Shown here piece by piece: positions 1 to 64,000 of a stretch of DNA of 64,000 nucleotides (its first letter is position 1; each line of letters starts with the position of its first letter). This stretch comes from a phage. The notes below the pieces were generated by a model. The model was not told the origin of the DNA, ran no database searches, and saw nothing but the letters and a program-made list of their open reading frames with translations. The DNA lies in the sequence record PZ445447.1, one strand, 5' to 3'. Both the position numbers and the translations under genes were made by a program.

Positions 1-4
1 AAGC

Positions 5-397
5 GTGATGAAAAATATTTGGGATATCGATATCTTTGAAGCCTCTAAGCTTGATGGTGCTGATGGAGTGATTATGGTGTCTGATGGCAAGGCAACACTA
101 ACTTCTGGGGATATCATCTATGCCTTGGACGAGCTGGCGCTTCTGAAATCTACCGGTAACACTTTAGAGGAGCGTCTTCAAGGCTTCGCCTTCAAAGAAG
201 GCACAAATACCGCCATGATGTGCACCACACGGACAGTTCAAGTTGGTAACGGTGTCTATATGATCATTGCTGTGTGTCCTAAATTCAGCAACGTCAACAA
301 AGATGATGCTGACGCTGTCAACGATGTGGTTGTTCTCTTCGTGGGTGACGCTATGGCAGATCTGATGAATGCAGGAGAAGCAGCAAATGAAGACTGA
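5..397 (+). CDS. hypothetical protein (true start may lie upstream of window)
   Basis: ORF from track in the co-directional gene array; no recognisable motif. Confidence 0.35.
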   Translation: MMKNIWDIDIFEASKLDGADGVIMVSDGKATLTSGDIIYALDELALLKSTGNTLEERLQGFAFKEGTNTAMMCTTRTVQVGNGVYMIIAVCPKFSNVNKDDADAVNDVVVLFVGDAMADLMNAGEAANED

Positions 398-689
398 AAA
401 CATCACCCCCGCAGGGTTCTTAAAAGTATACCGTGAACTGCTATATACTACAGAGGACAGTGTTCTAGAGTATCCAGAATATCTTTTGCTGTATAAGTAT
501 CTGCAGGAGGCTGGTGAAAATCTGCCAGTTAGTGCAGAAGGTGGTCCGAACTGGATATACAGCGCATGGAGAAAGGTTGACATTCTCCCCGACCCAGGTA
601 AAGATATGGTAGTTTGGCAGCTTATTAACAACATCGGGATTCCAATCTTTGATGAAGCTGTTAAAATCTATTTTGAACTTGACGATTAA
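369..689 (+). CDS. hypothetical protein
   Basis: ORF in co-directional array; start overlaps upstream gene end; no motif recognised. Confidence 0.4.
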   Translation: MQEKQQMKTENITPAGFLKVYRELLYTTEDSVLEYPEYLLLYKYLQEAGENLPVSAEGGPNWIYSAWRKVDILPDPGKDMVVWQLINNIGIPIFDEAVKIYFELDD

Positions 690-706
690 TATCAGGAGAC
701 CTTAAG

Positions 707-952
707 ATGACTGAAGTAGTTGCTCGCGCAGGACAGAAAGTACGTTGTGTTGAAGTAGGTTTTGGTGGCAAAGGGTGTCAAAACTTGACTCAAGGTAAGG
801 AATACGCTGTTATTTCTGGTGGTGGCGACGAAAGTATTGTGTTCGAGGGCCACATCCTGGATGCTGAAAACTTTGAAATCTTTGACGACGATGGGGATCC
901 GATCACCTGCCTGCTGGACGGGAATTGGGGAACTTTCGAAGTGATTGGCTAA
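707..952 (+). CDS. hypothetical protein
   Basis: ORF preceded by AGGAG-like RBS (aggagacc) about 8 nt upstream of ATG. Confidence 0.5.
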   Translation: MTEVVARAGQKVRCVEVGFGGKGCQNLTQGKEYAVISGGGDESIVFEGHILDAENFEIFDDDGDPITCLLDGNWGTFEVIG

Positions 953-1035
953 CAAATACCTATTGTAATTTACAGAAGGGGATGCTAAAATAGTGTCTCC
1001 TTCTATGTTGTTCAAATAAAATCGGAGATTCCATA

Positions 1036-1401
1036 ATGGAACAAATGAACGATCAAGCGTCGGTTGCGATGAACGAGCAAGAACAACCTCAAGAATTTTT
1101 CTTAGGGTTAAGTAAAGATCAAGTGTCTCTTTTGCTAGTGCTTTCTTCTTTCATGGGAAGACTTCAGGAGCTCACACAACAACCGGAGGCTGAACAATTA
1201 TTTCAGGCTCTGCGTGAAGAAGAAAAATATCGTCGTTTGGACTATGCCTTAGGTTGGGTAGCTCAACAACGAGATATGCTGATGGCCCTCTCTGGGACCA
1301 CAAGTTTTGCAATGGGCCTGTTGGCTCAAGTTCAGGACAAATTAATTCAAGCAGGGTTTGCACACACGGCAAACACTAACGAAGAACAAGGAGACAAATA
1401 A
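1036..1401 (+). CDS. hypothetical protein
   Basis: ORF with purine-rich RBS (cggagatt); stop overlaps next start (TAATG). Confidence 0.5.
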   Translation: MEQMNDQASVAMNEQEQPQEFFLGLSKDQVSLLLVLSSFMGRLQELTQQPEAEQLFQALREEEKYRRLDYALGWVAQQRDMLMALSGTTSFAMGLLAQVQDKLIQAGFAHTANTNEEQGDK

Positions 1402-2672
1402 TGAGCGTTATTCAACAATTCGCTAACCCGATGAATCCGCGTGAAACTGTTTTACTGGCTCACGGCATGATTAAACGCGTCAGCATCAAGCCTATCAAAG
1501 GTGCTGATCCTACAACAGGTATTAAAACCACTGTGTGGCAAGGTAAGAAAATTGAGTCCAGCCACACCATCTCTTTACTGATTTCTGAACTGGATTCCTC
1601 TGATAACCTGCTTCAAGGTGGTGAAGAAGTCTGGATCAGCATGGGTGATAAACTGCTTAAACCGGGTCATCAAGACTCTGTCTCTGTTAAGATTGATGAC
1701 AAGTGGGAAACCGTAACGCCAGGATGGATCGTAAATATCCCTTTGAAGGCAAACGAGCATAACGGTAAGACCTACTACAAGGGCTCACTGGCTAAGATGG
1801 TTAAGCTGGGTGCAGGAGAGGCTCCAGCAGCGACTCAGCAGCAAAAACAGCAACAAGGTGCACAATCACAAGGCCAGAAGCAGAAACCTCAGCAGAATGC
1901 CAATCAGGACGTTTTACGCATCTATGGCGATGTGACTCAGATTGTTGGCAACGTGGTTACTGTTAATGACCACAAGATTGGCGAAGGTGCTATGGTTGTC
2001 ACTGATGAGCAGCTTAAAGACCTGGTGGTAGGTGGTCGTGTTGCAGCCATTGTTGACAAAGACACCGGAAACATTATCAGTGGTTTCAAAGCCTACCCAC
2101 CTAAGGCAGAGAACGGCACTCAAGGCTCTGGTGGCAAGCGTAAATCCTCTTACGACCCTATTGGTGTGGAGACGGGGCATAGCATCAATGCGTTGCAGAT
2201 CATCCTGGATCGCGGGTTTAAGGTGGACGACCCACTAGGCGTGGCTAAAACACTGCACGTAGTCACCATTGAGCTTAAGAAAGAGTATGCTCAAGCCACC
2301 AACCGAACTGAAGATGAGGTAGGTGCCAGTGTCGGTAATGCGGTGTTGAACGCTTGTCGCCGTATTGACAAGAAAACGAAAGTTGATGATTTTGCAGTGG
2401 CAATTACTGCAGAAGCAAAAGATGTCTTGACTAATCTGGCTGAGCCGTTGTACGATTGGATCAAGAACGGTGCTGGGTCCACTGACCATCAAGAACCTCA
2501 AGCTGCCAAACAGGAAGCTGCTTCACAGCAAAATACTGTAGACGCTCCTCCTGTAAATGACGAGGAAGATGACCCAATGGATCAGAATCCAGCACAGTAT
2601 GACTTCTGTGATGACATACCTTTCGCTCCGGTGGGTTTGCAATATGGCAAAAGTAGAATCCACGCATTGTAA
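1401..2672 (+). CDS. putative ssDNA-binding-like protein with SSB-tail-like DDIPF motif
   Basis: 423 aa; Gln-rich linker, acidic C-terminal region containing D-F-x-DDIPF 16 aa before the stop (bacterial SSB tails end ...DDDIPF); N-terminal OB-fold not verified. Confidence 0.45.
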
Positions 2673-3267
2673 GAGGTGCATCAAGTGTGGAGAGGTGAAA
2701 AACCTCTCCGAGTTCTACAAACATCCAAAGATGTCTGACGGTCATCTTAATAAGTGCAAAGAGTGTTGCAAGAAGGCCAGCAGGGAGGCTGACCAATTTT
2801 CCCACGACTCTTCAGAAAAAGGTGTGATCCGCGTGTTGTACAAGACTCAAAAGTGCAACAGTAAGAAGAGAGGTCACCCACCTCCGACTTACACCAAAAA
2901 AGAGTTTAAGGAGTGGCTATACCTAAACGGTTACAAAGAGTTGTATGATCAATGGGTAGCCAGCGGATACGACAAAAGGAAAAAGCCTTCTTGTGACAGG
3001 ATAGATGATTTCAAAGGGTACTCTTTTGATAATATCCGTTTAACGACTTGGGGAGAAAATAAAGACAAGCAGACAGAGGATATTCTGTTACATAGAAGCA
3101 CCAGCGGTAGACGGTGCAAAAATGTAAGGAGGTTGGACATGAATGGTAACGTTCTTAAAGAATGGGTATCCCACAATTCTTGCCGAAGAGAAACAGGGAT
3201 ATGTGTTGATTACTACATTCATGAAAAAATTCCAGCTCCCGATGGATACCTCTATGAATACTTCTAA
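2644..3267 (+). CDS. zinc-ribbon protein, possibly homing-endonuclease-related DNA-binding protein
   Basis: ATG at 2644 chosen over longer track ORF; N-terminal C-x2-C...F...DG...CKEC block paralogous to N-terminus of the Endo VII-like ORF at 63303; no catalytic motif recognised. Confidence 0.4.
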
Positions 3268-3282
3268 CATTTAGTTAACATA

Positions 3283-3311
3283 GCCCTGCCCGAAAGGGTG
3301 GGGCATTTTTG
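3283..3311 (+). terminator. putative rho-independent terminator
   Basis: GC hairpin (ccctgcccgaaagggtgggg) followed by cattttt. Confidence 0.5.
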
Positions 3312-3329
3312 TATAAGGAGATCTAAAAA

Positions 3330-3746
3330 ATGACATTAGAAGATATCATTGTTAAACCTGAGAACTATGACCAATACAACCTGTCAACTCAATCTGTAGA
3401 CCTTGGATGCGCCACGGTCAGTGCGTGGCTGGTTAACGGAAAAGAGCTGGATAAATGCTTAGAAGCTCACATGTCTATTAACAAGTTTCTGGATGAAAAT
3501 ACTCACTGGCTTGAGGGTGCAGGCGTATATGCTTCATGGTTGGAGAGTATGGGATTCGACTACCAATCTGAAGAGGGGTGGTGGAGCTATTTAGCTATCT
3601 GCCCAGAGACGCTGCAATGCTTCATGAAATATTCTGAAGATTTGGAGTACCGGGCGGTGGTTGATAGTGCTATTGCCCGTTATAGCCGTAAACCTTTTTC
3701 CCACGACATTAAAACTGTGGAAGAATTTGTTGAAGTTTTCTGTTGA
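3330..3746 (+). CDS. hypothetical protein
   Basis: ORF with AAGGAG RBS (ataaggagatc) upstream. Confidence 0.5.
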   Translation: MTLEDIIVKPENYDQYNLSTQSVDLGCATVSAWLVNGKELDKCLEAHMSINKFLDENTHWLEGAGVYASWLESMGFDYQSEEGWWSYLAICPETLQCFMKYSEDLEYRAVVDSAIARYSRKPFSHDIKTVEEFVEVFC

Positions 3747-3842
3747 CACAAGTTGAAAGGTGTGTAATTATAACTTCATAGAACGGGAGGACGTGATGAA
3801 CGAAGAAAACTGGGATGTATAACTAACAGGAGGCCACTGCCC

Positions 3843-4040
3843 ATGATTTATAGAATCCGTGTAAGAGAAGATGCACCAGGCTGTTACTTTGACTGGCGTG
3901 GGTGGTGGTTTCTCCACCCGATGGATGGACTCACAGATAGAATGCTGGATGCTGCCCTTTATACAGATACCGATATAGAATATAATCTCTATCTGAAGGA
4001 CGGTATAGATAACGGCCTATTTGAAGCAATTCCTGTGTAA
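3843..4040 (+). CDS. hypothetical protein
   Basis: ORF with AGGAGG RBS (caggaggcc) upstream. Confidence 0.45.
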   Translation: MIYRIRVREDAPGCYFDWRGWWFLHPMDGLTDRMLDAALYTDTDIEYNLYLKDGIDNGLFEAIPV

Positions 4041-4108
4041 GAAACTGTGATAGCCATGTTTTATGATCTTCCTGTAGCACCACCACCTGTTGAACCCGGA
4101 GAACTAAG

Positions 4109-4534
4109 ATGATCTATGAAATGCCAAAACTGATTCGTGATGATGCCCAAAACGCTCACACCATTATTATGGGCAAACGCATGGATATTATTTGTCATAA
4201 AGACTTCTGGGAAGGGAGTTACTTCACAGAGTATTTTGGTAAACTGGACAATGGTCTGCTGATCCAGTTCTACACCGATGCGGAAAACAACATTCACTGG
4301 GAGTTCGAAACTGAAGATATCCATAAACTTTTCACCTTCCTTGGTATTAAGGTTGAGGCCAAGTTTGAAGAAGGTGAGTGCGACGATTGTGGATTCTATG
4401 AGGTAACAGATTTCTACCTTCCAAGTGGTAAAAATCTCTACTACGAAAGCCATTTCGGCAACTCAAATATGCCACAGGGTTGGGATGAGTTTTTGGAAAT
4501 TGCAGAAGAGGAGCTGGAATACCGTGATTATTGA
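4109..4534 (+). CDS. hypothetical protein
   Basis: ORF with GGAG RBS (ccggagaac); acidic C-terminus. Confidence 0.5.
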   Translation: MIYEMPKLIRDDAQNAHTIIMGKRMDIICHKDFWEGSYFTEYFGKLDNGLLIQFYTDAENNIHWEFETEDIHKLFTFLGIKVEAKFEEGECDDCGFYEVTDFYLPSGKNLYYESHFGNSNMPQGWDEFLEIAEEELEYRDY

Positions 4535-4982
4535 TACTGTAAAGGGAGATCTAATCTCCATTTTCAAGAAAGGGTCAGGCCACATGATCCACGGTTGTAA
4601 CTGCTTTCACACAATGGGTGCAGGTATAGCGAAAGATATTGCCCGTGAGTTCCCTCAAGCACTGGCAGCCGACAAAGAGACTGCTTATGGTAATCTAGAC
4701 AAGCTGGGTATGTTTTCTTGTTGGGAGCATTTTGCCAAGGCCAGGGTCGTATATGGAATCAACCTGTATACCCAGTTCTACCCAGGGCCCAATGCTGAAT
4801 ACTTCTCAATCATGAAAGGTTTTGAGCGAGTCAACGAGGTATTCAAAGGTATGTCATTGCCGTTCTACATTCCTAAAATCGGATGCGGTATTGGAGGTCT
4901 AAAGTGGGAACATGTAGAAGATGTAATTAATCTTGCAACCACAGATATTGATGTGGTTGTAGTAGAGTACAAAAAGTGTTGA
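4521..4982 (+). CDS. macro domain protein (Poa1-like ADP-ribose processing)
   Basis: GDLIS...HMIHGCNCFHTMGAGIAKDIA matches the macro-domain N-terminal strand plus H/N-C-x-x-x-MGAGIA signature of Poa1-like macro domains; start assumed GTG 4521 overlapping the upstream stop. Confidence 0.6.
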   Translation, partial: TVIIDTVKGDLISIFKKGSGHMIHGCNCFHTMGAGIAKDIAREFPQALAADKETAYGNLDKLGMFSCWEHFAKARVVYGINLYTQFYPGPNAEYFSIMKGFERVNEVFKGMSLPFYIPKIGCGIGGLKWEHVEDVINLATTDIDVVVVEYKKC

Positions 4983-5233
4983 CGACCATCTTCTGAGGTG
5001 ATATAGTTTCCACAACAACTAAGAGAGGAGAGCACTGTGGAGACTAAAATCTTAATTCTTGCTGTGGTAGATACAACCGAAGGAGCTATATTCGAATCTG
5101 CAGGAGGGTATTTCTACCTACCATACGGAAAAAGAACTTCCGAGCCAAGTAAAGATTCAATCCTCAAAGTGTTCCCGTGTGCTTTCTGGCTGGAGATTTT
5201 GGTATAAGATTGCAGATGATTTGGGAGAGAATT

Positions 5234-5428
5234 ATGAGAAACAAGAAAGAACTTTACTCTGGTGAGTGGATCAACGATCAACAGGTGGGAGAGGTAACCT
5301 GCTTCCGATGTTTTACCAGGTACAATCTTAAAACTGCACCAAAAAGTGTTCCAAAGACTGATGGTTATTATATAAAAGAACCTCATTGCCCAAAATGTAA
5401 ATGCCGATTGTACTGGAGCAATCTGTAA
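5234..5428 (+). CDS. small zinc-ribbon protein
   Basis: ATG 5234 after gggagag RBS; CFRCF...CPKCKC cysteine pairs. Confidence 0.45.
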   Translation: MRNKKELYSGEWINDQQVGEVTCFRCFTRYNLKTAPKSVPKTDGYYIKEPHCPKCKCRLYWSNL

Positions 5429-5491
5429 GAGGTTGACATCTGAAAACTGCAGTGTATAATATACGCATAAACTAACAGAGAGCGATGTATT

Positions 5492-5683
5492 ATGGTAATT
5501 TTTAACCGGGATGGTATCATAGTTAGACAGCACCCGTTCCTTGAATACTATCAAATTGAGCAATGGTGCTACGGGGATTGCAGTCACTCCTATGGGCAAA
5601 GTTGGGGATATCGTACAGTTTTTGAATCAACAGACCTTGACAAAGTAAGACAGAAAGTTTTAGAACTTATTAACAACAAGTGA
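5492..5683 (+). CDS. hypothetical protein
   Basis: ORF in array; weak RBS. Confidence 0.4.
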   Translation: MVIFNRDGIIVRQHPFLEYYQIEQWCYGDCSHSYGQSWGYRTVFESTDLDKVRQKVLELINNK

Positions 5684-5692
5684 GTATGATAT

Positions 5693-6025
5693 ATGGTAAC
5701 ATTAGAAAGACGTAAAGCTATCGCTGCCACACTGGCAGACATCTTTTGGGATTGTAATTTAAAATCTACCCGAAATTGTGGCGCATCTGTAGATGTATTA
5801 TTCCCACGGCCTACTATTGTTGCAATGGGCAACCTTCTTGATGTGGTATATGGAGCATGGGACAAGGAAGGTGGATTCTATATCTGGCAACCTGACTACG
5901 GGACTTGGAAAGAGGTTAGTGGTTCTACGGACTTCACTCCTGCAGTGGCTAAAATGGATGGCTGGAAAATCTATGTCGGTAACGACATGGAACTGAAAGG
6001 CGAAATTGTTTACTGGTTACCTTAA
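5693..6025 (+). CDS. hypothetical protein
   Basis: ORF in array; no motif recognised. Confidence 0.5.
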   Translation: MVTLERRKAIAATLADIFWDCNLKSTRNCGASVDVLFPRPTIVAMGNLLDVVYGAWDKEGGFYIWQPDYGTWKEVSGSTDFTPAVAKMDGWKIYVGNDMELKGEIVYWLP

Positions 6026-6045
6026 GAAAGTGCAGGGGATAAAGT

Positions 6046-6291
6046 ATGAACAAAGGGTGGACATTTGTAGACGGCGTTGAAAACATGCCTCTAGGAAAGT
6101 ATATTGTAGCCATGGCAGATGAGAATGGCAAGGTTGATTTCGGAGCTTGCGAGATTGTTCTTGCAGGATCTGGTGACCATGTGCACAAAACTGGGATAAT
6201 TAACGGTCATTTCTACTTTGATTACAACCCTGTTGTGGCGTATATGGCTATGCCAGAGTTAGAGCTCCCAAAGGAGGGTGCAGATGTTTAA
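6046..6291 (+). CDS. hypothetical protein
   Basis: ORF with purine-rich RBS (gcaggggataaagt). Confidence 0.5.
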   Translation: MNKGWTFVDGVENMPLGKYIVAMADENGKVDFGACEIVLAGSGDHVHKTGIINGHFYFDYNPVVAYMAMPELELPKEGADV

Positions 6292-6481
6292 GCTTAAATC
6301 TGCATGGAACATCGCTGTGGGGGATGAGATCCGCATCCCAGGTGGAAAGACCATTATGAAGATATCACGTATCGAGTATGAAGGTGATCGTGTATTTCAT
6401 ATCTTTGCAGAAGATGGTCGAGAAATTTATATACAGGCAGGCTCTCACATCTATATTCGTAAGAAAGGGGACGACAAATGA
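6278..6481 (+). CDS. hypothetical protein
   Basis: ORF with AAGGAGG RBS; overlaps neighbours by a few nt (translational coupling). Confidence 0.5.
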   Translation: MQMFKLKSAWNIAVGDEIRIPGGKTIMKISRIEYEGDRVFHIFAEDGREIYIQAGSHIYIRKKGDDK

Positions 6482-6810
6482 CAGAGATCATCGTTTCAAC
6501 TGCAGGGTATGTATTCCTGACAATCATTGCGTTGGCTATTCTGGTGGCGGTGTATGGATTTGTTATCCTGCCTATTCTTGAGACATTTAGCTTGTGTCGG
6601 TGTTGGAGAAAAGCTTACGGACCACAACCGTGGAAAGACTGGTTTCATTTGGTGCGTATAGCGTTCTCTTATGCCTATGATCACTCCAGCAGTGCATGCG
6701 TAACCGGGTACCATGCCTACAACTGGAACTGGGAAGGGCTTGGGAGATGGACTGTTACAAAAACTATACCCTTACGGTTGTATAAAGGAAAGAACACACT
6801 GGGAGCCTGA
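6478..6810 (+). CDS. membrane protein (one predicted TM helix)
   Basis: hydrophobic stretch YVFLTIIALAILVAVYGFVILPIL near N-terminus. Confidence 0.5.
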   Translation: MTEIIVSTAGYVFLTIIALAILVAVYGFVILPILETFSLCRCWRKAYGPQPWKDWFHLVRIAFSYAYDHSSSACVTGYHAYNWNWEGLGRWTVTKTIPLRLYKGKNTLGA

Positions 6811-6845
6811 TATTTTAAGTTATCAGATTGCCAGAGATCAGGAGG

Positions 6846-7300
6846 ATTTCTAAAATGGATTTCCTCCTTTTGATATTTTACCTACCAGGATATTTTAAAA
6901 TCCTTAGAAAATCAGAAAATGGATCGAAAACTAAAATGGATTTTTCAGAGCAGGCACGACGAGATGAACCACTCATCCTATCGTCTGCACCATATTCCAG
7001 ACCACCATTACAGATTTCCCGCACATGCTCACATCCTTCTACTAGAACTTCCCCCACTTACCCTTGACCTTTTATAGTAATAATCCAACCACTACCTTGA
7101 AGTTGTGGCGCAGCTTTCCAAGTACTCGATCTGTTTTTCGTTTCAAAGATTGAATTTTCTGAAAATTTTTCTCGATAAATTTCTCAGTACTCGATCTGTT
7201 TTTCGTTTTCTGAATCGGATTTTCTGGAAATCGTTCCGGCTCTCGACCTGAAATTTTTGGGGACGAAATCGATTTTTCGTTTTCAGAAATGGATTTTTAA
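6846..7300. repeat. AT-rich iteron-like direct repeat array
   Basis: agtactcgatctgtttttcgttt occurs at 7121 and 7186; aaatggat(t) at about 6854, 6917, 6936, 7288; gattttctg(r)aaa three times. Confidence 0.6.
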
Positions 7301-7414
7301 AATTTCTATATGGGAATATTTTAGTGGATACTATTTTATAGGAAATTGTTACGGAGGGTAATTAGCGTGCTAATTAAATTTATTAAATGCGAGGAGTTCT
7401 CATTTAGAATTTTG

Positions 7415-7745
7415 AATGATAATCATTCTCGTTTGCAGAATAACGGGCAGGCCCGGTGATTGTCTCCCGGCCCCTACTGCCCCGGCTTGTTATTATAGTA
7501 ACACACAGGACAAAGAAAGCAAGAAGTTTTTGCATAAATTTTTAGACGATAATGATAATCGTTCTCATTTCATGCAGCGCCCATCCCCGGTGGTTGTCTC
7601 CCCCGTCACCGGTGCCTGCCGTCCTTTCGATAGGTATATTTTGCCACCTGGCGGGGCCGCTGTCAACACTTTTCAAAAAAAAAAAAATTTCTAACCTGAT
7701 GCGCTGACCGCTGCAACCTGGCGGGGCCAGCCTGGCAGGGCCTAA
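7415..7745. repeat. GC-rich motif repeats (non-coding)
   Basis: gataatc(a/g)ttctc(g/a)ttt...gcag twice; ccggtgrttgtctccc twice; cctggcggggcc twice; A13 tract at about 7670. Confidence 0.5.
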
Positions 7746-7830
7746 CTGACCAGGTAGGAGAGAATGAAGGCTTGCAAACCTGGTGGGCCTATGCTATAGG
7801 ATAGGTAACAATTGAAGAGGAGGTACAAAA

Positions 7831-8007
7831 ATGGAAGGTAATATGATCCCCCTGGAAAATGTAGCTATTAATGACGCTGAGGCTATCGCCCTGGTTGAAA
7901 AGGCTATGGCGGGAGCGTTGGAACATAAAGAAGAGTACGAAAAAATGGTGGTTAACCTGGCAGGGGCGGCGGCTGGAGAATTCTACCCAAAAAATAATTT
8001 TAACTAA
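7831..8007 (+). CDS. small hypothetical protein (58 aa)
   Basis: ATG 7831 preceded by gaagaggagg RBS; below the ORF-track length cutoff. Confidence 0.4.
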   Translation: MEGNMIPLENVAINDAEAIALVEKAMAGALEHKEEYEKMVVNLAGAAAGEFYPKNNFN

Positions 8008-8092
8008 TGGTTGACAGCTCGGACAGTTCTTGTTATTCTTATCCTCGCAAGGTGAACAACACCACACCAATTAACAGAGAGGATAAAAAATC

Positions 8093-8290
8093 ATGAACGC
8101 CTACGGAATTAAAGTACGTCGCAACACTCGCCAGGTGGTCACCAATCAAGTGATTTGCCGGGTGGATGTAACCATCAACAACGGGCAAGGCCTTTATAAA
8201 TTTCGTCGCGGTCATAGCTATACCCTGCAACAGCTTAACCGTTGCGCCCTGACAAAAGGTCAGATCAACCACTGGTTTAATAAAAAATAA
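8093..8290 (+). CDS. hypothetical protein
   Basis: ORF with agaggataaaaaatc RBS; upstream TTGACA at about 8011. Confidence 0.5.
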   Translation: MNAYGIKVRRNTRQVVTNQVICRVDVTINNGQGLYKFRRGHSYTLQQLNRCALTKGQINHWFNKK

Positions 8291-8353
8291 TGTTGACATA
8301 TGGTCTGACACAAAATACACTGAAATCACAAAAGACACTAAGAGGATAAAATC

Positions 8354-8752
8354 ATGAAAACCACTACCTTTAATTTTGATAATGCGGACTTTTCTTTTTC
8401 TGATGTCAAGAACTGCCGCCGTGATCGTGGATTTTACAAGGCTTATAATCTGGTGGGCCTGGACGATGACAATAATTTGCACGAAGTAGCTGAGATCCGG
8501 TATTATGCCGCCGCCAGTGGTAACACTCACTACTGCGTGTTTTGGATTCACGACAACAAGAACAATAAGTACGGTTATACTGGCGGCAAGGCGAGCGGTC
8601 ACGGTTACGATAAAGCTAACGCAGCACTTGAGAGCGCATTAAATGCTATGGGGATCACTGCCGACGGCTGGATCTACGAAGAAGAGTTTTTGTCGGCACT
8701 TGCTGACCACCTGGGCTATAAAAAGCACATTGTGACATGCGCCCACGAATAA
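8354..8752 (+). CDS. hypothetical protein
   Basis: ORF with taagaggataaaatc RBS; upstream TTGACA at about 8294. Confidence 0.55.
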   Translation: MKTTTFNFDNADFSFSDVKNCRRDRGFYKAYNLVGLDDDNNLHEVAEIRYYAAASGNTHYCVFWIHDNKNNKYGYTGGKASGHGYDKANAALESALNAMGITADGWIYEEEFLSALADHLGYKKHIVTCAHE

Positions 8753-8755
8753 AAA

Positions 8756-8817
8756 TCATTGACACGCTGCAAAATTTAAGTAAACTAGACACAAAAGGCG
8801 GGAATGTTTCCCGCCAG
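8756..8817 (+). promoter_or_regulatory. promoter plus 5' stem-loop cassette
   Basis: TTGACA 8757, -10-like taaact, then hairpin ggcgggaa-tgtt-tcccgcc before the RBS of the next gene. Confidence 0.5.
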
Positions 8818-8835
8818 CACAAAGGAAAAAAGATC

Positions 8836-9231
8836 ATGAATAAGAACGTACGCCGCATCATGAACGAACTGGCAAACGATGAAAAAATTATTGACATGCA
8901 TTTAGTCAACATTTGCCGCCGTTGTGTAACATATAACAACCGCGCCGCAAAAGCGCGTGAGATGAACGCAAAAGGCACCTTAAAGCCCTTTCAGGTGGTT
9001 GTAAAATCTATAACCAGTGCAGCAGGCCAGGCGCATGACCACAACAACGGGAGCACTAATATTGATCCGTCTTACGTAATGAAACGGATCCGGACTTGCA
9101 AGAATAAAGAGCAGGTGTATAATGTCATAGACTGGTTGGATTCTATGGGCGATGTGGTTTACAATAGGTTTTCTGCAGCTATCGAGATCCAGCTTGACAG
9201 GTTGGACGGTAAAGTACTGAAAACTTACTAA
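8836..9231 (+). CDS. hypothetical protein
   Basis: ATG 8836 after aaaggaaaaaagatc; in frame with longer track ORF. Confidence 0.55.
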   Translation: MNKNVRRIMNELANDEKIIDMHLVNICRRCVTYNNRAAKAREMNAKGTLKPFQVVVKSITSAAGQAHDHNNGSTNIDPSYVMKRIRTCKNKEQVYNVIDWLDSMGDVVYNRFSAAIEIQLDRLDGKVLKTY

Positions 9232-9280
9232 GATTATTTTTAGATGGCCTTGACTTCAGGGCCATCAATAAAGTAAACTA
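9232..9280 (+). repeat. repeated terminator/promoter stem-loop cassette (copy 1 of 3)
   Basis: gattatttttagatggccTTGACTtcagggccatcaataaagtaaact; inverted repeat gatggcc/ggccatc encloses a -35-like TTGACT; near-identical copies at 9863 and 13603. Confidence 0.55.
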
Positions 9281-9311
9281 ATCCCAGTTAAGCGAAAAAG
9301 GAGGCTTGAAG

Positions 9312-9431
9312 ATGAGCACTGCACGCCAACACACAAAGGTAACGATTATCGTTTGCATCATTGGTTACATCCTGGCGCAAATGTTGATGGGTAGCGCCAA
9401 TGATTTCGCAAAATTTTTCTTAGACTTTTAA
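9312..9431 (+). CDS. small hydrophobic peptide (39 aa)
   Basis: ATG after aaaaaggaggc RBS; hydrophobic core IIVCIIGYILAQMLM; below track cutoff. Confidence 0.3.
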   Translation: MSTARQHTKVTIIVCIIGYILAQMLMGSANDFAKFFLDF

Positions 9432-9459
9432 TTGACAAGCTAACTTAAATCAGTATAAT
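9432..9459 (+). promoter_or_regulatory. sigma70-type promoter
   Basis: TTGACA (9432) - 16 nt - TATAAT (9454). Confidence 0.6.
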
Positions 9460-9511
9460 ACTAAGCACATAAACGGGAAAACTTCCCAGAACACCAAAAG
9501 GAGAAAACATT

Positions 9512-9862
9512 ATGAATACTTCCATCACTATGACCGCCGAAGAAAAAGCCCTGCAGATCGCCGCTCTGAAAAAACAGATTGCAGAACTTGAAGACAAGAT
9601 CGACAATTTTGAAATCGACGAAGACAAGTACGACGATAAATATGATGAATGGTTAGACGAGATCTACGGCGAAATTATGATCGGAAACATCTCTTTTCTT
9701 CCGTCGCGTATCCTCAAGGAGCTAGATCCTATCGCTTACCGCTGCGGATTTAGCGACTACATCGACAGCCTGGATATTGAGGACGATGAAGAATACCAGG
9801 AATTACAGACAGAGTTAGAAGAAGCAAAAGAAGAGCTTGCAGAACTGGAAGAAAACGAGTAA
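9512..9862 (+). CDS. acidic coiled-coil protein
   Basis: aaaaggagaaaacatt RBS; D/E-rich heptad-like sequence. Confidence 0.55.
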   Translation: MNTSITMTAEEKALQIAALKKQIAELEDKIDNFEIDEDKYDDKYDEWLDEIYGEIMIGNISFLPSRILKELDPIAYRCGFSDYIDSLDIEDDEEYQELQTELEEAKEELAELEENE

Positions 9863-9910
9863 GATTATTTTTAGATGGCCTTGACTCCAGGGCCATCAAT
9901 AAAGTAAACT
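9863..9910 (+). repeat. repeated terminator/promoter stem-loop cassette (copy 2 of 3)
   Basis: gattatttttagatggccttgactccagggccatcaataaagtaaact directly after the stop of the upstream gene. Confidence 0.55.
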
Positions 9911-9951
9911 TTATACTGTTAACACTGAACTAATGCATAGGAGTTAAAACC

Positions 9952-10197
9952 ATGGCAGCACTAATCACCAAATATTATGCCCCTACCAACACCAAAAGCG
10001 CCCGTATCATGGTAAAAGGATTCGGACGTAAAAAGGTGTACACCTGGGATTATGCCTTAGACACGGAAGACAACTACACCAACGCGATGACCGATTTTAT
10101 TAATGATCTGAACACGCGGATCTTGACAAATTATAAAATTACCGATATTGCCTATATAGGGGAAGGCGGGATCTGTTTTGTCGGTATCGTCAAATAA
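9952..10197 (+). CDS. hypothetical protein
   Basis: ORF with taggagttaaaacc RBS (same RBS string recurs at 14551). Confidence 0.55.
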   Translation: MAALITKYYAPTNTKSARIMVKGFGRKKVYTWDYALDTEDNYTNAMTDFINDLNTRILTNYKITDIAYIGEGGICFVGIVK

Positions 10198-10272
10198 GCT
10201 GTTTTTTCGGTGGTCCTGGTAGCAGGGCCATCTATAAAGATAGTTTATCAATACAATGAAAGGAGAAAGTAC

Positions 10273-10626
10273 ATGATCAGCGGGGCAAGTTTTATTATTG
10301 GCGCTATTGCTACGGCTTTAATTGTAAACAAGATCCAATCTAAAAACGAAAAAGATAGCAACGCCCTTACAGAATACCCGTTTTGGGTATTCAACGACAA
10401 TGAAGACTATATTATCAAGTACAAGAATGAGAAGGGCGACCAGGTAACACCGCGACCGATCCCGGCTTACAAGATGCAAGAAACACTATACCGCCTAAAG
10501 GCTGGAGGCGCAAAAATCGTAGACTTTTGGGGATACGATCACACAGATCAGGAAGTTATAAAGCGCCGTATCCGGGCTATTCAGGCCAATATTGAAGTTA
10601 GCAAGGGGGGAATATATGAAGATTAA
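10273..10626 (+). CDS. membrane-anchored hypothetical protein
   Basis: ATG 10273 after gaaaggagaaagtac; N-terminal TM helix ISGASFIIGAIATALIV. Confidence 0.5.
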   Translation: MISGASFIIGAIATALIVNKIQSKNEKDSNALTEYPFWVFNDNEDYIIKYKNEKGDQVTPRPIPAYKMQETLYRLKAGGAKIVDFWGYDHTDQEVIKRRIRAIQANIEVSKGGIYED

Positions 10627-10813
10627 TTTTGAGAAGATTGTAAAGCGATCTCATGCTTCCGAAGAGCTGCCGGAACGCCGCCAGCGCAACAATAAACTGA
10701 ATAAGCCAAAAAGATTTGGGAAGATCTGGCGGAATCATTATGATCGCAAATTACCGGGCCTGCTTTTGGAACGTGAACGACAGGCGGAACGATACCGCCA
10801 CAAAGGCAAATAA
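10616..10813 (+). CDS. basic hypothetical protein
   Basis: ATG 10616 after aagggggg; Arg/Lys-rich. Confidence 0.4.
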   Translation: MKINFEKIVKRSHASEELPERRQRNNKLNKPKRFGKIWRNHYDRKLPGLLLERERQAERYRHKGK

Positions 10814-10821
10814 CAACCAAC

Positions 10822-10850
10822 GCCCCGCCATTGTGCGGGGCTTTTTATTT
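10822..10850 (+). terminator. rho-independent terminator
   Basis: hairpin ccccgc-cattgt-gcgggg followed by ctttttattt. Confidence 0.65.
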
Positions 10851-10984
10851 CTATCCTACAAATAGCGCCCCTGGTTGGCCCTGTAAGCGCCAAAAAGGCC
10901 CCACCTATGCAATCGCCCCCCTTTAACCTGAAAACATCGCTTAGGGCCGTTTTATGGCGTTAAAAATATCATTGACAGTGATTT

Positions 10985-11012
10985 TATTTAAAGCTTGACA
11001 TCTTAAACAGGT
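10985..11012 (+). promoter_or_regulatory. sigma70-type promoter
   Basis: TTGACA (10985) - 16 nt - TATACT (11007). Confidence 0.55.
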
Positions 11013-11054
11013 TAGCTATACTAACCACATCAAAGAGAGAAAGGAGTAAACGCC

Positions 11055-11315
11055 ATGCGTAAATTAAAAAATTTTGATAAAGTTGATGTTGTCCTGAATA
11101 ATTTTTACTACTGCAACAACAAGGCCATTTGGTGGCGTGATAGTTCCACCGATAAAGTCAAGGCGCGCTTTCTCCAGGGGCACTGGCAAGGCCGCCCAGT
11201 GATTAAAATCATGGGGCAATTGGTAGCGTTTAAAAATTGCCGCCGTGTTGATGACGTTGAAGAGATCTTGAATATTTTACGCCACAATAATTTAAAAAAT
11301 AGTGTTGACAAGTAA
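11055..11315 (+). CDS. hypothetical protein
   Basis: ORF with gagaaaggagtaaacgcc RBS. Confidence 0.55.
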   Translation: MRKLKNFDKVDVVLNNFYYCNNKAIWWRDSSTDKVKARFLQGHWQGRPVIKIMGQLVAFKNCRRVDDVEEILNILRHNNLKNSVDK

Positions 11316-11389
11316 ATCTCAATAAGTATACTTAAGCACACAGGCGGGAAGTTTTCCCGCCACTAACAAAGAAAATAGGAGAAAATATC

Positions 11390-12013
11390 ATGACCACCGT
11401 TAACATTACCACAGGTTGCAATTTATCTTTCGACGTGCTGACCGACGAACAAAAAGAAAAAGCTATTGAAATGGTCCGCGAAAGAGAAGAACACAGCGGA
11501 GAGGATTTTTTCGCAGAAAGTGTAATTGAATATTATAAAGAACAAGTTTTTCCAGAGTACGGCCTTGAAGATACCGATGTACATTGGTCCGGCTTTTGGT
11601 GTCAAGGCGATGGCGCGTCAATTAGTGCTGAAAATGTAGACTTAGAGAAATTCTTGCGTAAAGTCAAGGCCCTGACCAAGTTCCGATCAATTCGTCACTT
11701 GTTCGGCACAATGCACGATGGCGAACTATCAGCCAGTGTTGAACGCGACAAGTACAGCCATTACAGCCATGAAAACACTGTAAGCGGATATATTGATACT
11801 ACCTGGCTAGATCTGACCGCAAAACAAGAAAATAAAGTAGAAGATCTGGAAGAGCTGATCACCGAGACGGTACGGGAGCTATCCCGCAAGGTTTATGTAG
11901 ACCTGGAGGAGGCCTATCTTGAACAGTTTACTACCGAAAACCTGATCGGCCTTATTGAAGCCAATGATTGGCGGTTTGATGTGGATGAATATGGAGAAAT
12001 GAGTTTTTCATAA
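11390..12013 (+). CDS. hypothetical protein
   Basis: 207 aa; aataggagaaaatatc RBS; upstream TTGACA (11301) and hairpin gcgggaagttttcccgcc. Confidence 0.6.
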   Translation: MTTVNITTGCNLSFDVLTDEQKEKAIEMVREREEHSGEDFFAESVIEYYKEQVFPEYGLEDTDVHWSGFWCQGDGASISAENVDLEKFLRKVKALTKFRSIRHLFGTMHDGELSASVERDKYSHYSHENTVSGYIDTTWLDLTAKQENKVEDLEELITETVRELSRKVYVDLEEAYLEQFTTENLIGLIEANDWRFDVDEYGEMSFS

Positions 12014-12104
12014 ATAAAGTGTTGCAATAATCTAAAAACCTGCTATATTAAAACTTAAGGGGGCGAGATGACTTGCCCCCACACAAAACAAAGAGGAAAA
12101 CATC

Positions 12105-12485
12105 ATGAAAAACACTACTAAAGCTATTGACACCGTTATGTTTAACCTGGTTACATTCCGTGAAGATATGAAAGATCTTCCACGTGAAACAGTGTGCGAC
12201 CATATCGAAAACTATCGCAAACTAATCAAAGAGTTGCCTTTAAAACGTGACCAGTACGCGGCTAACGCTATGCTTAACGCCATGATCAAGAAAATGATTC
12301 AGTGCGATTTGACTTTAGCTTATGATTATGCAGGTGGTCGTTTTGCAGTATACAATCAGCCCGTGCCTGGTATGAGCACCACAGAAGAATTGCACGCGTT
12401 AAATCTAAAACAAGACGTATGGGATAACATGCCCCGCGTGGTGGTGTGGGCAGAAAGCGGAAAGATTTACGGCGATAATTTTTAA
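12105..12485 (+). CDS. hypothetical protein
   Basis: ORF with aagaggaaaacatc RBS; upstream hairpin gggggcgagatgacttgccccc. Confidence 0.55.
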   Translation: MKNTTKAIDTVMFNLVTFREDMKDLPRETVCDHIENYRKLIKELPLKRDQYAANAMLNAMIKKMIQCDLTLAYDYAGGRFAVYNQPVPGMSTTEELHALNLKQDVWDNMPRVVVWAESGKIYGDNF

Positions 12486-12494
12486 TCAGGTAAC

Positions 12495-12522
12495 AGGCGG
12501 CATATTTGCCGCCTTATTGTTA
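12495..12522 (+). terminator. putative rho-independent terminator
   Basis: hairpin aggcggca-tatt-tgccgcct followed by T-rich tail. Confidence 0.5.
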
Positions 12523-12549
12523 AACAGAACTGCAAAAGAGGTACATAGA

Positions 12550-12921
12550 ATGGAATTTATTATTTTGGCTGTAGTAGTTGCCTTGTTCAACGCCTGGATC
12601 GCTGGCAAGATGGGTAGATCCGCTTTTCTATGGTTTGTTATATCTATTTTCCTGGGAGTGGTTGCAACTATTGTATTGGTTATCCTTGCAATTGTTGACA
12701 AGGGGAATAATAGAAAGGGTAAAGTATTTTCAGACCTGTACGACGCTCAAACGTTTGTCAACGCCTATTATAGTGATCTTCCAGTCTCCCTACGTTGCAG
12801 CCTTGCACAACAGGTTTTCGATGAAGCTAAAACCAGAGATCACGCCCATGAGATTTGTTTAACTGAGGCGGATCGCCTATTTGAGAGGAATAGAAAATAT
12901 GTGGACCAGCCGTTTAAATAA
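12550..12921 (+). CDS. membrane protein (two TM helices)
   Basis: ATG 12550 after aaagaggtacataga; two hydrophobic helices in first 50 aa. Confidence 0.5.
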   Translation: MEFIILAVVVALFNAWIAGKMGRSAFLWFVISIFLGVVATIVLVILAIVDKGNNRKGKVFSDLYDAQTFVNAYYSDLPVSLRCSLAQQVFDEAKTRDHAHEICLTEADRLFERNRKYVDQPFK

Positions 12922-13399
12922 TGCCACGTTAATTAACCCCTTTAGTGAAGATTTGAAGCCAGCCGCCTGGCGGGATGGATTCAATAACGAAAGCTTTATT
13001 TTCAGGCCTGATCTTAAGGAATTTTATAACAATGGATCGAACAACGACAGAGATAATTTTTCTTGTAATGTGCGTGGTGATAATACTCCTGGGGGCCATT
13101 GCAAACCACGTCACTGCTAACAGGAGGAAAGGGGGAGACGATGACACCCAAGGATAAGCCCCGCACCGATAAGGCGCGCCGTGTTATGGTATGGCTTGAG
13201 ATCATCGCCCTTGAAATATTGTTAGGCGTAGGGATGTATTTTATCGCTGTAAGTAACTGATAACGGCCCCGATCCCTGGGGCCTAACTTTTCAAATTTTT
13301 TCTCCCTGAGTGTTGCAATCCGATCCAGAATATGGATAATAACAATCAACGGGGAGACACTCCCCACCGCATAGACAAAGTTCCAAAAGGAGAAACAAA

Positions 13400-13600
13400 A
13401 TGAGCAACAATATCCGCGTTATTAACTTCAAAAAAGAAGAAAAAATTGCCGTGCTGATTGACGGTCAAGAAATCTTTAAAGGTGATTATGAAGATCATCA
13501 AACGGCGATTAGTATCACTCGCGTGATTGGTTACCATAATTTTTACCCTCAAGGCGCTGAGGCAGCAGTAAAACGAATTAAAGAGATTGTAGGCCTGTAA
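13400..13600 (+). CDS. hypothetical protein
   Basis: ORF with aaaaggagaaacaaa RBS. Confidence 0.55.
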   Translation: MSNNIRVINFKKEEKIAVLIDGQEIFKGDYEDHQTAISITRVIGYHNFYPQGAEAAVKRIKEIVGL

Positions 13601-13602
13601 AA

Positions 13603-13650
13603 TTTATTTTTAGATGGCCTTGACTCCAGGGCCATCAATAAAGTAAATTT
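13603..13650 (+). repeat. repeated terminator/promoter stem-loop cassette (copy 3 of 3)
   Basis: aatttatttttagatggccttgactccagggccatcaataaagtaaattt directly after the upstream stop. Confidence 0.55.
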
Positions 13651-13691
13651 AAACCCTGTTAAAATAATCAGTGCAAAAAGGAGTAATGATC

Positions 13692-13991
13692 ATGTTTATC
13701 CAGGCTAATAATCTTTATTTCTTTGATGGTCAGATCGTAGACGGCGTGGAGGTGGAAATCACCGGGTGCCCTGGCGGTCAGGTTATGACTTTTCGGAATA
13801 ATGCCTTTGATGATTCTCATATCGTTATGAGAATGGAAGTTAGTAAGCTGGATGACAAGAAAACACTTATCGACTATTCCGTCAAAGATCATCCAGACTA
13901 CCACATGATCTATGGTGATTTGTGCATTGTTGACCGTGACAAGGTGGGCGGCATTGTGATCGCTATTGTGAACGATGTTTTCTCAAACTAA
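13692..13991 (+). CDS. hypothetical protein
   Basis: ATG 13692 about 10 nt after aaaaaggag RBS. Confidence 0.5.
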   Translation: MFIQANNLYFFDGQIVDGVEVEITGCPGGQVMTFRNNAFDDSHIVMRMEVSKLDDKKTLIDYSVKDHPDYHMIYGDLCIVDRDKVGGIVIAIVNDVFSN

Positions 13992-14008
13992 TTTCAGCAG
14001 GTGATTTT

Positions 14009-14359
14009 ATGAAAGTAAAACTATATTACCTTAATGAGCTTAACCCCCTTGCCCAGGTCCGCGCCCTGGCTAATACCTTGATTTGTGAGAAATCTGTATA
14101 TTGTGTTGAGCTTAACGCCATGCGTGAACGTCTCAAAGGTGGTTACTTTGACATCCATGCTGCAATCAACGGCCTGAATATGGAATTTATCCGCTTACGT
14201 AACAGCCGCCAGAATCTGGCAAGAATGGAACAAGATCCGGCCCACCTTCGTAAGCTGGTTATTGAAAATCATCTGATGTTTAATGCCGATGGTGATTATT
14301 ACCATTTTCACCGTAAACGCTGGTACCGTAGCGGCAATATAGGAAAGAATGCAAAATAA
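14009..14359 (+). CDS. hypothetical protein
   Basis: ORF with gcaggtgatttt RBS. Confidence 0.55.
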   Translation: MKVKLYYLNELNPLAQVRALANTLICEKSVYCVELNAMRERLKGGYFDIHAAINGLNMEFIRLRNSRQNLARMEQDPAHLRKLVIENHLMFNADGDYYHFHRKRWYRSGNIGKNAK

Positions 14360-14394
14360 GGCCCCTGGCAGGGCCTGCAGCGATATAATCACAT

Positions 14395-14428
14395 AAAGGC
14401 TATGCGGTTGCATAGCCTTTATTATTTT
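14395..14428 (+). terminator. putative rho-independent terminator
   Basis: hairpin aaaggctatgc-ggtt-gcatagccttt followed by attatttt. Confidence 0.55.
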
Positions 14429-14565
14429 GGCGTTACAGCGGCCCCCAAGGCGCTTAAAAAATTTTTAAAGAAGTACTTGCATCAAGTCCTACAATATGGA
14501 TAATAAAGGGTGTCGGGGGGCGGGGAGGCCTCCAATCATTAACCGGATAGATAGGAGTTAAAACC

Positions 14566-14850
14566 ATGGCTATTGTTACCGTTGGCGATGTAATAGAAAT
14601 GGAAGCCAAATACTTAAAAGCTGGTATGCATATCATACGGAATGATCAAGAATTGTTATTAACCATGGTTGAATATAATCCCGGTCAGGATTATCCAAGC
14701 ATTGACTACTTTTTCCAGTATGTTGATGAAGAATTAAAAGAGGATGAGGCTTATCAGGGTGAATTTTGTAATTTCTTTTGCTCTGATGAGGTTGTAAAAG
14801 TTATCTATCAACCTGGCGTACCTTTCCCGCTGCACGCTATCAATAAATAA
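14566..14850 (+). CDS. hypothetical protein
   Basis: ORF with ataggagttaaaacc RBS. Confidence 0.55.
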   Translation: MAIVTVGDVIEMEAKYLKAGMHIIRNDQELLLTMVEYNPGQDYPSIDYFFQYVDEELKEDEAYQGEFCNFFCSDEVVKVIYQPGVPFPLHAINK

Positions 14851-14906
14851 ACCTGGCGGGGCCGAAAAGGCCCCCCAATTATGAAAATAAAGAGAGGCAA
14901 ATCATC

Positions 14907-15140
14907 ATGATGGAACAAATTAAACGCGCCGAGGCTATTAATGGCAACGTGATCTATTTTGTCAGCAAAAACGAAAAAGGCGTACCCTATGCGGCTGTAA
15001 TAGTACAGCCTGACGGCGATTATTGGTGCACTGTGTACGGCGCTTATTCTTTTGGGCGTCCAGTGCATGATAAAATTTTGAAAGTAGCGAACCCTACCGG
15101 GAAAAATATTACAGCAGAAAAATTTTTTGAAAATAGTTGA
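14907..15140 (+). CDS. hypothetical protein
   Basis: ORF with aagagaggcaaatcatc RBS. Confidence 0.55.
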   Translation: MMEQIKRAEAINGNVIYFVSKNEKGVPYAAVIVQPDGDYWCTVYGAYSFGRPVHDKILKVANPTGKNITAEKFFENS

Positions 15141-15215
15141 CATGACCTTATAAGACTGTAGAATATAAATCAAAGGGGGCAACAAGCCCCACCAACCACA
15201 AAGAGGATAAAAATC

Positions 15216-15395
15216 ATGGCTATTATTGCAAAGACTGAGATCGTAGGCTTAGATTCTATTCTCCTCGCATATGAGGAAGCTATAGAAATGTATGTGGTTT
15301 CCTATGGTGAATATATCCGTGAATATAAATCTATTGATCTAGCTTTTGAATGTTATATTCGCCAGGTCAATAAAGCATATGATGATTATCGTTAA
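15216..15395 (+). CDS. small hypothetical protein (59 aa)
   Basis: ATG after aagaggataaaaatc RBS; upstream TTGACA at about 15137 and hairpin gggggcaacaagcccc. Confidence 0.4.
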   Translation: MAIIAKTEIVGLDSILLAYEEAIEMYVVSYGEYIREYKSIDLAFECYIRQVNKAYDDYR

Positions 15396-15813
15396 AATAG
15401 TTTGACAACAGTCAACAATCTGGTAAAGTGTACTACATAGCGCGGGAATACTTCCCGCCATTAATGAGGGTAATTTAATGAAAACTTTCAACGCAACAGC
15501 CTCGACAATTGGTTATATTATTACAGTACAGGCCGTGGATCTGGTAGCAGCAGCAAACAAGATTAAAAAGATGATTCCGCCAGGTAGTGAATTTTCCGTT
15601 TGGGAAGTAAAATAAATCTTGACAATAGTTTATTACTTGATAGACTGTATTTCGTAGGGCGGGGCAATAAGGCAACGCCCATTAATGAGGGTAGAATCAT
15701 GTTAGAGAAAATTTTCACGGTTGTAGTAGTTGGCCTGGCATTATCGGTTGGAGTGGTTGCAACTATGGCTAACATGATCCTATCTTCCCACGGTATCGGT
15801 TAAGGTGAATCAA

Positions 15814-16029
15814 ATGATCACGAATAAGACAGGTAAAACAGAATTTTTACGCGGCTTGCAAATAGGTAAGCCTGAGATCTGGCATTGCACTAAAACACCA
15901 CGTGACGAAATGAAAGACTTCACCGCCACGCTGCAACGGGTAAAGATATCCATCACGCAGAAAAAGGCCTTGATAGTGGTGGAAGGTGAGATCCCTCAAA
16001 CCGTTGTTATAGTTGAGCGTACAGCATAG
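15814..16029 (+). CDS. hypothetical protein
   Basis: ATG 15814 after aaggtga RBS (track ORF begins at an upstream GTG). Confidence 0.45.
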   Translation: MITNKTGKTEFLRGLQIGKPEIWHCTKTPRDEMKDFTATLQRVKISITQKKALIVVEGEIPQTVVIVERTA

Positions 16030-16120
16030 TTTAATTTATAGCGATACCTGAAAATTAACCAATAAATCATAAACAGGCGGTTACCGCCGCCTTAAACGTA
16101 GCAGAAAGAGGCTAGACACA

Positions 16121-16405
16121 ATGAAAAAGATGATCGCAGTAGTTGCCCTGGTTGTTGGACTTAATGCGCCTGTAATGGCTAAAGAGCTGGCAAAAGAGGT
16201 TAATCTAACGGATATCCATGCCGTCAATCAAATCGGGGTTACTTATCGCTTATGCCTTGCCGCTAAAACTTTTAATGACGGCACAACAGAGTACTACGGA
16301 TTCGAGGGTATCCGGTGCGGTGAGCTTGCTCGCGACCTTAAGGAAGATCCAGACCTGGAAGATCTGCCCATCACCGTAAACGGTAAAGCTTACGTAAACC
16401 GTTAA
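16121..16405 (+). CDS. secreted/periplasmic hypothetical protein
   Basis: N-terminal signal peptide MKKMIAVVALVVGLNAPVMA; agaaagaggctagacaca RBS. Confidence 0.6.
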   Translation: MKKMIAVVALVVGLNAPVMAKELAKEVNLTDIHAVNQIGVTYRLCLAAKTFNDGTTEYYGFEGIRCGELARDLKEDPDLEDLPITVNGKAYVNR

Positions 16406-16554
16406 CCGTGAAAAAGATAATCATTACCTTGGGGATTGTGGCGGGATCGCTGGCGCTCTTTCCCCTTATGGTTAGATATGTGCTGATCAGTATTGTCCTG
16501 GTGGTCAGTGATCTACTAGAAACGGTTGGCACCTTGTTTTAAAGAGCGATAAAA

Positions 16555-16746
16555 ATGAATGTTGAACAAGTTAGAAAGGTATTGGCGGTACTGCGTTATC
16601 ATAATCATAGAAAGGTCATAGACGATCCTGATTATGTTGATTCAAGTCTGGAAGAGGATACACTACAAGCCATAAGTAACATGCAAGAATTGCTAAAGCG
16701 CATGACAGAGAAAAACCGACCGGACTACATAGGCGAAAAAATATAA
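16555..16746 (+). CDS. hypothetical protein
   Basis: ORF in array; weak RBS. Confidence 0.45.
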   Translation: MNVEQVRKVLAVLRYHNHRKVIDDPDYVDSSLEEDTLQAISNMQELLKRMTEKNRPDYIGEKI

Positions 16747-16957
16747 TCCTTATTAACTAGAAAACAGGGCTTGCAATGGTCCTGTTTTTTGTTATACTTA
16801 TTACACGGCAGGCACCTGGCGACGGGGGGAGACAATCACCGGGCCTGCCTGTCATATAAGAACTATAAAAACCGTTGACATCTGCCAGGTGGTGGGGTAA
16901 CATTTATCTTGAAGGGGCAAAAGTGCCCACACAACAACCAGAAGAGAGGAAAACATT

Positions 16958-17230
16958 ATGTCAAGCTGGATTAATCAAGAAGTCGAATCACGTTTTAATG
17001 CTATTTGGGATCTCATCGAAAAAGAGGACGGAACATCAAGCCCTTATCTCAATAATCTTGAATTCCATTTCGTGGAAGCGATGAACGCAGAACATGATCA
17101 CGAAGGTGGTGCGGATGAGTTCGCTAAAGGGTATGGCTTCAACAATGCCAACGAAATGATCGAGGCGGTTGTACTCCAGGCTGAGGAAGATTATCAATTA
17201 AAAACGCTTGAATTCTGCCGCCGTAAGTAA
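16958..17230 (+). CDS. acidic hypothetical protein
   Basis: ORF with gaagagaggaaaacatt RBS; preceded by TTGACA (16877) and hairpins. Confidence 0.55.
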   Translation: MSSWINQEVESRFNAIWDLIEKEDGTSSPYLNNLEFHFVEAMNAEHDHEGGADEFAKGYGFNNANEMIEAVVLQAEEDYQLKTLEFCRRK

Positions 17231-17290
17231 TAAGATAATGACACGGGCCAAAAGGCCCACTAATCAGAACCACACAAAGAGAGAAAGAAA

Positions 17291-17509
17291 ATGACAACCC
17301 GTAAAATTAAAGTTGTTTGCATTGAATCGACTGGGGGCGCTTTTGTAGTTGGTCAGGAATATAATGCGGTTTTAATGGGTACGGATTGGAAGGTTAAAGG
17401 CCTTAATGGTTACGAGTACGGCACTACTTGCGGCTTGCGTGGTCGAATCGGATACGTGAGTTTAGACAACAAAGAAAAATTTGTTTTCGACACCGTTGTG
17501 AGTAAATAG
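17291..17509 (+). CDS. hypothetical protein
   Basis: ORF with aaagagagaaagaaa RBS. Confidence 0.55.
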   Translation: MTTRKIKVVCIESTGGAFVVGQEYNAVLMGTDWKVKGLNGYEYGTTCGLRGRIGYVSLDNKEKFVFDTVVSK

Positions 17510-17587
17510 CATGAATTGCTAAAGACTGATCTGCGAACTGCTGTATTATCAACTAATCAAAACGAACCGCATAAAGAGGAAAACATC

Positions 17588-17851
17588 ATGAAACGTCTGG
17601 ATCAGCTTAAATTAGTTCAGTACATGGCCTACAGAATTCTTGAAGTCCAAAAAGGTAGCAAAAAAGAGGTTTGCGAGAAAGCTTATAAGATCTTTACTCG
17701 CAAAAAAGATGACTGGATGCTACGCCAGACCAAAAAATCCGATATCCTGGGGTACCTGGAAGAAGAGATCCGGCTTGAAGAACAAGAAGAGATCCGCCGC
17801 AGTGAGGCAGATTATCAGGCAGCTTGGGAAAACTGGATGAGCAACAAATAA
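17588..17851 (+). CDS. hypothetical protein
   Basis: ATG 17588 after cataaagaggaaaacatc RBS. Confidence 0.5.
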   Translation: MKRLDQLKLVQYMAYRILEVQKGSKKEVCEKAYKIFTRKKDDWMLRQTKKSDILGYLEEEIRLEEQEEIRRSEADYQAAWENWMSNK

Positions 17852-17995
17852 TACAACAAGTTACGGTCAGGGGGGTAATAAAGCCCCTTGATCACATAAA
17901 AATTATGCTATCCCTGGTTGACAGGGATCGGCAGTTTTGCTATATTCTTTTTTGAAGGGGAGTTGTAAGAAAATTAACTAAGAGGTAAAAACACC

Positions 17996-18415
17996 ATGAA
18001 CATTAAATCTAATAATCCGGCATATAGCTTTGATAACGCTTTTTGTCACGGTCCGGCGGCGAAAGGATTCGAAATCGATGGTAAACTAATTATTGTCAAT
18101 GTTGACGGGGAAGAGGTTGCAGTATATCCGGTGGCAGACGTTAAAAGCCGTCTACAATGCCGCATGGATGTTACCGCCTATCAGCTTGATCCGGTCCGCA
18201 TAGTTGCCCTGGTCCTGGAAGAAGAAATTAAAGCCATGCACCATAGCAACAGATTTATTGGTGACGCGCAGGATAATATGAAAGTATGCCGCCATAAAGT
18301 TAATGAAGTGCTTAAAGAGTACGGCTATAAAGATCTTATGATCAAACGCGAGGAAAAATTCCGCTACCGTAACGACCTGGCAAATCGGATTTTTGAAATA
18401 TACGAATCATTATAA
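17996..18415 (+). CDS. hypothetical protein
   Basis: 139 aa; ctaagaggtaaaaacacc RBS; promoter TTGACA (about 17920) - 17 nt - TATATT with the -35 inside hairpin ccctggTTGACAggga. Confidence 0.6.
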   Translation: MNIKSNNPAYSFDNAFCHGPAAKGFEIDGKLIIVNVDGEEVAVYPVADVKSRLQCRMDVTAYQLDPVRIVALVLEEEIKAMHHSNRFIGDAQDNMKVCRHKVNEVLKEYGYKDLMIKREEKFRYRNDLANRIFEIYESL

Positions 18416-18434
18416 TTTTTTAACTGAATTATCA

Positions 18435-18459
18435 AGGGGCTTAGGCCCCTTTCTTTTTG
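18435..18459 (+). terminator. rho-independent terminator
   Basis: hairpin aggggc-ttag-gcccct followed by ttctttttg. Confidence 0.6.
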
Positions 18460-20927
18460 TCTGCTCTTCCCCCTACCATAAACGGCCCTACCTGGCAAGT
18501 GGAATAATTGACGAGCCATCAATCCCACACACTGTACAAACATACATATAAAATAACTATTGCATAATTTTTCATTGTGTGGTAGCAGGGCCATTTTTAC
18601 ACGTTTTTCCTTCCAAAATTGCACGTAATGCAGCATTTGCACAAAATTTAACCTGATGCATATATTCAATAGCTTGTCAACAACTAAAAATCTTTATAAG
18701 TCATACACTTACATAACTACAAAAGCGTTTTCTACGTGAAAAATCGAGTATAACTATAGCCGCCAGATCTCAGAATTTACGTACGCTCGCCATTCTATAG
18801 CCTGCTAAGCATTTATTCCAACCATAGAATAACGGAATAGTCAATACCTGCATAAAATAATTATTCGTGTAAACTGCATAACATAAATCGGCCCAGGTGT
18901 CAACATTTTTCGTAAACAGTCTGGAATTGTCACGTTAGGTTACCATAAGCAGAGAAATCTTCAGTCGTCTAATGTTTACTGTACGTTACTATATTAACTG
19001 AAATCATTAGATGACTAATAGAAAGATAAGAAATAATTAACAATACAATTATTTTATCTGTAACAATAAGGCAACTATGCAAACGAATGGCATGGCGCGA
19101 CGGAGTCGCGACATAATATAAAAGCAGTAACCATCACCCCCGTGATAGTTTGTCTGCAAACTATTAATCAGATCATAGTTGCCTTGTATTTAGTTAATCA
19201 TGACATAACAAGCAAGGCAACTATAGATCTGCTAATAGTTGCCCTGCTTTTATATTATGTCATGCTAATTATAATCAGTGCGATTATTGTCATGTATAAT
19301 TATTGTCATGCAAACGAATGGCATGGCTGATTATCGGTGTGTAAACAGTCAATCATGTAAATGGTTAGCATGTGAACAATCAGGAATGTAAACAATCCAG
19401 TGTGTAAACTAATAGGTGTGTAAAAGTGTCATGTTGTGTCAGTTAGGTCACATTATGTCAGACAAGTTTTTCTCCTCTTTGTCAAGTGCTGCATGAAAAA
19501 TTTACAAGCTTGTATGGTAGCATTTTTGCGGCCCTGTTTACATTCAGGAGTGTATGTATAATCCTTGGTGTGTGGGCGTTTAGACGTCTGGACGGTAAGA
19601 AGTCTGCAGGTTAATATCTAATCTATCGGCTGCTAACTATATCCCACACAAATAGTAAGAAATATAATTGTTATGTGCGTAAACAGTAACCCATGTTATC
19701 AATCCCTGTATGTATCGCCAGTGGTGCGCATAATGGGTATTATGTTAAATTGCCCGTAATGATAAAGGTTCTCACAATGATAGGTATTCTCATTCACCCT
19801 CACAAAATAGATTGCAAATGTTGTGCCACTGTGTGAACGGCCTCACCTATTAATTTGCCTCACTGCCTCGATATTTGAGAATTATTATAAGAATGAGAAG
19901 TATTCCCATTTCGTCCGCCTGGCAGCACTCCAGTCGCTACGGCTCATGACAGGGCAGCACTCCTGTAGGTCAGGTCAAAATCGTGGTAGAATTGGGCCTG
20001 TTCAGATATTTCTGGCTGACTCTTCAGGTCTGTGTGGGAAAAGCCAACCTCTCCGGCGGGGCAGGGGGTCATGACGGGAAAATTGCAGGTCAATTAAAAA
20101 ATTTACGTGGTGTATGAAGCGCTCTTCAGGTAAGGCAGGTATTAGAGGATGAAACCCTCTTCAGGCAATGATATTTGTGGGTGTGATATTTGCTGGAAAG
20201 CCAGATATGACGGGACTCCCGGCGGGGATGGGGTAGTACAGACAGGGAAAATATGGGGATGTAGTTGGGTAAATTGATCAGGCAGGTAGAGTATGGATTA
20301 TGTTACAGGTATGTTAAATATGGAGGTTGAATATCTGTAAGATTTGTGTGTAAAATCAAAGACTTAAGTGGTGTTGTGGTATTTTCTATAAATAATTCAA
20401 GTTTAATAGGTAATATTTGTCTCTATCCACTTTGTGTGGTAAACAGATTCAGATGAAATTGGTTTACAAGTGTATACATAATATACAAATTAAAGATACA
20501 AGAAACCCCCCTCCCCTTCGGCTACCATTCACCTTTTCCTCTGACTGGTACTTAAACACTTATTCAGACTCTTCAGGTTATCACCCATATATCATATGGC
20601 AGTGACTGGTGTCCTCCGGCCCCTCTTTCGTCACCCGTCCGCTTCGCCATGCTAATGCCATAGCCAATGGTTCGGTTGTTCACCCTGTTCACTCAGGTGT
20701 ATCTCCATACCCCTTCAAACCGAAGAGAACAGAAAACCCGAATTACTCGGTAAAAGAAAAGAGAAGAACTTAATTTTATCAAGATAGGCAAGAATGTCAA
20801 GGCATGACTGCTCACTAAACAAGCAAACAGTCATGTGTGGGAGGTAAGTGATTGTGGTTGTAGGAAATTTAGTTGAAAGATGTGTTATAGGTGCTTCCAG
20901 CACTTTAGCCGGGTAGCTAATTGTGTG
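18460..20927. repeat. repeat-rich non-coding zone between converging gene blocks
   Basis: no convincing ORF; gcaaacgaatggcatggc at 19079 and 19310; ggcaactat in direct and inverted copies around 19067-19240; tgtaaaca-type motif four times in 19340-19420; ctcttcagg four or more times in 19990-20570. Confidence 0.6.
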
Positions 20928-21143
20928 TCAGTCCAGCGGTTCATCCTCTACTTCACTGAAATCAATGTTCATGGTCTCTTCCCAACCATCGATCTCAGCA
21001 CAAGAGTGGAGTTCTTTAGGGTTTACTCCCAAAGCCTCAGCAACAGAGTCTATATTTAACACCTCTGGCAGGTATGATTCATCGAATTCAAGGTAAATCA
21101 GGCCACGAGTGTTGTCAGCTCCACCAAATATCTCTATCTTCAT
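20928..21143 (-). CDS. small acidic hypothetical protein
   Basis: 71 aa ORF, D/E-rich, starts MKIEI like neighbouring small genes. Confidence 0.5.
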   Translation of the reverse strand: MKIEIFGGADNTRGLIYLEFDESYLPEVLNIDSVAEALGVNPKELHSCAEIDGWEETMNIDFSEVEDEPLD

Positions 21144-21264
21144 AAAATCTCCTCTGGGAATGAAAGTGTGAACAGGGTTTTATACGTTCTAATGCACAGG
21201 AATTATACACGTTTGCCTCTTCAGGCCATGCTTTAGCATGAGGAACCTGTGTGGGCTCGGTGCT

Positions 21265-21504
21265 TCATAGTCTACCACCTCTGAACTCTTCGTGCTCAGG
21301 CATAATAGAGAACCAGATATCTACGATGTCCTCCCACGTCAGGTCATCAGCCTCAGGATCTATCTGGGACGAAGATGAAGAGTCCTCAGAATCTAAGTTT
21401 TCCTCTTTAACTGGCTCAGCCAAGGGACACATGGTCACTCCTTTGGATGTCTCTTCAGATGCATGTGTGTGTTGATCATGTTCCACCCGTGAGTATTCCG
21501 GCAA
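21265..21504 (-). CDS. small highly acidic hypothetical protein
   Basis: 79 aa ORF with D/E/S-rich run EENLDSEDSSSSSQIDPEADD. Confidence 0.45.
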   Translation of the reverse strand: MPEYSRVEHDQHTHASEETSKGVTMCPLAEPVKEENLDSEDSSSSSQIDPEADDLTWEDIVDIWFSIMPEHEEFRGGRL

Positions 21505-21839
21505 CAGCTGCTATGGACGTAATGATCATCAGGATCACCACCAAAACCTCTGACAATGTTTTCATTGTGTATCCCATATTCTCCAAATGATGTGTGGATA
21601 TTATCACTGGAGCGGTAATGTGTCAACAGAAACGCCGCGAGGGTTTGGTTAAAATCCGAGCGTATGGTGATTTGGGTCAAAACGGACGTGCGTTCTCGCT
21701 ACGCTCGAAAGAGAGACTTGTTTGTAGAAAGCTCTTAAACGCTCTGTAACGAGATTATCTGTCCAAGGTATGCAATCGTGCACCAGATAAAGAAAAGGAC
21801 GCCACAGAGCGTCCTAGGTGTCTTAAATTTGATATTTTG

Positions 21840-22151
21840 CTATACCCATGAGGGCTTATCAAGGTTGGAGTAGCTGAAAGGTGTCAAAAGGTGACTGTCA
21901 AAATCTCTCAAACTATCCAAATCTTTTTCCTCGTCCTGACACCATCTGTGCCTACATTTATTGTTGTAGTGCATAGAATGCATAGCGTTCTGCAACTTAA
22001 CAGGTACAAGTGATTCAGGAGTAGATAGTATTGTTGGGTATGCCAGAATCACCTCAAACAGTGGAAACACATCGAAACTAAAGTCTACCTCTGCAGAGGT
22101 TGATGGCATATAGGAGTATTTAGCCGCCTTTGTAGACATAATCCACCTCAC
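21840..22151 (-). CDS. hypothetical protein
   Basis: ORF; start overlaps stop of upstream gene (coupled). Confidence 0.5.
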   Translation of the reverse strand: MRWIMSTKAAKYSYMPSTSAEVDFSFDVFPLFEVILAYPTILSTPESLVPVKLQNAMHSMHYNNKCRHRWCQDEEKDLDSLRDFDSHLLTPFSYSNLDKPSWV

Positions 22152-22474
22152 ACAGGTTTGATAATACCTTTACCGAATAATTCTTCGTATCTAATCTTAT
22201 CCGGATCCCATTCTTGGATAATTTCGAAGACAATATCCAACCCAGGGATAATCACTTCTCCAGTGTCAAGTTTGGCAAGAACAAAACCAGAAGGCTGAAT
22301 GGTTTCCCAGTTGCGCCGATTGGAATAGAAGACCTCGAAAATATCGCCGACCTTTATCTGTTGATCAAGATGTTCAAGATTCTCTTTCATATAGACGCAG
22401 CGGATTTTTCGTGCAGGCCATAGACCACCTGCATCACGTTCATTTAGCTCTTTTACAGTAATCGGTATACCCAT
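22148..22474 (-). CDS. hypothetical protein
   Basis: ORF with purine-rich sequence upstream (gaaggagatttgag on the minus strand). Confidence 0.55.
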   Translation of the reverse strand: MGIPITVKELNERDAGGLWPARKIRCVYMKENLEHLDQQIKVGDIFEVFYSNRRNWETIQPSGFVLAKLDTGEVIIPGLDIVFEIIQEWDPDKIRYEELFGKGIIKPV

Positions 22475-22499
22475 CTCAAATCTCCTTCATAGATAGTAA

Positions 22500-22528
22500 A
22501 AAGAGGGGCCCAAGCCCCCCTCTTTGTC
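22500..22528 (-). terminator. putative rho-independent terminator
   Basis: minus-strand hairpin agagggggg-cttgg-gcccctct followed by ttttact. Confidence 0.5.
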
Positions 22529-22529
22529 A

Positions 22530-22835
22530 TTATTCTACAGAGCGTTTGAACAGAATGTCTGCCTCAGACATGTGCTCAACCTCTTCTTCGATTTTAGCGC
22601 GACGTTTTTCAGCCTCATAGCGAATATCGAACTCGGTAGCCACCAGAGATTTGATGAATTTAGGAGAATACAGGTGATCCTGCTTCTCAACGAGAATGAT
22701 ATCCTTAATGGCATCTTTCAGATCTTTAATCTGAAGTTGGAGTTCTACCAGTTCTTCGATTGTTTTGCGAAGGCGATCACGCTCTGCAGTGTCAGAAGGA
22801 AGAGAGGTGAACAGTTCAACTTTAGATTTAGCCAT
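22530..22835 (-). CDS. hypothetical protein (coiled-coil)
   Basis: 101 aa ORF, charged heptad-rich; purine-rich sequence upstream. Confidence 0.55.
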   Translation of the reverse strand: MAKSKVELFTSLPSDTAERDRLRKTIEELVELQLQIKDLKDAIKDIILVEKQDHLYSPKFIKSLVATEFDIRYEAEKRRAKIEEEVEHMSEADILFKRSVE

Positions 22836-22863
22836 AGTAAGAGTCTCCTTATGTTGTTTTAAA

Positions 22864-23181
22864 TTAACGTTCTACAAAAATACCGTTCAGTTCAATAACC
22901 AGGAATTTCTGGTCTTCACTATCGTCTCGTGCCAGCACCTCACAGACGTATCGGTCATCCCCATCATCATCGCAGTCAAATACAAGACTGAGGACTTTAT
23001 CATGGTAAACCTTCGCCACTACCGCCTCGTAAGTATTGCCGATTGTGAATCCAAGATAATCTCCGATGCATTTGACAACAACATGGTCTCCAGCATTTAA
23101 GTCAATCTTCGTCATTACTGCGCTCCTTGGGTAATAATACTGTATGTAAAACTTTAACCAGAGATGTGAATAACGCCCCAA
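22864..23181 (-). CDS. hypothetical protein
   Basis: ORF; true start may be the internal MTKIDL. Confidence 0.5.
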   Translation of the reverse strand: MGRYSHLWLKFYIQYYYPRSAVMTKIDLNAGDHVVVKCIGDYLGFTIGNTYEAVVAKVYHDKVLSLVFDCDDDGDDRYVCEVLARDDSEDQKFLVIELNGIFVER

Positions 23182-23270
23182 AACACACCGATAGCGCTAA
23201 AACAGACAAGGCCATCATTAAAGCTTCAGTAAAATCAGTCATTCCTCACCTCTTGTTAGTCACTATACTA

Positions 23271-23534
23271 TCATTTATCCTTGTCGTCAAGAACTTTTTT
23301 AAATCTTTCAGGGATATCTCCCGTTCTTAGATAGTTCATGACCTCGCAAGGTTCCCACTTGAATTTCTTACAGAGCAGGGCGGCTGAGATTGTTTCATTG
23401 CGAAAAGAAAGGATATTAATATCCCACTCTGAGAACCCCAACTTCCGAAGGGTAGCTACAGAAATCCTCACCGCAACCCAGCAGCAAAAACATGCAACAA
23501 ACGCCACTGCTACAACCCACATCAGGATGTTCAT
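23271..23534 (-). CDS. small membrane protein
   Basis: N-terminal hydrophobic helix MNILMWVVAVAFVACFCCWVAV. Confidence 0.5.
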   Translation of the reverse strand: MNILMWVVAVAFVACFCCWVAVRISVATLRKLGFSEWDINILSFRNETISAALLCKKFKWEPCEVMNYLRTGDIPERFKKVLDDKDK

Positions 23535-23623
23535 ATAAGCACCTTACTGAAATACAAGACACAGTGTTAAGGTTACTGACCAGCAAATAATTAGCAGGAC
23601 CATTGCAACCTTGGCAAGATTTA

Positions 23624-23911
23624 TCATAGTGCCTCTAAGATTTCATATCCTTCAGGTCGAAATACAAGCCACTCCGTGGCTCCGTTTGGTCGATACGCTT
23701 TATACAGAACAACCTGGTCTCGGCACATGCACATGGCTACATAGTTTTCATCCACACCTGCAGCCTGCATTGCATCTTCTTCTCCGGCAACTGCTTTGCT
23801 TACAACTTCCTTGGTAGGCAGGTGTGCGATCAGCTCGTCACCATCATTAATTCCAAAATGGCTGAGTTCGCCGTTGGTATCTTTAATCTTAATCTTAACC
23901 AGATCTTTCAT
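23624..23911 (-). CDS. hypothetical protein
   Basis: ORF in tight co-directional array. Confidence 0.5.
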   Translation of the reverse strand: MKDLVKIKIKDTNGELSHFGINDGDELIAHLPTKEVVSKAVAGEEDAMQAAGVDENYVAMCMCRDQVVLYKAYRPNGATEWLVFRPEGYEILEAL

Positions 23912-24240
23912 TAGTCTTCCCCCAGGTTCAAAGGTCCTAAGATTTCATATGCCAGATTAGAAGTTACAAGAGGGTCTTCTGCGTCTTTAGTATTATACCA
24001 CCCGTGAATAACCAGAGTCCCACTTTGTTTCATGTCCAACTGGAACTCTTCTGCCGTTTCCTCATCCAGCTCCAAGATTTCCATAAGGTATTTGATGTTA
24101 GGGAGGTATGCAGCTGTTACAGTCCCCTCTACCAGACCTTCAGGCCAACCTACATCTGGATGACAAGTAGGAACCAGGTTGGTCAGCTTAATGGTGTACG
24201 CTTTTTCTGCACGAGCCTTCAGTAACGGGTCAATCTTCAT
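23911..24240 (-). CDS. hypothetical protein
   Basis: ORF; stop/start overlap with neighbours. Confidence 0.5.
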   Translation of the reverse strand: MKIDPLLKARAEKAYTIKLTNLVPTCHPDVGWPEGLVEGTVTAAYLPNIKYLMEILELDEETAEEFQLDMKQSGTLVIHGWYNTKDAEDPLVTSNLAYEILGPLNLGED

Positions 24241-24590
24241 TATTCGTCCTCCTCTTCGGTACCTGCTTCCAGTAATAAGTTAAGAATATCTTCTGCACAA
24301 GGTTCATAGAACTCTTGGCCTTCATTATCGATGATTTTGTAGTCATCTCCACGAATAATCAGGGGATCACTCTCAAAATTATCGAGACCTTTAACAACGA
24401 CAACACGATCGATTGCCATCATTGTAAGAACTTTATCGACATCTTCCTCTGCTACACCATACTGCAGCAGAATGTCTTTGGTAGGAGGAACAGCATCCAC
24501 CACAACGCCGTTACCAAAACCTTCTGGAAGTTTAGCTAAAATATCTTCCGGAACCACATTCACATCAAAACCGGTAATTTCTACTTTCAT
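24240..24590 (-). CDS. hypothetical protein (MKVE start, acidic C-terminus)
   Basis: 116 aa; possible divergent member of the small paralog family. Confidence 0.55.
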   Translation of the reverse strand: MKVEITGFDVNVVPEDILAKLPEGFGNGVVVDAVPPTKDILLQYGVAEEDVDKVLTMMAIDRVVVVKGLDNFESDPLIIRGDDYKIIDNEGQEFYEPCAEDILNLLLEAGTEEEDE

Positions 24591-24851
24591 TTACAGCACC
24601 TCTTCGTCAACTACTTCATAAAAATGGCCTGGGATTGCAATAGCGTTCTCACCTTCACCTACAAACACAGTTCCGTCAAGAATCAACATCATAAGAATTT
24701 CTGTAATATCCTCTTCCGGAACATTGCCAAAACCTTTAATCAGCTCGTAGGTTGGAATATTTACCTCTAAGATGTCACCATCTTTAGAACGGAAATCAAC
24801 ACCGTCCTGAATCTCTGCCGTTTCAAGGTTTTTCAATTTAATCTTCATCAA
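24591..24851 (-). CDS. hypothetical protein (MKIK start, acidic C-terminus)
   Basis: 86 aa; ends ...YEVVDEEVL as in paralog family. Confidence 0.55.
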   Translation of the reverse strand: MMKIKLKNLETAEIQDGVDFRSKDGDILEVNIPTYELIKGFGNVPEEDITEILMMLILDGTVFVGEGENAIAIPGHFYEVVDEEVL

Positions 24852-24927
24852 TCGGTCCCCTGTCTTGTTAAGATGAAGGTATTATTTCACACAGGGTTGG
24901 CGTTGTCAACACCTGTGTGCAAGAAAA

Positions 24928-25323
24928 TTACTGAAACAGTGCGGATAAATTACCTTCTGGTGGGAACTTATCTGCCAAAAACGGTGTTAGCACAGTAGCC
25001 TTCTGAAGATCTGGGGTCCACTCGTTGTTCAGAACATCCCAGTAGTACGCAATGTTGCTGTGTGGGTGCCGCATTACGAACTTTTTCCCTTCGTAGTCAT
25101 CTGAAACCTCTACAGAAGAAATAACAACAGAATCTTCAAGGGTTTCTTCATAGAAGGATCCACCTTCAAATTTCCAACGAGATGCAAGAGCCCCTGCCTT
25201 GAACGCTGCAGATAACGGACTGTCGGCAAGAACATACATTTCTTGCACTCTGTCGCTGCGATCTTTGCTTCTTACGTTGTATACAGTATCTGAGCTATAC
25301 TTAACACGGTATAGGCTTACCAT
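24928..25323 (-). CDS. hypothetical protein, 131-aa paralog copy A
   Basis: shares FV.xHPxS....YW......WTP block with 27135..27533. Confidence 0.55.
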   Translation of the reverse strand: MVSLYRVKYSSDTVYNVRSKDRSDRVQEMYVLADSPLSAAFKAGALASRWKFEGGSFYEETLEDSVVISSVEVSDDYEGKKFVMRHPHSNIAYYWDVLNNEWTPDLQKATVLTPFLADKFPPEGNLSALFQ

Positions 25324-25682
25324 TACCGCACCTCCTCAATAACTTCCACATCTGAACCTACCACAAATGCAAAAGGACAGGTTTCATGAAAGATATCCGG
25401 ATCGCCGCCAAGCTTGCTAACAATTTCTCCACCACTAATAAACACAAGCTCACCGATATTCATCAGATTGCTGAAATAGTACCCATAATGATTAAAGAAT
25501 GCAGCAGGGTCAGGTAGACTAGTAGCCTCAAGCACTACATCGGTTGAGGTTACTTTCTTATCATAACCTCTCGCCTTTTGAGATGCAAGATCTGCAGAAT
25601 CCTCAGGCGACCGGAGATGCACAGGAATTGTTTCACCAATAAAGCGTACTTTCATATTATCACCCAACAACCATAGCTTCAA
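25323..25682 (-). CDS. small paralog-family protein
   Basis: LVFISGGEIVSKLGG...VVGSDVEVIEE resembles 27546..27800; start probably the internal MKVRF. Confidence 0.5.
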   Translation of the reverse strand: MKLWLLGDNMKVRFIGETIPVHLRSPEDSADLASQKARGYDKKVTSTDVVLEATSLPDPAAFFNHYGYYFSNLMNIGELVFISGGEIVSKLGGDPDIFHETCPFAFVVGSDVEVIEEVR

Positions 25683-25923
25683 AAGGAGTCATGAACGAAT
25701 AAACGGCATCATCATCTGCTTCAGGGAATGCTCCCAAAGACTTCATATCTGAGCCCTTGACAAATACAAGGTTTTGATCAAAGGCTTCTTGGGGGTCAAT
25801 CCGATACATATTTCGTAAAATATCGCTTACCTCCTCATCAAGAGGTGAGTATGCTGTGCACGTTTTTCCGATCAAGCTTTGAGAATCAGGGTATCCACCT
25901 GAAGTTTTAAAATAAACAATCAT
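25660..25923 (-). CDS. small paralog-family protein
   Basis: VFVKGSDMKSLGAFPE block resembles 27790..28017 and 29585..29818. Confidence 0.5.
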   Translation of the reverse strand: MIVYFKTSGGYPDSQSLIGKTCTAYSPLDEEVSDILRNMYRIDPQEAFDQNLVFVKGSDMKSLGAFPEADDDAVYSFMTPFEAMVVG

Positions 25924-26014
25924 ATAGTATCACCTCTGGTAAGAGATTGGGACTCCTTTCCCACAAATAATTACAAATCTTCCTTAGCGAGGAAGTATGC
26001 TAATCCAAGCAGGA

Positions 26015-26284
26015 TTATTCCTCTACAATCTCATACACATCAGGAGTTACAATCAACTCTTCTCCGTTACCCGGTGCAACAAACACCACCAAACCTTCAG
26101 GTGTGTGCTTTTTAGCCATCTCGATAACATCTTCTCGCAGAGCTGGCTCCATAAGATCAAAACCTTCACCTAGGGCATCACGAACCACCTTCATATAGTC
26201 CACTGGTTGTGCTTCAACAATCATGCCTTCAACCAGTCCACAATTTTTGTCTGCCAGCTCAGTTTGGAATAATTTAATTTTCAT
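26015..26284 (-). CDS. hypothetical protein (MKIK start, acidic C-terminus)
   Basis: 89 aa; ends ...YEIVEE. Confidence 0.55.
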   Translation of the reverse strand: MKIKLFQTELADKNCGLVEGMIVEAQPVDYMKVVRDALGEGFDLMEPALREDVIEMAKKHTPEGLVVFVAPGNGEELIVTPDVYEIVEE

Positions 26285-26421
26285 TTAGAGGTCTCCTCAA
26301 TTATTTGATATTAATAGCCGTAACCTAACACATTAACTACAACTGCGATTGCAAACATAATTTCAAAGCATGCAATCTCTACATTTGGGACTAATTTCTT
26401 AATCACACCCATTGTAGCACC

Positions 26422-26742
26422 TCATTCTCCAAAGTCAATCTTTACTTTGCCTTTCCCCTTACCTTTCTTTCCACCGCATTTAGCCAGCTGACGTGCTGCA
26501 ACATCTACCATACGGTCAGTTGCCTCGTAAGCATCACTGCCTTTAGCCTTGGCAATAACTTCTTTTCCAGAATTGTCAAAAATGAACGCCATAACTTCCT
26601 GGTGATCATTTTCAACTTTTACACTCACACGTGCATAGTTAACAGAGGGATGTAAACGCTCCAGCTTGGACATTTTGCGGGAAATAAAAGATACCATACC
26701 TTCTGTGATTTCTACATTGTTGCCAGTGATTTCAATCTGCAT
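26422..26742 (-). CDS. hpf: ribosome hibernation promoting factor / RaiA-family protein
   Basis: MQIEITGNNVEITEGMVSFISRKMSKLERL... aligns with E. coli HPF MQLNITGNNVEITEALREFVTAKFAKLEQ...; Lys/Gly-rich C-terminal tail. Confidence 0.8.
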   Translation of the reverse strand: MQIEITGNNVEITEGMVSFISRKMSKLERLHPSVNYARVSVKVENDHQEVMAFIFDNSGKEVIAKAKGSDAYEATDRMVDVAARQLAKCGGKKGKGKGKVKIDFGE

Positions 26743-26826
26743 AACGTGTTCCTTTTAAGGAAGAGGGAATAACTATCTCTCTTTGAAAACAATGATACTA
26801 AATCTGAAGCGTTGTGTCAACAGTTT

Positions 26827-27117
26827 TTACAGCTTGTTGTCGATAGTTTTTAAAATATCCACAGCAAGATCTGCCATTTTTCGAACATACTCTGCAAACT
26901 CAACAGGATCCTTGATCAAAGAATTCACAGGGTCGTACCCTAGAGCGTTTAAAATGGCTGCAGCATCTACAACCTTCTCATCATTTGCGAAGATCTCTCC
27001 GTCAAACTTGTAGGTCCATTTTGAGTCAACCTTAGCAGAGCAGGGTTTGTCCATGCTTGTTACACCATCGTCTTTAAACTCTCCTGCGTTATCAATATTT
27101 AGAATTAAATCCATCAT
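26827..27117 (-). CDS. hypothetical protein
   Basis: 96 aa acidic ORF. Confidence 0.5.
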   Translation of the reverse strand: MMDLILNIDNAGEFKDDGVTSMDKPCSAKVDSKWTYKFDGEIFANDEKVVDAAAILNALGYDPVNSLIKDPVEFAEYVRKMADLAVDILKTIDNKL

Positions 27118-27134
27118 GGTGACACCTCACTGTT

Positions 27135-27533
27135 TCAGTTTAGCTTTTCTTCAACAACCCCATAACTTGGGGCAGAGTCAAGAGCTTTCTGGTTTAAAAG
27201 TGGCGTAGCAGAATCTGCAAACGGTGTCCAAGTTTTTGTTCTGGCATTCCAGTAATGCTTCACTCTGGAATCTGGATGCACTATAACAAAAACTTTTTCA
27301 CTTGTCAACACATTAATTTCTTCTACACCCTTGCTGATAATTTCTCCGTCATAGCCCCCAGTCTGGTATCCTTCGTACCAGGTTCTTGCATAGGCATAGC
27401 CAGCCTGCCAGCATGCAGCCTCCTCCGAGGTGGAGACTACGTAGAAGTCTTTCTCAAATTCTGGAATACGCCCTTGCTTTACGCTCCAAGCCCCGCGAAT
27501 TTTCATTGTAACTTTAAACAGTTTATTTTTCAC
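27135..27533 (-). CDS. hypothetical protein, 131-aa paralog copy B
   Basis: FVIVHPDSRVKHYWNARTKTWTP matches copy A FVMRHPHSNIAYYWDVLNNEWTP. Confidence 0.55.
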   Translation of the reverse strand: MKNKLFKVTMKIRGAWSVKQGRIPEFEKDFYVVSTSEEAACWQAGYAYARTWYEGYQTGGYDGEIISKGVEEINVLTSEKVFVIVHPDSRVKHYWNARTKTWTPFADSATPLLNQKALDSAPSYGVVEEKLN

Positions 27534-27545
27534 AACGGTTACCCA

Positions 27546-27800
27546 TCACAGCTCTACAATATCTGCATCTGACCCTACCCCAAAGGCATAGTAGGACTCT
27601 TCCCCGAAATAATATTCAGGTGCACCAGCGGTGATCAGGTCTGATCCCAAGATAAACACCACGTTGTGGCCTACATAACTGTGATGTTGCCGCACAGGAT
27701 CATCCCACGGCAACCCTTCAAAGTATACCGCAGGAACGACCTTTCCATTCAGGAAGGATTGTCCCAAGTAGACGTTAGAATCAAGAATTTTAACCTTCAT
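27546..27800 (-). CDS. small paralog-family protein
   Basis: MKVKILDSNVYLGQ... shares N-terminus with 27790..28017. Confidence 0.55.
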   Translation of the reverse strand: MKVKILDSNVYLGQSFLNGKVVPAVYFEGLPWDDPVRQHHSYVGHNVVFILGSDLITAGAPEYYFGEESYYAFGVGSDADIVEL

Positions 27801-28017
27801 GATCGTCCTCCACTACCTCTACATCCTCACCTAGGGCAAAGTTATAGGTCCACTGACTGTCAAAGCATTCCTGAGATGCACCAGCGGCAATAAGATCTGC
27901 TCCTTTTATTTTTAAAAGGTCAGGGTAATCTTCGTTATGGACAGCAGTAAACACTTTTCCTACTAAAGGCTCCTGACCAATATAGAAGCTTGAATCTAAA
28001 ACTTTAACTTTCATCAA
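27790..28017 (-). CDS. small paralog-family protein
   Basis: MKVKVLDSSFYIGQ...KIKGADLIAAGA...VEVVEDD. Confidence 0.55.
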   Translation of the reverse strand: MMKVKVLDSSFYIGQEPLVGKVFTAVHNEDYPDLLKIKGADLIAAGASQECFDSQWTYNFALGEDVEVVEDDHEG

Positions 28018-28301
28018 CGGTCTCCATCAGGTGGTTGTGGGACGTAAACACTGTTACGAATATCGTCAGCAGTGTAGTAATAAGTGGTTCCAACCCTGTC
28101 TCGGGCTGCAATGTACTCTGCTATACCAATAAGTGCCATTGATTTGGTGGCGTATCTTCCCCACTCGTTAGCTCCCCAGTAGAATTTAGACCAGTAAGGA
28201 ATAAGACCGAACAAATATACCTTTTGACGAACTTCCCAGTAAGTGCCTTTTCCGACAAGTTTAAACTCGACTTCACTACTGTTAATCTTTTTCATTATCA
28301 A
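28014..28301 (-). CDS. hypothetical protein
   Basis: 95 aa, aromatic-rich. Confidence 0.5.
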   Translation of the reverse strand: MIMKKINSSEVEFKLVGKGTYWEVRQKVYLFGLIPYWSKFYWGANEWGRYATKSMALIGIAEYIAARDRVGTTYYYTADDIRNSVYVPQPPDGDR

Positions 28302-28382
28302 TCTCCCTCTACCGTGGTAGGATTGTCAGTAAGAAATTGAGCATTGGCTGGAGGCACGTTTTTACATATTTAACAAACATCG

Positions 28383-28586
28383 TCACCCCTCATCGCACGT
28401 CTGATATAGCCACTCTATAAAATCTTGATACCATTCGCCCTCTGAGCGCTCCGTAGGCCAATAATCTTCACCCTCTCGTGCATTAAAATCTGAGTATTCA
28501 ACTTTCCACTCCTTTACCAGCTCGTGGAGAAGGTTTTCAGCCTGCTCTAAAGATTTATTTTTTACCATTGCTGTCTCCTTTTTCAA
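28383..28586 (-). CDS. hypothetical protein
   Basis: probable start at internal ATG (MVKNKSL) after aaaaaggagacagca RBS. Confidence 0.45.
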   Translation of the reverse strand: MKKETAMVKNKSLEQAENLLHELVKEWKVEYSDFNAREGEDYWPTERSEGEWYQDFIEWLYQTCDEG

Positions 28587-28787
28587 GATAGTTATACATC
28601 AGAACTGCACCACCTAAGATGGCTACCAGTAACAATACCCCAGATAGCATCTCAATAAACATGGCTTGAAACACTGGAAGGCCTCCCTAAATTAACGCAC
28701 CATTTTAAATACATGCTCTTTTCCCATAAAGGTGCCTGGCTAAGATCTGCGTAGAACGCAATCTCTTTAAGAACAGTATAAACAGTT

Positions 28788-29024
28788 TTAGGTGCGGTCT
28801 CCATCCCTACCCTCCTTTTTCTCCTTACGGATATTCTTGTAGTAATCAACCAGGCACATTATCACGATGAAGATAACAACAGGCCAAAAAGGTGCAGCAG
28901 TGATGATGGTGATAAAATCATCAAACTTCACCCTTCGTCTGGACACGATGCATACACCTGTCAAGAATACCGCTGTTATAACGGACATTACCAGGTAACC
29001 TATTAGCACAACATTTATACTCAT
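28788..29024 (-). CDS. small membrane protein (two TM helices)
   Basis: two hydrophobic helices then basic tail; holin-like topology, unproven. Confidence 0.5.
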   Translation of the reverse strand: MSINVVLIGYLVMSVITAVFLTGVCIVSRRRVKFDDFITIITAAPFWPVVIFIVIMCLVDYYKNIRKEKKEGRDGDRT

Positions 29025-29054
29025 TGGTCCTCCCTTTGTAGGTTAAACTGTATA

Positions 29055-29588
29055 CTACAAATGGCAACTGAGGGTGTCAAGAAAATTATCCCGTTCTTTC
29101 TCAGAGTTTTCATGGGTGTAGCTGAAAAACATATCGAGAATAACCTTATTGATATATTCCAGCTCCTCTGTGTTCAGATGCTTAGCAGGATCTACAATGA
29201 CATCCCAAATATCATACAGACCACACTCATGATACCCATAACGCCACTCAATTGTCAAGCTGAGCGGCAAATCTTTACCGTCACAAACAACCTTCCATCT
29301 ACATATGTTGGTATCTGGTCGTATCTGTGCACGGTACACCTGTACAAAATCCAATTTGAATTTGAGGTACTCGTCATACAATTTAAGCACAAAGCTCTCG
29401 ATTTGTGGAGACACTTTTGCAGCAAACTGTGCGTATTTGTACTTGCACTGGATGATCTTTCTGCGTTTTGCAGTTAAATTTTTTGCCGCCAGTTGTTCTT
29501 CAGTGTATCTCCACCTACGATCAACAAACGCAACAGGGTCTTTGTCCCCATAGAGGTCTTCCCAGTTAATCAGAAGCATACCTGTCAC
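29055..29588 (-). CDS. hypothetical protein
   Basis: 177 aa; no motif recognised. Confidence 0.55.
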   Translation of the reverse strand: MTGMLLINWEDLYGDKDPVAFVDRRWRYTEEQLAAKNLTAKRRKIIQCKYKYAQFAAKVSPQIESFVLKLYDEYLKFKLDFVQVYRAQIRPDTNICRWKVVCDGKDLPLSLTIEWRYGYHECGLYDIWDVIVDPAKHLNTEELEYINKVILDMFFSYTHENSEKERDNFLDTLSCHL

Positions 29589-29818
29589 TCCTCCACAACT
29601 TCAAGGCCTTTACCGCCTCGCTCTGGCAGATTACTTAAAGATAGGTAATACATATAATCAGGAGAGATCCTGCCAGACTCTGCACCTGCAGCTAGTAAAT
29701 CCTTCCCTTTAACCAGGACAACATTCTCGTTTGCAGATAGCCGTTTTGCTTCCACAATTTTACCAACACAGTCAACCAAGGAAGGGTACCCTAAATCTGT
29801 AAGAAATTTAACTTTCAT
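29585..29818 (-). CDS. small paralog-family protein
   Basis: MKVKFLTDL...VLVKGKDLLAAGAE...GLEVVEE. Confidence 0.55.
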   Translation of the reverse strand: MKVKFLTDLGYPSLVDCVGKIVEAKRLSANENVVLVKGKDLLAAGAESGRISPDYMYYLSLSNLPERGGKGLEVVEE

Positions 29819-29857
29819 GCTACCTCCTGCTTCTACCGTCCCCGGTAAGATAAATTA

Positions 29858-30256
29858 TTACTGAACAGAGCGCGGAGCTGGGAAGGATAACTCTTCTAAA
29901 GAGAAGATTTCATTCCCCACAATCCATGTTGCAGGATCATCTGGGTTGACTGGATAGATAATCATCACCTCGTCAGTGTTACATACCCGCTTTTTACCTG
30001 TGGAGTCATCAGCAACCAGCATGCGCGGTTCTTCAGAAATGCACAGGTAGCCTCCTCGGCCCACTGTTCCTTCCACAGGATCTTGTCCTTTGATCACGAT
30101 GATTATCTTCTCTCCTGAGGTGATATTACCTTGCACACTCACCGTTTGACCAACTTTAGATGTGCCGAACTTGGTGGTTTCAAACATTAAATCTCGAATT
30201 ACTGTTGCATAGTCTCCAGACACTTTCTTACCTTCTTTAGTGATCTCAATCTTCAT
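29858..30256 (-). CDS. hypothetical protein
   Basis: 132 aa, MKIEIT start. Confidence 0.55.
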   Translation of the reverse strand: MKIEITKEGKKVSGDYATVIRDLMFETTKFGTSKVGQTVSVQGNITSGEKIIIVIKGQDPVEGTVGRGGYLCISEEPRMLVADDSTGKKRVCNTDEVMIIYPVNPDDPATWIVGNEIFSLEELSFPAPRSVQ

Positions 30257-30519
30257 ACACTGGGCTCCTTAAATGAATCTATGTAATCAATTAAATCCCA
30301 AGCATCCCTATGACCTGTCAGAGGGTATACTTCTCCAAGAGGGATCATAGCAATAAGTCTATCAAAAACCCAAGCTGGACGCAACATTTTATGGTGATAC
30401 TCCCACTCACCCTCTACAGATTTTTTCTGAGTAATCAGGATCTCTGTGTAGTGTTTCGCCTGTCTTGAGTAAATTGAAAATGACTTGTACATAAATGACC
30501 CCCTTGTTGATAACAACAA
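30253..30519 (-). CDS. hypothetical protein
   Basis: 88 aa; start uncertain. Confidence 0.45.
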   Translation of the reverse strand: MLLSTRGSFMYKSFSIYSRQAKHYTEILITQKKSVEGEWEYHHKMLRPAWVFDRLIAMIPLGEVYPLTGHRDAWDLIDYIDSFKEPSV

Positions 30520-30526
30520 TACACAA

Positions 30527-30880
30527 CTACCAGGTTACTGTCAAGTAGGCAACCGTGTTATTTTTCTCTGGAGAGATGCCAACAACATCTACCTGCAGAC
30601 CTCCTGCCCTCAAATCCCCAACAATATGCGGGAAGTAATCTGAGAGATGTGAGGGTAGATTTATCGAAAATCCGCATCCCAGAAAGCCTGCTAACGCTTT
30701 ATTTTGTATCTCCCCTACAATCGCATCATAAATGGAGTTAAGCTCGTCAGGGAGCGTTACAGGACGTTTTAGCGCTAACTGGTGCAACTTGTCCTTAGCA
30801 CTCATTTTCATTTCAAATCTGCCTCTGGTGGTGCCAACCACATAAATGGCGGCAAGTCTAGACGGTTTTTCTTGTCCCAT
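30527..30880 (-). CDS. hypothetical protein
   Basis: overlaps 3' end of upstream methyltransferase; real start probably the internal MKMSAKDK. Confidence 0.4.
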   Translation of the reverse strand: MGQEKPSRLAAIYVVGTTRGRFEMKMSAKDKLHQLALKRPVTLPDELNSIYDAIVGEIQNKALAGFLGCGFSINLPSHLSDYFPHIVGDLRAGGLQVDVVGISPEKNNTVAYLTVTW

Positions 30881-31341
30881 ACAAAATATGCATATGCCTG
30901 ACCATCCGTTCTACCATTGGATTGGAATGACGGGCGCTTAGATATTGTGATCACAGTGGTAGGTGCATTATCAAGCCACCATTCAAATCTGGCCTTGCTT
31001 TCCAGAAAATTAAGACGCAAAAGCATAATAACTACGTCGGCATCTTTCAACGCCTTGTCTACAAACTCACGAGCCAGACTGTATGGTGGGTTGGTGATAA
31101 TACAGTCAACATGGTTGTATTCTGTATTCAGATAGTCAACACCTTCTTGGATTTCTCCCCATGCAGATCCTAACGGCATACGGGAGTAGAACACACCTGA
31201 GGCACTATTCCTGCAAGGCTCTAAGTAGGTCCAGTCTTCTGGGAACGGAATAAGGTCATACAGCCCTTCTGCACACCACTCCGGTGTTACATACTCATCG
31301 TAGGCGTTACGTTGTTCATCAGGTTTTCTAGCACAAGTCAT
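30808..31341 (-). CDS. DNA methyltransferase (NPPY motif, amino-MTase type)
   Basis: catalytic motif IV DCIITNPPYS; small single-domain MTase. Confidence 0.7.
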   Translation of the reverse strand: MTCARKPDEQRNAYDEYVTPEWCAEGLYDLIPFPEDWTYLEPCRNSASGVFYSRMPLGSAWGEIQEGVDYLNTEYNHVDCIITNPPYSLAREFVDKALKDADVVIMLLRLNFLESKARFEWWLDNAPTTVITISKRPSFQSNGRTDGQAYAYFVWDKKNRLDLPPFMWLAPPEADLK

Positions 31342-31354
31342 GCAAATCTCCAGA

Positions 31355-31385
31355 TCATAAAAGCCCTCCGAAGAGGGCTTTAGAA
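31355..31385 (-). terminator. putative terminator/attenuator
   Basis: minus-strand hairpin aaagccctc-ttcg-gagggcttt followed by tatgatc. Confidence 0.45.
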
Positions 31386-31392
31386 TTAATGT

Positions 31393-32442
31393 TTAAGCTT
31401 CTTCGACAATTCCTGCACCCAGGATTTTTTCATTGAGCTCTTTTGCTGTTTTAATAATATTGTCCACCAGACGCTTGCGCGTCTTATCTTTCACCTTAAC
31501 CTCTTCACCGCCGTTCAGAGTAGTCTTCAATTGAGACAGAATATCCTGAAGTTCAACGACAGAGAATCTCTGCAGATCTTCTGAAGTAATCTCACTCAGG
31601 GCAATTCTGACAGTCTCGCCACTTTCCATCTGCAGATTCAGGAACACAGTGTGAACATCACCTTTCGAACCACCCGCTTTTGCAGATTCAACAGCATGAA
31701 CTAACTCATCTAAAGATGTGCACTGGTGAATCTCCGGAAGACCTGCTTCACCTAACACGCCTTCTTCATCACCTTTTGCCAAAAGCTTTTTCGGTTTTTG
31801 TCCGTTCTGGATGCGTTGTATGTTGCCTTCATCCAGAATAATAGCTCCAGTGCGTGCTGCCAGCTCTTCTCCGTCCAACCACACTTCGCCACCAGCTGTG
31901 ATGGATGCGATCTCATCTTCTGTCAGCACCCCACCGTAGTATTTTTCGATCAGGCGTTCAAAACGTTTTTTCCAGTAGCTGACCTGAGTATTCATGTTCA
32001 CACCGTTACCATAAGTGCCACCTTGATAGTAGTGGAACATAAACTCTGTGTCCGGAGCCACAGTACGTTCTTTACAACCAAGCCATAAGATTGTTCCAGC
32101 AGAGCAGCACATCCCTTCAGCATGTGCAACAACGCTTGCCTGAGACTCGCGGAATGCCTGCAGATAAGCCATTGCAATGTGCACGCAACCCCCAGGACTA
32201 TTGATGATCACCCGAATGCTTTCTTCCGGCTGAGCCATACGGATCGTCTGCAGACGAGACATATGATCTTGTAAGTCTTCCAAATCGTCGATATAAAGAA
32301 CGTGGTCAACAACAGGTGTTGGGTAGCTGTATGTTTCCATAATACCACCCGGCATACCAAACATTTTATTACTCATAGGTTCGAAACCGTTCTGTTTTTC
32401 TTTCATGCCGTGTACCATGGTGCTGCGAGGTGTTAAATTCAT
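31393..32442 (-). CDS. ClpP-like serine protease with C-terminal extension
   Basis: INSPGG and GMCCSAG (Ser nucleophile context) plus FMFHYY (His) resemble the ClpP/S14 catalytic triad region; about 150-aa acidic C-terminal extension. Confidence 0.6.
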   Translation of the reverse strand: MNLTPRSTMVHGMKEKQNGFEPMSNKMFGMPGGIMETYSYPTPVVDHVLYIDDLEDLQDHMSRLQTIRMAQPEESIRVIINSPGGCVHIAMAYLQAFRESQASVVAHAEGMCCSAGTILWLGCKERTVAPDTEFMFHYYQGGTYGNGVNMNTQVSYWKKRFERLIEKYYGGVLTEDEIASITAGGEVWLDGEELAARTGAIILDEGNIQRIQNGQKPKKLLAKGDEEGVLGEAGLPEIHQCTSLDELVHAVESAKAGGSKGDVHTVFLNLQMESGETVRIALSEITSEDLQRFSVVELQDILSQLKTTLNGGEEVKVKDKTRKRLVDNIIKTAKELNEKILGAGIVEEA

Positions 32443-32502
32443 GAGAAATCCTTAATATTGGAAGTTGAAAGCTATTTATTTAAACCTGATTCACATTTAC
32501 CT

Positions 32503-32814
32503 TTATTTAGCAATCACTAGGGAATACTTACGATTGTCAGAAGCATCACAGCTCAATGATTGCCAGTCTACCACATACCACGTATCATTGTCAACAATTA
32601 CTTTATCGCCTGTTCTGTAGCAGGTGCTGCTTTCAATAATCCGAGACTCGATAAAGAATCTGTGTCGGCGCTCACGTAGCAACGCTAAGTTGATTATATT
32701 ACCACCACTGTCCTTGATCCACACATTCTTGGATCCTTTATTTGCCAAAATTGTCTCGCCGTTATAGACAAACAGGCAGTATATTTTATTCAGTCTCTCT
32801 TGTATTGTAGCCAT
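32503..32814 (-). CDS. hypothetical protein
   Basis: 103 aa; no motif recognised. Confidence 0.5.
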   Translation of the reverse strand: MATIQERLNKIYCLFVYNGETILANKGSKNVWIKDSGGNIINLALLRERRHRFFIESRIIESSTCYRTGDKVIVDNDTWYVVDWQSLSCDASDNRKYSLVIAK

Positions 32815-32917
32815 ACTATCTCCTTCTACTTGTCTTGTCCGATAATAATATCTAAATCTTACCTGTTTGTCAACAACTGTTTTAGATATTTAAGGGTGGA
32901 ATAACCACCCTTCTGTA

Positions 32918-33706
32918 TTACTCGGAAACAGGGGTCCAAATATGATTTGCACGATCCTCGATAAGATTGAGTGCAATCTGACGACCCAACCCGGAACGAA
33001 CGACATCATCTGGACTATCAAAGCTGATCATTCCAACCTCAGGATCTGGATGGCGAGTAAAGAAATCCGTCACCCATGCAAGGCCAGATTTACCAGGGAT
33101 GTCACGTTGGCTATTATCACCCATAATTACAAGGGTGGCTTGATCAGAGATCCTTGTGATAATTGACAACATTTCTTCAGGGTTAGTTTGCTGTGCCTCG
33201 TCAATCAGGACAAAGCATCGCTCATCGAAACTACGACCACGAATGCTTTCAACTTCACAAATCTCGATACGACTGTTCTGACCGTCTCCCAGCATTGCGG
33301 CAAAAGCACCTTTGCCAACACGGAGACAAATCGTGTCCATCATGCTTCGAAGATAGGGCCACAGTTTCTGCATTGCATTTCCAGGTTTAAATCCTGAAGT
33401 CTTTCCTGTCTGAACGTAAGGGCGTGCAACAATGATCTTATCAATCTCGTTCTTACGCAGAAGATCACCTGCATATGCAGATGCCATGAACGTCTTACCA
33501 GACCCAAACACACCGTTTACAATAATAATCTTACGTGACCCTAGATAATCAAGATACTTTTGCTGCTTCTTGTTCATTGGTCGGAGAGCTGGAGCGGTGT
33601 GCTCTCTTTCGTCAGCAAATTTCTCAGCAGCCTTACGCAGGCGATCAGATTTTCTAGCCTCTCTAGCTTCATCACGCATGCGTTTTGTTTCTTTAGCTCG
33701 ACCCAT
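32918..33706 (-). CDS. phoH: PhoH-like ATPase
   Basis: Walker A GVFGSGKT, Walker B-like FVLIDEAQQ, typical PhoH length. Confidence 0.8.
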   Translation of the reverse strand: MGRAKETKRMRDEAREARKSDRLRKAAEKFADEREHTAPALRPMNKKQQKYLDYLGSRKIIIVNGVFGSGKTFMASAYAGDLLRKNEIDKIIVARPYVQTGKTSGFKPGNAMQKLWPYLRSMMDTICLRVGKGAFAAMLGDGQNSRIEICEVESIRGRSFDERCFVLIDEAQQTNPEEMLSIITRISDQATLVIMGDNSQRDIPGKSGLAWVTDFFTRHPDPEVGMISFDSPDDVVRSGLGRQIALNLIEDRANHIWTPVSE

Positions 33707-33744
33707 GTTGGGACTCCTTTCAGATTGAGATGTGCCAAGTACTT

Positions 33745-34095
33745 TTACTGCAACAGTTTTTCAATAGCCGCTTCCATGCTGCTTGCAACAGCCTGAACTC
33801 GGATATTCATCTCTTCTTGGTGGATCAGCTCCTTAAGCTCTTTAATGGTAAATTCTTTAGAGAAACCTTCCACCATAATCTTGTGTAAGGCTTCTTGCGT
33901 GTCTACTTGCAAGAACTTTTCCAGTTTGTTGGCAGAGGCTTCTAAATCAGCCCGAATGCGAGGGTCATCTGTGCGATTCAGCATTAGGCGTAAGCCATCA
34001 AGATTAGTAGAAATAGCGTCTGCATGTTGAGTAACTAACCGTGGCAAAATGAGATCTACAAACTTATTAGCCAAATCGATACGTTCTTGTGTCAC
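33745..34095 (-). CDS. hypothetical protein
   Basis: 116 aa helical ORF; start likely GTG overlapping the upstream stop. Confidence 0.5.
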   Translation of the reverse strand: MTQERIDLANKFVDLILPRLVTQHADAISTNLDGLRLMLNRTDDPRIRADLEASANKLEKFLQVDTQEALHKIMVEGFSKEFTIKELKELIHQEEMNIRVQAVASSMEAAIEKLLQ

Positions 34096-34206
34096 TGTTG
34101 CACCCCCTCTTCATCCTCATGATGTTTCTTTTCACGCTTGTGTTTTTTCTTGAGCTCAAGCGCAATTTCTTTTTTGTACGCCTTCTTCAAGGCTTTTTTA
34201 GCCATT
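34096..34206 (-). CDS. small Lys-rich protein (37 aa)
   Basis: ATG 34206 after GGAGG RBS (gcagaggaggtgccaa); MAKKALKKAYKKEIALELKKKHKREKK...; below track cutoff. Confidence 0.3.
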
Positions 34207-34269
34207 TGGCACCTCCTCTGCTTTCATTTTACGATAATTATACCTATCTGAACAAAGCTTTGTCAACAG

Positions 34270-34743
34270 CTAGTCTACCTGGACCCAACCGCCTGATACT
34301 TTTTTAAACATTCTTTGGTTATCGCTGCCTCGGAACGGTTTCTTGGTTGGTAAATCTTTTACATACTTACCGTCAATGATGATATCAGCCAGTTTAAGAA
34401 CATCACTAGAGATATGGTCAAATGTGAACCCAGTATATACAAGAATAGTTTTCTTGTCACCAAATTTTTCCTTAATTTTCTCCATCAGGCTAATAATATC
34501 TGGCTCATTATAGTATGCTAAGGGTTCTCCACCCAGCAGAGAGATACCGCACACAGACGGGTTATCTAAATCTGACAAGATTTTTTGCAAGTCTTCTTCA
34601 GTAAACTCTCTCCCCTTATCTTTTGACCAAAATGCCTGATTAAAGCAACCAGGGCAAGCGTGTGGGCACCCAGATACCCATAAGGCAGTTCTAATACCTG
34701 GCCCTTCGGTGTAAGATATTTCTGTGTATCCGGCAATATTCAT
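34270..34743 (-). CDS. nrdG: anaerobic ribonucleotide reductase activating protein (radical SAM)
   Basis: CPHACPGC radical-SAM-type cysteine cluster near N-terminus; 157 aa; directly downstream of nrdD. Confidence 0.8.
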   Translation of the reverse strand: MNIAGYTEISYTEGPGIRTALWVSGCPHACPGCFNQAFWSKDKGREFTEEDLQKILSDLDNPSVCGISLLGGEPLAYYNEPDIISLMEKIKEKFGDKKTILVYTGFTFDHISSDVLKLADIIIDGKYVKDLPTKKPFRGSDNQRMFKKVSGGWVQVD

Positions 34744-34856
34744 AGATACTCCGCATCACATTTAGGGCAATGCCAAATAAAATCGTCCAGTGCCTTGCAC
34801 CAACGAAGATTGCAACGACAACCACACTTGCAAATTTTATAAATACCTGTAGACAT
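34740..34856 (-). CDS. small zinc-ribbon protein (38 aa)
   Basis: ATG after GGAGG RBS (gctaggaggtacagt); MSTGIYKICKCGCRCNLRWCKALDDFIWHCPKCDAEYL; stop overlaps the nrdG start (ATGA). Confidence 0.4.
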   Translation of the reverse strand: MSTGIYKICKCGCRCNLRWCKALDDFIWHCPKCDAEYL

Positions 34857-34919
34857 ACTGTACCTCCTAGCTCACTGTATGTCAATAATATGCCACATCC
34901 TTGTGGCTTTTGTCAAGTA

Positions 34920-36128
34920 TCAGCAACCACAACTTCCGTAGTGCTTAACCCGTTCTATAACTTCCGCTTGCTTACCTTTATTGTAAGGACGGGAGTTTGG
35001 ACTAGACAGGTACCCGGATACACGTCTGATCACACTGATCGTTCCCTCTTCATGGTTTCCACACTCTGGGCATACGAATCCCTTAGCTGTTGCACTGAAC
35101 TCACCAGAGAAACCACACTTAAGACATTTATCCACAGGCTGGTTGATACCAAAATACATAATGTGTTTATATCCGAAATCAACAAGAGCTTCCAAAGCAT
35201 CTAAGTTGTTTTTCAGATTTGGTGTCTCTACGTATCCGATGTTGCCACCAGAGGATATCATAGCAAAACCTTCTTCATACTCCCACTTATCAAAAGGAGA
35301 GCTATTGATCCATACTGGCTGATGGAAACTGTTGGTGAGATATTCATGCTCGTGCTTCAACACTTCAGGATATTCACGATCCAGACAGGTTGCAGCTTTA
35401 TAGCATAGACTCTCAGAAGGGGTGCCGTACAAACTAAACGCTAGTCTACTTTTCTTCTTGTATCGCTCACAAGCATCTCTCATGTGCTGAAGTATTCCAA
35501 GAGCTAAAGCCTTGTCACCCTCTCTGCCCAAAATCTGACAGGTTTCATACACACCAATATACCCAATACTGATGGAAGCGTACCCGTCATAGAAGAGTTT
35601 ATCAATACTCTCTTCAGGATCCAGGCGAGCAAGAGCGCCTTCACACCACATGATAGGGTTCTGCCCTGCCTTAGTGCCTTTCAGACGGTTAACCCTTACA
35701 AGGTGAGCTTCATATGCCAAATCCAGATACTCGTCAAGAACGGAAAAGAAATCAACACCTTCCGTCTTAGCTTTTGCCGCAATCATTGGCAGGTTAAGAC
35801 TAACAACACCCAAGTTGAATCTGCCGAGGTATTTCTCCTCACCTGTTTCCAAGTCATTGTATTTGCTAAGAAAACTCCGGCAACCCATGCTCGTTACTTT
35901 ACCATCTGTCGAGCCTGTCACTTTACGATTTAGTGGAACAGAAACAAAGTCAGGATAAATCCGCTCTGCAGAGCATTCCAGAGCTAATCGTTTCAAATCA
36001 TAGTTAGGATCTCCAGGGTTCATGTTGACACCCTCTTCTAGGAAGAACAACACTTTAGGGAACACAGGTGTGATACGTTCTTCACCAAGACCCATTTTGT
36101 GGACTTTCAAGTAGTTTTTGGTAATCAT
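34920..36128 (-). CDS. nrdD: anaerobic ribonucleoside-triphosphate reductase, C-terminal part (exon 2 or split-gene half)
   Basis: C-terminal zinc ribbon CLKCG...CPECG followed by the glycyl-radical motif RRVSGYL; N-terminal boundary depends on the intron 3' splice site. Confidence 0.8.
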   Translation of the reverse strand: MITKNYLKVHKMGLGEERITPVFPKVLFFLEEGVNMNPGDPNYDLKRLALECSAERIYPDFVSVPLNRKVTGSTDGKVTSMGCRSFLSKYNDLETGEEKYLGRFNLGVVSLNLPMIAAKAKTEGVDFFSVLDEYLDLAYEAHLVRVNRLKGTKAGQNPIMWCEGALARLDPEESIDKLFYDGYASISIGYIGVYETCQILGREGDKALALGILQHMRDACERYKKKSRLAFSLYGTPSESLCYKAATCLDREYPEVLKHEHEYLTNSFHQPVWINSSPFDKWEYEEGFAMISSGGNIGYVETPNLKNNLDALEALVDFGYKHIMYFGINQPVDKCLKCGFSGEFSATAKGFVCPECGNHEEGTISVIRRVSGYLSSPNSRPYNKGKQAEVIERVKHYGSCGC

Positions 36129-36979
36129 TCTACCAAAGACTGAGGTGTCCAGACCTAAACTTAATGTGATGAATGGAGTCTGCTGTCTCCTCCCTGTGTT
36201 TCCACAGGGCCAGACTATCTCTTACTCTACTTCAATAAGATAATAACCCTTTATTGTGAGATGCTTACCTTCGGCATTTCCTTCGATAGCCCTATGAACG
36301 TTACCTACGTTCAAATTTAAGGCTTTTGCACAGGCATAGAGTGAAGGATATTCACCCACCAAGGTTTTACCTTTGTATGCCTGCACTTTCCTATAGCACT
36401 TACCTGGACAAAGTCCTGTTCGGAAAGCATGTCTCTTATTATCTTCCGGCAAAACCCACTCTAGGTTAGACGGATGATCATTCAATGTATTGCCATCTTT
36501 ATGATTCACTTCCCAGTTTTCAGGGTCTACTGGGACATCTGGCAAACAATACAAGGCAACAACCCTTGAGGTTTGGATTCGAATCTTTTTGCCTTTGTGG
36601 TTGAAAGAGTACATATAACGGCGTTTAACATGCTTGTTACCTTTTCCATAACCTCCCCACAATATTGGGTGCAGCATTCCACGTTTTCCGTATACGTTTC
36701 CAACCTCATCAATCACATAGTTTGATTCTTCACCATTAAGAATGATCTTTTTCATAGAGCCTCTCCATTTCGAAGTTAGCATTTCAACTAACCCCTACAC
36801 TACTTGGTTCAGAAATGTTTGTCAAGCATCTCTGCCTTTCGTTAGTCGTTACAACCGTTCCAACTCCTGTAAGAACTAGTCACGGGATTGGCATAGCTTT
36901 CGCCTTAGCGTTCCCCGTTAGCCGGATTTACCGACCCCTCTTATGAGGTTAGGAGAGTTTTACAACGGCCAGTTTGTTA
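36129..36979 (-). mobile_element. putative group I intron carrying a homing endonuclease gene, inserted in nrdD
   Basis: upstream reading frame stops immediately after ...NG (ggt|taa); exon end caacggU can pair with gccgttG 10 nt downstream (P1 with U.G at the splice site); GNRA-capped hairpin ccctgtg-gaaa-cacaggg near the 3' end; HNH ORF inside. Confidence 0.5.
36222..36782 (-). CDS. HNH homing endonuclease (intron-encoded)
   Basis: motif NHKDGNTLNDHPSNLEWV...EDN typical of phage HNH endonucleases; probable start at internal ATG (MKKIILNG) after ggagagg RBS. Confidence 0.7.
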   Translation of the reverse strand: MLTSKWRGSMKKIILNGEESNYVIDEVGNVYGKRGMLHPILWGGYGKGNKHVKRRYMYSFNHKGKKIRIQTSRVVALYCLPDVPVDPENWEVNHKDGNTLNDHPSNLEWVLPEDNKRHAFRTGLCPGKCYRKVQAYKGKTLVGEYPSLYACAKALNLNVGNVHRAIEGNAEGKHLTIKGYYLIEVE

Positions 36980-37840
36980 ACCGTTGACAGAAGTTAACGT
37001 ATTGATTTGATAGAGCAAAGTCTGCATGCTGTCAAATACGTCTTTATCTGTCATTTGCATTGCAACAGTCTCAGCATCTGGCAACCAATGTTCCTGGCAA
37101 AATTTAAGGTTCTTCTCATAGGTCGCTTCAGCATACTGTGCCAGATAATGATCAATATGGCTCATAGTCTGACCACCATATTGAGCACTAGCTACTGCAC
37201 TAGAGATTTGGCTAAGGATTGTTGTTGCAACCCCTATTGACTTCGGCTTACTGACATGGGCGTTACCAATGTTGAATCCGTTTTCCAACATATCTGGATA
37301 ATTTACCAAACAACAGTTTGTTAACGGACTGATCAAGTAGTCAAGATCATGCACATGGATGAAGCCCCTATTGTGCTCTTCTGAGACACGGTCTGGCAGG
37401 ATCTGTGTTGATGCAAGGTGTTTGCTAAGGATGCCTGCAAGCAGGTCACGATGAGTGTGTACATGATTGGTAGGCTTATTTGCGTTTTCTTTTGTAAATT
37501 CATCACAAGTTCGATCCAAGAAGCCACTAATATCTGCAAGCAGTTTTCCACCTGCCTCTCTGTTATTATCTCTTGTCTGTCTATACTGGATGTATTCTCT
37601 GGCTGCACATTTTAAACCCATATCCATAAGAGCGTCTTCAACAAGGATATGGATATTTTTTACAGAGATCGTGCACTGATCGGTTGGTAGATTGTTAGCA
37701 ACAACTTCATTAACCGCGCAGGCGATCCGGTAAGCTTCTTCTTCAGTATGTCCAGACTCAAGTAAGGCGGACTCTGCCGCCTTGATCACCTTAATTCCGT
37801 TATAGAACTCTTCTCTACCGTCCCGTTTTACAACTTTCAC
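36977..37840 (-). CDS. nrdD: anaerobic ribonucleoside-triphosphate reductase, N-terminal part (exon 1 or split-gene half)
   Basis: 287 aa beginning MKVVKRDGREEFYNG (ATP-cone-like N-terminus); continues class III RNR architecture with 34920..36128. Confidence 0.8.
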   Translation of the reverse strand: MKVVKRDGREEFYNGIKVIKAAESALLESGHTEEEAYRIACAVNEVVANNLPTDQCTISVKNIHILVEDALMDMGLKCAAREYIQYRQTRDNNREAGGKLLADISGFLDRTCDEFTKENANKPTNHVHTHRDLLAGILSKHLASTQILPDRVSEEHNRGFIHVHDLDYLISPLTNCCLVNYPDMLENGFNIGNAHVSKPKSIGVATTILSQISSAVASAQYGGQTMSHIDHYLAQYAEATYEKNLKFCQEHWLPDAETVAMQMTDKDVFDSMQTLLYQINTLTSVNG

Positions 37841-38115
37841 TTTTTCTCTCCAAAACCATTCTTAACAAAAGAGATGAAATCGTCGGCACCGCCTATATGG
37901 ACACTTTCAAGAGCGCTTTCTAAAAAGATCTGCGGCAACGTTCTGGGGACGATTGGACTACACTTCTCAATAAGCTCTTCTTTTGTGTAGCCCTCTCCAA
38001 GTGTCTTATATACAAAAGGTATACCTTTGCTGACTGCAAATTCTTTTGCTCTGACACAATGTGGGCAGTTATCCTTACCGTAGATGATGATGAAAAAAGA
38101 TTTTTCGCAGCTCAT
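37837..38115 (-). CDS. glutaredoxin-like redoxin (NrdH/NrdC-like)
   Basis: active-site CPHC in IIYGKDNCPHCVRAK; 92 aa; sits between nrdD and nrdB. Confidence 0.7.
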   Translation of the reverse strand: MSCEKSFFIIIYGKDNCPHCVRAKEFAVSKGIPFVYKTLGEGYTKEELIEKCSPIVPRTLPQIFLESALESVHIGGADDFISFVKNGFGEKK

Positions 38116-38118
38116 ATA

Positions 38119-39207
38119 TTAAAACTCCCAAATTTCTTCTTCAGCGTCGTTAACAGTTGTGTTGACGCGGTAGTCAGTGTTCGACATTTCTTGGTTTGCC
38201 GTCTGTTGCAATGAAGGTTTCATCCACACCTGCATAAACGGTAGCGGGTCCTTTGTTGGCGGCACAAAGTCTTTGTCGATGTCGTAGTAATCATAAATCG
38301 GTGAGCAGTTATAGTCAACCCATTCTTTAAGCAACGGTGAGTTAAGACCTATAATCGCTCTTCCTTCGCTGAAAATATAGTCACTCCAACCGTACTCTTT
38401 GGTTCGTACTTCATCAAGAATCTCTTTTAACTCCCCCTTTATCTCAAGGAAGCTTTTCTCCCATGCGGGATCATTAAGCAGGATATCAATGATGGCAAAA
38501 TCACCTTTCGAATGCAGCATTTCGTCAAGCATGATTTTTTGAACAAGCTGCGCCACCTGAACAAAGATACCCTGTTCAGCTACTGCGAAAGTGCATGCAA
38601 AACTTGCAATAAACTCAATACTTTCCAGGGCTAAAAGTGCAAAAAGCGCTCTAAGAATGCATTTCCGCACAATATCTTCTTCAACACTAGAAGGATCCAG
38701 TCGGTATTTTGCACCAATAACCTCAAGCTCTTGCATGTATTTGACAATAACGCCAGATCTGCTCAGAACGTTTTGGTTTTCCTGAATCTCTTCTATAATC
38801 TCACGGGCATTTGGGAGGCATTGTCTAACAATCTCTGAGTAAGTTAGTGCGTGAAGAACTTCAATCTCTGACTGTTTCATCAATAGAGTGAAAAGCTCAC
38901 TATTAGTGATGAATGGTGAAAAGAGGCAGATGATCGATCTTGCCGCAACGCTATCAGCCTCCCATTGCCACATCAAGGTCTGCACCATCACGTCATAAGT
39001 TGACTTGGAGCATGTTACAAAATCTGAAATAGATTGCGACAAATCCACTTCATCCTCTGCCCAATCTTGCTCTTTTTGTTTTTTGTATAGTTCAAACAGT
39101 TGTGGATATTTTTTGTTGATAGAGTCATACATACCCATTTGCTGTCCTAGAAACAGCGGATAGTCACCAGTTTTATGAGCGGTGTTCTCAGCATTAAATA
39201 CAGCCAT
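38119..39207 (-). CDS. nrdB: ribonucleotide reductase class Ia small subunit
   Basis: iron-centre region ESIEFIASFACTFAVAE (E. coli NrdB EAIRFYVSFACSFAFAE); 362 aa. Confidence 0.85.
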   Translation of the reverse strand: MAVFNAENTAHKTGDYPLFLGQQMGMYDSINKKYPQLFELYKKQKEQDWAEDEVDLSQSISDFVTCSKSTYDVMVQTLMWQWEADSVAARSIICLFSPFITNSELFTLLMKQSEIEVLHALTYSEIVRQCLPNAREIIEEIQENQNVLSRSGVIVKYMQELEVIGAKYRLDPSSVEEDIVRKCILRALFALLALESIEFIASFACTFAVAEQGIFVQVAQLVQKIMLDEMLHSKGDFAIIDILLNDPAWEKSFLEIKGELKEILDEVRTKEYGWSDYIFSEGRAIIGLNSPLLKEWVDYNCSPIYDYYDIDKDFVPPTKDPLPFMQVWMKPSLQQTANQEMSNTDYRVNTTVNDAEEEIWEF

Positions 39208-39246
39208 TATTCTAACCTCTAAAATGGGGCCGAAGCCCCTTTAAAA

Positions 39247-41562
39247 TTATAGTGCACAACTTTCGCAATACGGATCTTCAACCGAACTATCTGCAATCAA
39301 AGGGTAGTTCTTTCTGGTTTCATCTTCAGCCTGTTTCTTGGCATGAAGTTCCTCTGCCAATGAGTCACCAGCACCAACCCTGGAGTTTAAATAATACCAT
39401 GTCTTCATCCCGAATTTAGTGGCACGGATAAGGTACCCTAGCTGCTCCTTCATTGAAATTTTACCATCTTTCAACTTGGTGTAATCTATGTATAAATCCG
39501 CGCTGATTGCCTGACCTGTAAATTTTTGAATCACAGCATACATATCGATCATGTCGTTAGTATCAACGTCCCAAGCCGAGGTGTAATACTCTTTCAACTC
39601 ATCATAGTCAGGAACGATAAACAGCACCTGCCCTTGTGGCGACTTTTTAAAGATAATGTGCTCACGGACAGGATAAACCCCGTTAGTGGTGTTTGTTGCC
39701 AGCGAAGAGCTTTCATTAGGCATATATGCTTCAAGAACGCTATTACGTAGCCCACCATTCTCAATGATTTCTTTACGTAACCCTTCCCAATCCTGTTTAA
39801 GAGAAGGATCTTTCACCACGCTATCGACCTCTTTGTTATAGGTGTCGATTGGTAACCAACCTTCTGGATATTTTGTTTTATGCATCCACTCGCAGACACC
39901 ACGCTCTTTTGCCAACCGTAAACTTGCCTTATGCAAGCTGTAGCTGTGAAGTTCTGCAAGATCGTGAACGAGCTGTTTACTTTCAGGAGACCCGTAAGTA
40001 ACCTTGTGGCTGGCAATAAAATGTGCAACATTGGTAAGGCCAACCCCGATGGATCTGCGTTTTTTAACTGTGCTTTCCATATTTTCATACGGATATGTCA
40101 TGATTTCCATAACATTGTCAATCATAAGCACCGTATAGTATGCAACATCCTCATACTCCTCTGGAGTAACCCTCCCAGCTACAAGAGATGACAGGAAGCA
40201 CAATGCAACCTCTCCATCATCAGCATCGTACTTGAAGATATTACGCATATCTGAATAGCCTTTTGTCGGGAGGGCTATTTCTGCACACAGGTTGCTTGAA
40301 TAGATCACATCTTTAAAAGGTGTATGTCTATTCATCTCATCTGTCCAGTATACGTACAGCCTTCCCACCTCAGTGCGCTGCGTGATCAGTTCAACAGCAA
40401 GATCTCTAGCTCGGATCCATGTTTTAGGAATACTGTCATCTTTAGCAATACGATCAACCTCTGCATCAAACTCCTCCATAGACATGGTGAAGATACCCTC
40501 ATGCAGTTGAGGCGCGTGCTTATAAGAAACAAGCATCCAATCTAAATTCTTAGCCACACGGTTGATAAACGACCTATTAATACCGATGGAGTAGTCCATG
40601 GTGTTGATTCTTTTTGAAGCAACAGTCATAGGGTTTCTCAAACGGATTAGCTCATCAATCTGCGGGTCCAGTGCAAGGAATGATACTGTTGCAGAACCAC
40701 CACGTGATTGTTGTCTGTTCTCCTTAACCCCAGCATCAATACCTCGATAATATGGAATCTTACCCATATGTTTAATAGTGTTACCACGAACACCATCGCC
40801 TGCAGATCTTGAGGATAAGTAGTAGCCGATACCTGCTTGGTTAACCGTCATTGTGTACGCAACTTCACGTGCCACACCAATAGATTTTGCTGTATCGTCA
40901 GCTTTTATTACACAACAAGATGCATACCCTGTCTTACCTGTGCGCAGCCCGTTTAAGTACGGTGTTGGGGCATTGATCTTTAAGTCGGACAGATAAGTGT
41001 ATAATTTTACAACATCGTTGATACGACGTTCTTTCGGCATATTCTTCATGACAGCCATTGCTATCCCCATAAACATCATCTGGGGAGATTCAAACAAGGT
41101 GTCTTTAAGAGTATCCTTGATCCCGTATTTGTCGCGAAACTGTTTAAGGACTGCATAGCCATAACCGAGATCTTTACTGTGGTCAATAACAGCGTCTAAA
41201 GTGTTTAGCTCGGTAAAGCTATAACCCATATCCTCCCAATAACCTTTCTCAACCATGTCATTGTAAAATGATGGTAAGGAAGGGATCTTTGTAAACCCTC
41301 CAAAAGCCTCTTTATAGATCTGACCAATAAGAACACGACCAGCCATACGGGAATGTGCTTCGTCTTTACGGCTAACACAAGAGTCTATAATAGCTTGGTT
41401 AACTTCTTTGGTTGTACATCCATCATACAACCGCTTGTAGGCATCCAGTGCAATATGTGACCAATTGCCGTTACCATCGTCACCGAAAATAGCTGCCTTA
41501 TTTAAACGTTCTGGATCGAATGCCACTTCACATCCGTTGCTTTTAATTACCTTGGTGATCAA
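39247..41562 (-). CDS. nrdA: ribonucleotide reductase class Ia large subunit
   Basis: 771 aa; N-terminal ATP-cone; conserved SSNLCAEIALP active-site segment. Confidence 0.9.
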   Translation of the reverse strand: MITKVIKSNGCEVAFDPERLNKAAIFGDDGNGNWSHIALDAYKRLYDGCTTKEVNQAIIDSCVSRKDEAHSRMAGRVLIGQIYKEAFGGFTKIPSLPSFYNDMVEKGYWEDMGYSFTELNTLDAVIDHSKDLGYGYAVLKQFRDKYGIKDTLKDTLFESPQMMFMGIAMAVMKNMPKERRINDVVKLYTYLSDLKINAPTPYLNGLRTGKTGYASCCVIKADDTAKSIGVAREVAYTMTVNQAGIGYYLSSRSAGDGVRGNTIKHMGKIPYYRGIDAGVKENRQQSRGGSATVSFLALDPQIDELIRLRNPMTVASKRINTMDYSIGINRSFINRVAKNLDWMLVSYKHAPQLHEGIFTMSMEEFDAEVDRIAKDDSIPKTWIRARDLAVELITQRTEVGRLYVYWTDEMNRHTPFKDVIYSSNLCAEIALPTKGYSDMRNIFKYDADDGEVALCFLSSLVAGRVTPEEYEDVAYYTVLMIDNVMEIMTYPYENMESTVKKRRSIGVGLTNVAHFIASHKVTYGSPESKQLVHDLAELHSYSLHKASLRLAKERGVCEWMHKTKYPEGWLPIDTYNKEVDSVVKDPSLKQDWEGLRKEIIENGGLRNSVLEAYMPNESSSLATNTTNGVYPVREHIIFKKSPQGQVLFIVPDYDELKEYYTSAWDVDTNDMIDMYAVIQKFTGQAISADLYIDYTKLKDGKISMKEQLGYLIRATKFGMKTWYYLNSRVGAGDSLAEELHAKKQAEDETRKNYPLIADSSVEDPYCESCAL

Positions 41563-41867
41563 TTTGCTTCCTCCACTTCACTAACGTATTTATCAAGGCA
41601 GGTATCAGTATCTTGCTGGATAAAAGTATCCTCTTCTACAGAGATATTTATAATTTTACCTGTATACTCGTCATAATAGACATCATCATACATTTTAATA
41701 TCGTTTGTCAGGCCATTGAACCAAAGCCAACCAACATACTCTGCCCGACTTGCAAAACCAAGATCCTTCCACTTGGAGTTATGACTCATCTTCACCACCT
41801 TAGCTTTCAATACCGAATAATTTTTCCAGGCGATGCAGATCTTCAAAATTGAAAGGTTCATCAACAA
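41559..41867 (-). CDS. hypothetical protein
   Basis: start likely the internal MSHNSKWKD; coupled to nrdA. Confidence 0.45.
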   Translation of the reverse strand: MLMNLSILKICIAWKNYSVLKAKVVKMSHNSKWKDLGFASRAEYVGWLWFNGLTNDIKMYDDVYYDEYTGKIINISVEEDTFIQQDTDTCLDKYVSEVEEAN

Positions 41868-42300
41868 TATGAATATCTTCAGCCTTTTCAGATTGTTTTG
41901 TATACTTTCTTACATTAACACGATCCTCTACAGGGATATCATACGGGAGATCTTGAACAAGCATTGCCTCACCAGGTGCTTTATCTACATCTAAAATATC
42001 TACACCGTTATACATTTGTGGGTATCTAAAGTCTGCACGCATGACACCAGCAAATACATCTGCCTTTCGATAATGTGTTGGCTTATTTTTGCATCGAACG
42101 TTTTTTCCACGAAGAACATCAATACTTTTTAAATCAAACCCTACGGCAAAGAGTGCAGCTCGGAGACCGTTTCGTGTGCGAACGTTAAACCCGGGGACGG
42201 TAGATAGAAAATCTAAAGTAACTGAAATAAATGTCTTTTTAGGAATCATAACATTACTCATATCTGTCTCCATTTCTGGCTCACCAACAAAGTGAGCCAT
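41800..42300 (-). CDS. hypothetical protein
   Basis: 166 aa; no motif recognised. Confidence 0.5.
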   Translation of the reverse strand: MAHFVGEPEMETDMSNVMIPKKTFISVTLDFLSTVPGFNVRTRNGLRAALFAVGFDLKSIDVLRGKNVRCKNKPTHYRKADVFAGVMRADFRYPQMYNGVDILDVDKAPGEAMLVQDLPYDIPVEDRVNVRKYTKQSEKAEDIHIVDEPFNFEDLHRLEKLFGIES

Positions 42301-42359
42301 TATTATAGATTATCTAATACTATTAGTCAACACAAAAGTTACCTATCGCTGTGATAGGA

Positions 42360-43343
42360 TTAACCTTTCACGAAGTGGTTATTAAGCAGTTGTCTGTGCT
42401 GAACCCACCCACAAAAGTTGGCAGACCAGAATTTACCATCACGGTCTTGATGGGTTACACCTTCCTGCCAAGTACTGATGTCTTGTGTGATTTCACATGA
42501 AGACAGGTAGTAGTTTAAACGTTCCATTGCGTTATCGTGATCCATAGGTGTTGCCTGGTGCTCGTAAGGGCTTGCATGAATACGATCCCCACCAATCAAT
42601 TTTTTAGCCACACTATCTGCCTTTTCAAACGTGCTGTCAATATTTCGATAAGATACTTGTGCACAGCAACTAGCACTGATAGACAGAGCTTCTTTAGTAT
42701 CGAGAATGCAGAGCTTTCCTTCTGTGTCACGTACAGCGTAGTTAAACTCCCCGTCCAAATAAACGTGCTCTACATATGGAGTGTGCCATTGACCCGGTTT
42801 AAGGATTTCAGGAGTGCTATTCACAAGAGCCTCCCACATACAATTAGCTAACATCTGAATCGTAGGATCCGCATCGTGCCAGCAACGGAGGTGGAAAAAA
42901 TTATTCCACTCGGTGCTTGTTACAACTGTTTTCATGCGCTGAAAAGGCTCCACTAAGCGGTTACATACTTGCTTATGGTAACCAGCAAGGGCAAACTTCT
43001 CTGCATGCCAAGCGGCGTTTTTTGCAGCTTCTTTCCAAAACTCTTCCGGAGTTAGCTCCATATCAGTGTACTCTACACGGATCTTTTGATCGTGTTCCCC
43101 ACCATCTTCCATTCCTCGCTTATTTACACCGAAGCGAACTGGCATTGCCGGATTCTCCACAATCTGTTGCAGCATCTTTCCGACAGGCACTGCACGGGAA
43201 GACATGGCGTTTCGGCTGAACACTCGGTGCGTCATAAGCTCTGAGTGAATAATTCGAGGATACTCTAGCTCAAAAGTGGTGATGCGCTTACCTTTCTCGG
43301 AAATGCTGTCAGCAATGATCTTTGCAGTGCACAGTTTTAGCAT
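42360..43343 (-). CDS. thyX: flavin-dependent thymidylate synthase
   Basis: ThyX signature THRVFSRNAMSSRA (RHR-x7-S-x-R pattern); longer than typical ThyX, so extra domain possible. Confidence 0.7.
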   Translation of the reverse strand: MLKLCTAKIIADSISEKGKRITTFELEYPRIIHSELMTHRVFSRNAMSSRAVPVGKMLQQIVENPAMPVRFGVNKRGMEDGGEHDQKIRVEYTDMELTPEEFWKEAAKNAAWHAEKFALAGYHKQVCNRLVEPFQRMKTVVTSTEWNNFFHLRCWHDADPTIQMLANCMWEALVNSTPEILKPGQWHTPYVEHVYLDGEFNYAVRDTEGKLCILDTKEALSISASCCAQVSYRNIDSTFEKADSVAKKLIGGDRIHASPYEHQATPMDHDNAMERLNYYLSSCEITQDISTWQEGVTHQDRDGKFWSANFCGWVQHRQLLNNHFVKG

Positions 43344-43543
43344 TATTTAGCTCTCCTTGTTTTAATTTTGGAAATTTCGTCTGGGTTTATGTTGGCCTTA
43401 AATGCAAGGTATCTGTTGAACATATCGGAGCACATGTCTTGGGTGATCCTGGAGGCATACACCAGCTTACCTCCCAGATCATACACCTCTAGCCAGTCAC
43501 CGTATCTGACTACAGGATCGCCACCTTTAGAACATCTGCCCAT
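43343..43543 (-). CDS. hypothetical protein
   Basis: 66 aa; coupled to neighbours. Confidence 0.5.
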   Translation of the reverse strand: MGRCSKGGDPVVRYGDWLEVYDLGGKLVYASRITQDMCSDMFNRYLAFKANINPDEISKIKTRRAK

Positions 43544-43544
43544 T

Positions 43545-44138
43545 TCAAATACCTTCTAAAAACTTTCCTATTTTATACCAGCTATTAGCGGTATAGTCAA
43601 CACTGACCTTTAACTCCTCAAATTGCTCATAAGGCGTATCTTTTAGGATTTTAATAACTTCAGGGCGTGAAGCGAATTGGTTCAGGTATTCATGCCTGTC
43701 GTCAATTATAACATCTACAGCCACATTTCCCTTGAAATGCGTGGCGTAGAAGCCGTGACCCTGGGTGTGATCGTCCAGATCCATAAAATCACTAGTCCAA
43801 CGCTTTAAGAACCTTGATTTAGATGCAAGGTGACCTTTCTTGCATACCGAGATAAATGCAAGCTTGTGACCACGAGCCACCAAATCTTTCATAACCTCAA
43901 TAGCCCCCTCTTCAGGCTTAAGAAAGTCGTAGAGGAACGGGTCACTCCAGAAATCAAAAGGCCCTATGATGTTTTCTTTGGGGCGATCAGGCCAATACTT
44001 TGACAGATCGTAATACATCAGCCCATTAGAAGGTTTAGCGACTGTCTTACTGGCTGGACCATATAAACGCTCCAACCACTCCCACCATGCTGTTCCTGAA
44101 TCTACCAGTGTCAAATCTACATCAATACCGATTAACAT
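43545..44138 (-). CDS. HAD-family phosphatase, putative 5'-(deoxy)nucleotidase
   Basis: HAD motif I DVDLT near N-terminus and IIDD motif; nucleotide-metabolism context. Confidence 0.55.
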   Translation of the reverse strand: MLIGIDVDLTLVDSGTAWWEWLERLYGPASKTVAKPSNGLMYYDLSKYWPDRPKENIIGPFDFWSDPFLYDFLKPEEGAIEVMKDLVARGHKLAFISVCKKGHLASKSRFLKRWTSDFMDLDDHTQGHGFYATHFKGNVAVDVIIDDRHEYLNQFASRPEVIKILKDTPYEQFEELKVSVDYTANSWYKIGKFLEGI

Positions 44139-44749
44139 TCTTCTTGGGCCTCTTTAGAATCAATATACTTGCACACAATCTCCGATGCACATTCCCAAGG
44201 TGCACCTTCAGGGTTTACAACATCGAACTCAATTCCTTTTATTCCGTTCTTTTCCAGACTTAGATAGGTTCTGGAATCATTTCCCCAGTCATATCCGACA
44301 CGGTGAATACGGAACAACAACAGATCTCCACCTGTGCTGTACGCGTACTCGCTAAGGCATGCCAGCTCCTCTTTGAATCCACCATCGGAGTAAACAACAA
44401 CCCCTTTACCTTTAGGGAAATCTTTCTTCAAAGATGCGACTGCGGCTTTACCGAAAGCATCTTCACCAAAGATAGGTTTAATCAGATTTTCACTACAATG
44501 GATCATCCATTCTCGCGGAGAAACATGCTTGCCGTCTATCATTAAGAAAGGGCAAGGCTCTTCTTTGTAGTGGCGGTCATAAAGTGCATTCCAGATTTGA
44601 GGAGTTACGCCAGCTGCCTTAATTGCCACACTGAAGAGCATCTCCTTAACCTCACGGTGGTGTGAGTTAGGAATAGCTTCCAACAAGAGATCTGCAATGT
44701 GATCCTTACCACTGCTGGGTGGGGCGTTAAGAACAATAATATCCATCAA
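44132..44749 (-). CDS. P-loop kinase, putative deoxynucleoside monophosphate kinase
   Basis: Walker A NAPPSSGKD at N-terminus (GxxxSGKD as in phage dNMP kinases); adjacent to nucleotidase and thyX. Confidence 0.55.
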   Translation of the reverse strand: MMDIIVLNAPPSSGKDHIADLLLEAIPNSHHREVKEMLFSVAIKAAGVTPQIWNALYDRHYKEEPCPFLMIDGKHVSPREWMIHCSENLIKPIFGEDAFGKAAVASLKKDFPKGKGVVVYSDGGFKEELACLSEYAYSTGGDLLLFRIHRVGYDWGNDSRTYLSLEKNGIKGIEFDVVNPEGAPWECASEIVCKYIDSKEAQEEC

Positions 44750-44949
44750 AAACCTCCGTGGTATTCTTCAACTGCATCAATAATACTTTTACACTTATCT
44801 ACCAGCTCGTTAGCCACTACAGCATCGTCTTCCCAAACAGCTTCCTCGATCTGATCAAGTAATGATCGCATCTTACCCATCATTTCTGGGATAAAGTCTT
44901 CTGAAAAGCTGTCTGGAATTGTTAACTTTAGTGTCATTGCGGTCTCCAA
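44746..44949 (-). CDS. hypothetical protein
   Basis: 67 aa acidic helical ORF. Confidence 0.5.
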   Translation of the reverse strand: METAMTLKLTIPDSFSEDFIPEMMGKMRSLLDQIEEAVWEDDAVVANELVDKCKSIIDAVEEYHGGF

Positions 44950-44964
44950 TCATACTATGCGTTA

Positions 44965-45423
44965 TTAGAAGTTTGTTTTTACACGTCCCTTTTCATCAAC
45001 CTCGTTGTTGGCTAGAAGCGTTACAAAGTCTGTGAAACGGACATGAAGAACTCTTTTCTTATCAAGGTATCCTAAAGCCACCCCTGAGAAATTTAGCATC
45101 AAAGGGGCTAAAGAAGCTCTGGCACTGAAATGCTGTTGTTCTACCCTTCCAACACCCTTAGTGTAGGATGGGTTAAGATTGTAAGTTCTGAATCCCAGTT
45201 TTGTTGGAGCTTTAGAATTAAAAACAACTTTATAGCGTTTCTTACTCAACTTATGCTCCAGGATAAGCATTCCCTTATCACCCTTGATGAGTTGAAAATC
45301 TGTAAAGTGTTCTTTTAAGACAAAAGGTAGTGCCAGCCCCATCGCCTGCCCCCTTTGTACCGCTGTCTCACCAAAAGCTTTTGCATCAGTAAGTTCTTTG
45401 GTCAAGTCTATGCTTTTGATCAT
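44965..45423 (-). CDS. hypothetical protein
   Basis: 152 aa; no motif recognised. Confidence 0.5.
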   Translation of the reverse strand: MIKSIDLTKELTDAKAFGETAVQRGQAMGLALPFVLKEHFTDFQLIKGDKGMLILEHKLSKKRYKVVFNSKAPTKLGFRTYNLNPSYTKGVGRVEQQHFSARASLAPLMLNFSGVALGYLDKKRVLHVRFTDFVTLLANNEVDEKGRVKTNF

Positions 45424-46234
45424 ACCTAGTCTCCAAAATGTATTGTAGTTCTTTCTTACCTATACTCTTCATTCCAGCAGTCTTACCTGCTTCTTCTTGA
45501 AAAGAAGAATAGCATTCAGCAAACACTCTGTCAACACCGTCGACTAAAGATTTTATGAAATATGTCGATTCTTCAGATTTTGGATCATCATCCCCCAATA
45601 CTTTTCCAGCATTATACCCAACACGTCTTACACAGAAGTCGTAGTCATCTGGAGTGCTAAAAGAAAATAACTTATTCTCTCCAATCTCTACAGGATCCCT
45701 GTTGCACGCCTTTTTCTCCCAAATTTGGAAAACACACGGCACGTCATAAGGTTTGCCATTAAGTAGAAACGAGTTCTTAGGGCACCTTTCACTGTAGACA
45801 AGGTGCATCGACATGTCCAGTTTGTTTGCAAAAAATATTTTTTCAAATGTCCGTGGCAAGATGAAGGCTATAGCCCCTCCAAGCTCTAGCAATGATGCAC
45901 AATGGTTAAAGAATTTGCAAGCTAAAGATGAATTCTTGCCAAATGGTGGGTTACCTATGAAGACATCTGCCTTGGGATGCACCTCCAAGAAGTTTGCCTG
46001 AATGCACGGTGCTGGTCCTTCAAATTCAGGATCTGGTACTAGATCGTAAGACAGTATCTCTGAAAATAGTTTTGAAAAAGAACCCCTTCCAGCAGAAGGC
46101 TCAACGTATGCACAATTTCCATACTTATCTTTTACTTTACCAACAAGATATTCTGCATACTCAGGGTTTGTGTAATATTTGTCGTTGGACTCTTTCTTGC
46201 TCAAAGTGCCTCCAAAAGGAAAAGGGAGGCGCAA
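45386..46234 (-). CDS. DNA methyltransferase (NPPF motif, amino-MTase type)
   Basis: motif I VEPSAGRGSF and motif IV FIGNPPFG. Confidence 0.65.
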   Translation of the reverse strand: MRLPFPFGGTLSKKESNDKYYTNPEYAEYLVGKVKDKYGNCAYVEPSAGRGSFSKLFSEILSYDLVPDPEFEGPAPCIQANFLEVHPKADVFIGNPPFGKNSSLACKFFNHCASLLELGGAIAFILPRTFEKIFFANKLDMSMHLVYSERCPKNSFLLNGKPYDVPCVFQIWEKKACNRDPVEIGENKLFSFSTPDDYDFCVRRVGYNAGKVLGDDDPKSEESTYFIKSLVDGVDRVFAECYSSFQEEAGKTAGMKSIGKKELQYILETRYDQKHRLDQRTY

Positions 46235-46245
46235 GCCTCCCTATA
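46212..46245 (-). terminator. putative rho-independent terminator
   Basis: minus-strand hairpin gggaggc-ttgc-gcctccc followed by ttttcctttt. Confidence 0.5.
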
Positions 46246-46250
46246 CTTGA

Positions 46251-47240
46251 TTAGATTATCTGAATCAGGGTGTTTTTCATTTCTTCTCTGGTACGGATGT
46301 TGTTACGGTCACGAACAACAGATCCACAACCTTCGCAGCGATATGTTTTAAATGCACTCAGTTGAGTATACGCCAAAGCTTCTTCCTCGTGAAGGTGTTC
46401 TCCACCACAGCGTGGGCAACGAACTTTTGGCTCCTCATCCTGGTAGTACAATGACATGTTGGGGTGCTGCTTAGCAAACGGGCGTGCCAGCAAATACAGG
46501 CCTTCCAGAGATAGGATATCACCAACATTGTACTCCCGCATCTGTTTAAACGCCTCAAGATCACCATGAACACACTTGATCCACATTTCAAATGTGTGGT
46601 CAATCAGTTTCTGTCGGGCAAGTTGGAAGTATTTGCATGCATACTCCAAAGTGTTTGCATTCAAACGGAATGCCTTCTTGATCATTTTAAGGGTGTCAAC
46701 CTCTTTGTATGGGCTTGTTGGCGGCAACCCGTGAAATGCAAATCGTTGGTTTGCCCACCCACAGTCAAAACCTGAATTGTGGGCTACTGCGACATCACAT
46801 TTATCCAGATAATACCACAAGTCCTGAATCAATTCGAGGTCATTGTGAATATCCTCATCCCACATTTTGTAATCTGGAAGAGCGCAGTCAACCACACTAG
46901 GACTGTCTAACCACTTACCTGCGAAAGTTAGCATATAGGGCATAATTTCAATACCGCAGGTTTGAATGTTGGTCTTATAGTGCCCAAAGAACCAGCCGTT
47001 TGTTGGTGATGTTTCTGTATCATACACCCAAACTTTAGCTCCTTTGTGTTCTTCAAGGAAGCGCTCCGTTGCTTCTCCTACAATCTCTGACATATTCTCT
47101 TGTGCACGTTTAAGCTGTAGTCGGATCCAACTCTCACGTGACTCACGGCCTAAAAATTCACGAGCAATTTGTCTATTAGTGTATCCCTGCTGCTTTAGTG
47201 TTAAAATTTGCTCAAGAGTTAACTTTGTCATCATCGTCAA
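46251..47240 (-). CDS. DnaQ-like 3'-5' exonuclease with N-terminal HTH and C-terminal zinc ribbon
   Basis: Exo I VYDTETS, Exo II VAHNSGFD, Exo III YNVGD; HTH LTLKQQGYTNRQIAREF; CPRCGG...CEGCG. Confidence 0.65.
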   Translation of the reverse strand: MTMMTKLTLEQILTLKQQGYTNRQIAREFLGRESRESWIRLQLKRAQENMSEIVGEATERFLEEHKGAKVWVYDTETSPTNGWFFGHYKTNIQTCGIEIMPYMLTFAGKWLDSPSVVDCALPDYKMWDEDIHNDLELIQDLWYYLDKCDVAVAHNSGFDCGWANQRFAFHGLPPTSPYKEVDTLKMIKKAFRLNANTLEYACKYFQLARQKLIDHTFEMWIKCVHGDLEAFKQMREYNVGDILSLEGLYLLARPFAKQHPNMSLYYQDEEPKVRCPRCGGEHLHEEEALAYTQLSAFKTYRCEGCGSVVRDRNNIRTREEMKNTLIQII

Positions 47241-47246
47241 AATTCC

Positions 47247-47468
47247 TTAGTAAAACTGAAGAATGTCTTTTAAAGCGAAGTCACGATATTCGCCCTTGTC
47301 TACATCAAAGGCATGCATCAACCACTGCTCTTCTTTATGATACTCTGTAGAGCCAAACCATAAATTAGGCTCAGTAACGCAGCGATCTGCAACAACACCT
47401 TTACAGTTACGGTATTTCATCCTGATCAGGACTGAGTCGCAAGGATTGAATACCTTTTTCATCCCCAT
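47247..47468 (-). CDS. hypothetical protein
   Basis: 73 aa. Confidence 0.45.
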   Translation of the reverse strand: MGMKKVFNPCDSVLIRMKYRNCKGVVADRCVTEPNLWFGSTEYHKEEQWLMHAFDVDKGEYRDFALKDILQFY

Positions 47469-48012
47469 AGAAATCTCTCTCCTCAGTTTTCTTTATAAAC
47501 TCCTGCATGTAGAACTCAATAGCCTCATGCTTGGTGCACTCCGGATTAATGACAAGATTGAGATCTGATTCTGCTCGTGCAATGATCGTAGCTTTAGAGC
47601 ATCTCCTCAAGAACTTTGTCATATCATCTCTGTAGTTTTTGTGGAGCGGGAAGTCGCTGTAGTCTTTCTCCAAATAGTCAGCCATCCGGCGCAACGCCTC
47701 TGATAAACTGCAATCTGTATACTCGTTACAGTATTTCATCCAGTATTTAAGCACATACCCCTCAAAGGTATTAGTGCATTGAGACAAAACACCCCTGCAA
47801 CGACCAGTCAGATGATCATGATCTAAACAAGGCTTACGAAGTGGCTCGCACAAGATTGGATCAAGACCATCCTGCTCCTCTGACAATTCTTTTCGAAAGT
47901 TGGCTATGTCCTTAGAATCTTTTAACCACCCGTTATGAACGGGAGCTTTGACAGCTTTCTTTCTTATTTTACGCTTTGCGATAATCCCTCCAGATGCGCC
48001 CTGCCTATCCAA
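47407..48012 (-). CDS. Endo VII-like His-Me finger nuclease
   Basis: CLDHDHLTGRCRGVLSQCTNTFEG matches the endonuclease VII-type DHDH-x-TG-x2-RG-x-L-x2-CN core. Confidence 0.55.
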   Translation of the reverse strand: MDRQGASGGIIAKRKIRKKAVKAPVHNGWLKDSKDIANFRKELSEEQDGLDPILCEPLRKPCLDHDHLTGRCRGVLSQCTNTFEGYVLKYWMKYCNEYTDCSLSEALRRMADYLEKDYSDFPLHKNYRDDMTKFLRRCSKATIIARAESDLNLVINPECTKHEAIEFYMQEFIKKTEERDFYGDEKGIQSLRLSPDQDEIP

Positions 48013-48593
48013 TAAGCATCTGCAAGATCGGCCTTACCTTGTACCAAATTGATCCCATCTAGGAACCCAGGTTCAGATACTTCGCAGGCCTTAACCATCA
48101 ACTTTTTATCCATCGTAACAGGTTTCTTCACAGTATGCTCTTTACCTGTCCTTTTGTCAAGCTTTTTCTTCTCCTCAAAAGCAAGTTCCTCAGGAAGATG
48201 ACTACGAGCAAACTTTTTGGCAGTTGTTGGTGTCACTGTGTGGACCTTAAACAGGCCGTCATTTTCACAATCAGCTAAAGCATCCCAAAGCATAACTTCG
48301 AGACCGTAAAACAACCCAGCCAGTTCACGTGTGGCATCCCCGCGTGATCCAAAGGAAAGCCCTTCCATAACCACGGTGTCAACGTGGTGCGTGTGGATAT
48401 AATATCTGACCTGTTTGCAGATCCAGTCAATACGCTCAGCAGCTGTTGCAAAAGAAACCGTCCCTGGTTTCTTCTCTTTTGCAGATGAGCTTTGAGTTCG
48501 TAACACAACCTTGTGAACAGGCTTTCCATCGTCCCATACAACGCAAGCTGTGTGTGTCAACGACTGGTCTATGGATAATAGACGCTCTCTCAT
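47964..48593 (-). CDS. RuvC-like (RNase H-fold) resolvase/nuclease
   Basis: N-terminal LSIDQSLTHTACVVW (Asp in first strand), VVMEG and DLADAYWIG acidic residues consistent with RuvC-fold; not verified. Confidence 0.5.
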   Translation of the reverse strand: MRERLLSIDQSLTHTACVVWDDGKPVHKVVLRTQSSSAKEKKPGTVSFATAAERIDWICKQVRYYIHTHHVDTVVMEGLSFGSRGDATRELAGLFYGLEVMLWDALADCENDGLFKVHTVTPTTAKKFARSHLPEELAFEEKKKLDKRTGKEHTVKKPVTMDKKLMVKACEVSEPGFLDGINLVQGKADLADAYWIGRAHLEGLSQSVK

Positions 48594-48925
48594 GCTTCCT
48601 CATCCTCCTCTCCTTCATCAGGAGCATAAGCCTTATCTTTGAACAGGACGAGAGAGCAAAGCTTAACATCTGTTTCCACACTGGTGAACATGCATAACCG
48701 CTCACCCTCAATCAGCTCACAATCCTCTTTTAAAACAGCAGACCATACACGGTCATCTGCGTAATCATCCGTGTACAGGATGTATGAAATAGTGTCATCT
48801 TCATACAACCGCCACATACCTGTGGCAACAATAAATGTATTTTTTGTTTTAATGGTCCCTGTTGTATGATCATCCTCAAAAACAGCTTCCATAATTGCAT
48901 TATCTACAGAATTTTTAGTCATCAA
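48590..48925 (-). CDS. acidic hypothetical protein
   Basis: 111 aa, D/E-rich C-terminus. Confidence 0.5.
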   Translation of the reverse strand: MMTKNSVDNAIMEAVFEDDHTTGTIKTKNTFIVATGMWRLYEDDTISYILYTDDYADDRVWSAVLKEDCELIEGERLCMFTSVETDVKLCSLVLFKDKAYAPDEGEEDEEA

Positions 48926-50061
48926 ATTGCTCCAACATTTCTAAGAACGTTAACAAGTTTTGTTTGATCATTGAATGTTCGCTTCATATACAAACAGTCA
49001 AAAATTATACTCATCCATTGACCTACGGAAATTCTACGATCAACACCATTGAAGTCAGTATACTTAACAACACCTTTCGGGAACCACTTCTTGTACTGAT
49101 CAATAATAGCCACCCACATCTCCTTTGGAGTGCTGCACTGAGACAGTAGGTAGAATGCTGAGGCATCCCCGAACTTACCCTTACCGATAAGTCCTTGATA
49201 CGGCTTGATATTGTCAGCAGAGTCACCACACAGCATTTGGTATCCGAAGAACAGCATTCCGTAACCACCAACCTCTCCATTAGGCTTCATGAAGATGTTT
49301 CCCATACCGTTATCGATCAGCATAGGGGTTTCCCTTACAAAATCTCCCTTATCGTTTCGCATGGGATCGAACACAAGCCCCGGTAGTGTTCTTTGGTCCT
49401 TATCAATAGAGATAATAAACTTGTTGAACTTACCTGTTTTTTGGTAGTGGTTCCAACCTTCAAATTGCTGGATAGCTAACCAGTCGTCAGCCTCGATACC
49501 GTTGATCACTTGAGCATTATACTGCTTTTGGAGATACTGTCTTGCATCTCCAAGCAGCAGTGGTCGAAGAGTATTGTTACGGTTGGCTTTGTATCTTTCC
49601 GGCATGGGAAGATCTAGTCTGAAATTACCTGTGCCTCCAAGTACCCCCACGCACCGATCTTCCGGAATACCGAGATAATTAAGGACTGCATTAGCTTTAC
49701 ACTTAATTGTGTGCAAGCAGTTCTCTACAGGATCAGGGGTTTGGATATCCAAGACATCGAAATCTTCTCGTGTCCACGGAATAAACTCCTTGCCAGCCTT
49801 TTTACATGCAGCTTCACGGTTGGTATTCTCAGCTTTTAACCAACCACCAACGGTGTTCTTCTGCCGCCCCCAGAACTCTGTCCGTGTTTTAAACATCTTC
49901 TTACGTCCGGAGGCTTTGTGTGTTACCTCAATTGTCCTTTTTTCACAACTTGCTGCAGCTTGATATGCAACCTGATCGAAGTCATAATAAACTATAGCGT
50001 CAGGTTCAAGAAGATCAGCCAGACAATCTATGGACTCAATAAGTGGATATTCTCTACTCAA
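48922..50061 (-). CDS. FEN-family 5'-3' exonuclease / RNase H
   Basis: GIEADDWLA (EADD metal site) and H3TH-like CGDSADNIKPYQGLIGKGKFG. Confidence 0.7.
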   Translation of the reverse strand: MSREYPLIESIDCLADLLEPDAIVYYDFDQVAYQAAASCEKRTIEVTHKASGRKKMFKTRTEFWGRQKNTVGGWLKAENTNREAACKKAGKEFIPWTREDFDVLDIQTPDPVENCLHTIKCKANAVLNYLGIPEDRCVGVLGGTGNFRLDLPMPERYKANRNNTLRPLLLGDARQYLQKQYNAQVINGIEADDWLAIQQFEGWNHYQKTGKFNKFIISIDKDQRTLPGLVFDPMRNDKGDFVRETPMLIDNGMGNIFMKPNGEVGGYGMLFFGYQMLCGDSADNIKPYQGLIGKGKFGDASAFYLLSQCSTPKEMWVAIIDQYKKWFPKGVVKYTDFNGVDRRISVGQWMSIIFDCLYMKRTFNDQTKLVNVLRNVGAI

Positions 50062-50362
50062 AGACCCTCCTGTTAGTTATTCTGCAAGATGGTTGGATGC
50101 TGTAATGGAATGCATCATCACTTTCTGCAATAAGTGACTCAACATCCCAATACTTTTCAAAAAGGAACGGATTAGAACCCCAGTGATGAGTTATTTTCAT
50201 CAAGGAGTCTGGTATCAGATAACCAGAGATCTTAACTACATCGCCAGGTTGAATTGTGTTTTCATGAAGGTTGCTTGCCTTCTTCAGGATCATACCTTTA
50301 TGATTCTCGTTTGCATACAACTGGACAATATCTTTATCTTCAATAATAAAAATTTTAAGCAT
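50054..50362 (-). CDS. hypothetical protein
   Basis: 102 aa. Confidence 0.5.
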   Translation of the reverse strand: MLKIFIIEDKDIVQLYANENHKGMILKKASNLHENTIQPGDVVKISGYLIPDSLMKITHHWGSNPFLFEKYWDVESLIAESDDAFHYSIQPSCRITNRRVFE

Positions 50363-50421
50363 ATCTAGTTCTCCTGGTTTATAAATATCTGAACGATAAT
50401 ATCAGATTAATAACACTTTTG

Positions 50422-50715
50422 TCAAGACTTTTTAGTCTTTCTTGGAGAGCTTTTTGTTGATCTTTTCCTTTTGTGGTAGATTCCAAGTGCAGCGTTTTCT
50501 TGGGCGCACGTTTTAACAGTTCTCAGACAAGAACTTTCAGCTTTAGGCAGGTTTAACTCCCACCAACCAAGCCAGTAAAGTTCTGATTCAGACAACTGCT
50601 CAGATTCAGCCTTCCGATACAAGGCTTGCATACCTCTGATGATATCGTCCAGAGGTGTATCGAATACAAAAGCTGTCTTATCGAATTTCTCTTTTACAGG
50701 TCTCTTAGCCATCAA
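50422..50715 (-). CDS. hypothetical basic protein
   Basis: 97 aa, Lys/Ser-rich C-terminus. Confidence 0.45.
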   Translation of the reverse strand: MMAKRPVKEKFDKTAFVFDTPLDDIIRGMQALYRKAESEQLSESELYWLGWWELNLPKAESSCLRTVKTCAQENAALGIYHKRKRSTKSSPRKTKKS

Positions 50716-51220
50716 GGTAACCCTCTATCCACGAAAAGTCAGTCTTCCATTCTGGAACTTTACTAAGCTCACGCCACTCTGCAAAGCAGTCTCGGTAATA
50801 CGCCTCTGCCATACTCTTGGTGATCTTATTCACCTTAGCCAACTGATTAACTGCCTGAGCATACTTTCCACGGATATTTGCTAACCCAGGATGCACCGAT
50901 GTGTGACAATCCGGGCACAGTGCTATCAGTCCGACAAGCCGGATCACTCCCTCTTCGAAAGTGTAAAGTTCATGACACTCCACTGGGTGTTTGCTGCCTT
51001 TACCGCCGCACACCTCACAAGTGTAGTTGGCTTCTCTATAGCACTTCTTACGTATCTTATCCCACTCACTCTTCTTCACAGCGTTTCGGAGGTTATTATA
51101 CCAAGCTGTTTCTGGGATCAGTTGCACAATAAGCCTGCGTTCAGACTTCATTAAACGTCCGTCTTCCACGTGTTCTCCCTCATTCAAAGAAATGGGTGCG
51201 AGGGCAGGAACCTGCCTCAC
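50705..51220 (-). CDS. zinc-finger protein, possible HNH-like nuclease
   Basis: CEVCGG...HPVECHE...LCPDCH cysteine/histidine pattern; start probably the internal MKSERR (about 51151). Confidence 0.4.
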   Translation of the reverse strand: MRQVPALAPISLNEGEHVEDGRLMKSERRLIVQLIPETAWYNNLRNAVKKSEWDKIRKKCYREANYTCEVCGGKGSKHPVECHELYTFEEGVIRLVGLIALCPDCHTSVHPGLANIRGKYAQAVNQLAKVNKITKSMAEAYYRDCFAEWRELSKVPEWKTDFSWIEGYLDG

Positions 51221-51386
51221 CTTGTTTCACAAGCTCGTAGAGCTCACCTTGACTTGTCTCATAAAGGCAAATACGTTTACCATTGTCCCGATATACATCG
51301 ACAAGATACGCTGTTTCACCTGCAAACACGACACCACAGGACAGACATGCTACCATGAACAAAATTGCCAACAGAAAATCTTTCAT
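51180..51386 (-). CDS. small secreted protein or lipoprotein
   Basis: signal peptide MKDFLLAILFMVACLSCG with possible lipobox Cys; directly downstream of the endolysin gene. Confidence 0.5.
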   Translation of the reverse strand: MKDFLLAILFMVACLSCGVVFAGETAYLVDVYRDNGKRICLYETSQGELYELVKQGEAGSCPRTHFFE

Positions 51387-51449
51387 GGTTAAGCCCTCCT
51401 AAACATTTTATGAGGTAACAATACCACGTCCGTGTGGTTATGTCAATGA

Positions 51450-51920
51450 TCAATCAAGGACAACACCGCCTGCCTTTTTAAACACCTCGATCAACTTCTC
51501 GATCTTCTGTTCATGCTGACCATATCCAGCACCAGGTAACGAAGCCCAGCGGGAACGGCATTTATGGATAGCCTCGTGGATACGCCCTTCGTCAATGTCG
51601 GCGAGAGCCTTGCACTCACGGATCAGTTGCAACGCAATCTTGTCCTGACTGGCGGGGCCAAAATCTGGCAATCCTAACTGTTCCATGTAGTGTTTAGCAA
51701 ACTTCTCCAAAACCTGGTAACGACCAGCAGCGGAGGAGGTAAGTTTAGCATTTAGCTTAACGTACACACCTGGATGCTTGCTGTAATCGCTAAACAGCTT
51801 GCCACCAACTATGACATCGTATCCCCGATCCTTAGTGGGTTGCCTACCATTATCTGTGCCTTCCGAATATGCGATCATGTCCAAGAAAGCTTTTCGTTGA
51901 ACATTTTTATCAAGTTTCAT
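51450..51920 (-). CDS. endolysin, lambda R-like lytic transglycosylase
   Basis: QRKAFLDMIAYSEGTDNGRQ...GYDVIVGG...AGRYQ...WASLPGAGYGQ is near-collinear with lambda R (QRKAFLDMLAWSEGTDNGRQ...). Confidence 0.85.
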   Translation of the reverse strand: MKLDKNVQRKAFLDMIAYSEGTDNGRQPTKDRGYDVIVGGKLFSDYSKHPGVYVKLNAKLTSSAAGRYQVLEKFAKHYMEQLGLPDFGPASQDKIALQLIRECKALADIDEGRIHEAIHKCRSRWASLPGAGYGQHEQKIEKLIEVFKKAGGVVLD

Positions 51921-52043
51921 TTTTCATACTCTCCAGTTTACTCATAACTAACACGATCAACAACACTACACAGTGTGGTTATGTAGGTGCCGATTGAAAA
52001 CCATCATTCAATTGGCTACCGTTACCTACTGAACCTTCCTACA

Positions 52044-53327
52044 TCATTCAAGCACCTCCCAAGTGTCTGGGTTAACATTTCGGACGCAGATACCGACAGG
52101 GAATTGGTAGTTGTTGTCTTCTGTCCTTGCTTGGTATTTGAAGGTGACAAACTTGCCGATCATTTCCTGCATCCTGTCATAGCTACGCTCCTCGTGCGTG
52201 CCTTTCATCTTCATTTTAACAACAACACCTTCCTTGTCAACACAGATAAGAACACCTTCATCATTCTTATCTTTCTCAACGTCAATAACTTTCACCTCTG
52301 CGTCGTTGAACTTTTTCCATTTCAATGCTTCAGATGTTCGCTGACCATACTCATATTTACCGCAGAAATTACGCATGATAGTACCTTCATATCCTTCGGA
52401 CATGAATATACCAACAGATTCTTCGCAATGATCAACTGTGTACGCAAGCTCCGCGTCAACAACCTTGATATGATCAAGCATCAGAGTGGTAACGGTATCC
52501 TCTGCATCCATAAGATCCTTGCAGCGTCCAGACTCTGTTTCTGGATCCCACCACACCTTGTCGCTAGGAATATCAAAAATGTGATACTCCAGATCGTAGC
52601 TACAGTATCCACCGTAACGCAAATCATCACGAACAGGCTCAACATCGACAGGAATATCTACCTTGTTGAAGTTTTTGTATGTTGATAAGCCTGCCTTAAT
52701 TGCTGCATGACGGCGTTTTTTATCTGCCTCATAGTCTTTATCGATCTCGGCCTGAATCTCTTCCTGTGTGCGCCACCGTTTAGCAAGAGACACTATTTTC
52801 TGCAAAGGAAGACCATGAATGTATAGTTCCCCATCAAGTTGTTTAATCCCAGTGGTAGAATGGAAAGAACGAAGTTGCTCTAAAAGCTTTCCTTGAATAG
52901 GGTAGGACTTATTACCACGGGAAATAAATTTAGGCTCACCATTTTGGAAAACAACAAGCAGACGAAGGCCATCTAACTTACGCAAGATCCAGCAAGGTAA
53001 TTTAAGTGCCTTGCCACGCTTCAGGTAGTCATGCACCAGCATAGGTAAAAGATCAACACCCTGCTCGCAATCTTCCATGTTTTCAACATACCCCAGACGG
53101 ACTTGTTTTTCCCACTTGCTGATAGCCTCAAGCTCGGCCTGTTGCTCAGCTGTAGTCTCGTTGGCACGACCTACGTTTTTAGGTGTACATACCGTCTCTT
53201 TGTACTGCAATTTACCGTCAAGCTTGCCAAACTCTACGATAACCTTTTCGCCATCAGTGAATACTTTCCACTGTTGGTAGCTGCCATCTTTGTTCAGTGC
53301 GTACAGTGTTGTTTTGATTTGATGCAT
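52044..53327 (-). CDS. ATP-dependent DNA ligase
   Basis: nucleotidyltransferase motif I ILRKLDGLR (KxDGxR); 427 aa. Confidence 0.7.
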   Translation of the reverse strand: MHQIKTTLYALNKDGSYQQWKVFTDGEKVIVEFGKLDGKLQYKETVCTPKNVGRANETTAEQQAELEAISKWEKQVRLGYVENMEDCEQGVDLLPMLVHDYLKRGKALKLPCWILRKLDGLRLLVVFQNGEPKFISRGNKSYPIQGKLLEQLRSFHSTTGIKQLDGELYIHGLPLQKIVSLAKRWRTQEEIQAEIDKDYEADKKRRHAAIKAGLSTYKNFNKVDIPVDVEPVRDDLRYGGYCSYDLEYHIFDIPSDKVWWDPETESGRCKDLMDAEDTVTTLMLDHIKVVDAELAYTVDHCEESVGIFMSEGYEGTIMRNFCGKYEYGQRTSEALKWKKFNDAEVKVIDVEKDKNDEGVLICVDKEGVVVKMKMKGTHEERSYDRMQEMIGKFVTFKYQARTEDNNYQFPVGICVRNVNPDTWEVLE

Positions 53328-53596
53328 TACTCGGCCTCTTCCTTAAAAATTTTAAACATCTCTTCTTTACTCATTACCAACCAGTCTCCCATAAAGTCAA
53401 CTAACCAATCTCCCTGGTACAAAACCAAGTTGCCAAACGGCTCAACAAGCTCACACATGCGACGAATATCTCTGGTCCGAACAGGTGACGATGTAAACAC
53501 ACCTGTATCAATCCACCGTTGCAGATCAGATACTGATGAAGAGCTTCCATCAAACTGGTGTGCTTCTACAGGTTTAGCAAGATTAAATAACGGCAT
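53327..53596 (-). CDS. hypothetical protein
   Basis: 89 aa; coupled to ligase. Confidence 0.5.
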   Translation of the reverse strand: MPLFNLAKPVEAHQFDGSSSSVSDLQRWIDTGVFTSSPVRTRDIRRMCELVEPFGNLVLYQGDWLVDFMGDWLVMSKEEMFKIFKEEAE

Positions 53597-53891
53597 TGCA
53601 GTCCTCCTTCTGTAGTAGGTCTTTTATAGGATAAACAAGTAAGTGTGGATCGGAATAACGTATAGTCCTATTCTGCCACACTATGAACTTTATTACAACC
53701 AAATTTACAATATCTTTATCACCATGTAGCCCAACACACACATTTGTCCATATTTTGTGGTTGAAGATCTTGCTATCGATGTAGATTTTAGTGTCAAACT
53801 TATCTTCCATTCTACCTATAAGTTTGATCAGCTCCTTCATCTGGTCGCCAAACACAGCATCTTTTTCAAGATCTCTGGAATGCTTGTACAT
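53583..53891 (-). CDS. hypothetical protein
   Basis: 102 aa. Confidence 0.5.
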   Translation of the reverse strand: MYKHSRDLEKDAVFGDQMKELIKLIGRMEDKFDTKIYIDSKIFNHKIWTNVCVGLHGDKDIVNLVVIKFIVWQNRTIRYSDPHLLVYPIKDLLQKEDCNAVI

Positions 53892-53953
53892 AACTAACTA
53901 CCTCACTGCATACTTTCCATAATAAGTAAAGCCGGGTAATCCCGGCTATGTTG

Positions 53954-54667
53954 TTAAATATACTCTGTTACATCCTTGAAGCTCGAAGGCTTCATAATCT
54001 TACCTTTACTGTCAAGGAATATAATAACTTTATTACCGTTGTAGAACTCCTCTTTAGCAACGAAACCTTCGTAGCGACCACCAAAACGACGCTCAAGATC
54101 TTCAATCTCTAACTCTATGAGCAATTCAGTAGACATATCTGCACTGGCACCGTGAGAATATCGTAGATGGTTGATCCGTGCAAACTTGCTGTCATTAGAT
54201 TTGAGAACCTTCCGCATCATCCCACACACATCGCCGCGAAGCTGGAACAGCAAAGCTGTTGACAACTCCGCTAAGCGGTAAGCTGACGCTCTTTGCTTGG
54301 ATGTGTTTTTCGCAGCGATCAGTGTATCATAGAACTCACCGATCTTGAACTTAAGACCTCGTGGATTATCAAACAGGTTTGACCACTTTTCGTGATTATC
54401 ATTAACAAGATAAGCGGCATAACTTGTGACAACGTGAAGATCGCAGGCCTCTTTTAGCAGGTGATCTCCACCATCACCTTTCTCCAGCTCTTCCAAAACC
54501 TCATTGAACTCTTCCTCAATGAAGCTAAGCTGTAATTCGAATGGTGTGTATGATTTTTTCACTTTAGCTGCCACACGGTTCCAGTTTTCCACCCAGTTGG
54601 CAGACCAAAGGTAGTTTTCAGGCTGAGACAGTTTTTCCAGGTTGTCGATCAGTTTAGTATTCAGCAT
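53954..54667 (-). CDS. hypothetical protein, possible MazG-like NTP pyrophosphohydrolase domain
   Basis: EEEFNEVLEELEKGDGGDHLLKEACDLH loosely fits the MazG E-x2-E...E-x2-D metal-binding pattern; weak. Confidence 0.4.
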   Translation of the reverse strand: MLNTKLIDNLEKLSQPENYLWSANWVENWNRVAAKVKKSYTPFELQLSFIEEEFNEVLEELEKGDGGDHLLKEACDLHVVTSYAAYLVNDNHEKWSNLFDNPRGLKFKIGEFYDTLIAAKNTSKQRASAYRLAELSTALLFQLRGDVCGMMRKVLKSNDSKFARINHLRYSHGASADMSTELLIELEIEDLERRFGGRYEGFVAKEEFYNGNKVIIFLDSKGKIMKPSSFKDVTEYI

Positions 54668-54680
54668 TAAAGGTCTCCTT

Positions 54681-55442
54681 TTAAAGTTCCATAAAGTTTT
54701 CTACGGTCTCAATGAATGTTTTATCAGAGAAAGCGTCAACCGCCCCGTTAAACCAAACCGGGATGCCGCGATCCTCGTACTGGTAAATATCACTACGTGA
54801 AATGCCATTCTCCTCTAGATGCTGTGAGTCGTATTTGTTAACGATCAGCAGTTTGGTGCCCTTATTGCAGGCAGGGAATAGCTCCCAGTTAAAATTGATA
54901 ACTGTGTTGGAACACCCTACAAGGATAACCATATCATTGCTTGTAAGAGAAGTCAACAGGTCATACATGTCTGTATACTTCGGAGCTACTTCTCCGAAGA
55001 ACACCACATTAGGTTTAACCCAGGTATACTTTCCTGCATCTACCTCAGAGTATCCAATGTCCTTAATGACGTCACTTCCTTCATCGTCCTCATAGACTAT
55101 TTCTGGCAAATACCCGTGAACATGTAAAATATCTTCATGTTTTACACCAGCACGCTCCAGCAAATCATCTACATTGGTGGTAAGGTTGATCACACGACCA
55201 GACCAGCGGGAATACCACTCAGCGATCCGAAGATGTGCAAGGTTAGGCTCAACACCGCCTAGAGCTACACGACGTGCATTGTAAAAGTCATGCACCTTGT
55301 AGTAGTTCTTGGCAAAGGTGTGGATGTTGCACACCTCATCGATGCTGAAATTCTCCCACATTGCAGTGCTACCAGATCGGAAAGTGGGAATACCAGATTC
55401 AGCGCTCAAACCAGCACCGGAGATAATAATCAGTCGTCGCAT
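54681..55442 (-). CDS. Sir2-family NAD-dependent protein (sirtuin-like)
   Basis: NAD-binding signature ISGAGLSAESGIPTFRS, plus HG and VVFFGE; no canonical CxxC...CxxC zinc ribbon seen. Confidence 0.75.
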   Translation of the reverse strand: MRRLIIISGAGLSAESGIPTFRSGSTAMWENFSIDEVCNIHTFAKNYYKVHDFYNARRVALGGVEPNLAHLRIAEWYSRWSGRVINLTTNVDDLLERAGVKHEDILHVHGYLPEIVYEDDEGSDVIKDIGYSEVDAGKYTWVKPNVVFFGEVAPKYTDMYDLLTSLTSNDMVILVGCSNTVINFNWELFPACNKGTKLLIVNKYDSQHLEENGISRSDIYQYEDRGIPVWFNGAVDAFSDKTFIETVENFMEL

Positions 55443-55450
55443 AAGTGTCC

Positions 55451-55801
55451 TCAGTAGATGTTTTGTTTAATCTCTATTCCAAACTTTTTAAACGAGTCAG
55501 CTGCAAGCATGAATTTACGAGCCGCTGATGGGTTAGAAGTATGCACGAAAATCTTCACGTTGTCAACTACAGGGGGCTCACCAAATACAAATTTTTCCTC
55601 CAACATAGATAGGCAATCGTACCCTTCGAACAACTCTCCAAGGTCGTTGTCCATGTGCCACTCAGAAACGCGTCTGTAGAGCTTTCCCCTATCGTTAATA
55701 AAATCTATAAACTCGGAGGAATTCTTTAGCCAAATAGCGTCGGGGAGCCCATAATTTGACGGATCTCTCAAGTCATCCAGCCACACAATCAACTTCTTCA
55801 T
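55451..55801 (-). CDS. hypothetical protein
   Basis: 116 aa; coupled to the RNA ligase gene. Confidence 0.5.
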   Translation of the reverse strand: MKKLIVWLDDLRDPSNYGLPDAIWLKNSSEFIDFINDRGKLYRRVSEWHMDNDLGELFEGYDCLSMLEEKFVFGEPPVVDNVKIFVHTSNPSAARKFMLAADSFKKFGIEIKQNIY

Positions 55802-56733
55802 TGCATATAGTTCTCGTTGTGGAAATAGTAATCAAGTATCTCACGGCGTTCCTGCTCCAGGAGGCAGTTCCACACATCTTCTGTGTAATTGTTACGAATG
55901 AAGTTTACCATGCCGTAAAACTCTTCGTCAACACGTTTAAAGATATCATCATCCCAAATCTTCCAAGCTTTACCCCTCATTACGGCCTTTCGTGCCAGAT
56001 AGTATGGAGACTTGATCTTCAACTGCAGATCATAAGGGTAGTAAGGCTTACGAATCATATATCCTTCACCTCTTGTTTCTGCAGCTAACTCTTTTGCATA
56101 GCTGAACGGAATTTCACGCACAGTGTGAGGACGTTTTGCACCAAGGTATTTGGCAATCCCATCTAAAGCGGCTTCTGGTAGCATTATTCCAGAATCATTA
56201 TATCTGCAACCTATCAAATATGCGCCATGGTCTTCTTGAACAATATGCGGATCTGAAGGGTGACAAATTTCAAACATGAATGTCATGTTTTCATTGCCCA
56301 TAACCTTCTTGATAAGATCTAAATTACCACATTGCTCTTGGATGGTTTCCTTTGCAAGGTTACAATATGGAGAATCAAGAGACCCGGTTGTTGAGAACAA
56401 TAGGTCACCTTTATGAGATGATACCACACCAAGGAATCCGTTCTTTTTCTCTACCGCAGTCACAAGCTTATTGTCAGGCAGGTTGGTGGAGTTTTCTCCC
56501 AAGTTAAACACTTTTGTGAAGGGCCATGCCACAACATTTCCTTCATTACCGACAACAATGCCTCGGCACTCCAGTAATCGAGGAGACAAATGCCATAAGT
56601 TGTTGTAGAATACTTTTCTGGCATATTTATAGATCTTTAACCCAAGATCTGGGTAATATCTGCTGGTTACAAGACCTTTGTCAACTAGGTCGTCTGCATT
56701 AAAATACTTCATCATACGTTCCTCATTTGTCAT
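55798..56733 (-). CDS. RNA ligase (T4 Rnl1-like)
   Basis: WHLSPRLLECRGIVV...KVFNLGEN parallels T4 Rnl1 WLLPDALECRGIMF...KFFNLNEN; motif I VEKKNGFLGV (KxNG); FMFEICHP and LKIKSPYY blocks. Confidence 0.7.
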   Translation of the reverse strand: MTNEERMMKYFNADDLVDKGLVTSRYYPDLGLKIYKYARKVFYNNLWHLSPRLLECRGIVVGNEGNVVAWPFTKVFNLGENSTNLPDNKLVTAVEKKNGFLGVVSSHKGDLLFSTTGSLDSPYCNLAKETIQEQCGNLDLIKKVMGNENMTFMFEICHPSDPHIVQEDHGAYLIGCRYNDSGIMLPEAALDGIAKYLGAKRPHTVREIPFSYAKELAAETRGEGYMIRKPYYPYDLQLKIKSPYYLARKAVMRGKAWKIWDDDIFKRVDEEFYGMVNFIRNNYTEDVWNCLLEQERREILDYYFHNENYMQ

Positions 56734-56833
56734 TTTGTCCCTTTATCCTGCCACACAAATAACCTAGTGTCAACACTTGAAATTAACAAAACAGTTAGGT
56801 ATACTATCATCGAAATTAAAACGGAGGGTTACT

Positions 56834-57244
56834 ATGTCTAAAATGCTATATATCGTGCGTGGTCTACCAGGGTCTGGCAAATCAACACTGGCAAATGCGC
56901 TATCTTTAGAAGGTCTGTATCCACATTTTGAGAACGACATGTTCTGGTACGACGATGATGGAAATTACAACTGGGATGCAAGTAAAGTAACACTTGCAGC
57001 AAAATGGTGCAAAGATAACGTAGAAGATATGATGCGTATGGGATACGACCGTATCGTGGTAAGTAATACATTTACAAAAGAAAAATATGTGCAAGAATAT
57101 ATTGACATGGCGATCAGTCATGGGTATAGTTATACCGTAATCGTGGTTGAAAACCGCCATGGTAGTAAAAGCATTCATGATGTTCCAGACAGGGTTGTGG
57201 ATCGTATGGAACGCCAGCTTAAAAACTGCATTAAACTTAAATGA
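56834..57244 (+). CDS. P-loop kinase (polynucleotide kinase-like)
   Basis: ATG 56834 after acggagggtt RBS; Walker A VRGLPGSGKSTLA; 136 aa. Confidence 0.6.
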   Translation: MSKMLYIVRGLPGSGKSTLANALSLEGLYPHFENDMFWYDDDGNYNWDASKVTLAAKWCKDNVEDMMRMGYDRIVVSNTFTKEKYVQEYIDMAISHGYSYTVIVVENRHGSKSIHDVPDRVVDRMERQLKNCIKLK

Positions 57245-57251
57245 GGAATGT

Positions 57252-57806
57252 ATGAAATACTTTGTAACAAGCGACACACACTTTCTCCACCAGCGGGTCA
57301 TGGAGTTTGACTCATGTCAAAAACACAGATCTCAGTATGATCACAATCTTGACAGTATGAATGCGGGGATCATCACCAAGTGGAACTCTGTTGTGTCACC
57401 TGCAGACACTGTGTTTCACTTAGGAGATATTGCGTGCACTAATGATAAGAATATTAACAAATTGCTCCCAGATGTTCTAAATATGTTGAACGGACATATT
57501 ATTCTTGTTCGTGGTAACCATGACACAAGGACGACTGTCAGAATTATGAAAGAGTTCGGTCATGAGGTTGTAGATTATTACGAGCTTCGCCACAACAAGA
57601 ATTTGATCTGTATGAGCCATTACCAGTTTGCAAAGTGGAACAGAAAGCCTCACGGATCAGTCCAACTGTTCGGTCATGCTCACGGAACCACACAACAGTT
57701 GTTTGGCAGACAGTTTGATGTCGGTTGGGATGTGTGGGGGAGACTCTTACCATTAGAAGAGGCATACCGTATTGCAATGAGTTTTGCTATTGACAGCGGG
57801 GAGTAA
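57252..57806 (+). CDS. calcineurin-like metallophosphoesterase
   Basis: metallophosphatase motifs SDTHF, GDIA, GNHD, GHAH; 8 nt after the kinase gene. Confidence 0.7.
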   Translation: MKYFVTSDTHFLHQRVMEFDSCQKHRSQYDHNLDSMNAGIITKWNSVVSPADTVFHLGDIACTNDKNINKLLPDVLNMLNGHIILVRGNHDTRTTVRIMKEFGHEVVDYYELRHNKNLICMSHYQFAKWNRKPHGSVQLFGHAHGTTQQLFGRQFDVGWDVWGRLLPLEEAYRIAMSFAIDSGE

Positions 57807-57853
57807 TCCCTGCTATTTTAAAGAAAATTGCCACACAAGGAGAATCAGGAGAT

Positions 57854-58204
57854 ATGAAAGATGGGGATAAGCTGCTATATCTTAAAGTCCCCCTTGAAAT
57901 ACTATCTATGTCAAAAGTTTTGAATGACACAACTGGGGAGGTTGTTGTTCTTGACTTGTATGACAAGATCGTATACTGCTACCTGCACAACTGGTATAAG
58001 CTTGGAGGAAGTTCACGCTTCACACCCAGCACAAGGAAAATTGCAGCAGATGTTGGAATAAAGAAAACAAAAGCAGCAGCGTGCGTTAAAACTTTAGAAT
58101 GTGCGGGAGTGGTTGAAATATCCACACAAGGGAGAGGTAAAAGATGCACATTTTCCAAAGTTTTGCCACCAGAAGAAGTTATTCGAATGTCAACAACTGG
58201 TTAG
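57854..58204 (+). CDS. putative helix-turn-helix DNA-binding protein
   Basis: HTH-like RKIAADVGIKKTKAAACVKTLECAGVVEI; followed by the palindromic repeat array. Confidence 0.5.
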   Translation: MKDGDKLLYLKVPLEILSMSKVLNDTTGEVVVLDLYDKIVYCYLHNWYKLGGSSRFTPSTRKIAADVGIKKTKAAACVKTLECAGVVEISTQGRGKRCTFSKVLPPEEVIRMSTTG

Positions 58205-58276
58205 ACCAGTAAAAACTTAAATATCTGTACTATAAGGATTCGTATGTTTTATGTTCGCTCTGGAACAGAGGTTAGT

Positions 58277-58361
58277 AACTGTCCGTGATACGGACACTAC
58301 TGTCCGTCACGCGGACACATCTGCCCGTAATACGGACACTAACTGTCCGTGATACGGACAC
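58277..58361. repeat. four tandem 21-bp palindromic repeats
   Basis: units taactgtccgtgatacggacac / tactgtccgtcacgcggacac / atctgcccgtaatacggacac / taactgtccgtgatacggacac, each with inverted half-sites gtccg...cggac. Confidence 0.65.
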
Positions 58362-58489
58362 ATAAAGAATATAACTAAAATAACTAAATAATAAAAAATA
58401 AAAGATCTAGTACTTATGGTACTAAGTACATATACTTAACTTATGTAGAATATACTAGATCCTAAGTACCATGTTTTAAATTTATTACT

Positions 58490-58760
58490 TACTATGGGCA
58501 GTGTCGGCCCTTCATTGGCACTCGCCTACGAGGGGCGAGATGCCGGGCCTCCTTGGTGTACACAATAACAGAAGTGCATACATGCAGGTCTGTTAACATG
58601 TGTGGGAGCGAAGCGATAGCGCAGGCCAAAGGCCGAGCACTGATGTGGACCACCGACGAAAGCTTGCCAGCGCCGTAAGGAGTCGGTTGAGAGTCTCCCG
58701 CGCGAGCTTGGATGAAGTTTATGTGTGGAAACTGACAAGAAGGTCCCTAAATCGCTCCAC
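58490..58760. other. GC-rich structured non-coding island (candidate ncRNA)
   Basis: GC content well above flanks, several local inverted repeats, no credible ORF. Confidence 0.3.
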
Positions 58761-58864
58761 AGCCATATAAACTATACCAAGTAAGGCAATCGCACCAGTT
58801 TGATAGAAAAGCTCGTTACAAAGCGATACAGTGAGTTTTTCTATAACTTGAAGAGGAGGCAGCT

Positions 58865-59443
58865 ATGAGTCCACGCAAAGATGACCGTGAAAAGATTGCA
58901 AAACGTTATCAGAATGAAGAACAGATGGAGAAAACTTTCAAGTGGAAGCCAGGTTTCCAGCGTAATCATTCTAACGCTCGTGATCGTAAGCATCCGGATA
59001 AGTGGTTAACACCGCCAAATGATGGCATGCAGGTTGGGGATGAGAAGGAGCTGTCACCTGGAAAAGATGGCAACTACATTCGCACTAAGGAAGCAGGTCC
59101 AAAGGATGACAGCTATCTTGTAGATAAGGTTCTTGATGGTATTGATGTAGATGTTGACACTGCACGAAACCTTTTTCTTGGTTGGTATCGTACAGGGTTT
59201 TTCGACATCAAGGCTATTCGTCGTGTTTGTGATATTAAAAAGTCTGCATATGATGATGACTCTCTACATCGCACTCTGAGACAATACTCAGAGAGATACG
59301 GTCATCCAGTTATCACTCTTGACGATATTAACGAAGTGATGTATCATGCAGAGGTTGTTGCAGGTAGATTCGGTGATGCATATCTCGGTATTCTTTCTGC
59401 AAAAGATGAGGTAATGTTAAATAAAATTTACTATGAACGCTGA
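58865..59443 (+). CDS. hypothetical protein
   Basis: 192 aa; gaagaggaggcagct RBS. Confidence 0.55.
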   Translation: MSPRKDDREKIAKRYQNEEQMEKTFKWKPGFQRNHSNARDRKHPDKWLTPPNDGMQVGDEKELSPGKDGNYIRTKEAGPKDDSYLVDKVLDGIDVDVDTARNLFLGWYRTGFFDIKAIRRVCDIKKSAYDDDSLHRTLRQYSERYGHPVITLDDINEVMYHAEVVAGRFGDAYLGILSAKDEVMLNKIYYER

Positions 59444-59453
59444 GGAGCGCTTA

Positions 59454-59642
59454 ATGAACAACCCGGTAGCAAAGAACTGTAATAAGTTCAACAAGTCTGC
59501 AATTCACACTGACAGGAAAAAGAGCTGGTCTCCTGACATTGACGAGGAGCTTGAGAGTTACTTTGAAGACCTGGTCACTAATGCAGATGAGGTTGCGATT
59601 AAAGAATACGCAGACAGGAAGGATAAGGCCGGAATCTGTTGA
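59454..59642 (+). CDS. hypothetical protein
   Basis: ATG 59454 after GAGGAG RBS. Confidence 0.4.
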   Translation: MNNPVAKNCNKFNKSAIHTDRKKSWSPDIDEELESYFEDLVTNADEVAIKEYADRKDKAGIC

Positions 59643-59718
59643 CAAAAATAGTGTTACCTGATAAGATCTGCAATATGATGTGATGCAATTTTAACTTACG
59701 AGGTCTACAGGTAATGCT

Positions 59719-59961
59719 ATGTTTAAGGTTAAGCTCGTTTTTCGTTCCATGAATGAGGATTATTTAGAAGATGAAGGTGAATTTCGTGCACTGGATGATG
59801 CAATAGATTTTGCCAACGACTTAGCTTGTATGAATACAGGTTATGGGCTATGTTGTTGGGATGGTGGTGTTCAGATCGGTGATAGCAAGATCTTCTACTT
59901 CTACCCTGAGCCTGATAACAAACAAATTAAGTATGTTTTATTTATTTGTGCTTTACAATGA
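59719..59961 (+). CDS. hypothetical protein
   Basis: 80 aa; cgaggtctacaggtaatgct upstream; promoter-like TTGACA at 59640. Confidence 0.5.
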   Translation: MFKVKLVFRSMNEDYLEDEGEFRALDDAIDFANDLACMNTGYGLCCWDGGVQIGDSKIFYFYPEPDNKQIKYVLFICALQ

Positions 59962-60039
59962 GGTTGTTTTCGTGTATCATGATGAATATCCAATTTAAAG
60001 ATGAATTTGATGGCTTTATCTCTGGATGCTTTGAAACAG

Positions 60040-60250
60040 GGTTCGGAGAAGACTGAGTTCCCCTTAGAGGGCTTGATAGTGCACCACACTTAAAATGGTA
60101 GGGGCAGCCAGCACATGACGATGTGACCCCAGCCAACCTGTAACAAGGTCGAGCCGAAGCGCGGGTAATAGGCCTCTGGTAACCCACTTGTTGGGTCTTG
60201 CTGGCCCAGGACGCTGGACAAGTCGCAGGGAATACCACCCTGCGGCGAAC
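60040..60250. other. GC-rich structured non-coding island (candidate ncRNA)
   Basis: GC-rich with multiple inverted repeats between two plus-strand genes; the only ORF here is a low-complexity antisense one. Confidence 0.3.
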
Positions 60251-60279
60251 TTGACAATCAGTATTTGCTATGATAAAAT
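60251..60279 (+). promoter_or_regulatory. sigma70-type promoter
   Basis: TTGACA (60251) - 17 nt - TAAAAT. Confidence 0.5.
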
Positions 60280-60307
60280 CCACCTATCACGTGATAATGG
60301 AGGAAAC

Positions 60308-60646
60308 ATGGCGGATACAACTAAAAAGCGTCGCCGTAGAGGCAGACCTCTGAAAGAGGAGTCCAACGCCATTCAGCTAGAGAAGAACATCCTTGATATG
60401 AAGGAATCTTTTATAGCGATGGTTCCAGAAGCTCACAAAGTTTTAAGAGAGCTGATGTTGGACCCGAAAACCAAACAAAATATTCGTCAAAGCATTGCAG
60501 AGTATGTTCTTGATAAGGCAGACCGAATGCAGGAAGAATATGATGAGATGTTTGGTGAAGAGGAAGAGGTGGTAGTGGAAGAGGCTGAAAAACCAGCACC
60601 TTTTATGCCATTTACTACAGAAATACAGCCTGTTAGCAATAGCTAA
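60308..60646 (+). CDS. hypothetical protein with basic AT-hook-like N-terminus
   Basis: ATG 60308 after ggaggaaac RBS; KKRRRRGRPLKE then acidic C-terminus. Confidence 0.5.
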   Translation: MADTTKKRRRRGRPLKEESNAIQLEKNILDMKESFIAMVPEAHKVLRELMLDPKTKQNIRQSIAEYVLDKADRMQEEYDEMFGEEEEVVVEEAEKPAPFMPFTTEIQPVSNS

Positions 60647-60655
60647 AATATTTTC

Positions 60656-60684
60656 TTGACAAACTTTGCTTAACAGTGTAATAT
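60656..60684 (+). promoter_or_regulatory. sigma70-type promoter upstream of tRNA cluster
   Basis: TTGACA (60656) - 17 nt - TAATAT (60679). Confidence 0.55.
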
Positions 60685-60742
60685 TGTAAACATGGTCTCC
60701 CACCTTTTCTGGCGGCTAAGGTGTAAAAGAAAGCCACCCAGT

Positions 60743-60817
60743 GCCCTGTTAGCTTAGTGGATAAAGCAGCGGCCTTCTAAGCCGTTGACACTGGTTCGAG
60801 TCCAGTACGGGGTGCCA
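60743..60817 (+). tRNA. tRNA-Arg (anticodon TCT)
   Basis: manual cloverleaf: acceptor gccctgt/acggggt, D-stem gctt/aagc, anticodon loop cttctaa, T-arm actgg-ttcgagt-ccagt, encoded CCA. Confidence 0.8.
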
Positions 60818-60821
60818 AATT

Positions 60822-60908
60822 GGGGAGTTATCCCGTAGAGGTAGCGGTGTAGACTGTAAATCTATTGTCATTGCGACTCGGGTGGTTCGACTCCACCACT
60901 CCCCACCA
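60822..60908 (+). tRNA. tRNA-Tyr (anticodon GTA), type II
   Basis: acceptor ggggagt/actcccc, anticodon loop ctgtaaa, long variable arm, T-arm ggtgg-ttcgact-ccacc, encoded CCA. Confidence 0.75.
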
Positions 60909-61022
60909 AATTTATATTTTTAGATGCATAAATAATACAGATAATGGCATTGATATTTATCGTCGTTTATACTAGTCACTAACTGCTCGAAAATCAGTGT
61001 CATTATCAGTATAATTTATAAA

Positions 61023-61113
61023 GGAGGGTAGGGAGCAATGGTGCTCAAGCGGTCTTGAAAACCGTCCCGTTGAGGATGACTCGATGATGGTTCGATTCCA
61101 TTACTCTCCGCCA
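61023..61113 (+). tRNA. tRNA-Ser (anticodon TGA), type II
   Basis: acceptor ggagggt/actctcc, anticodon arm gcggt-cttgaaa-accgt, long variable arm, T-loop ttcgatt, encoded CCA. Confidence 0.75.
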
Positions 61114-61211
61114 CATTGTTGACCTTGTAATTAAGCGAAAGCCGGAAGCAGAACCGGATTATCAAATGTTACAGTCGTCATCGCCGACTAGCAACATGGT
61201 CAACATACTGA

Positions 61212-61310
61212 GCTAGGTAAGCCCTTTGGCAAGGGCGAGGATTTTTAATCCTGAAAATAGACGAGGTAGTCGTTGAATACATAGGTGGTTCGATTCCATC
61301 ACCTAGCACC
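61212..61310 (+). tRNA. atypical tRNA-like gene (anticodon ambiguous, TTT if 7-nt loop)
   Basis: acceptor gctaggt/acctagc, D-arm gccc-tttggcaa-gggc and T-arm ggtgg-ttcgatt-ccatc are canonical, but anticodon stem is imperfect and 29 nt lie between anticodon arm and T-arm; 99 nt total. Confidence 0.4.
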
Positions 61311-61315
61311 TTTTT

Positions 61316-61391
61316 GCTGATGTAGCACAATCGGTAGTGCAATTGATTTGTAATCAATAGGTTGTAGGTTCAAGTCCTGCCATCAGCACCA
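61316..61391 (+). tRNA. tRNA-Thr (anticodon TGT)
   Basis: acceptor gctgatg/catcagc, D-stem gcac/gtgc, anticodon arm attga-tttgtaa-tcaat, T-loop ttcaagt, encoded CCA. Confidence 0.8.
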
Positions 61392-61392
61392 A

Positions 61393-61467
61393 GGCCCTGT
61401 AGCTGGAAGGTTCAAGCAAGCGACTCATAATCGCCAGACGGTGGTTCAATTCCACCCAGGGCCACCA
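61393..61467 (+). tRNA. tRNA with CAT anticodon (Met or lysidine-type Ile)
   Basis: acceptor ggccctg/cagggcc, anticodon loop ctcataa, T-arm ggtgg-ttcaatt-ccacc, encoded CCA; 3-bp D-stem and A.C at top of anticodon stem. Confidence 0.65.
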
Positions 61468-61478
61468 AATAGTAAATA

Positions 61479-61555
61479 CTCCGCGTAGCTCAGCTTGGTA
61501 GAGCGCCTGATTTGGGATCAGGAGGTCGAGTGTTCGAATCACTCCGTGGAGACCA
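61479..61555 (+). tRNA. tRNA-Pro (anticodon TGG)
   Basis: acceptor ctccgcg/cgtggag, D-arm gctc-agcttggta-gagc, anticodon arm cctga-tttggga-tcagg, T-loop ttcgaat, encoded CCA. Confidence 0.8.
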
Positions 61556-61601
61556 CTTTCAGTTATACTTTAAACATATATAAACAAAAGGAACCTTTAA
61601 A

Positions 61602-61871
61602 ATGTATACACTTAAAATTGTAGAGCGTGTAAATCCAACTCATACCGTAGATTTTCGTGACGATTTCAATCCTCTGGCTGTAAATCTTCGAGAGTCATAT
61701 CATGAACTCAGCTGCGATGCAGTGGTGGTCTTTTTTGAAGACAACTCTGAAGGGGCGGTAGCTTGTGTTGTTGATAGTGAGCAGAAGTTTTATATTTACA
61801 GAGATGTAGATGCATACTTGATGAATGAAAATGCAGTTACTGTTAGAATCATCCACCGAGTGCCTCGATAA
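61602..61871 (+). CDS. hypothetical protein
   Basis: 89 aa; caaaaggaacctttaaa upstream. Confidence 0.5.
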   Translation: MYTLKIVERVNPTHTVDFRDDFNPLAVNLRESYHELSCDAVVVFFEDNSEGAVACVVDSEQKFYIYRDVDAYLMNENAVTVRIIHRVPR

Positions 61872-61923
61872 GTATTAGTCTCCTTTTAGTTAGTTTCGAT
61901 CTATTTAGGTTACTCAATTTTAA

Positions 61924-61958
61924 CCCGCCCCGTTAGCTGTATAGCTGCGGGGTTTTTT
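61924..61958 (+). terminator. rho-independent terminator
   Basis: hairpin cccgccccg...cggggg followed by gttttttcg. Confidence 0.55.
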
Positions 61959-61976
61959 CGTTTCTGGAGCCTTAAA

Positions 61977-62375
61977 ATGATTTCAGTTTTAACATGGCTG
62001 AGCAGGTATAAAGGGATCATAAAAGGTTTAGTTTTTGCAGCTGCGATAGGTACAGCTTATCTTGGGGCCGTGTATTGGTTTAACTCTAAGCTTAATGATG
62101 CCTACCAAGAAGGTGTGTCAGCAACAGAGTTAAAGTGGGAACGGATCCTTGATCAGCAACAAAAGCAGGCCGACAAAATTAAAATGGGCCACGCAGAGGA
62201 GGTTAAAAACCTTGAAAAATCCCTTTCTGATCTGCAGGATAAATTAAATATAGCTGAGAAGGCAGGTAAAGAAAAGCAGATTATCTACCTCCAGTCACCT
62301 GAAGGCAAGAAGTCAACACTTCCTGATCAGCTTATAGATATTTATAATGAGAGTATCAATCAGGAGGATCAATGA
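61977..62375 (+). CDS. putative i-spanin (Rz-like)
   Basis: N-terminal TM helix GIIKGLVFAAAIGTAYLGAVYWF followed by charged coiled-coil periplasmic domain; overlaps next gene by ATGA. Confidence 0.55.
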   Translation: MISVLTWLSRYKGIIKGLVFAAAIGTAYLGAVYWFNSKLNDAYQEGVSATELKWERILDQQQKQADKIKMGHAEEVKNLEKSLSDLQDKLNIAEKAGKEKQIIYLQSPEGKKSTLPDQLIDIYNESINQEDQ

Positions 62376-62659
62376 GAGTTGCTACACTGTTTATTGTGTG
62401 CTTGTTATTATGTGGGTGTGCAACCAGCGTTGAGAGAGAATACAAGATTGACCCTCCTGATGTAGGAAGGTTGATTGTTAAACCCCCGGAAGGTGCCATG
62501 AAACCACCTGCTAAAGCTATGCCTTTGAAGAAAGGTGCGCCAGATGCAGTGAATTCTGGCATTATGAGGGATAATAATCTGTCTTGTAGCAATGATAGAG
62601 CTAAATTGATCATTTTGCAAGACTATATTAGAACACTTTTTCCAAAGGAGAGAGGTTAA
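62372..62659 (+). CDS. putative o-spanin (Rz1-like lipoprotein)
   Basis: signal peptide with Cys cluster (FIVCLLLCGCATS) and proline-rich mature region (DPPDVGRLIVKPPEGAMKPPAKAMP); lipobox non-canonical. Confidence 0.5.
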   Translation: MRVATLFIVCLLLCGCATSVEREYKIDPPDVGRLIVKPPEGAMKPPAKAMPLKKGAPDAVNSGIMRDNNLSCSNDRAKLIILQDYIRTLFPKERG

Positions 62660-63087
62660 TGTCTAAGATTTACGGACCGTGTTCTGAAAAGCAGAAGATG
62701 ATCCTAGAAAACGATGCAGATATTTTGGTAATCGGCGGTGCCGCAGGGTCTGGCAAGTCGTTCCTCTTGCAATTGATGCCACTTAAAATTATTGATGACC
62801 CCCACAGCTCTGTGGTTATGTTCCGAAGAACAACCCCACAGTTGGAAGGTGAGGGTGGATTATGGCCTAAAGCAGTAGCTATTTATAGTGATCTGCCTGA
62901 AAACATTAAGCCAAAGTTTAGAGAGAAGGATCATAAGTTCATTTTTCCACGGTTTGATCCGAACACTGGCAAGTGGGATAGAAGCAAAAAGGGAGCTGTT
63001 GTAAAATACTGCCACATGGAGTATGTACAAGATAAGCTTAACCATCAGGGGCTTGAGTACACCATGGTTTGCTTCGATGAGGGTTAA
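62659..63087 (+). CDS. terminase large subunit-like P-loop ATPase, N-terminal fragment (gene interrupted)
   Basis: Walker A ILVIGGAAGSGKSF and Walker B-like MVCFDEG; the frame stops immediately after the Walker B at 142 aa. Confidence 0.5.
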   Translation: MSKIYGPCSEKQKMILENDADILVIGGAAGSGKSFLLQLMPLKIIDDPHSSVVMFRRTTPQLEGEGGLWPKAVAIYSDLPENIKPKFREKDHKFIFPRFDPNTGKWDRSKKGAVVKYCHMEYVQDKLNHQGLEYTMVCFDEG

Positions 63088-64000
63088 TTTGTAGCTCTCG
63101 TAAAACCTCCCTAATTGCGGGGAAATCTTTATTATTGACACCACCAACCTGTCATGGTAACATGACAGAGGCTTCGAAGAGAGATCGAAGGTATGGTAAC
63201 AGTGTGTTAATTTAGATAATCCGCAGCGAAGCATCCGAGAGGATGAACGTTCAACGACTAGTCGAAAGACGTAGAATCAAGCGATTCGAAACGGGAGGGT
63301 GAATGTGTAATACTAAGAAATGTATGGATTGCCAAAGAGTTCTACCTATTGATGATTTCTTTTTATCATCTAAGAGCAAGGATGGATACTCAGGTACATG
63401 CAAGGAATGCTATATGTACTACAGGAAGGGTGGATCTCGTAAAAACAAAAATATGGTTAAGAGAGATGATGCAGCATTGTTTATTCAAGACTTGCTGAAG
63501 AAAGGTGAACTTTTTGAATGCAAATCTTGTCATGAAAGTATGCTCGCTGATAGTTTTTACACAAAACGTGACTATGGTAAAGTATATCTGGTTACGAACA
63601 GGTGTAAGATGTGTGAAAAGTTTTATCAGATTGAGAAGAAATTTCACATAACAAAAGATGAATACTATCGTCTACTCTCAGATCAAGATCATAAGTGTGC
63701 CATTTGTAGAATATCCCTTGATGAGTATAGGACGCAAGGGTATAGAGATTTCTTTTGTGTTGATCATGACCATAAAACTGGTGCTGTAAGAGGGTTGCTT
63801 TGTGATAAATGCAACAGAGCTTTAGGTTTCTTCCAAGAGGATGAGGAAACTATTCTTAGAGCGGCAGAGTATTTACACATTCATAAGATATAGTCTGGTC
63901 TGCATGGAGACATGCAGCTGCCTGAAAATGGCGGGGCAAGACTAGCGACCTTGCCCGAACATAAACGACACAATTCGAATGGGAGCAGATAGACTACCTG
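63088..64000 (+). mobile_element. putative intron or homing-endonuclease insertion (runs past window end)
   Basis: structured sequence with GNRA-capped hairpins (ctgtcatg-gtaa-catgacag; ctgcatg-gaga-catgcag) flanking an Endo VII-like endonuclease ORF right after the truncated terminase-like frame; 3' boundary not in window. Confidence 0.4.
63303..63893 (+). CDS. Endo VII-like HNH homing endonuclease with N-terminal zinc-ribbon domains
   Basis: C-terminal HKCAICRISLDEY...VDHDHKTGAVRGLLCDKCNRALGFF is a textbook endonuclease VII core; N-terminal CMDCQ...DG...CKEC zinc-ribbon repeats; gggagggtga RBS. Confidence 0.7.
   Translation: MCNTKKCMDCQRVLPIDDFFLSSKSKDGYSGTCKECYMYYRKGGSRKNKNMVKRDDAALFIQDLLKKGELFECKSCHESMLADSFYTKRDYGKVYLVTNRCKMCEKFYQIEKKFHITKDEYYRLLSDQDHKCAICRISLDEYRTQGYRDFFCVDHDHKTGAVRGLLCDKCNRALGFFQEDEETILRAAEYLHIHKI

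Follow-up and report, generated by a model that had tools for sequence, protein, structure and literature searches.

Fur-controlled cargo of temperate phages includes stx1 of H-19B. Fur is present at thousands of molecules per cell, and Fur boxes in multicopy derepress the Fur regulon, which is the principle of the Fur titration assay. Convergent promoters and antisense transcripts form the switches of ColE1 (RNA I/RNA II), coliphage 186 (pR/pL) and pCF10 (prgQ/prgX). Promoters are also part of several phage origins, the primary origin of T7 consisting of two promoters followed by AT-rich DNA and T4 oriF/oriG of a promoter with an unwinding element. PeSL (promoter-early stem-loop) cassettes of T4-type phages were reportedly described by Arbiol et al. 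in 2010. The validated E. coli Fur boxes of fepB and entC are 5 and 3 nt off the consensus, respectively (PMC5020551), and phage and plasmid origins typically contain repeats (PMC7145576).

The rV5-like phages (Vequintavirinae, Phapecoctavirus) are among the commonest broad-host-range coliphages, and cocktails for therapy and biocontrol make wide use of them. The published map of rV5 carries a box labelled 'non-coding', skew gave no origin in this phage and its primase/helicase were likened to those of podoviruses (PMC3606486). No transcriptome, Fur study or origin mapping for rV5-like phages was found in the searched literature, and neither this literature nor Rfam yielded an earlier description of the locus analysed here. 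The locus lies in a phage sequence of 64,000 nucleotides (PZ445447.1; the whole stretch is hereafter called the window) and contains predicted Fur boxes, predicted face-to-face promoters and AT-rich direct repeats.

Results and discussion

Gene content of the locus

The window belongs to a Vequintavirus (rV5-like E. coli phage) and is 100% identical to phage MaxBurger across the 1.4 kb compared. The preceding gene stops at 6810 and the following gene begins at 7831, so that the gene coordinates bear out the gene-free gap of about 1 kb (6811-7830) reported in the preliminary description. Both ORFs placed in this gap had been regarded there as artefacts, which agrees with the starts lost, stops gained and frames shifted in the relatives. 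The start codon of ORF 7105-7251 is missing in seven of the ten relatives, ORF 7257-7361 has premature stops in three of ten, ORF 7416-7694 switches frame at the A-tract in eight of ten, and a minus-strand ORF (6878-7057) is broken in 8/10 Vequintavirus sequences. The variable sites of the ORFs in the region are spread evenly over codon positions, and the combination of an open ORF with a third-position bias in the relatives, as expected of protein-coding sequence, was not found.

It is extremely improbable that the locus encodes small proteins corresponding to the GenBank ORFs bas54_0100/0101/0102 and rv5_gp193/194. CDSs are indeed annotated here in several records, and two ORFs, 7416-7694 as far as the A-tract and 7404-7535 on the minus strand, are open in 9/10 relatives. 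However, different records carry different annotated ORFs and, besides the defects described above, none of the ORFs is kept as a protein across genera while the non-coding motifs are. On these sequence grounds 6811-7830 is non-coding, and the analysis corrects spurious ORF annotations in many GenBank records.

No tRNA or tRNA remnants were detected in the region, and Rfam gave no match under E = 0.4 in 6000-9000 and none at E <= 1 in seven related loci. Capture of the element from the host was rejected, as a BLAST search of 7395-7680 against all complete E. coli genomes gave no match. A physical genome end was likewise rejected, phiTE and PVP-SE1 being circularly permuted and the region hence not a fixed terminus, and so were ToxI-like antitoxin repeats (cf. 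the pseudo-ToxI of phiTE), to which there is no similarity.

Conservation across relatives

Inside Vequintavirus the blocks described below are 92-98% identical, as against 60-73% in the flanks. Related phages share the repeats and motifs beyond what chance would give, the exception being the CCTGG-motif stretch at 7695-7790. The same order of a terminator, a left block, three iterons of ~70 bp, predicted Fur boxes and a promoter cassette is also present in Seunavirus, Certrevirus, Mydovirus, Henunavirus and Phapecoctavirus, and the identifiable hosts of the related phages are all Enterobacterales. The two promoter cassettes of the window, units A and B, show 96-97% identity inside the genus, and the core of unit A was the only part matched by BLAST among 136 records of other genera.

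The AT-rich left half

6840..6879, plus strand: intrinsic terminator of the upstream gene block, an AGGAGGA..TCCTCCT hairpin then TTTTGATATTTT
6889..6948, unstranded: left conserved AT-rich block, GATATTT and two AAAATGGAT repeats
6946..7120, unstranded: variable C-rich spacer, conserved in composition and not in sequence
7112..7310, unstranded: three imperfect direct repeats (iterons) with an AT-rich core, start-to-start distances 65 and 74 bp, 33-36% GC
7359..7376, unstranded: operator-like 18-bp palindrome TAATTAGC-GT-GCTAATTA

The division into an AT-rich and a GC-rich half, as previously noted, is evident from GC contents of 33-37% in 7100-7400 and 43-55% in 7400-7800. The terminator (dG -14.7 kcal/mol, z -2.9 against shuffles) is bulged and was overlooked by the promoter/terminator consensus scan; its pairwise identity is 92%, with ~60-67% in its flanks, and its stem carries a compensatory change in slur16 and DrSchubert (GGAGGA/TCCTCC to GGAGAA/TTCTCC). 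A promoter-like site (6828-6856) is embedded in it. The left block shows 97.6% pairwise identity (n=10 Vequintavirus sequences), a third copy of its AAAATGGAT repeat lies in the loop of the terminator, and PVP-SE1 and Mydo have a similar GATATTT / AAATGGTTTT block at the same position. The spacer is 73% identical with indels of 1-2 nt, and its GC skew is -0.33 to -0.44 in 10/10 Vequintavirus sequences, which is not so in other genera.

The 23-bp direct repeat AGTACTCGATCTGTTTTTCGTTT, described earlier, is exact at 7121-7143 and 7186-7208 (self-BLAST E = 8.6e-7) and belongs to a three-copy family with a spacing of 65/74 bp. Further short repeats had been listed for this half and were found in place, AAATGGAT at 6853, 6917, 6934 and 7287 and ATTTTCTG(A/G)AAA at 7154 and 7219. 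Each iteron consists of a CTCGATC-type head, a TTTTTCGTTT segment and a GGATTTTCTGRAA-type segment, and the iterons are 93.6% identical inside the genus. Seunavirus and Mydovirus have three units of the same design (GGTWCTCGATC, TTTTC, CGTATTTTTTCT, GAAAAAATTTTT), Henunavirus three units with a diverged head and Certrevirus four to six CTCGATC-type heads. The repeats had been termed iteron-like, and the AT-rich half is a true iteron-like array kept across genera. The palindrome at 7359-7376 is kept in 10/10 Vequintavirus sequences and is perfect, with a GCATGC centre, in six of them.

Predicted Fur boxes and promoter cassettes

7412..7430, unstranded: predicted Fur box A, TTGAATGATAATCATTCTC, 15/19 match to GATAATGATAATCATTATC
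7412..7441, plus strand: predicted rightward promoter P_AS(A), TTGAAT, 18-nt spacer, CAGAAT, start near 7448
7445..7482, unstranded: element E(A), overlap of the convergent promoters, core GGCAGGCCCGGTGATTGTCTCCC
7492..7522, minus strand: predicted leftward promoter P_S(A), TTGCTT (7522..7517), 16-nt spacer, TGt-TACTAT/TATAAT (7500..7492), start near 7485
7530..7559, plus strand: predicted rightward promoter P_AS(B), TTGCAT, 18-nt spacer, GATAAT, with the -10 inside Fur box B
7548..7566, unstranded: predicted Fur box B, GATAATGATAATCGTTCTC, 17/19 consensus match
7574..7621, unstranded: element E(B), second copy, core CCCGGTGGTTGTCTCCCCCGTCACCGGTGCCTGCCG
7638..7666, minus strand: predicted leftward promoter P_S(B), TTGACA, 17-nt spacer, CAAAAT with TG, 10/12 match, conserved
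7675..7687, unstranded: A13 tract, A/T-rich DNA just upstream of P_S(B) on the leftward strand

The duplicated motifs of the GC-rich half are present as reported, GATAATCRTTCTC at 7418 and 7554 and CCGGTGRTTGTCTCCC at 7453 and 7587, and so is the A tract of 13 nt. These motifs would represent host Fur operators, as predicted, together with a promoter-flanked element. The first of them ("gataatcrttctc") is part of a predicted, near-perfect Fur box of the host: boxes B (17/19) and A (15/19) are the top two consensus matches on both strands of the 64 kb (~128,000 positions), box B has a counterpart in slur16 matching at 16/19, and the agreement with the 19-bp consensus GATAATGATWATCATTATC is at the level of validated sites. 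Predicted Fur boxes occur at the same place in all genera examined, numbering one to four and standing in tandem where there are several, and GAGAAT in place of the consensus GATAAT is kept symmetrically in several genera. The boxes overlap promoter cores, the promoters being themselves predicted; box A overlies the -35 and the spacer of TTGAAT-18-CAGAAT and box B the -10 of TTGCAT-18-GATAAT.

The second motif ("ccggtgrttgtctccc") is the core of a ~40-nt element between convergent sigma-70-type promoters, as predicted here. The promoter scan was not enriched over shuffles (3 found vs 3.0 expected), and the promoter calls are therefore based on cross-genus conservation. P_AS(A) is assigned from its sequence, with hexamers kept in Vequintavirus, Seunavirus and F2M1E; alternatively, its CAGAAT '-10' could be conserved as the tail of a leftward RNA. 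The hexamers of P_AS(B) are invariant in the Vequintavirus sequences (n=10), and this promoter was likewise read from the sequence, the scorer choosing an identical -10 and a -35 shifted by one base (TGCATA, 17-nt spacer, GATAAT). The predicted leftward promoter keeps a constant distance in all 14 copies, from six genera, and was ranked first or second by the scorer in 13 of them, that of unit A in Phapecoctavirus being identified by eye. From the end of its -10 to the downstream AGACAA there are 28-32 nt (38 nt in unit B), its hexamers are preserved while the spacers vary, and no conserved leftward ORF was found for it to express. The A tract takes the forms A13, A10 and A6T5 among the relatives and is always A/T-only; A13 sits in the position of an UP element, a role that we infer from the sequence.

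Element E(A) is almost invariant inside the genus and its core is kept across genera. Hairpins in the leftward sense, E(A) at dG -21.6 kcal/mol (z -1.3) and E(B) at dG -20.1 kcal/mol (z -2.0) among them, fold better against shuffles (z -1.3, -2.0 and -2.7) than those in the rightward sense (z -0.3 and -1.3). RNAalifold gave no consensus structure for 20 element copies in both orientations, so no conserved fold is claimed, and some variants weaken the stem with no compensating change. A 12-bp hairpin with a U-rich tail closes the rightward unit in other genera; its three wobble pairs (two U-G, one G-U) make it functional on the plus strand only, implying a discrete rightward RNA of ~215 nt. Among the features expected of a structured small RNA, a predicted leftward promoter is present in the window and the terminator-like plus-strand hairpin is found in other genera only.

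A third copy of the element at 16.8 kb

16763..16849, plus strand: second locus, a terminator hairpin overlapping a strong predicted promoter, then E(C)

The predicted promoter at 16.8 kb has TTGCAA, a 16-nt spacer and TGtTATACT, and the hairpin of this locus has a dG of -23.8 kcal/mol (z -2.7). E(C) (16807-16849) is inverted relative to E(A) and E(B) and lies 9.3 kb downstream; positions 16827-16849 are the reverse complement of E(A) at 23/23 nt. The locus is conserved across genera, and in Vequintavirus and Phapecoctavirus its copy of the element has no Fur box. Between the two loci, a CC/GG polymorphism of the element agrees in 4/4 genomes, which gene conversion could also explain, and perhaps only two lineages are involved; several positions differ between the loci in CR3 and Phapecoctavirus. 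The duplex energy of the rightward RNA with the 16.8-kb leader is strongly negative (z -2.2 to -7.7), which is expected by construction and has no independent weight, the complementarity of the two loci being automatic in inverted paralogues.

The right end of the locus

7695..7790, unstranded: variable stretch with other CCTGG(C/T)(G/A)GGGCC copies
7772..7800, plus strand: predicted promoter of the downstream gene block, TTGCAA, 17-nt spacer, TATAGG, from the sequence

The third repeated motif of the earlier account, CCTGGCGGGGCC, is present at 7647 and 7717, in variant form at 7731 and 7779, and once more at 14852, and CCTGGYRGGG has six matches in the window vs 0.27 expected. The first CCTGGCGGGGCC falls within the spacer of P_S(B). 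The stretch 7695-7790 is 64% identical, 60 of its 96 columns in the alignment have gaps, and it is missing from slur16, DrSchubert, FV3 and HMD-6; its appearance is that of a partly duplicated '-35 plus spacer' belonging to the downstream promoter. The suggestion that cctggcggggcc marks hairpin terminators did not hold, since a U-tract is absent after every copy; the spacer of a leftward promoter holds one of them, and the others lie in the least conserved, partly deleted stretch. No terminator was detected by the scan in the cctggcggggcc region, the fold of 7710-7760 having a z of -0.8. The predicted promoter at 7772-7800 is followed by a Shine-Dalgarno sequence, GAGGAGG (7817-7823), and the ATG at 7831.

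A possible Fur-gated control locus

The preliminary description had likened the arrangement to an origin or regulatory hub at a module boundary. A conserved cis-acting hub is what the data support, bounded by the intrinsic terminator at 6840-6879 and the predicted promoter of the next block at 7772-7800; the origin part did not find similar support, with no DnaA or IHF sites, GATC excess, skew inflection or recognisable neighbouring initiator gene. From the anatomy and the conservation of this non-coding locus we infer promoter activity, Fur binding, the existence of the RNAs and the targets of these RNAs. The chances appear evenly balanced that the locus combines an iteron array with an adjoining sense/antisense RNA cassette gated by Fur (iron), and the arrangement suggests that a lytic phage reads the iron status of its host.

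The iterons (7112-7310) and the left block (6889-6948) would form one module, presumably a protein-binding scaffold, and two face-to-face promoter cassettes (7396-7690) the other. In each cassette the leftward RNA would come from P_S, over which no Fur box lies and which is presumed constitutive; a G-rich hairpin, element E in its sense orientation (GAGACAAWCACC), would be formed by the initial ~40 nt of this RNA. P_AS, under a near-consensus host Fur operator, would produce the complementary rightward RNA. When iron is plentiful, Fe-Fur would occupy the boxes and shut P_AS, leaving the leftward RNA alone; when iron is scarce, Fur would leave the boxes and the rightward RNA would be made. The latter may oppose the leftward RNA in cis, by convergent transcription and RNA duplex formation, and may also base-pair in trans with the transcript made at 16807-16849, which would bear the same element at its 5' end. 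In Vequintavirus it might also extend into the downstream early genes.

The same Fur-like palindromes may instead be operators of a phage-encoded regulator, E and the iterons being DNA sites of an early/middle switch with no link to iron, which we hold to be improbable. The cross-genus consensus AATGAGAATCATTCTCATT is a symmetric variant of the Fur box, and the symmetrical retention of the off-consensus GAGAAT makes a dedicated phage protein possible; the palindrome at 7359-7376 is a further operator-like site nearby, and E is kept as primary sequence with no clear covariation. Yet the box of unit B matches the host consensus at 17/19, the boxes of other genera share runs of 13-15 nt with the fepB and entC boxes (PMC5020551), tandem overlapping hexamer arrays are typical of Fur, and no candidate regulator is identifiable among the neighbouring genes. 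Titration of Fur by the boxes of high-copy phage DNA, which would derepress host iron uptake and render the promoters and RNAs incidental, is more improbable still. Several near-consensus boxes per genome and the derepression known from multicopy boxes speak for such a decoy, but a mere two to four boxes per genome would face the thousands of Fur molecules of the cell, and neither the fixed placement of boxes over promoter cores nor the conserved element and its inverted copy would be explained.

An origin of replication, with the iterons and AT-rich DNA as the site of initiation or unwinding, overlaps the Fur-gated cassette and is not exclusive of it. Two tandem leftward promoters would fire into the site, providing activation or an R-loop primer, and the Fur boxes and antisense promoter would modulate them. 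An origin role for the iterons is plausible from the sequence, although taken as the explanation of the locus it seems rather unlikely. The AT-rich iteron array is conserved across genera in the sole large gene-free stretch of a tightly packed early region, two predicted leftward promoters aim at it in every genus with no ORF to express, G clusters occur at the start of the presumed leftward RNA, and the design is that of the T7 primary origin and T4 oriF/oriG. Direct repeats do lie beside AT-rich DNA (three units, 7112-7297), but the region has 0 exact DnaA boxes, 0 IHF sites and no excess of GATC, the ten neighbouring proteins belong to no known family and include no recognisable initiator, the 65-75 bp units are far longer than classical iterons, and copy C is a promoter and element without iterons. 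No strand switch marks the site either, as GC skew merely tracks the direction of transcription, and its cumulative curve, a weak test in phages, turns only near 21 kb and 56 kb, where that direction changes. The combined possibility of an iron-gated origin, drawn by analogy, is more doubtful: the leftward G-rich P_S RNA would prime or activate replication at the iterons, like ColE1 RNA II or the T7/T4 origin transcripts, the Fur-repressed antisense RNA would take the role of ColE1 RNA I, and this antisense RNA would also control, in trans, the inverted copy at 16.8 kb. In such a scheme holo-Fur would permit phage DNA replication while iron is available, and iron starvation of the host would restrain it.

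If the Fur-gated cassette is confirmed, this family-wide and highly conserved locus, with non-coding transcription and possibly replication coupled to Fur, would clearly show a strictly lytic phage responding to the nutritional state of its host. Iron limitation is normal in the gut and in infected tissue, where such phages are intended to act.

Comparison with known systems

The locus resembles iteron and transcription-activated origins (lambda ori, P1 oriR, RepA_N plasmids, T7, T4 oriF/oriG) in having AT-rich direct repeats beside predicted promoters firing into them, and the units of other genera contain inverted sub-repeats with A/T tracts, similar to RepA_N iterons (PMC7145576). It differs from those origins in its 65-75 bp units and in having no adjacent initiator gene, DnaA/IHF sites or skew signal. 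Resemblance to the PeSLs lies in the predicted early promoter at 16763-16798, to which a terminator hairpin is fused, and in the promoter-like site within a terminator at 6828-6856; however, PeSLs are many short repeated intergenic cassettes, whereas the element described here has two to three copies, predicted Fur boxes and conserved fixed loci.

With the antisense switches it shares face-to-face promoters and overlapping RNA 5' ends, the predicted overlap of ~37 nt being the E element, as well as one regulated partner and a trans target bearing the same element. Unlike them, it has a short overlap, a host metal sensor as the proposed regulator and no covariation-supported hairpin, and it is a locus known from sequence.

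Like the Fur-repressed promoters of enterobacteria (fepB-entC, PMC5020551), the predicted phage promoters carry a 19-bp GATAATGATWATCATTATC-type box over the sigma-70 -35/-10, with tandem or overlapping boxes, and agreement of the phage boxes with the consensus equals or exceeds that of validated host boxes. In contrast to the host promoters, they lie in a virulent phage genome, no iron gene follows them, their locus shares no nucleotide homology with E. coli genomes and the boxes sit inside a convergent cassette for a predicted non-coding RNA. A phage-borne promoter wired to host Fur is also the arrangement of the Fur-controlled sitABCD cargo of lambdoid prophages (PMC6969025). While sitABCD and stx1 are accessory protein genes of prophages expressed in the lysogen, the locus described here codes for no protein and is a core feature, family-wide, of strictly lytic phages.

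Genomic context and coding status

The gene-free region 6811-7830 is best read as an iteron array next to a sense/antisense cassette that is gated by Fur (iron), a reading to which we give an even chance. It belongs to a Vequintavirus (rV5-like myovirus), positions 6600-8000 matching Escherichia phage MaxBurger at 100% identity and many relatives at 92-99%, and all surrounding genes are on the plus strand, the upstream one ending at 6810 and the next starting at 7831. The rV5 map carries a 'non-coding' box without ORFs (PMC3606486). Identity to this region of an E. coli Vequintavirus is 92-98% in seventeen GenBank records titled 'Campylobacter phage' (MG0656xx), which are therefore probably mislabelled or contaminants; in A112b and C2 contig ends fall inside the locus. 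Elsewhere, in the tRNA cluster 60743-61555, ARAGORN reports a 99-nt 'tRNA-???' at 61212-61310 with a four-base anticodon (atcc).

All features listed in the preliminary description were confirmed at their positions.

Repeated motifs of the locus
7121 and 7186: 23-bp exact repeat (self-BLAST E = 8.6e-7)
AAATGGAT: four copies in the locus
ATTTTCTGRAAA: two copies in the locus
7418 and 7554: GATAATCRTTCTC
7453 and 7587: CCGGTGRTTGTCTCCC
7647, 7717 and 14852: CCTGGCGGGGCC
7675-7687: A13 tract

Each ORF of the locus was checked in an alignment of 10 Vequintavirus sequences. The start codon of ORF 7105-7251 is lost in seven of the 10, ORF 7257-7361 has premature stops in three, in eight ORF 7416-7694 shifts frame at the A-tract, which is variable, and in eight the ORF 6878-7057 on the minus strand is disrupted; the variable sites of the 10 sequences are spread evenly over codon positions, with no bias, and the ORFs annotated here differ between GenBank records and contradict one another. 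These observations support the earlier suggestion that the ORFs are artefacts, and it is exceedingly improbable that the locus encodes small proteins. Directly right of the locus, other genera have a small gene pointing leftward (minus strand; L003 2314-2580, L006 2276-2698, L004 2294-2476 and L007 2126-2311 of the fetched loci) that Vequintavirus lacks; two such genes, anhysbys gp079 and CB7_124, have a LGWQGGTVHQVA motif in common.

Conservation within the genus and the upstream terminator

Pairwise identities by segment were obtained from the same alignment.

Segment identities among 10 Vequintavirus sequences
Upstream gene end and spacer: 60-67%
6840-6880, terminator: 92%
6889-6945, left block (AT-rich): 97.6%
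6946-7120, C-rich spacer: 73%, small indels
7121-7330, AT-rich repeats: 93.6%
7331-7672: 92-97%
A-tract: length varies
7695-7790, CCTGG-motif stretch: 64%, large deletions in four relatives

This profile therefore places the functional core at 6840-6945 and 7121-7672. The CCTGG motif, previously proposed to mark terminators, does not bear this out, being mostly in dispensable DNA (7695-7790). The real terminator of the upstream block is, by prediction, AGGAGGA..TCCTCCT followed by TTTTGATATTTT (6840-6879; dG -14.7 kcal/mol, z -2.9), and in slur16 and DrSchubert two changes in it compensate each other. Its hairpin contains a promoter-like TTGCCA-17-TAAAAT (6828-6856). Between genes at 14.3 and 14.8 kb, copies of CCTGGCRGGGCC (14364-14376, 14852-14875) form short GC hairpins without U-tracts (GGCCC..GGGCC and GGGGCC-GAAAA-GGCCCC).

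The spacer 6946-7120 has a strong C-over-G bias (GC skew -0.33 to -0.44) in all 10 Vequintavirus sequences, and not in other genera; it may serve rightward read-through as a Rho-loading (rut) site, or be a means of obtaining a G-rich leftward RNA. An 18-bp palindrome, TAATTAGC-GT-GCTAATTA (7359-7376), is conserved in the genus, perfect in six of 10 relatives and absent from other genera, and appears operator-like.

Conservation across genera

A BLAST search with the intergenic region matched 249 phage records. In 113 (Vequintavirus) the match covers 80% or more of the query; in the other 136 it is confined to the core of unit A (71-88% identity), one of two predicted promoter cassettes in the GC-rich half. 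Representatives of Seunavirus (PVP-SE1, GAP31), Certrevirus (CB7, F2M1E, CR3, phiTE), Mydovirus, Henunavirus and Phapecoctavirus all have the same order of parts: AT-rich repeats, Fur-box-like palindromes, core of element E (a conserved motif of ~40 nt) and leftward promoter. Outside Vequintavirus, unit B is replaced by another conserved block of ~80 nt, ending in a 12-bp hairpin and a U-rich tail; the hairpin has two compensated positions, and its three wobbles, two U-G pairs and one G-U pair, are valid only on the plus strand. The wobbles and the tail point to a discrete rightward non-coding RNA of ~215 nt, predicted to start from the Fur-covered promoter in these genera.

The iteron-like repeats of the preliminary description proved to be a genuine, deeply conserved array. 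The three repeats of the window, whose starts are 65 and 74 bp apart, locally represent a design, a GGTWCTCGATC head and a TTTTC-rich segment, found as three units in Seunavirus and Mydovirus, as three with a diverged head in Henunavirus and as 4-6 CTCGATC-type heads in Certrevirus; units of other genera additionally carry CGTATTTTTTCT..GAAAAAATTTTT. The left block (GATATTT and AAATGGWTTT repeats) is likewise common to other genera. Inside iteron 1, TCGATAAATT (7172-7181) exactly matches the high-affinity H-NS motif, reportedly that of Lang et al. 2007.

Putative Fur boxes and predicted convergent promoters

Compared with the 19-bp consensus for Fur boxes, box B, GATAATGATAATCGTTCTC (7548), scores 17/19 and box A, TTGAATGATAATCATTCTC (7412), 15/19; they are the top two matches in the whole window on either strand. 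PMC5020551 quotes this consensus and two validated E. coli boxes, in which 5 and 3 nt differ from it. Each box overlaps a rightward promoter-like site (TTGAAT-18-CAGAAT, 7412-7441; TTGCAT-18-GATAAT, 7530-7559). Other genera have one to four tandem Fur-box-like palindromes (14-16/19), several with 13-15-nt runs common to the fepB and entC boxes. A further 16/19 match, GAAAAAGATAATCATTACC (16410-16428; 15/19 in rV5), lies at the start of a small CDS (16408-16542), with the second locus ~400 bp further downstream; it probably arises by coincidence from the coding sequence.

The conserved core of element E, GGCAGGNCCGGTGRTTGTCTCC, lies ~20 nt downstream of each Fur box, and on its far side both units have a predicted sigma-70-type leftward promoter.

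Predicted leftward promoters
7522..7495, minus strand: unit A, TTGCTT-16-TGtTACTAT; a perfect TATAAT (7497..7492) overlaps the -10
7666..7638, minus strand: unit B, TTGACA-17-CAAAAT; first CCTGGCGGGGCC in spacer, A/T tract just upstream

From the predicted starts of unit A (~7448 rightward, ~7485 leftward), element E would be a ~37-nt overlap of two convergent transcripts. When a promoter scorer was run on 14 copies of E from all genera and both loci, a leftward sigma-70-like promoter ranked first or second in 13, and the Phapecoctavirus unit A promoter (TTGCTT-16-TATTCT) was read by eye at the matching position. Among the 14 copies, AGACAA lies 28-32 nt downstream of the end of the -10 (38 nt in unit B). 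The best argument for a real leftward promoter is this fixed placement, with hexamers preserved while spacers vary across genera. It has no conserved leftward ORF to express. Relative to shuffles, hairpins of the leftward sense are more stable (z of -1.3, -2.0 and -2.7) than those of the rightward sense (-0.3 and -1.3); RNAalifold gave no common structure of element E on either strand, and some natural variants weaken its stems.

The second locus

In a self-comparison, 7446-7468 and 16827-16849 proved to be reverse complements of each other over all 23 nt.

Third copy of element E
16763-16903, plus strand: terminator hairpin/promoter, inverted E (16807-16849), second promoter; followed by gene at 16958

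Here E lies a few bases downstream of a strong predicted promoter (TTGCAA-16-TGtTATACT), which overlaps the terminator hairpin of the preceding gene, and a second (TTGACA-17-TAACAT) is predicted between E and the gene at 16958. The predicted plus-strand RNA corresponds in sense to the leftward RNAs of both units, A and B, and is complementary to the rightward RNAs predicted to be Fur-controlled. The second locus is conserved across genera, and in CR3 and SSBI34 a Fur-box-like sequence is retained downstream of E. At a CC/GG polymorphism in the 3' arm of E, unit A and the 16.8-kb copy agree in all four genomes compared (window and slur16 versus FV3 and rV5/TP5). This agreement is consistent with selection acting on pairing or on a shared binder, and also with gene conversion, the independent events being few. 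The G-run in the E loop shows homopolymer length polymorphism (G6 in the window, 16823-16828; G11 in the slur16 second locus).

Proposed function

The functional roles proposed here are all read from sequence. In the Fur-gated cassette, the leftward RNAs are presumed constitutive, their promoters having no Fur box over them, and the rightward RNAs would be made only once Fur leaves its operators. The rightward RNA would counteract the leftward RNA in cis and may pair in trans with the leader at the 5' end of the transcript from 16.8 kb; in Vequintavirus it would continue into the next early genes, because the scan found no intervening terminator. That the locus is a replication origin, a possible if doubtful reading compatible with the Fur-gated cassette, would account for the two strong predicted leftward promoters facing the iterons in every genus. 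Scans of the locus revealed no DnaA box, IHF site, excess of GATC or inflection of GC skew, and no DNA-binding or initiator protein is recognisable among ten neighbouring genes; in the rV5 genome paper, skew failed to locate the origin (PMC3606486). A combination of the two, a ColE1-like primer/antisense pair with the antisense promoter under host Fur, is rather unlikely. It is less probable still that a phage-encoded regulator uses operators resembling Fur boxes, and Fur titration is very improbable.

Rfam has no family matching the locus, no homologue of element E was found in complete E. coli genomes, and full-text literature searches turned up no account of transcripts, Fur sites or an origin for these phages. 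Among published cases, the closest is that of lambdoid prophages, with Fur boxes upstream of sitABCD (PMC6969025). The components are of known kinds; what appears to be new is that a core locus of lytic phages combines them.

Follow-up and report, generated by a model that had tools for sequence, protein, structure and literature searches.

Promoter-hairpin cassettes as probable portable joints in the early-gene block of the Vequintavirus MaxBurger

The window analysed here is a stretch of 64,000 nucleotides of phage DNA (PZ445447.1), in which positions 7800-18460 are 100% identical to record positions 82170-92830 of Escherichia phage MaxBurger (Bas54, MZ501093.1, Vequintavirus), an rV5-like and not a T4-type coliphage, the T4-type phages being those with which a preliminary description of this DNA had compared the cassettes. 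The match and its annotation identify 7800..18460 as an early-type block of small genes, bas54_0103 to 0134, which adjoins the genome end and runs up to the terminal-repeat region (record 92,785-95,298; window 18415-20928). Thirty-two coding sequences are annotated in it, all on the + strand, as are the features located below; since bas54_0130 overlies a promoter and a hairpin and is therefore doubtful, the block holds 31-32 genes and not about 40, as first estimated. The products are 34-207 aa long and, as had been stated for most of them, shorter than 140 aa in 30 of 31 cases. That they are all of unknown function is nearly correct: a Pfam search gave no family above cut-off for 30 of the 31 proteins, the exception being bas54_0111 (T7 gp1.1 family), and the ten largest proteins, which were those tested, all belong to PHROGs of unknown function. 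A hydrophobic segment is predicted in seven of the 31 (0107, 0110, 0115, 0117, 0125, 0127 and 0128) and is signal-peptide-like in one; some products had earlier been described as secreted or membrane-bound. In a published transposon screen of MaxBurger, 27 of the 32 block genes were non-essential in K-12 and several were conditionally important (depleted) in clinical E. coli isolates; bas54_0108, which encodes an acidic protein of 116 aa (9512..9862) and is variably present and horizontally shared among the phages compared, is reported to be depleted in CFE303, a clinical isolate. The suggestion of a reservoir of host-takeover or anti-defence functions agrees with this dispensability and conditional importance, but no block gene has so far been linked to a defence system.

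Matches to TTGACA-N16-18-TATAAT in at least 10 of 12 positions number 13 on the + (coding) strand and 0 on the - strand; Markov shuffles gave 2.25 +/- 1.38 (maximum 6). Of the 13, 11 stand directly upstream of a start codon and six were annotated independently in rV5. Near-consensus promoters had been claimed before most genes, and this excess bears out the promoters but not the "most": counting matches of at least 9/12 together with the repeat element described below, approximately 17 of 31 genes, about half, have a promoter of their own, and the remaining genes are grouped in short operons. A conservation footprint, in which variable columns were counted for 11 cassettes in up to 16 phages, gave 0/66 for the -35, 8/66 for the -10, 60/180 for the spacer, 9/68 for the ribosome-binding site, and 21/92 for the hairpin stems versus 12/25 for their loops. 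The promoter hexamers are thus far above chance, strand-specific and under purifying selection, and the hairpin stems are conserved while the loops vary.

Ten promoters have a GC hairpin that starts 9-15 nt past the -10, with fold z-scores of -1.4 to -5.8 in nine cases and -0.3 in the G-rich one (14506). Such cassettes precede 0106 (TTGACA-16-TAAACT, 8759..8815), 0108 (consensus TTGACA-16-TATAAT, 9432..9487, P192 in rV5, with hairpin GGGAA-AAC-TTCCC at 9475-9487), 0113 (TTGACA-16-TATACT, 11305..11361), 0114 (TTGCAA-16-TATATT, 12022..12080, with a 9-bp hairpin of -18.4 kcal/mol, z -5.84), 0123 (TTGACA-16-TAGAAT, 15137..15190, GGGGC-AACAA-GCCCC), 0124 (TTGACA-16-TAAAGT, 15402..15458), 0125 (TTGACA-16-TAGACT, 15619..15681, GGGCG...CGCCC) and 0131 (TTGACA-17-TAACAT, 16875..16928, GGGCA-AAAG-TGCCC, P168 in rV5). 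A recurring gcgggaa/ttcccgc family, noticed earlier, is present at all three places, with loops of 3 and not 4 nt: GGCGGGAA-TGT-TTCCCGCC at 8797-8815 (-14.6 kcal/mol, z -3.65), GGCGGGAA-GTT-TTCCCGCC at 11343-11361 (z -4.45, where only the loop varies among relatives) and GCGGGAA-TAC-TTCCCGC at 15442-15458. The region before 0118 (13265..13365) combines a terminator-like hairpin (13265-13283), a promoter TTGCAA-16-GATAAT (13313-13340) and a hairpin GGGGAG-ACA-CTCCCC (13351-13365), and that before 0121 (14359..14533) two terminator-like hairpins (14359-14376 and 14393-14422) and a promoter TTGCAT-16-GATAAT (14477-14504) followed by a G-rich leader that folds no better than shuffles (z -0.32).

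The promoters before 0104 (TTGACA-17-TATTCT, 8011..8039, P195B in rV5, its -35 invariant in 16 phages) and 0105 (TTGACA-17-TACACT, 8293..8321, P195A in rV5) have no hairpin, the one before 0112 has tandem -35 hexamers (10971 and 10995) with a -10 TATACT (10971..11022) and is an indel hot spot, and a hairpin (17865-17893) stands ahead of that of 0134 (17865..17946; TTGACA-17-TATATT at 17918-17946, P164 in rV5). Hairpins without a promoter are found in the 0114/0115 gap (12495..12514), before 0122 (GGGGCC-GAAAA-GGCCCC, 14858..14874) and before 0127 (16075..16092), and 0132 is preceded by a hairpin GGGCC-AAAA-GGCCC with a leader ACTAATCAGAAC... (17245..17290). An intrinsic terminator GCCCCGC-loop-GCGGGGC followed by TTTTTATTT (10822..10850) closes the 0106-0111 group; at 16758..16855 the loop of a terminator hairpin contains a -35 (TTGCAA-16-TATACT, 16771-16798), and a 45-nt GC-rich hairpin element comes next, with no gene behind; and AAGGGGC-TTAG-GCCCCTT with a T run (18434..18460) terminates the block.

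A repeated element had been described as 48 bp long, located at 9232, 9863 and 13603 directly after stop codons, and built on a 7-bp inverted repeat, gatggcc/ggccatc. These three copies were confirmed and start inside the upstream stop codon, but the unit measures 53 nt, a fourth copy had been missed, and the real structure is an extended hairpin in which a 2x3 internal loop separates an outer stem of 7-12 bp from a 10-bp inner stem capped by a tetraloop. The copies lie at 9229..9281 (starting in the 0106 stop codon and embedding TTGACT-18-TAAACT), 9860..9912 (after 0108), 10195..10247 (diverged, 69% identity, without the -35) and 13599..13651 (after 0118); the first, second and fourth share 90-100% identity, with 0 such copies expected by chance. 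Covariance-model scores of the copies are 72-79 bits for the + strand and 31-42 for the - strand (76.6 against 40.4 for the 9229 copy; 72.3 at 10195 and 79.4 at 13599 on the + strand). Paired cells make up 98.4% of the alignment versus 36-57% when the partner is slid, and four pairs are altered on both sides, with a covariation score reached by 0 of 500 shuffles, although the independent events are few and the sequences closely related. The element is thus a four-copy structure whose support by covariation is confined to the sense strand.

It is possible, if rather doubtful, that this element acts purely as RNA, in RNase III-type processing, 3' stabilisation or inter-cistron attenuation, and that its likeness to a promoter is incidental. 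The 10195 copy, which lacks the -35, keeps the whole fold by compensatory changes that turn T-A into C-G and wobble into Watson-Crick pairs (-23.7 kcal/mol, z -4.13), the -10-like TAAACT belongs to the outer stem, where it covaries with the base adjoining the stop codon (G-C versus A-T), and G-U pairs make the fold sense-strand-specific; moreover, its two stems of 10 bp and 7-12 bp on either side of a 2x3 internal loop are reminiscent of the RNase III sites that separate the T7 early genes. A purely RNA function is harder to reconcile with the TTGAC of the loop, which is unchanged in all aligned three-copy sequences but one while the two adjacent loop bases take four or five states, and with TAAA(C/T)T, which lines up exactly with the -10 of a clear EmilieFrey promoter (TTGCAA-16-TAAACT) that has the usual hairpin behind it. 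The 18-nt spacing also suits a promoter, and PhagePromoter predicts one at the element in phage Gotham. By its predicted fold, the element is above all a conserved structured hairpin, the promoter being absent from one copy.

Gene content was compared with that of 13 related Vequintavirus phages, three additional loci from Vequintavirus and three phages belonging to a different subfamily. In this synteny-breakpoint check, set beforehand as a test, cassettes contain many of the joints at which genes were gained, lost or replaced, and the sequence shared at these joints is 12-50 nt long. In magaca and ime, 0107-0108 are missing and one 53-nt element remains in their place; the flanks share 51 nt at 98% identity, overlap by 49 nt at the deletion and score 49.5 (random 99th percentile, 14.5). 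Typing phage 14 and magaca, where 0124 is missing, carry a chimeric promoter derived from the 0124 and 0125 cassettes, and 0132 is absent from 9 of 13 phages, its leader having recombined with a similar leader at 17552-17587. The interval from 0123 to 0126 (15396..15810) is a gene-content hot spot with six arrangements among 14 phages; the 0124 cassette precedes 0125 in Mangalyan and a third gene in KKE7M, and two phages share about 85 identical nt of it in front of different genes. The cassettes at 9432..9487 and 15619..15681 each form the left end of a module shared with the Justusliebigvirus KKE7M, in which a module of promoter, 0108 and element replaces two EmilieFrey genes. Both crossovers of this inter-subfamily replacement, TTGACAAG(A/C)TAACT(A/T)AAATC in the -35/spacer and TAAA(C/T)T at the -10, fall inside shared promoter patches of 12-21 nt, the TAAACT of the 9860 copy aligning with the EmilieFrey -10. 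Modules shared with Phapecoctavirus and Justusliebigvirus are arranged in a different order, and their ends coincide with a -35, a hairpin, a ribosome-binding site or a stop codon.

Other events map to the same kinds of site: a 23-nt deletion between the tandem TTGACA hexamers before 0112 in four phages, a 542-nt, three-gene insertion at the first of these hexamers (10971) in MiataMamis, the left end of a replacement in NHEP1 at the -35 of the 0123 cassette (15137), a 345-nt insertion at the terminator-hairpin site 16758..16855 in four phages, and the deletion of 0134 between the hairpins 17865-17893 and 18434..18460 in rV5_ev146. The 542-nt and 345-nt insertions show no flank homology, though the first is located at a -35 and the second within a terminator hairpin. 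Gene-content changes unrelated to cassettes were a minority and plainly illegitimate, comprising the losses of 0120 and 0128, which are in-operon events with microhomology of at most 2-3 nt, and a 6-kb deletion in rV5_ev146 that used an 11-nt chance match.

Since joints within genes yield broken products, intergenic joints are also expected from selection alone. Nearly all intergenic DNA in the block is cassette, and because position cannot separate the two, the mechanism is argued solely from flank homology and chimeric cassettes. We regard it as unlikely that the block consists of ordinary early transcription units with cassettes alike through consensus convergence, in which illegitimate recombination gives the cassettes no special role and selection removes the joints inside genes. 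The 0120, 0128, 542-nt, 345-nt and 6-kb events, which score 7-12.5 against a random median of 8, would suit such an origin, as would intergenic windows that are barely more alike than random ones (median 9 versus 8; 95th percentile 15.5 versus 11). It does not account well for the 0107-0108 flanks, whose deleted form retains exactly one copy, nor for the chimeric promoters, the long identical cassette before different genes, the two KKE7M crossovers within promoter patches or the deletion spanning the tandem hexamers.

The promoter-proximal hairpins might instead terminate or attenuate transcription and so insulate each unit from the one upstream of it, as proposed for the promoter-early-stem-loop (PeSL) cassettes of T4-type phages; the stem-loop of a PeSL of RB49, when tested, cut reporter expression as a strong terminator does (PMC2839356). 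Terminators with T runs are present in the block (10822, 14393, 16758 and 18434), and T-rich runs on the opposite strand behind several leader hairpins (8815, 9488, 13369, 15190 and 16092) could stop antisense transcripts. On the sense strand, however, A/C-rich bases (e.g., AGCACAAAGG, ACTAACAAAG and ACACAAAACA) and no U tract follow the promoter-proximal hairpins in all ten cases, and an efficient terminator downstream of its own promoter would halt its own transcript too, which makes this role quite improbable. That the repeats are miniature mobile elements dependent on a dedicated enzyme (for example a homing endonuclease or REP-type transposase) is a very remote prospect: the 53-nt element recalls bacterial REP elements as a repeated imperfect palindrome after stop codons, and homing endonuclease genes occur elsewhere in these genomes, but the copies number only four and occupy fixed orthologous sites in 121 records, target-site duplications were not seen, annotation and protein searches found no recombinase or transposase gene in or near the block, and homology between copies explains all events seen.

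It is therefore likely that the promoter-hairpin cassettes of the rV5-like early block are portable joints, the PeSL scheme of T4-type phages in a Vequintavirus; the earlier proposal that PeSL-like cassettes provide homology for gene gain, loss and exchange is supported by the joints, the flank homology and the chimeric promoters. The literature searched contained no transcription data on the rV5-like phage group, so that start sites, hairpin function and processing are all inferred. The right-end early block consists of small, mostly dispensable genes with a compact regulatory cassette per gene or per few genes, ordered as stop codon, AT-rich stretch, putative host sigma-70 promoter, GC-rich hairpin about 10 nt past the -10, C/A-rich leader, strong ribosome-binding site and ATG. 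Host RNA polymerase would fire these promoters right after infection, and the hairpin, beginning 2-8 nt from the predicted start site, would form a 5'-terminal stem-loop that may shield the mRNA from RNase E. The 53-nt element, when read through from upstream, would form a stem of about 20 bp just past the stop codon that may cap the preceding message or process it as an RNase III site would, and three of its four copies may also drive transcription of the gene that follows. Since the same short stretches of sequence are found between unrelated genes, they could serve the phage's recombination system as portable joints, so that whole promoter-gene units may be deleted, inserted or swapped with their neighbours intact, within the genus and across subfamilies. 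This scheme has already been described in T4-type phages, and the Vequintavirus block would represent the same scheme in a different phage family; these data suggest a PeSL-type system, with predicted promoter and RNA activities, in a non-T4 phage.

The block at window 7800-18460 on the + strand is 100% identical to positions 82170-92830 of the record of MaxBurger (Bas54, MZ501093.1), an rV5-like coliphage of the genus Vequintavirus, and partial matches to it occur in 255 further phage records. The annotation of MZ501093.1 places 32 coding sequences in the block, bas54_0103 to 0134, all on the + strand and all labelled 'hypothetical' except for one 'putative holin'. The preliminary description had counted about 40 small genes, which is too many (31-32), and had stated that most of them encode fewer than 140 aa, which is borne out by 30 of the 31 proteins in a size range of 34-207 aa. 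Twenty-three records named 'Campylobacter phage' (MG0656xx series, host Campylobacter jejuni) share more than 90% identity with this E. coli Vequintavirus block, and their host label or sample purity looks doubtful.

Promoter-like sites of the TTGACA/TATAAT type with at least 10/12 matches number 13 on the + strand of the block and 0 on the - strand, against 2.25 +/- 1.38 in shuffled sequence. Over the whole window sigma-70 sites track the coding strand, lying on + to 18 kb, on - from 20 to 56 kb and then on + again. AT-rich runs, such as AAAATAG and TTATTTTTAG, are found upstream of the -35. Six of the sites in the block were annotated independently in rV5 (PMC3606486), and sigma-70 promoters have already been reported both in that phage (PMC3606486) and in Certrevirus early regions. 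With weaker matches included, about 17 of the 31 genes each have a separate promoter and the remainder belong to short operons; the promoter-like sites proposed earlier are real and strand-specific, but a near-consensus promoter in front of most genes was an overstatement. In a footprint count of variable columns, made on alignments of 11 cassettes with up to 16 relatives, variation touched 0/66 columns of the -35, 8/66 of the -10 and 9/68 of the Shine-Dalgarno sequence, compared with 60/180 in the spacer and 108/391 in the other parts of the leader. The low variation of the hexamers relative to the spacer indicates that they are under clear purifying selection. A literature search on the Vequintavirinae found no start-site or RNA-seq map, and we infer from the sequence that the predicted promoters are active.

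At 10 promoters a GC hairpin starts 9-15 nt past the -10. Nine of these ten promoter-proximal hairpins fold better than shuffled sequence (z -1.4 to -5.8), and their stems are more conserved than their loops (21/92 against 12/25 variable columns in the footprint count); a G-rich leader at 14506 folds no better than shuffled sequence. A second placement, with the hairpin overlapping the -35 and the spacer, is seen at 16758-16791 and in a repeated 53-nt element. The three hairpins of the form GGCGGGAA...TTCCCGCC had been located correctly, although their loops measure 3 nt and not 4 nt. In a tabulation of all 31 intergenic regions, the cassettes are bounded by the stop codon of the preceding gene and by the Shine-Dalgarno sequence and start codon of the next.

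A GC hairpin followed by a U tract, as in an intrinsic terminator, is present at 10822, 14393, 16758 and 18434, and weakly at 12495 and 13265. No U tract lies on the sense strand 3' of the ten promoter-proximal hairpins, and neither they nor the 53-nt element qualify as intrinsic terminators. The idea that the promoter-proximal hairpins act as sense-strand terminators was therefore rejected, and they are read as putative 5'-terminal stem-loops of new transcripts. Leaders of the ompA type, in which a stable hairpin within a few nucleotides of the 5' end is followed by an unstructured leader, stabilise the mRNA; the cassette hairpins resemble such 5'-terminal stem-loops, with 5' ends that are here predicted. 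A search of the 64-kb window against Rfam at the gathering score returned only tRNAs at 60.7-61.6 kb and no match in the block; at E up to 1, the interval 6800-21000 gave one weak chance match, to Clostridium-PBP, of 35.7 bits against a gathering score of 94.4. Six tRNA genes are clustered on the + strand at 60743-61552.

The synteny of the block was compared with that of 13 Vequintavirus relatives and three more loci, and many joints of gene content coincide with cassettes, as the preliminary description had led one to expect. Genes bas54_0107 and 0108 are missing in magaca and ime, in which exactly one 53-nt element is left; the flanks of this gene pair have 51 nt in common, with a flank score of 49.5, the random 99th percentile being 14.5. 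Gene 0124 is missing in O157 typing phage 14 and in magaca, and a chimeric promoter stands at the joint, its -35 side taken from the promoter of 0124 and its -10 and hairpin from that of 0125. The loss of 0132 in 9 of the 13 phages has its joint in two similar leaders, ACTAATCA(G/A)AAC...AAAGAG, and rV5_ev146 has lost 0134 between flanking GGGG...CCCCTT hairpins. The interval from 0123 to 0126 is a hot spot (15396-15810) with six gene arrangements, in which every gene has its own promoter and hairpin; in Mangalyan, 0125 is preceded by the cassette that MaxBurger has at 0124, essentially verbatim. The tandem TTGACA hexamers at 10971 and 10995 flank a deletion of 23 nt in four phages, MiataMamis carries a three-gene insertion of 542 nt at the first of these hexamers (10971), and in four phages a 345-nt insertion falls within the terminator/promoter hairpin at 16758-16791. 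Joints outside cassettes are those of the loss of 0120, which runs from its start codon to its last four codons, of the loss of 0128, and of a 6-kb deletion in rV5_ev146 at an 11-nt chance match. An apparent replacement at 11207-11356 in typing phage 14 was discarded, being a run of N that marks an assembly gap and no event. Elsewhere in the window, about 637 bp present in MaxBurger (2625-3261) are missing from ime and rV5_ev146, and the HeinrichReichert record has a homing endonuclease annotated near the counterpart of this interval.

Exchange also extends beyond the subfamily. Phages of the Stephanstirmvirinae carry single genes or small operons of the block at 74-95% identity and in another order, with segment boundaries that fall at a -35, a hairpin, a ribosome-binding site or a stop codon. 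In the Justusliebigvirus KKE7M, 436 nt made up of gene 0108 with its promoter and the 53-nt element stand in place of two genes of the related phage EmilieFrey. The left crossover lies in a patch common to all three phages, TTGACAAG(A/C)TAACT(A/T)AAATC, which comprises the -35 and spacer; on the right, the crossover maps to AGTAAA(C/T)T, in which the -10-like hexamer of the element is aligned to the -10 of a promoter of EmilieFrey (TTGCAA-16-TAAACT, followed by the usual hairpin). Both crossovers fall in promoter sequence and support the view that promoters may serve as recombination joints and that the 53-nt element may be used as a promoter. Together with the 51-nt common flanks and the chimeric promoter, these crossovers in promoter patches uphold the earlier proposal that the repeats provide homology for gene gain, loss and exchange.

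The element itself had been described as 48 bp long and present in three copies. Those copies are confirmed at 9229, 9860 and 13599, but the unit is 53 nt and a fourth, diverged copy at 10195-10247 had been overlooked, which is without the -35 and retains the entire fold. The element begins inside the stop codon of the upstream gene. Its fold has two stems, an outer one of 7-12 bp and an inner one of 10 bp capped by a tetraloop, which are separated by a 2x3 internal loop; the energy is -20 to -29 kcal/mol (z -3.5 to -4.4). From 17 phages 61 occurrences were collected, representing 33 distinct sequences, and 19 distinct ones were aligned; standard pairs occupy 98.4% of the pair cells, and shifting the partner by 1-3 columns lowers this to 36-57%. 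Two-sided changes are seen in 4 outer-stem pairs (G-C/A-U, U-A/C-G, A-U/U-A and U-A/G-U) and switches between wobble and Watson-Crick pairing in 3 inner-stem pairs. The covariation score was attained by 0/500 shuffles, the aligned sequences being close relatives that represent few independent events. A covariance model run over both strands of the 64-kb window found exactly four sites, which score 72-79 bits on the + strand and 31-42 bits on the - strand; this difference assigns the fold to the sense strand, and the four members exclude a dispersed set. TTGAC is invariant in all but one of the aligned sequences of the three-copy type, and two adjacent loop bases take 4 or 5 states, which would be the pattern expected of a -35 hexamer with a loosely constrained sixth position. 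The element occurs in 121 phage records, usually at three BLAST places in each, all of them Vequintavirus except for one Justusliebigvirus, and is labelled a predicted promoter in one public record. Loop variants common to copies 1 and 2 within some genomes give a hint, too weak to claim, of gene conversion between these copies.

A transposon-like unit can be dismissed, as the copies occupy fixed orthologous sites and come with no enzyme. The REP/BIME elements of enterobacteria are repeated imperfect palindromes after stop codons in operons, where they stabilise the upstream mRNA and form recombination hot spots; the 53-nt element is likewise an imperfect palindrome after a stop codon, but it has four copies instead of hundreds, no transposase and a phage setting. 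Similar in architecture and placement are the RNase III sites between the early genes of T7, intercistronic hairpins of about two helical turns with an internal loop, found right after the stop codon in early mRNA; after cleavage, the upstream message would retain a protective hairpin at its 3' end. The 53-nt element, known here from its sequence, has no sequence similarity to these sites and adds promoter-like hexamers. We regard it as possible, though rather doubtful, that the element has a dual use previously undescribed in Vequintavirus early operons, acting in DNA as a sigma-70 promoter with its -35 in the hairpin loop and in read-through RNA as a two-helix structure that is cleaved or bound in the manner of RNase III sites and sets the stability of the upstream message, and that, being repeated, it is also a portable joint, which carried the candidate host-range or anti-defence gene bas54_0108 between phage subfamilies. 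The one new detail is a four-copy 53-nt hairpin with covariation support and an apparent double role.

The preliminary description had likened the cassettes to the promoter-early stem-loops (PeSLs) of T4-type phages. In a PeSL, a strong early promoter of the sigma-70-like type, preceded by AT-rich sequence, is combined with a stem-loop that can take any of five positions relative to it; PeSLs sit between a stop codon and the next ribosome-binding site, mostly before genes of unknown function in variable regions, and carry the indel joints between close relatives (PMC2839356; PMC4122927). They are known from RB49/phi1, T4/PST and KVP40/nt-1 (Arbiol et al. 2010, PMC2839356; Comeau et al. 2014, PMC4122927), and in RB49/phi1 promoter activity, terminator activity and mini-circles have been shown (PMC2839356; PMC4122927). 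The same arrangement is found here: between a stop codon and the ribosome-binding site and ATG that follow it lie a strong sigma-70-like promoter with AT-rich upstream sequence and an adjacent stable GC stem-loop, whose several placements include one past the -10 and one overlapping the -35. The cassettes are concentrated in a block of small genes without known function that is variable: its content differs among the relatives examined, and 27/32 of its genes are non-essential. The indels and replacements that distinguish close relatives are joined within the motifs, with crossovers between -35, -10, stem-loop and ribosome-binding site, and leave single or chimeric motifs at 0107-0108, 0124, 0132, 15396-15810, the tandem -35 (10971/10995), 0134 in rV5_ev146 and KKE7M, but not in the losses of 0120 and 0128 and the one 6-kb deletion. 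The likeness accordingly extends to all sequence-level and comparative features, but not to the host phage, which is a Vequintavirus and not a T4-type myovirus; rV5 is without T4 late-transcription proteins (PMC3606486). A T4-type host is where the PeSL family was first described and not part of its working. Further differences are that the MaxBurger block lies at the physical genome end, that one motif type is a two-helix hairpin of 53 nt with covariation support and one promoter-less copy, and that exchange between two subfamilies is documented here. In a literature search on the Vequintavirinae no report of PeSL-type cassettes or of cassette-mediated shuffling was found. Judged by sequence and comparison, the block holds PeSL-type cassettes; the finding is real and the earlier reading holds. 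The morons of lambdoid phages, promoter-gene-terminator units added between older genes (PMC2839356), are likewise self-contained, dispensable transcription units between neighbours and often useful in some hosts only, but they are thought to arrive by illegitimate recombination with control sequences that are not the vehicle, whereas several joints here lie in shared control sequences.

The gene products had all been called unknown, some of them secreted or membrane-bound. No Pfam family was found above cut-off for 30 of the 31 block proteins, a hydrophobic segment is present in seven, several are strongly acidic, and the ten largest belong to PHROGs of unknown function; the exception is 0111 (10616-10813), a basic 65-aa protein of the T7 gene 1.1 family (Phage_1_1, E 2.3e-10, 41.2 bits against a cut-off of 21). 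Gene 1.1 of T7 is an early gene. A protein search with 0131, called 'RB49-like' in the rV5 record, gave T1-like and other phages and no T4-type phage among the matches listed; this search gave no shared gene to tie the cassettes to the RB49 PeSLs. In a transposon-insertion screen of Bas54, 27/32 block genes were non-essential in K-12, 0110 was essential, 0125 showed reduced fitness and 0103, 0130 and 0134 were intermediate (10.1101/2025.11.20.689424). The essential call, the sole one in the block, concerns a gene (10273-10626) with 9/31 TA sites hit that follows directly on the promoter-less 53-nt copy and encodes a 117-aa protein with an N-terminal hydrophobic segment. According to the methods text of the same preprint, bas54_0108 was depleted in the clinical isolate CFE303, and one resampling table gives significant depletion, with polar effects possible, of 0106, 0123, 0126, 0127, 0132, 0133 and 0134 (10.1101/2025.11.20.689424). 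This table, sheet Data S6 of supplement file 9 (10.1101/2025.11.20.689424), is titled K-12 vs CFE303, but its command line names sample 311 and its top genes, bas54_0063 and bas54_0140, are those linked to CFE311 in the preprint text; the table is therefore read as CFE311, and the labels of two conditional tables in that preprint may have been swapped. The suggestion that the block is a reservoir of host-takeover or anti-defence functions is plausible and partly backed by the non-essential genes and the depletion in clinical isolates, although no block gene was matched to a defence system.

A preprint on MaxBurger locates the terminal-repeat region, a physical DNA end, at record 92,785-95,298, which corresponds to window 18415-20928; the block thus reaches the genome end and its transcription is directed towards that end. 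This interval of about 2.5 kb is without annotated genes and separates convergent + and - gene blocks; it tolerated zero transposon insertions (another preprint), and short direct and inverted repeats lie at 19110-19261. On the other side of the block, the gene-poor interval 6800-7830 contains three 47-nt direct repeats (7112-7297), with more repeats at 7415 and 7551, and also a tract of 13 A (7677-7689). Of the small ORFs annotated over it, the transposon screen called bas54_0101 essential (0/11 TA sites hit) and gave bas54_0102 a strong fitness defect (5/15) (10.1101/2025.11.20.689424); the repeats look iteron-like, and the interval may be a replication origin or some other site that acts in cis, and not coding sequence. 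A GC-rich element of about 40-45 nt, ACGGCAGGCACC(T)GG(C/T)GAC(G)GGGGGAGACAA(T/C)CACCGGG..., has three copies, at 16805-16855 (+), 7586-7623 (-) and 7440-7468 (-), each closely preceded by a sigma-70-like promoter of the same strand and with no convincing ORF; it gave no Rfam match, and the copies could be small RNAs or protein-binding sites. The motif CCTGG(N1-3)GGGCC occurs six times on the + strand (7647, 7717, 7731, 7779, 14364 and 14852) and not on the - strand, and in JLBYU08 53 nt are deleted between the copies at 7642 and 7712.

Taken together, the use of promoter-plus-hairpin cassettes as recombination joints is probably not confined to T4-type phages; such cassettes also shape the early-gene block in rV5-like phages, where genes have moved between phage subfamilies, and the 53-nt element adds a small structured element with covariation support. 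Among the variably present units, bas54_0108 and the hot spot at 15396-15810 are the first candidates for host-specific or anti-defence functions. For rV5-like phages in therapeutic use a practical rule follows, namely that their early genes are cassette-bounded units which can be removed, swapped or inserted at defined joints.

Follow-up and report, generated by a model that had tools for sequence, protein, structure and literature searches.

Putative genome terminus with short direct terminal repeats in the gene-free zone of Escherichia phage MaxBurger

We analyzed a 64,000-nucleotide stretch of DNA (the window; record PZ445447.1) from Escherichia phage MaxBurger (Bas54), a Vequintavirus, that is, an rV5-like coliphage and a myovirus with a 136-kb genome. 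The repeat-rich zone in which its plus-strand and minus-strand gene blocks converge is probably (at a probability of roughly 0.8) the genome-terminus region with short direct terminal repeats, present in the record in its collapsed concatemer-junction form. The positions of the Bas54 termini are predicted from those of relatives. A terminus is an ordinary kind of feature, yet it is undescribed in detail for this phage group. The published accounts give only the length of the repeat, and none that we found places it in the "non-coding box" of the 2013 rV5 map. No published description of the flanking arrays, the inverted-repeat block or the conserved island was found, and no paper on the transcription, origins or function of the zone.

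The gene-free zone and the terminal repeat

The last plus-strand gene ends at 18415 and the last minus-strand gene at 20928; no CDS is annotated between these positions in MaxBurger. The first-pass annotation had seen the convergence of the two blocks and no credible open reading frame (ORF) here, and our results bear out both: 18416-20927 is gene-free. We computed ORF intactness and nucleotide diversity (pi) across 16 genomes. Among the 19 ORFs in the zone (36-101 aa), 15 are broken in at least three of the 16 genomes; the other four are intact in at least 14 of them and have non-ATG starts, no ribosome-binding site and no excess of variation at third codon positions. In the flanking genes the codon-position signal is clear (pi about 0.02, 0.015 and 0.11 at positions 1, 2 and 3, respectively). 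Both tests were thus negative for hidden genes. Searches of the flanking proteins against Pfam and PHROGs gave only families of unknown function. The plus-strand block is closed by an intrinsic terminator (18434..18461, plus strand), GGGGCTTAGGCCCC followed by a T-run, whose hairpin at 18434-18451 (-12.9 kcal/mol, z -2.2) with its U-rich tail is annotated in Alma, Murica, HdK5 and Gotham. The setting had also been called AT-rich; the GC content is indeed lower (0.385-0.39 versus about 0.42-0.44 elsewhere), but the enrichment is only mild. No Chi sites that could protect ends were found in the zone, nor did its elements turn up again in the rest of the window. As a separate observation, 19920-20927 has no match in 5,426 E. 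coli genomes, so no host mimicry was seen.

In the middle of the zone lies a 459-bp direct terminal repeat (19461..19919; 93831-94289 in the numbering of the record), which starts with GACAAGTTTTTCTCC and ends with CCCATTTCGTCCGCC. Comparison with related phages, which the first-pass annotation had proposed as a check, located it by homology: EdH4, Gotham, ECP2309 and HdK5 have its counterpart (95-98% identity) as an exact 459-bp direct repeat at both ends of their records. In HdK5, which is 95% identical here, the identical ends map to 19461-19919 of the window, and the sequence around both repeat boundaries is the same as in the window. The segment is annotated as a repeat region in the Gotham record. 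Furthermore, the records of Pr121LW, EcoIv14a_Aya and ECP2303 open at 19461 and those of bov11CS3 and bov25_3 at 19919; nine records thus open at one or the other position, as fixed ends predict, and by homology with the relatives the same sequence is expected at both virion ends. The repeat is single-copy in the MaxBurger record because, we infer, the assembly collapsed both copies. Terminal repeats of 458/459 bp have been reported for the genus (PMC6563267, PMC7471380), with twofold repeat coverage and pile-ups of read starts at the boundaries for Gotham (PMC7471380); those of Gotham, HdK5 and EdH4 are the same element as that of the window, with identical boundaries. Of the functions that had been suggested for the zone, a packaging signal is therefore the one that gains strong support, with the repeat and both cut positions in mid-zone and arrays that abut one cut.

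Two published statements count against fixed termini. The rV5 genome was called circularly permuted in 2013, from about 3.6-fold Sanger coverage obtained with clone libraries and primer walking (PMC3606486), and a 2026 paper gives a PhageTerm call of "headful, partial permutation" for another vequintavirus (PMC13211470). Exon 1 of the large terminase gene (62659-63087), the only part of it in the window, matches Pfam Terminase_6N (E 1e-5), a match that does not separate one packaging type from another. We also considered a 546-bp duplication in the I29 record as an assembled pair of the repeat and rejected it; its limits do not match those of the repeat and it has a palindromic junction inside, and it is thus probably an assembly artefact.

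The repeat has a pi of 0.062, with a conserved core at 19724-19750. It also contains a TTGACA hexamer on the minus strand (19480-19485), 18-19 bp from the cut and conserved subfamily-wide; we rejected a sigma-70 promoter at this site, as it lacks a conserved -10 element downstream.

The terminus is conserved in other genera. A 514-bp repeat is reported for the Klebsiella phage KPP-1 (genus Mydovirus), where twofold coverage, pile-ups of read starts at the boundaries and PhageTerm assign it to the T7 type (PMC9862379). This repeat is homologous to that of the window (blastn E 9e-5) and is flanked, as here, by converging gene blocks in a gene-poor setting. On alignment, both of its boundaries share their columns with those of the window repeat (GCCA|GGCGGAC against GCTA|GACGGAC, and CTTGTC|TGACA against GTGTT|TAGCA). 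A metagenomic IMG/VR contig of 148,842 bp, which has the repeat core near both ends, ends on the same two columns. In the 12 other lineages that we tabulated (11 IMG/VR contigs and KPP-1) the core is found within an ORF-poor span of 1.2-2.4 kb, and in most of them the genes converge on it. The CCTGAAG/CTTCAGG motif is also present in the KPP-1 terminus zone, and no arrays were seen beside the equivalent KPP-1 boundary.

If this reading is correct, virion DNA would start at 19461 and end at 19919 and would thus carry the 459 bp at both ends; the adjoining unique DNA would be 18459-19460 at the right end and 19920-20927 at the left, with the neighboring gene blocks both transcribed towards the ends. 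Replication would produce head-to-tail concatemers with one repeat copy per junction, at which the terminase would recognize junction sequences and make two fixed cuts, after TGTCA (19460|19461) and after CGTCCGCC (19919|19920). The repeat would be duplicated during processing, in the T7-type style of packaging. Because the non-coding flank of about 2 kb exceeds the known needs of T7-type signals, further functions probably share the zone.

Elements on the two sides of the repeat

All of the repeats listed in the first-pass annotation are present, far above chance. A hypervariable short-repeat array extends up to the left cut (19328..19460, plus strand). It comprises six TGTRAAN units at a spacing of 15-16 bp (19340-19425) and then four (T/G)GTCA units at a spacing of about 10 bp (19427, 19437, 19446 and 19456), the last of which ends exactly at the cut (TGTCA|GACAAG). 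The tgtaaaca-type motifs noted previously belong to the regular six-unit part of this array, with TGTRAAYA at 19340, 19356, 19371, 19387, 19403 and 19419; in the whole window there are 17 such motifs versus 13.5 expected, so the motif itself is not enriched. Across the 16 genomes the array measures 106-219 bp with one to eight strict copies (pi 0.32), and the junction at the cut is conserved while array length and copy number vary between phages. By analogy, these regularly spaced repeats directly beside the cut are most likely a docking array for a recognition protein (the small terminase or an accessory factor), acting as the lambda cosB R sites or the T7 SRL/SRR arrays would. Among the proteins of the window, none was identified as a small terminase.

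The unique spacer inside the putative right genome end (18459..19060) is AT-rich and weakly constrained (pi 0.093 versus 0.11-0.22 at the third codon positions of the flanking genes) and without RNA structure (fold z-scores from 0 to +2.3). It is followed by an inverted-repeat block (19061..19262), strongly conserved (pi 0.017), with four AAGGCAACTAT sites in alternating orientation and two opposed terminators: a minus-strand hairpin at 19129-19150 with its tail to 19110 (-12.5 kcal/mol), and a plus-strand hairpin at 19210-19249 with its tail to 19262 (-19.5 kcal/mol). The U-rich tail CTGCTTTTATATTATGTC is common to both. This block is the sole part of the zone with significant folding, at z -5 to -7.5 on both strands. 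The ggcaactat-type repeat, GGCAACTAT, occurs five times in the window versus 0.44 expected, with four copies at 19070-19243 in alternating orientation. At the junction, the opposed terminators would block transcription across it; the palindromic AAGGCAACTAT sites, together with the arrays, are also plausible candidates for protein-binding sites, one of the functions suggested at first. The statement that the zone is more than a simple terminator region holds in part: three terminator-like hairpins do exist, but they cover only a small fraction of it.

The block is bracketed by two exact 20-bp direct repeats on the plus strand, ATGCAAACGAATGGCATGGC (19077-19096 and 19308-19327), 231 bp apart, close to the 230 bp first noted. 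The pair is kept in relatives, with a distance of 227 bp in the IMG/VR contig L010. FV3 has one copy of ATGCAAACGAATGGCATGGC and lacks the inverted-repeat block between, as repeat-mediated deletion predicts; its absence from FV3 also means that the block is dispensable.

Just outside the right cut is an indel-rich segment (19920..20075; pi 0.154, gap fraction 0.17), in which GGCAGCACTCC(A/T)GT is duplicated in MaxBurger at 19921 and 19953. Repeat comparison revealed two diverged tandem modules on the plus strand (20010..20260), each with the order CTCTTCAGG ... TGTGGG ... GAAAGCCA ... CCGGCGGGG(CA/AT)GGGG ... GGGAAAAT. The ctcttcagg-type repeat CTCTTCAGG is present seven times in the window versus 0.52 expected: four copies are in the zone, at 20020, 20122 and 20157 (modules) and at 20569 (in the island described below), and one is at 21217. 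The partial duplication that had been pointed out consists of CCGGCGGGGCAGGGG at 20053 and an 87% copy at 20219. Farther right, a stable minus-strand hairpin, CATGACTG ... CAGTCATG (20811..20843; -14.6 kcal/mol, z -3.6), lies downstream of the last minus-strand gene and may be a weak terminator of the minus-strand block.

The conserved island and alternative explanations

Just downstream of this hairpin is a near-consensus sigma-70 promoter on the minus strand (20773..20800; TTGACA, 16 nt, TGaTAAAAT), with an 11/12 match and an extended -10 TG; it equals the annotated promoter upstream of the gene for a 139-aa protein. Its hexamers are unchanged in all 16 genomes, and the spacer differs only in L010. 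The promoter points towards the left genome end, into a near-invariant non-coding island of about 270 bp (20497..20770, minus strand; C-rich on the plus strand), the pi of which (0.003-0.037) is below that of the first and second codon positions of the neighboring genes. Coding in the island is ruled out by 0/1/2-nt indels in its C-run and the lack of codon bias, and no E. coli homologue of it was found. Island and left-facing promoter would be a further functional element. Tentatively, and with more doubt than belief, we suggest that the two, at 0.6-1.3 kb from the left end, may form an end-proximal element of a new kind. For one, host RNA polymerase could produce an unstructured early RNA from the first DNA entering the cell and run off the end. 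Alternatively, they could be a DNA site through which host RNA polymerase is tied to the processing of the ends, an idea that is echoed by the conserved TTGACA (19480-19485) inside the other cut and that brings to mind RNA polymerase pausing at the concatemer junction of T7 and its role there.

A different explanation is that the zone encodes a cluster of non-coding RNAs, small or long, for example a minus-strand RNA of about 270 nt started by the promoter at 20800, together with convergent RNAs that stop at the opposed terminators (19110 and 19262). The promoter, conserved in all 16 genomes and followed by the 270 nt that vary least in the region, and the two good opposed terminator hairpins without an upstream gene, fit such a cluster. 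However, Rfam is silent on the zone at E<=1 (the tRNAs at 60.7-61.5 kb were the only hits, with the whole window searched at gathering scores), and the folding of the island is no better than shuffled on either strand (z-scores -0.44 and -0.15). A sliding fold scan of the zone (120 nt) and folding of the whole right arm gave nothing above shuffled controls except in the inverted-repeat block, where both strands score equally, as DNA palindromes do. The G-rich 19920-20300 and the C-rich 20497-20770 likewise formed no duplex beyond the level of shuffled controls, so that long-range pairing is not seen, and there is no terminator at the end of the island. The nearly invariant sequence of the island offers no covariation. 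We regard RNA genes as unlikely to account for the zone, and the suggestion of a structured small-RNA cluster gained nothing from these searches.

Still less probable is a replication origin, at which an initiator would bind the AT-rich spacer, the iteron-like arrays and the palindromic sites, and the DNA would open. Helically spaced repeats in mildly AT-rich DNA, a peak of cumulative GC skew in the zone, and one-mismatch DnaA-box-like sites at about twice the window average are in keeping with it. However, an exact DnaA box is absent from the zone, and the skew switch coincides with the change of transcription direction; the authors of the rV5 study likewise tie it to gene orientation (PMC3606486). 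Moreover, the arrays end exactly at the predicted terminase cut and their copy number varies freely, and no initiator gene adjoins the zone, the flanking proteins being of no known family. The origin proposed in the first-pass annotation thus found no specific support, although origin function could be compatible with terminus function. Finally, it is most improbable that the zone only separates and terminates convergent units, with its repeats being slippage products or decayed genes: the three terminator-like hairpins, the nearly neutral left spacer, the hypervariable arrays and the tolerated loss of the inverted-repeat block in FV3 would agree with this, but two islands (pi 0.017 and 0.003-0.037) are more conserved than the first and second codon positions of the neighbors, the terminal repeat with its boundaries and internal core is conserved across genera, and physical ends map to the zone, so that the explanation is already contradicted for 19061-19262, 19461-19919 and 20497-20800.

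Significance and comparison with known termini

A genome terminus at this position explains the "non-coding box" of rV5-type maps, drawn since 2013 without a function. Most of the approximately 120 GenBank records of the genus have an arbitrary opening point and a collapsed terminal repeat, which matters for comparative genomics, engineering and therapy with these common broad-host-range coliphages. Exact end coordinates allow designs that leave packaging intact or that yield packageable vectors. How large myoviruses with short terminal repeats recognize and cut their DNA can be approached directly through three short elements, conserved or repetitive: the array, the inverted-repeat block and the island.

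Among the phapecoctaviruses, the terminal repeat of Schickermooser is 328 bp, and the end-proximal gene for the 139-aa protein is common to both groups (89% amino-acid identity). However, their non-coding DNA is unrelated, with no DNA homology above chance in the terminus zone, and the genes beyond the 139-aa gene are co-directional instead of converging.

Phage T5 has a non-coding region rich in repeats and palindromes near its DNA end, the injection stop signal. The MaxBurger zone is likewise a gene-free, repeat- and palindrome-rich stretch near an end, with early-type neighbors transcribed towards that end. However, the repeats of T5 are 10 kb long and its DNA is transferred in two steps, whereas the MaxBurger zone has no sign of a pause in DNA entry. 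In the cos site of lambda (cosQ-cosN-cosB), repeated R sites for the small terminase adjoin the nicking site; the MaxBurger array is similar in that a short motif is repeated in helical phase up to the predicted point of cleavage. The ends of lambda DNA are cohesive and 12 nt long, in contrast to the duplicated repeat here; there is no homology, and binding to the MaxBurger array is putative.

Another parallel is the T7/T3 concatemer junction, which reportedly has a terminal repeat of 160/230 bp, flanking SRL/SRR arrays and pac signals; the left end of T7/T3 DNA is non-coding. MaxBurger differs from T7 in being a 136-kb myovirus without sequence homology, in that arrays were seen on one side only, and in that its genes run towards the ends, not away from the left end, with non-coding arms of about 1 kb each. 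Nevertheless, T7/T3 and MaxBurger are alike in an exact terminal repeat of short length and in cuts at specific sequences (predicted in MaxBurger), in imperfect short-repeat arrays that adjoin the repeat, and in several hundred gene-free base pairs inside the ends.

Predicted genome ends within the gene-free zone

The window matches Escherichia phage MaxBurger (Bas54, MZ501093.1), of the genus Vequintavirus, the rV5-like myoviruses, at 100% identity; MaxBurger record positions minus 74370 give window positions. The gene-free, repeat-rich zone between the converging gene blocks (18416-20927) is common to 122 phage records, with 86-100% identity. Several GenBank records start or stop at just two positions within it. 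The record of HdK5 has the same 459 bp at its start and end (100% identical), corresponding to 19461-19919 of the window, and the surrounding sequence is identical to that of the window. Used as a query, this segment was found at both record ends in EdH4, Gotham, ECP2309 and HdK5, and is annotated as a repeat region in Gotham; the records of Pr121LW, EcoIv14a_Aya and ECP2303 open at 19461, and those of bov11CS3 and bov25_3 at 19919. MaxBurger has one internal copy. The record ends and 459-bp repeats of the relatives thus show that the zone is the concatemer-junction view of two genome ends, comprising unique DNA inside the right end (18459-19460), the terminal repeat (19461-19919) and unique DNA inside the left end (19920-20927), with positions and architecture predicted for MaxBurger from homology and from published read-based mapping in relatives. 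A packaging signal, one of the functions that the first-pass annotation had read from the repeats, was the right choice, since both genome ends fall within the zone.

The rV5 genome was described in 2013 as circularly permuted (PMC3606486), which is at odds with the three read-based reports relied on for the ends; a 2026 PhageTerm 'headful' call for another vequintavirus is also contrary to these reports (PMC13211470). The terminal repeat of Vequintavirus is already published. New here are its location inside a non-coding box that has long been known, the finding that both boundaries are conserved throughout the subfamily, and the detailed anatomy. The 2013 study drew a grey box labelled 'non-coding' at this place, expected bidirectional terminators between genes 163 and 164 but found none, and considered that skew changes merely track the direction of transcription (PMC3606486); in the later literature we found no function assigned to the zone.

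The MaxBurger record (136,346 bp) ends at 61976/61977 and the window runs on past that end; thus, a circularised form of the sequence was the source of the window. The record opens at an arbitrary point that bears no relation to the physical ends. In phage I29 (L021, ON286975.1), an exact tandem duplication of 546 bp, palindromic at its junction (3853-4992), lies within the zone (approximately window 19703-20298); we rejected it as a terminal-repeat pair because its limits differ from those of the terminal repeat, and it is probably an assembly artefact. Nineteen GenBank MG0656xx records labelled 'Campylobacter phage' match this E. coli phage at 87-95% identity over the zone, and the single one checked, A135, is flagged UNVERIFIED and is unannotated. 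These look like mislabelled or contaminating vequintaviruses.

Anatomy and constraint

As the first-pass annotation had proposed, the plus- and minus-strand gene blocks do meet at the zone, and the MaxBurger annotation has no gene between 18415 and 20928. A good terminator closes the plus-strand block (18434-18451, plus strand). Small ORFs in the zone are annotated inconsistently among relatives. Of 19 ORFs in the zone (36-101 aa), 15 are broken in at least three of 16 aligned vequintavirus genomes; the other four, intact in at least 14, have non-ATG starts and neither a ribosome-binding site nor a third-position excess, whereas in the two genes that flank the zone diversity is about 0.02, 0.015 and 0.11 at codon positions 1, 2 and 3. 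No known family was found for the flanking proteins.

Every repeat listed in that annotation is present, and the AT-richness it noted is real but mild. Two exact copies of the 20-mer ATGCAAACGAATGGCATGGC lie 231 bp from each other (19077-19096 and 19308-19327); GGCAACTAT has five copies against 0.44 expected, four of them at 19070-19243 in alternating orientation; CTCTTCAGG has seven against 0.52; and the second copy of CCGGCGGGGCAGGGG has 87% identity. The TGTAAACA-type motif forms a regular local array with no window-wide enrichment. No further copies of zone elements were found elsewhere in the window. A separate heptamer, TGTGTGG/CCACACA, has 28 copies in the window (8.7 expected), clustered at 16927-21597 and 54222-58728. 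It lies upstream of several genes, with a terminator hairpin on one side and the ribosome-binding site on the other (e.g. 12079, 16927, 17270, 57831 and 58122), forms inverted pairs inside the zone (18525/18576 and 19569/19644), and may be a 5'-UTR, processing or regulator-binding signal.

Diversity of zone segments among the 16 genomes can be compared with third codon positions of the flanking genes (0.11-0.22). The left spacer (18459-19060; 0.093) is near neutral and has no RNA structure. The inverted-repeat block (19061-19262; 0.017) is strongly constrained; it contains four AAGGCAACTAT sites and a pair of opposed terminator hairpins (-19.5 and -12.5 kcal/mol) sharing a U-rich tail. No other part of the zone folds significantly, and the block scores equally on both strands. 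In phage FV3 the block is missing and the 20-mer that flanks it is present once, the state expected after recombination between the two 20-mers; thus, the block is dispensable. The array that follows (19263-19450) is hypervariable (0.32). From the second 20-mer to the cut it measures 106-219 bp in the 16 genomes, with one to eight strict GTRAAYA units at 15-16-bp spacing and then RTGTCA units at about 10-bp spacing; the window has six units of the former type and four of the latter, ending at the left cut between TGTCA and GACAAG (19460/19461). Diversity is 0.062 in the terminal repeat and 0.154 in the indel-rich segment just beyond the right cut (19932-20075). Two diverged tandem modules (20010-20260) carry CTCTTCAGG and CCGGCGGGG motifs. 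The island at 20497-20770 is near-invariant (0.003-0.037), below first and second codon positions nearby; a C-run of varying length and a lack of codon bias exclude a coding function. On the minus strand, a near-consensus sigma-70 promoter whose -10 element is extended (20800 to 20773) is oriented so that transcription would enter the island and proceed towards the left end, and both hexamers are unchanged in all 16 genomes.

Other functions and a possible mechanism

A cluster of small RNA genes, also suggested from the repeats, found no support: Rfam gave no match in the zone, and shuffled sequence folds as well as the island, as the whole right arm and as a possible pairing of G-rich with C-rich parts. 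Nor was a replication origin supported, as the zone has no exact DnaA box; it also contains no Chi site, and 19920-20927 has no match in 5,426 E. coli genomes. However, about 2 kb of flanking non-coding DNA exceeds the needs of known packaging signals, and thus the zone may, besides the genome ends, accommodate an origin or a transcript.

By established knowledge of T7-type packaging, concatemers would carry one repeat per junction, terminase would cut at two fixed positions, and the repeat would be duplicated during processing. The phased repeats that run up to the left cut may be a docking array for the recognition protein; the lambda cosB sites and the T7 SRL/SRR arrays would be analogues. 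The opposed terminators might keep convergent transcription from crossing the junction, and would supply the bidirectional terminator 'missing' from rV5 (PMC3606486).

Elsewhere in the window, 62659-63893 contains large terminase exon 1 (Walker A motif, Pfam Terminase_6N) and then an endonuclease VII ORF, an order consistent with the intron-split terminase gene that rV5 is reported to have. Immediately upstream, two small ORFs (61977-62375 and 62372-62659) resemble a spanin pair by eye. Within the tRNA cluster, ARAGORN called a tRNA of 99 nt at 61212-61310, its type undetermined and its anticodon four bases long (atcc), which scores just 35.5 bits with the Rfam tRNA model.

Comparison with other genera

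The 139-aa gene adjoining the zone (17996-18415, phrog_12277) is accessory, missing in 6 of 16 vequintaviruses. In the phapecoctaviruses, another subfamily, it is 89-90% identical in amino acids and is also the last gene before the terminus zone. There, a terminator and about 1.5 kb of non-coding DNA likewise come after the end-proximal gene (89% identity); however, this DNA is unrelated in sequence to that of the window, and the genes past it run in the same direction. The gene suggests that end-proximal DNA was exchanged between the two groups. In phAPEC8 (L023), the annotated 20-nt 'PHIRE promoters' GTAGGGCGGCAATGGTGCCG (498-517, 879-898, 1729-1748 and 3144-3163) are conserved stem-loop sequences, two of them directly downstream of promoter-like sequences, and may be 5'-UTR hairpins rather than promoters.

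Klebsiella phage KPP-1 (Mydovirus, same subfamily) has a 514-bp repeat, which was located from twofold coverage and with PhageTerm and assigned to the T7 type (PMC9862379). As in the window, few genes surround this repeat, plus- and minus-strand blocks meet at it, and CTTCAGG-type motifs recur there. The two repeats show weak but collinear homology in reverse orientation (E 9e-5), and both published KPP-1 boundaries share alignment columns with those of the window (slash, boundary: GCCA/GGCGGAC against GCTA/GACGGAC, and CTTGTC/TGACA against GTGTT/TAGCA). A 27-nt core conserved between the repeats (19724-19750) retrieved 21 IMG/VR loci, mostly on contigs of 120-153 kb. When aligned, these loci again show the two boundary motifs and, 18-19 bp inside one end, a TTGACA hexamer. 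A 148,842-bp contig has the core near both ends and ends exactly on the two boundary columns. A table of 12 further lineages (11 IMG/VR contigs and KPP-1) places the core within a 1.2-2.4-kb span without long ORFs, and in most of these lineages genes converge on it.
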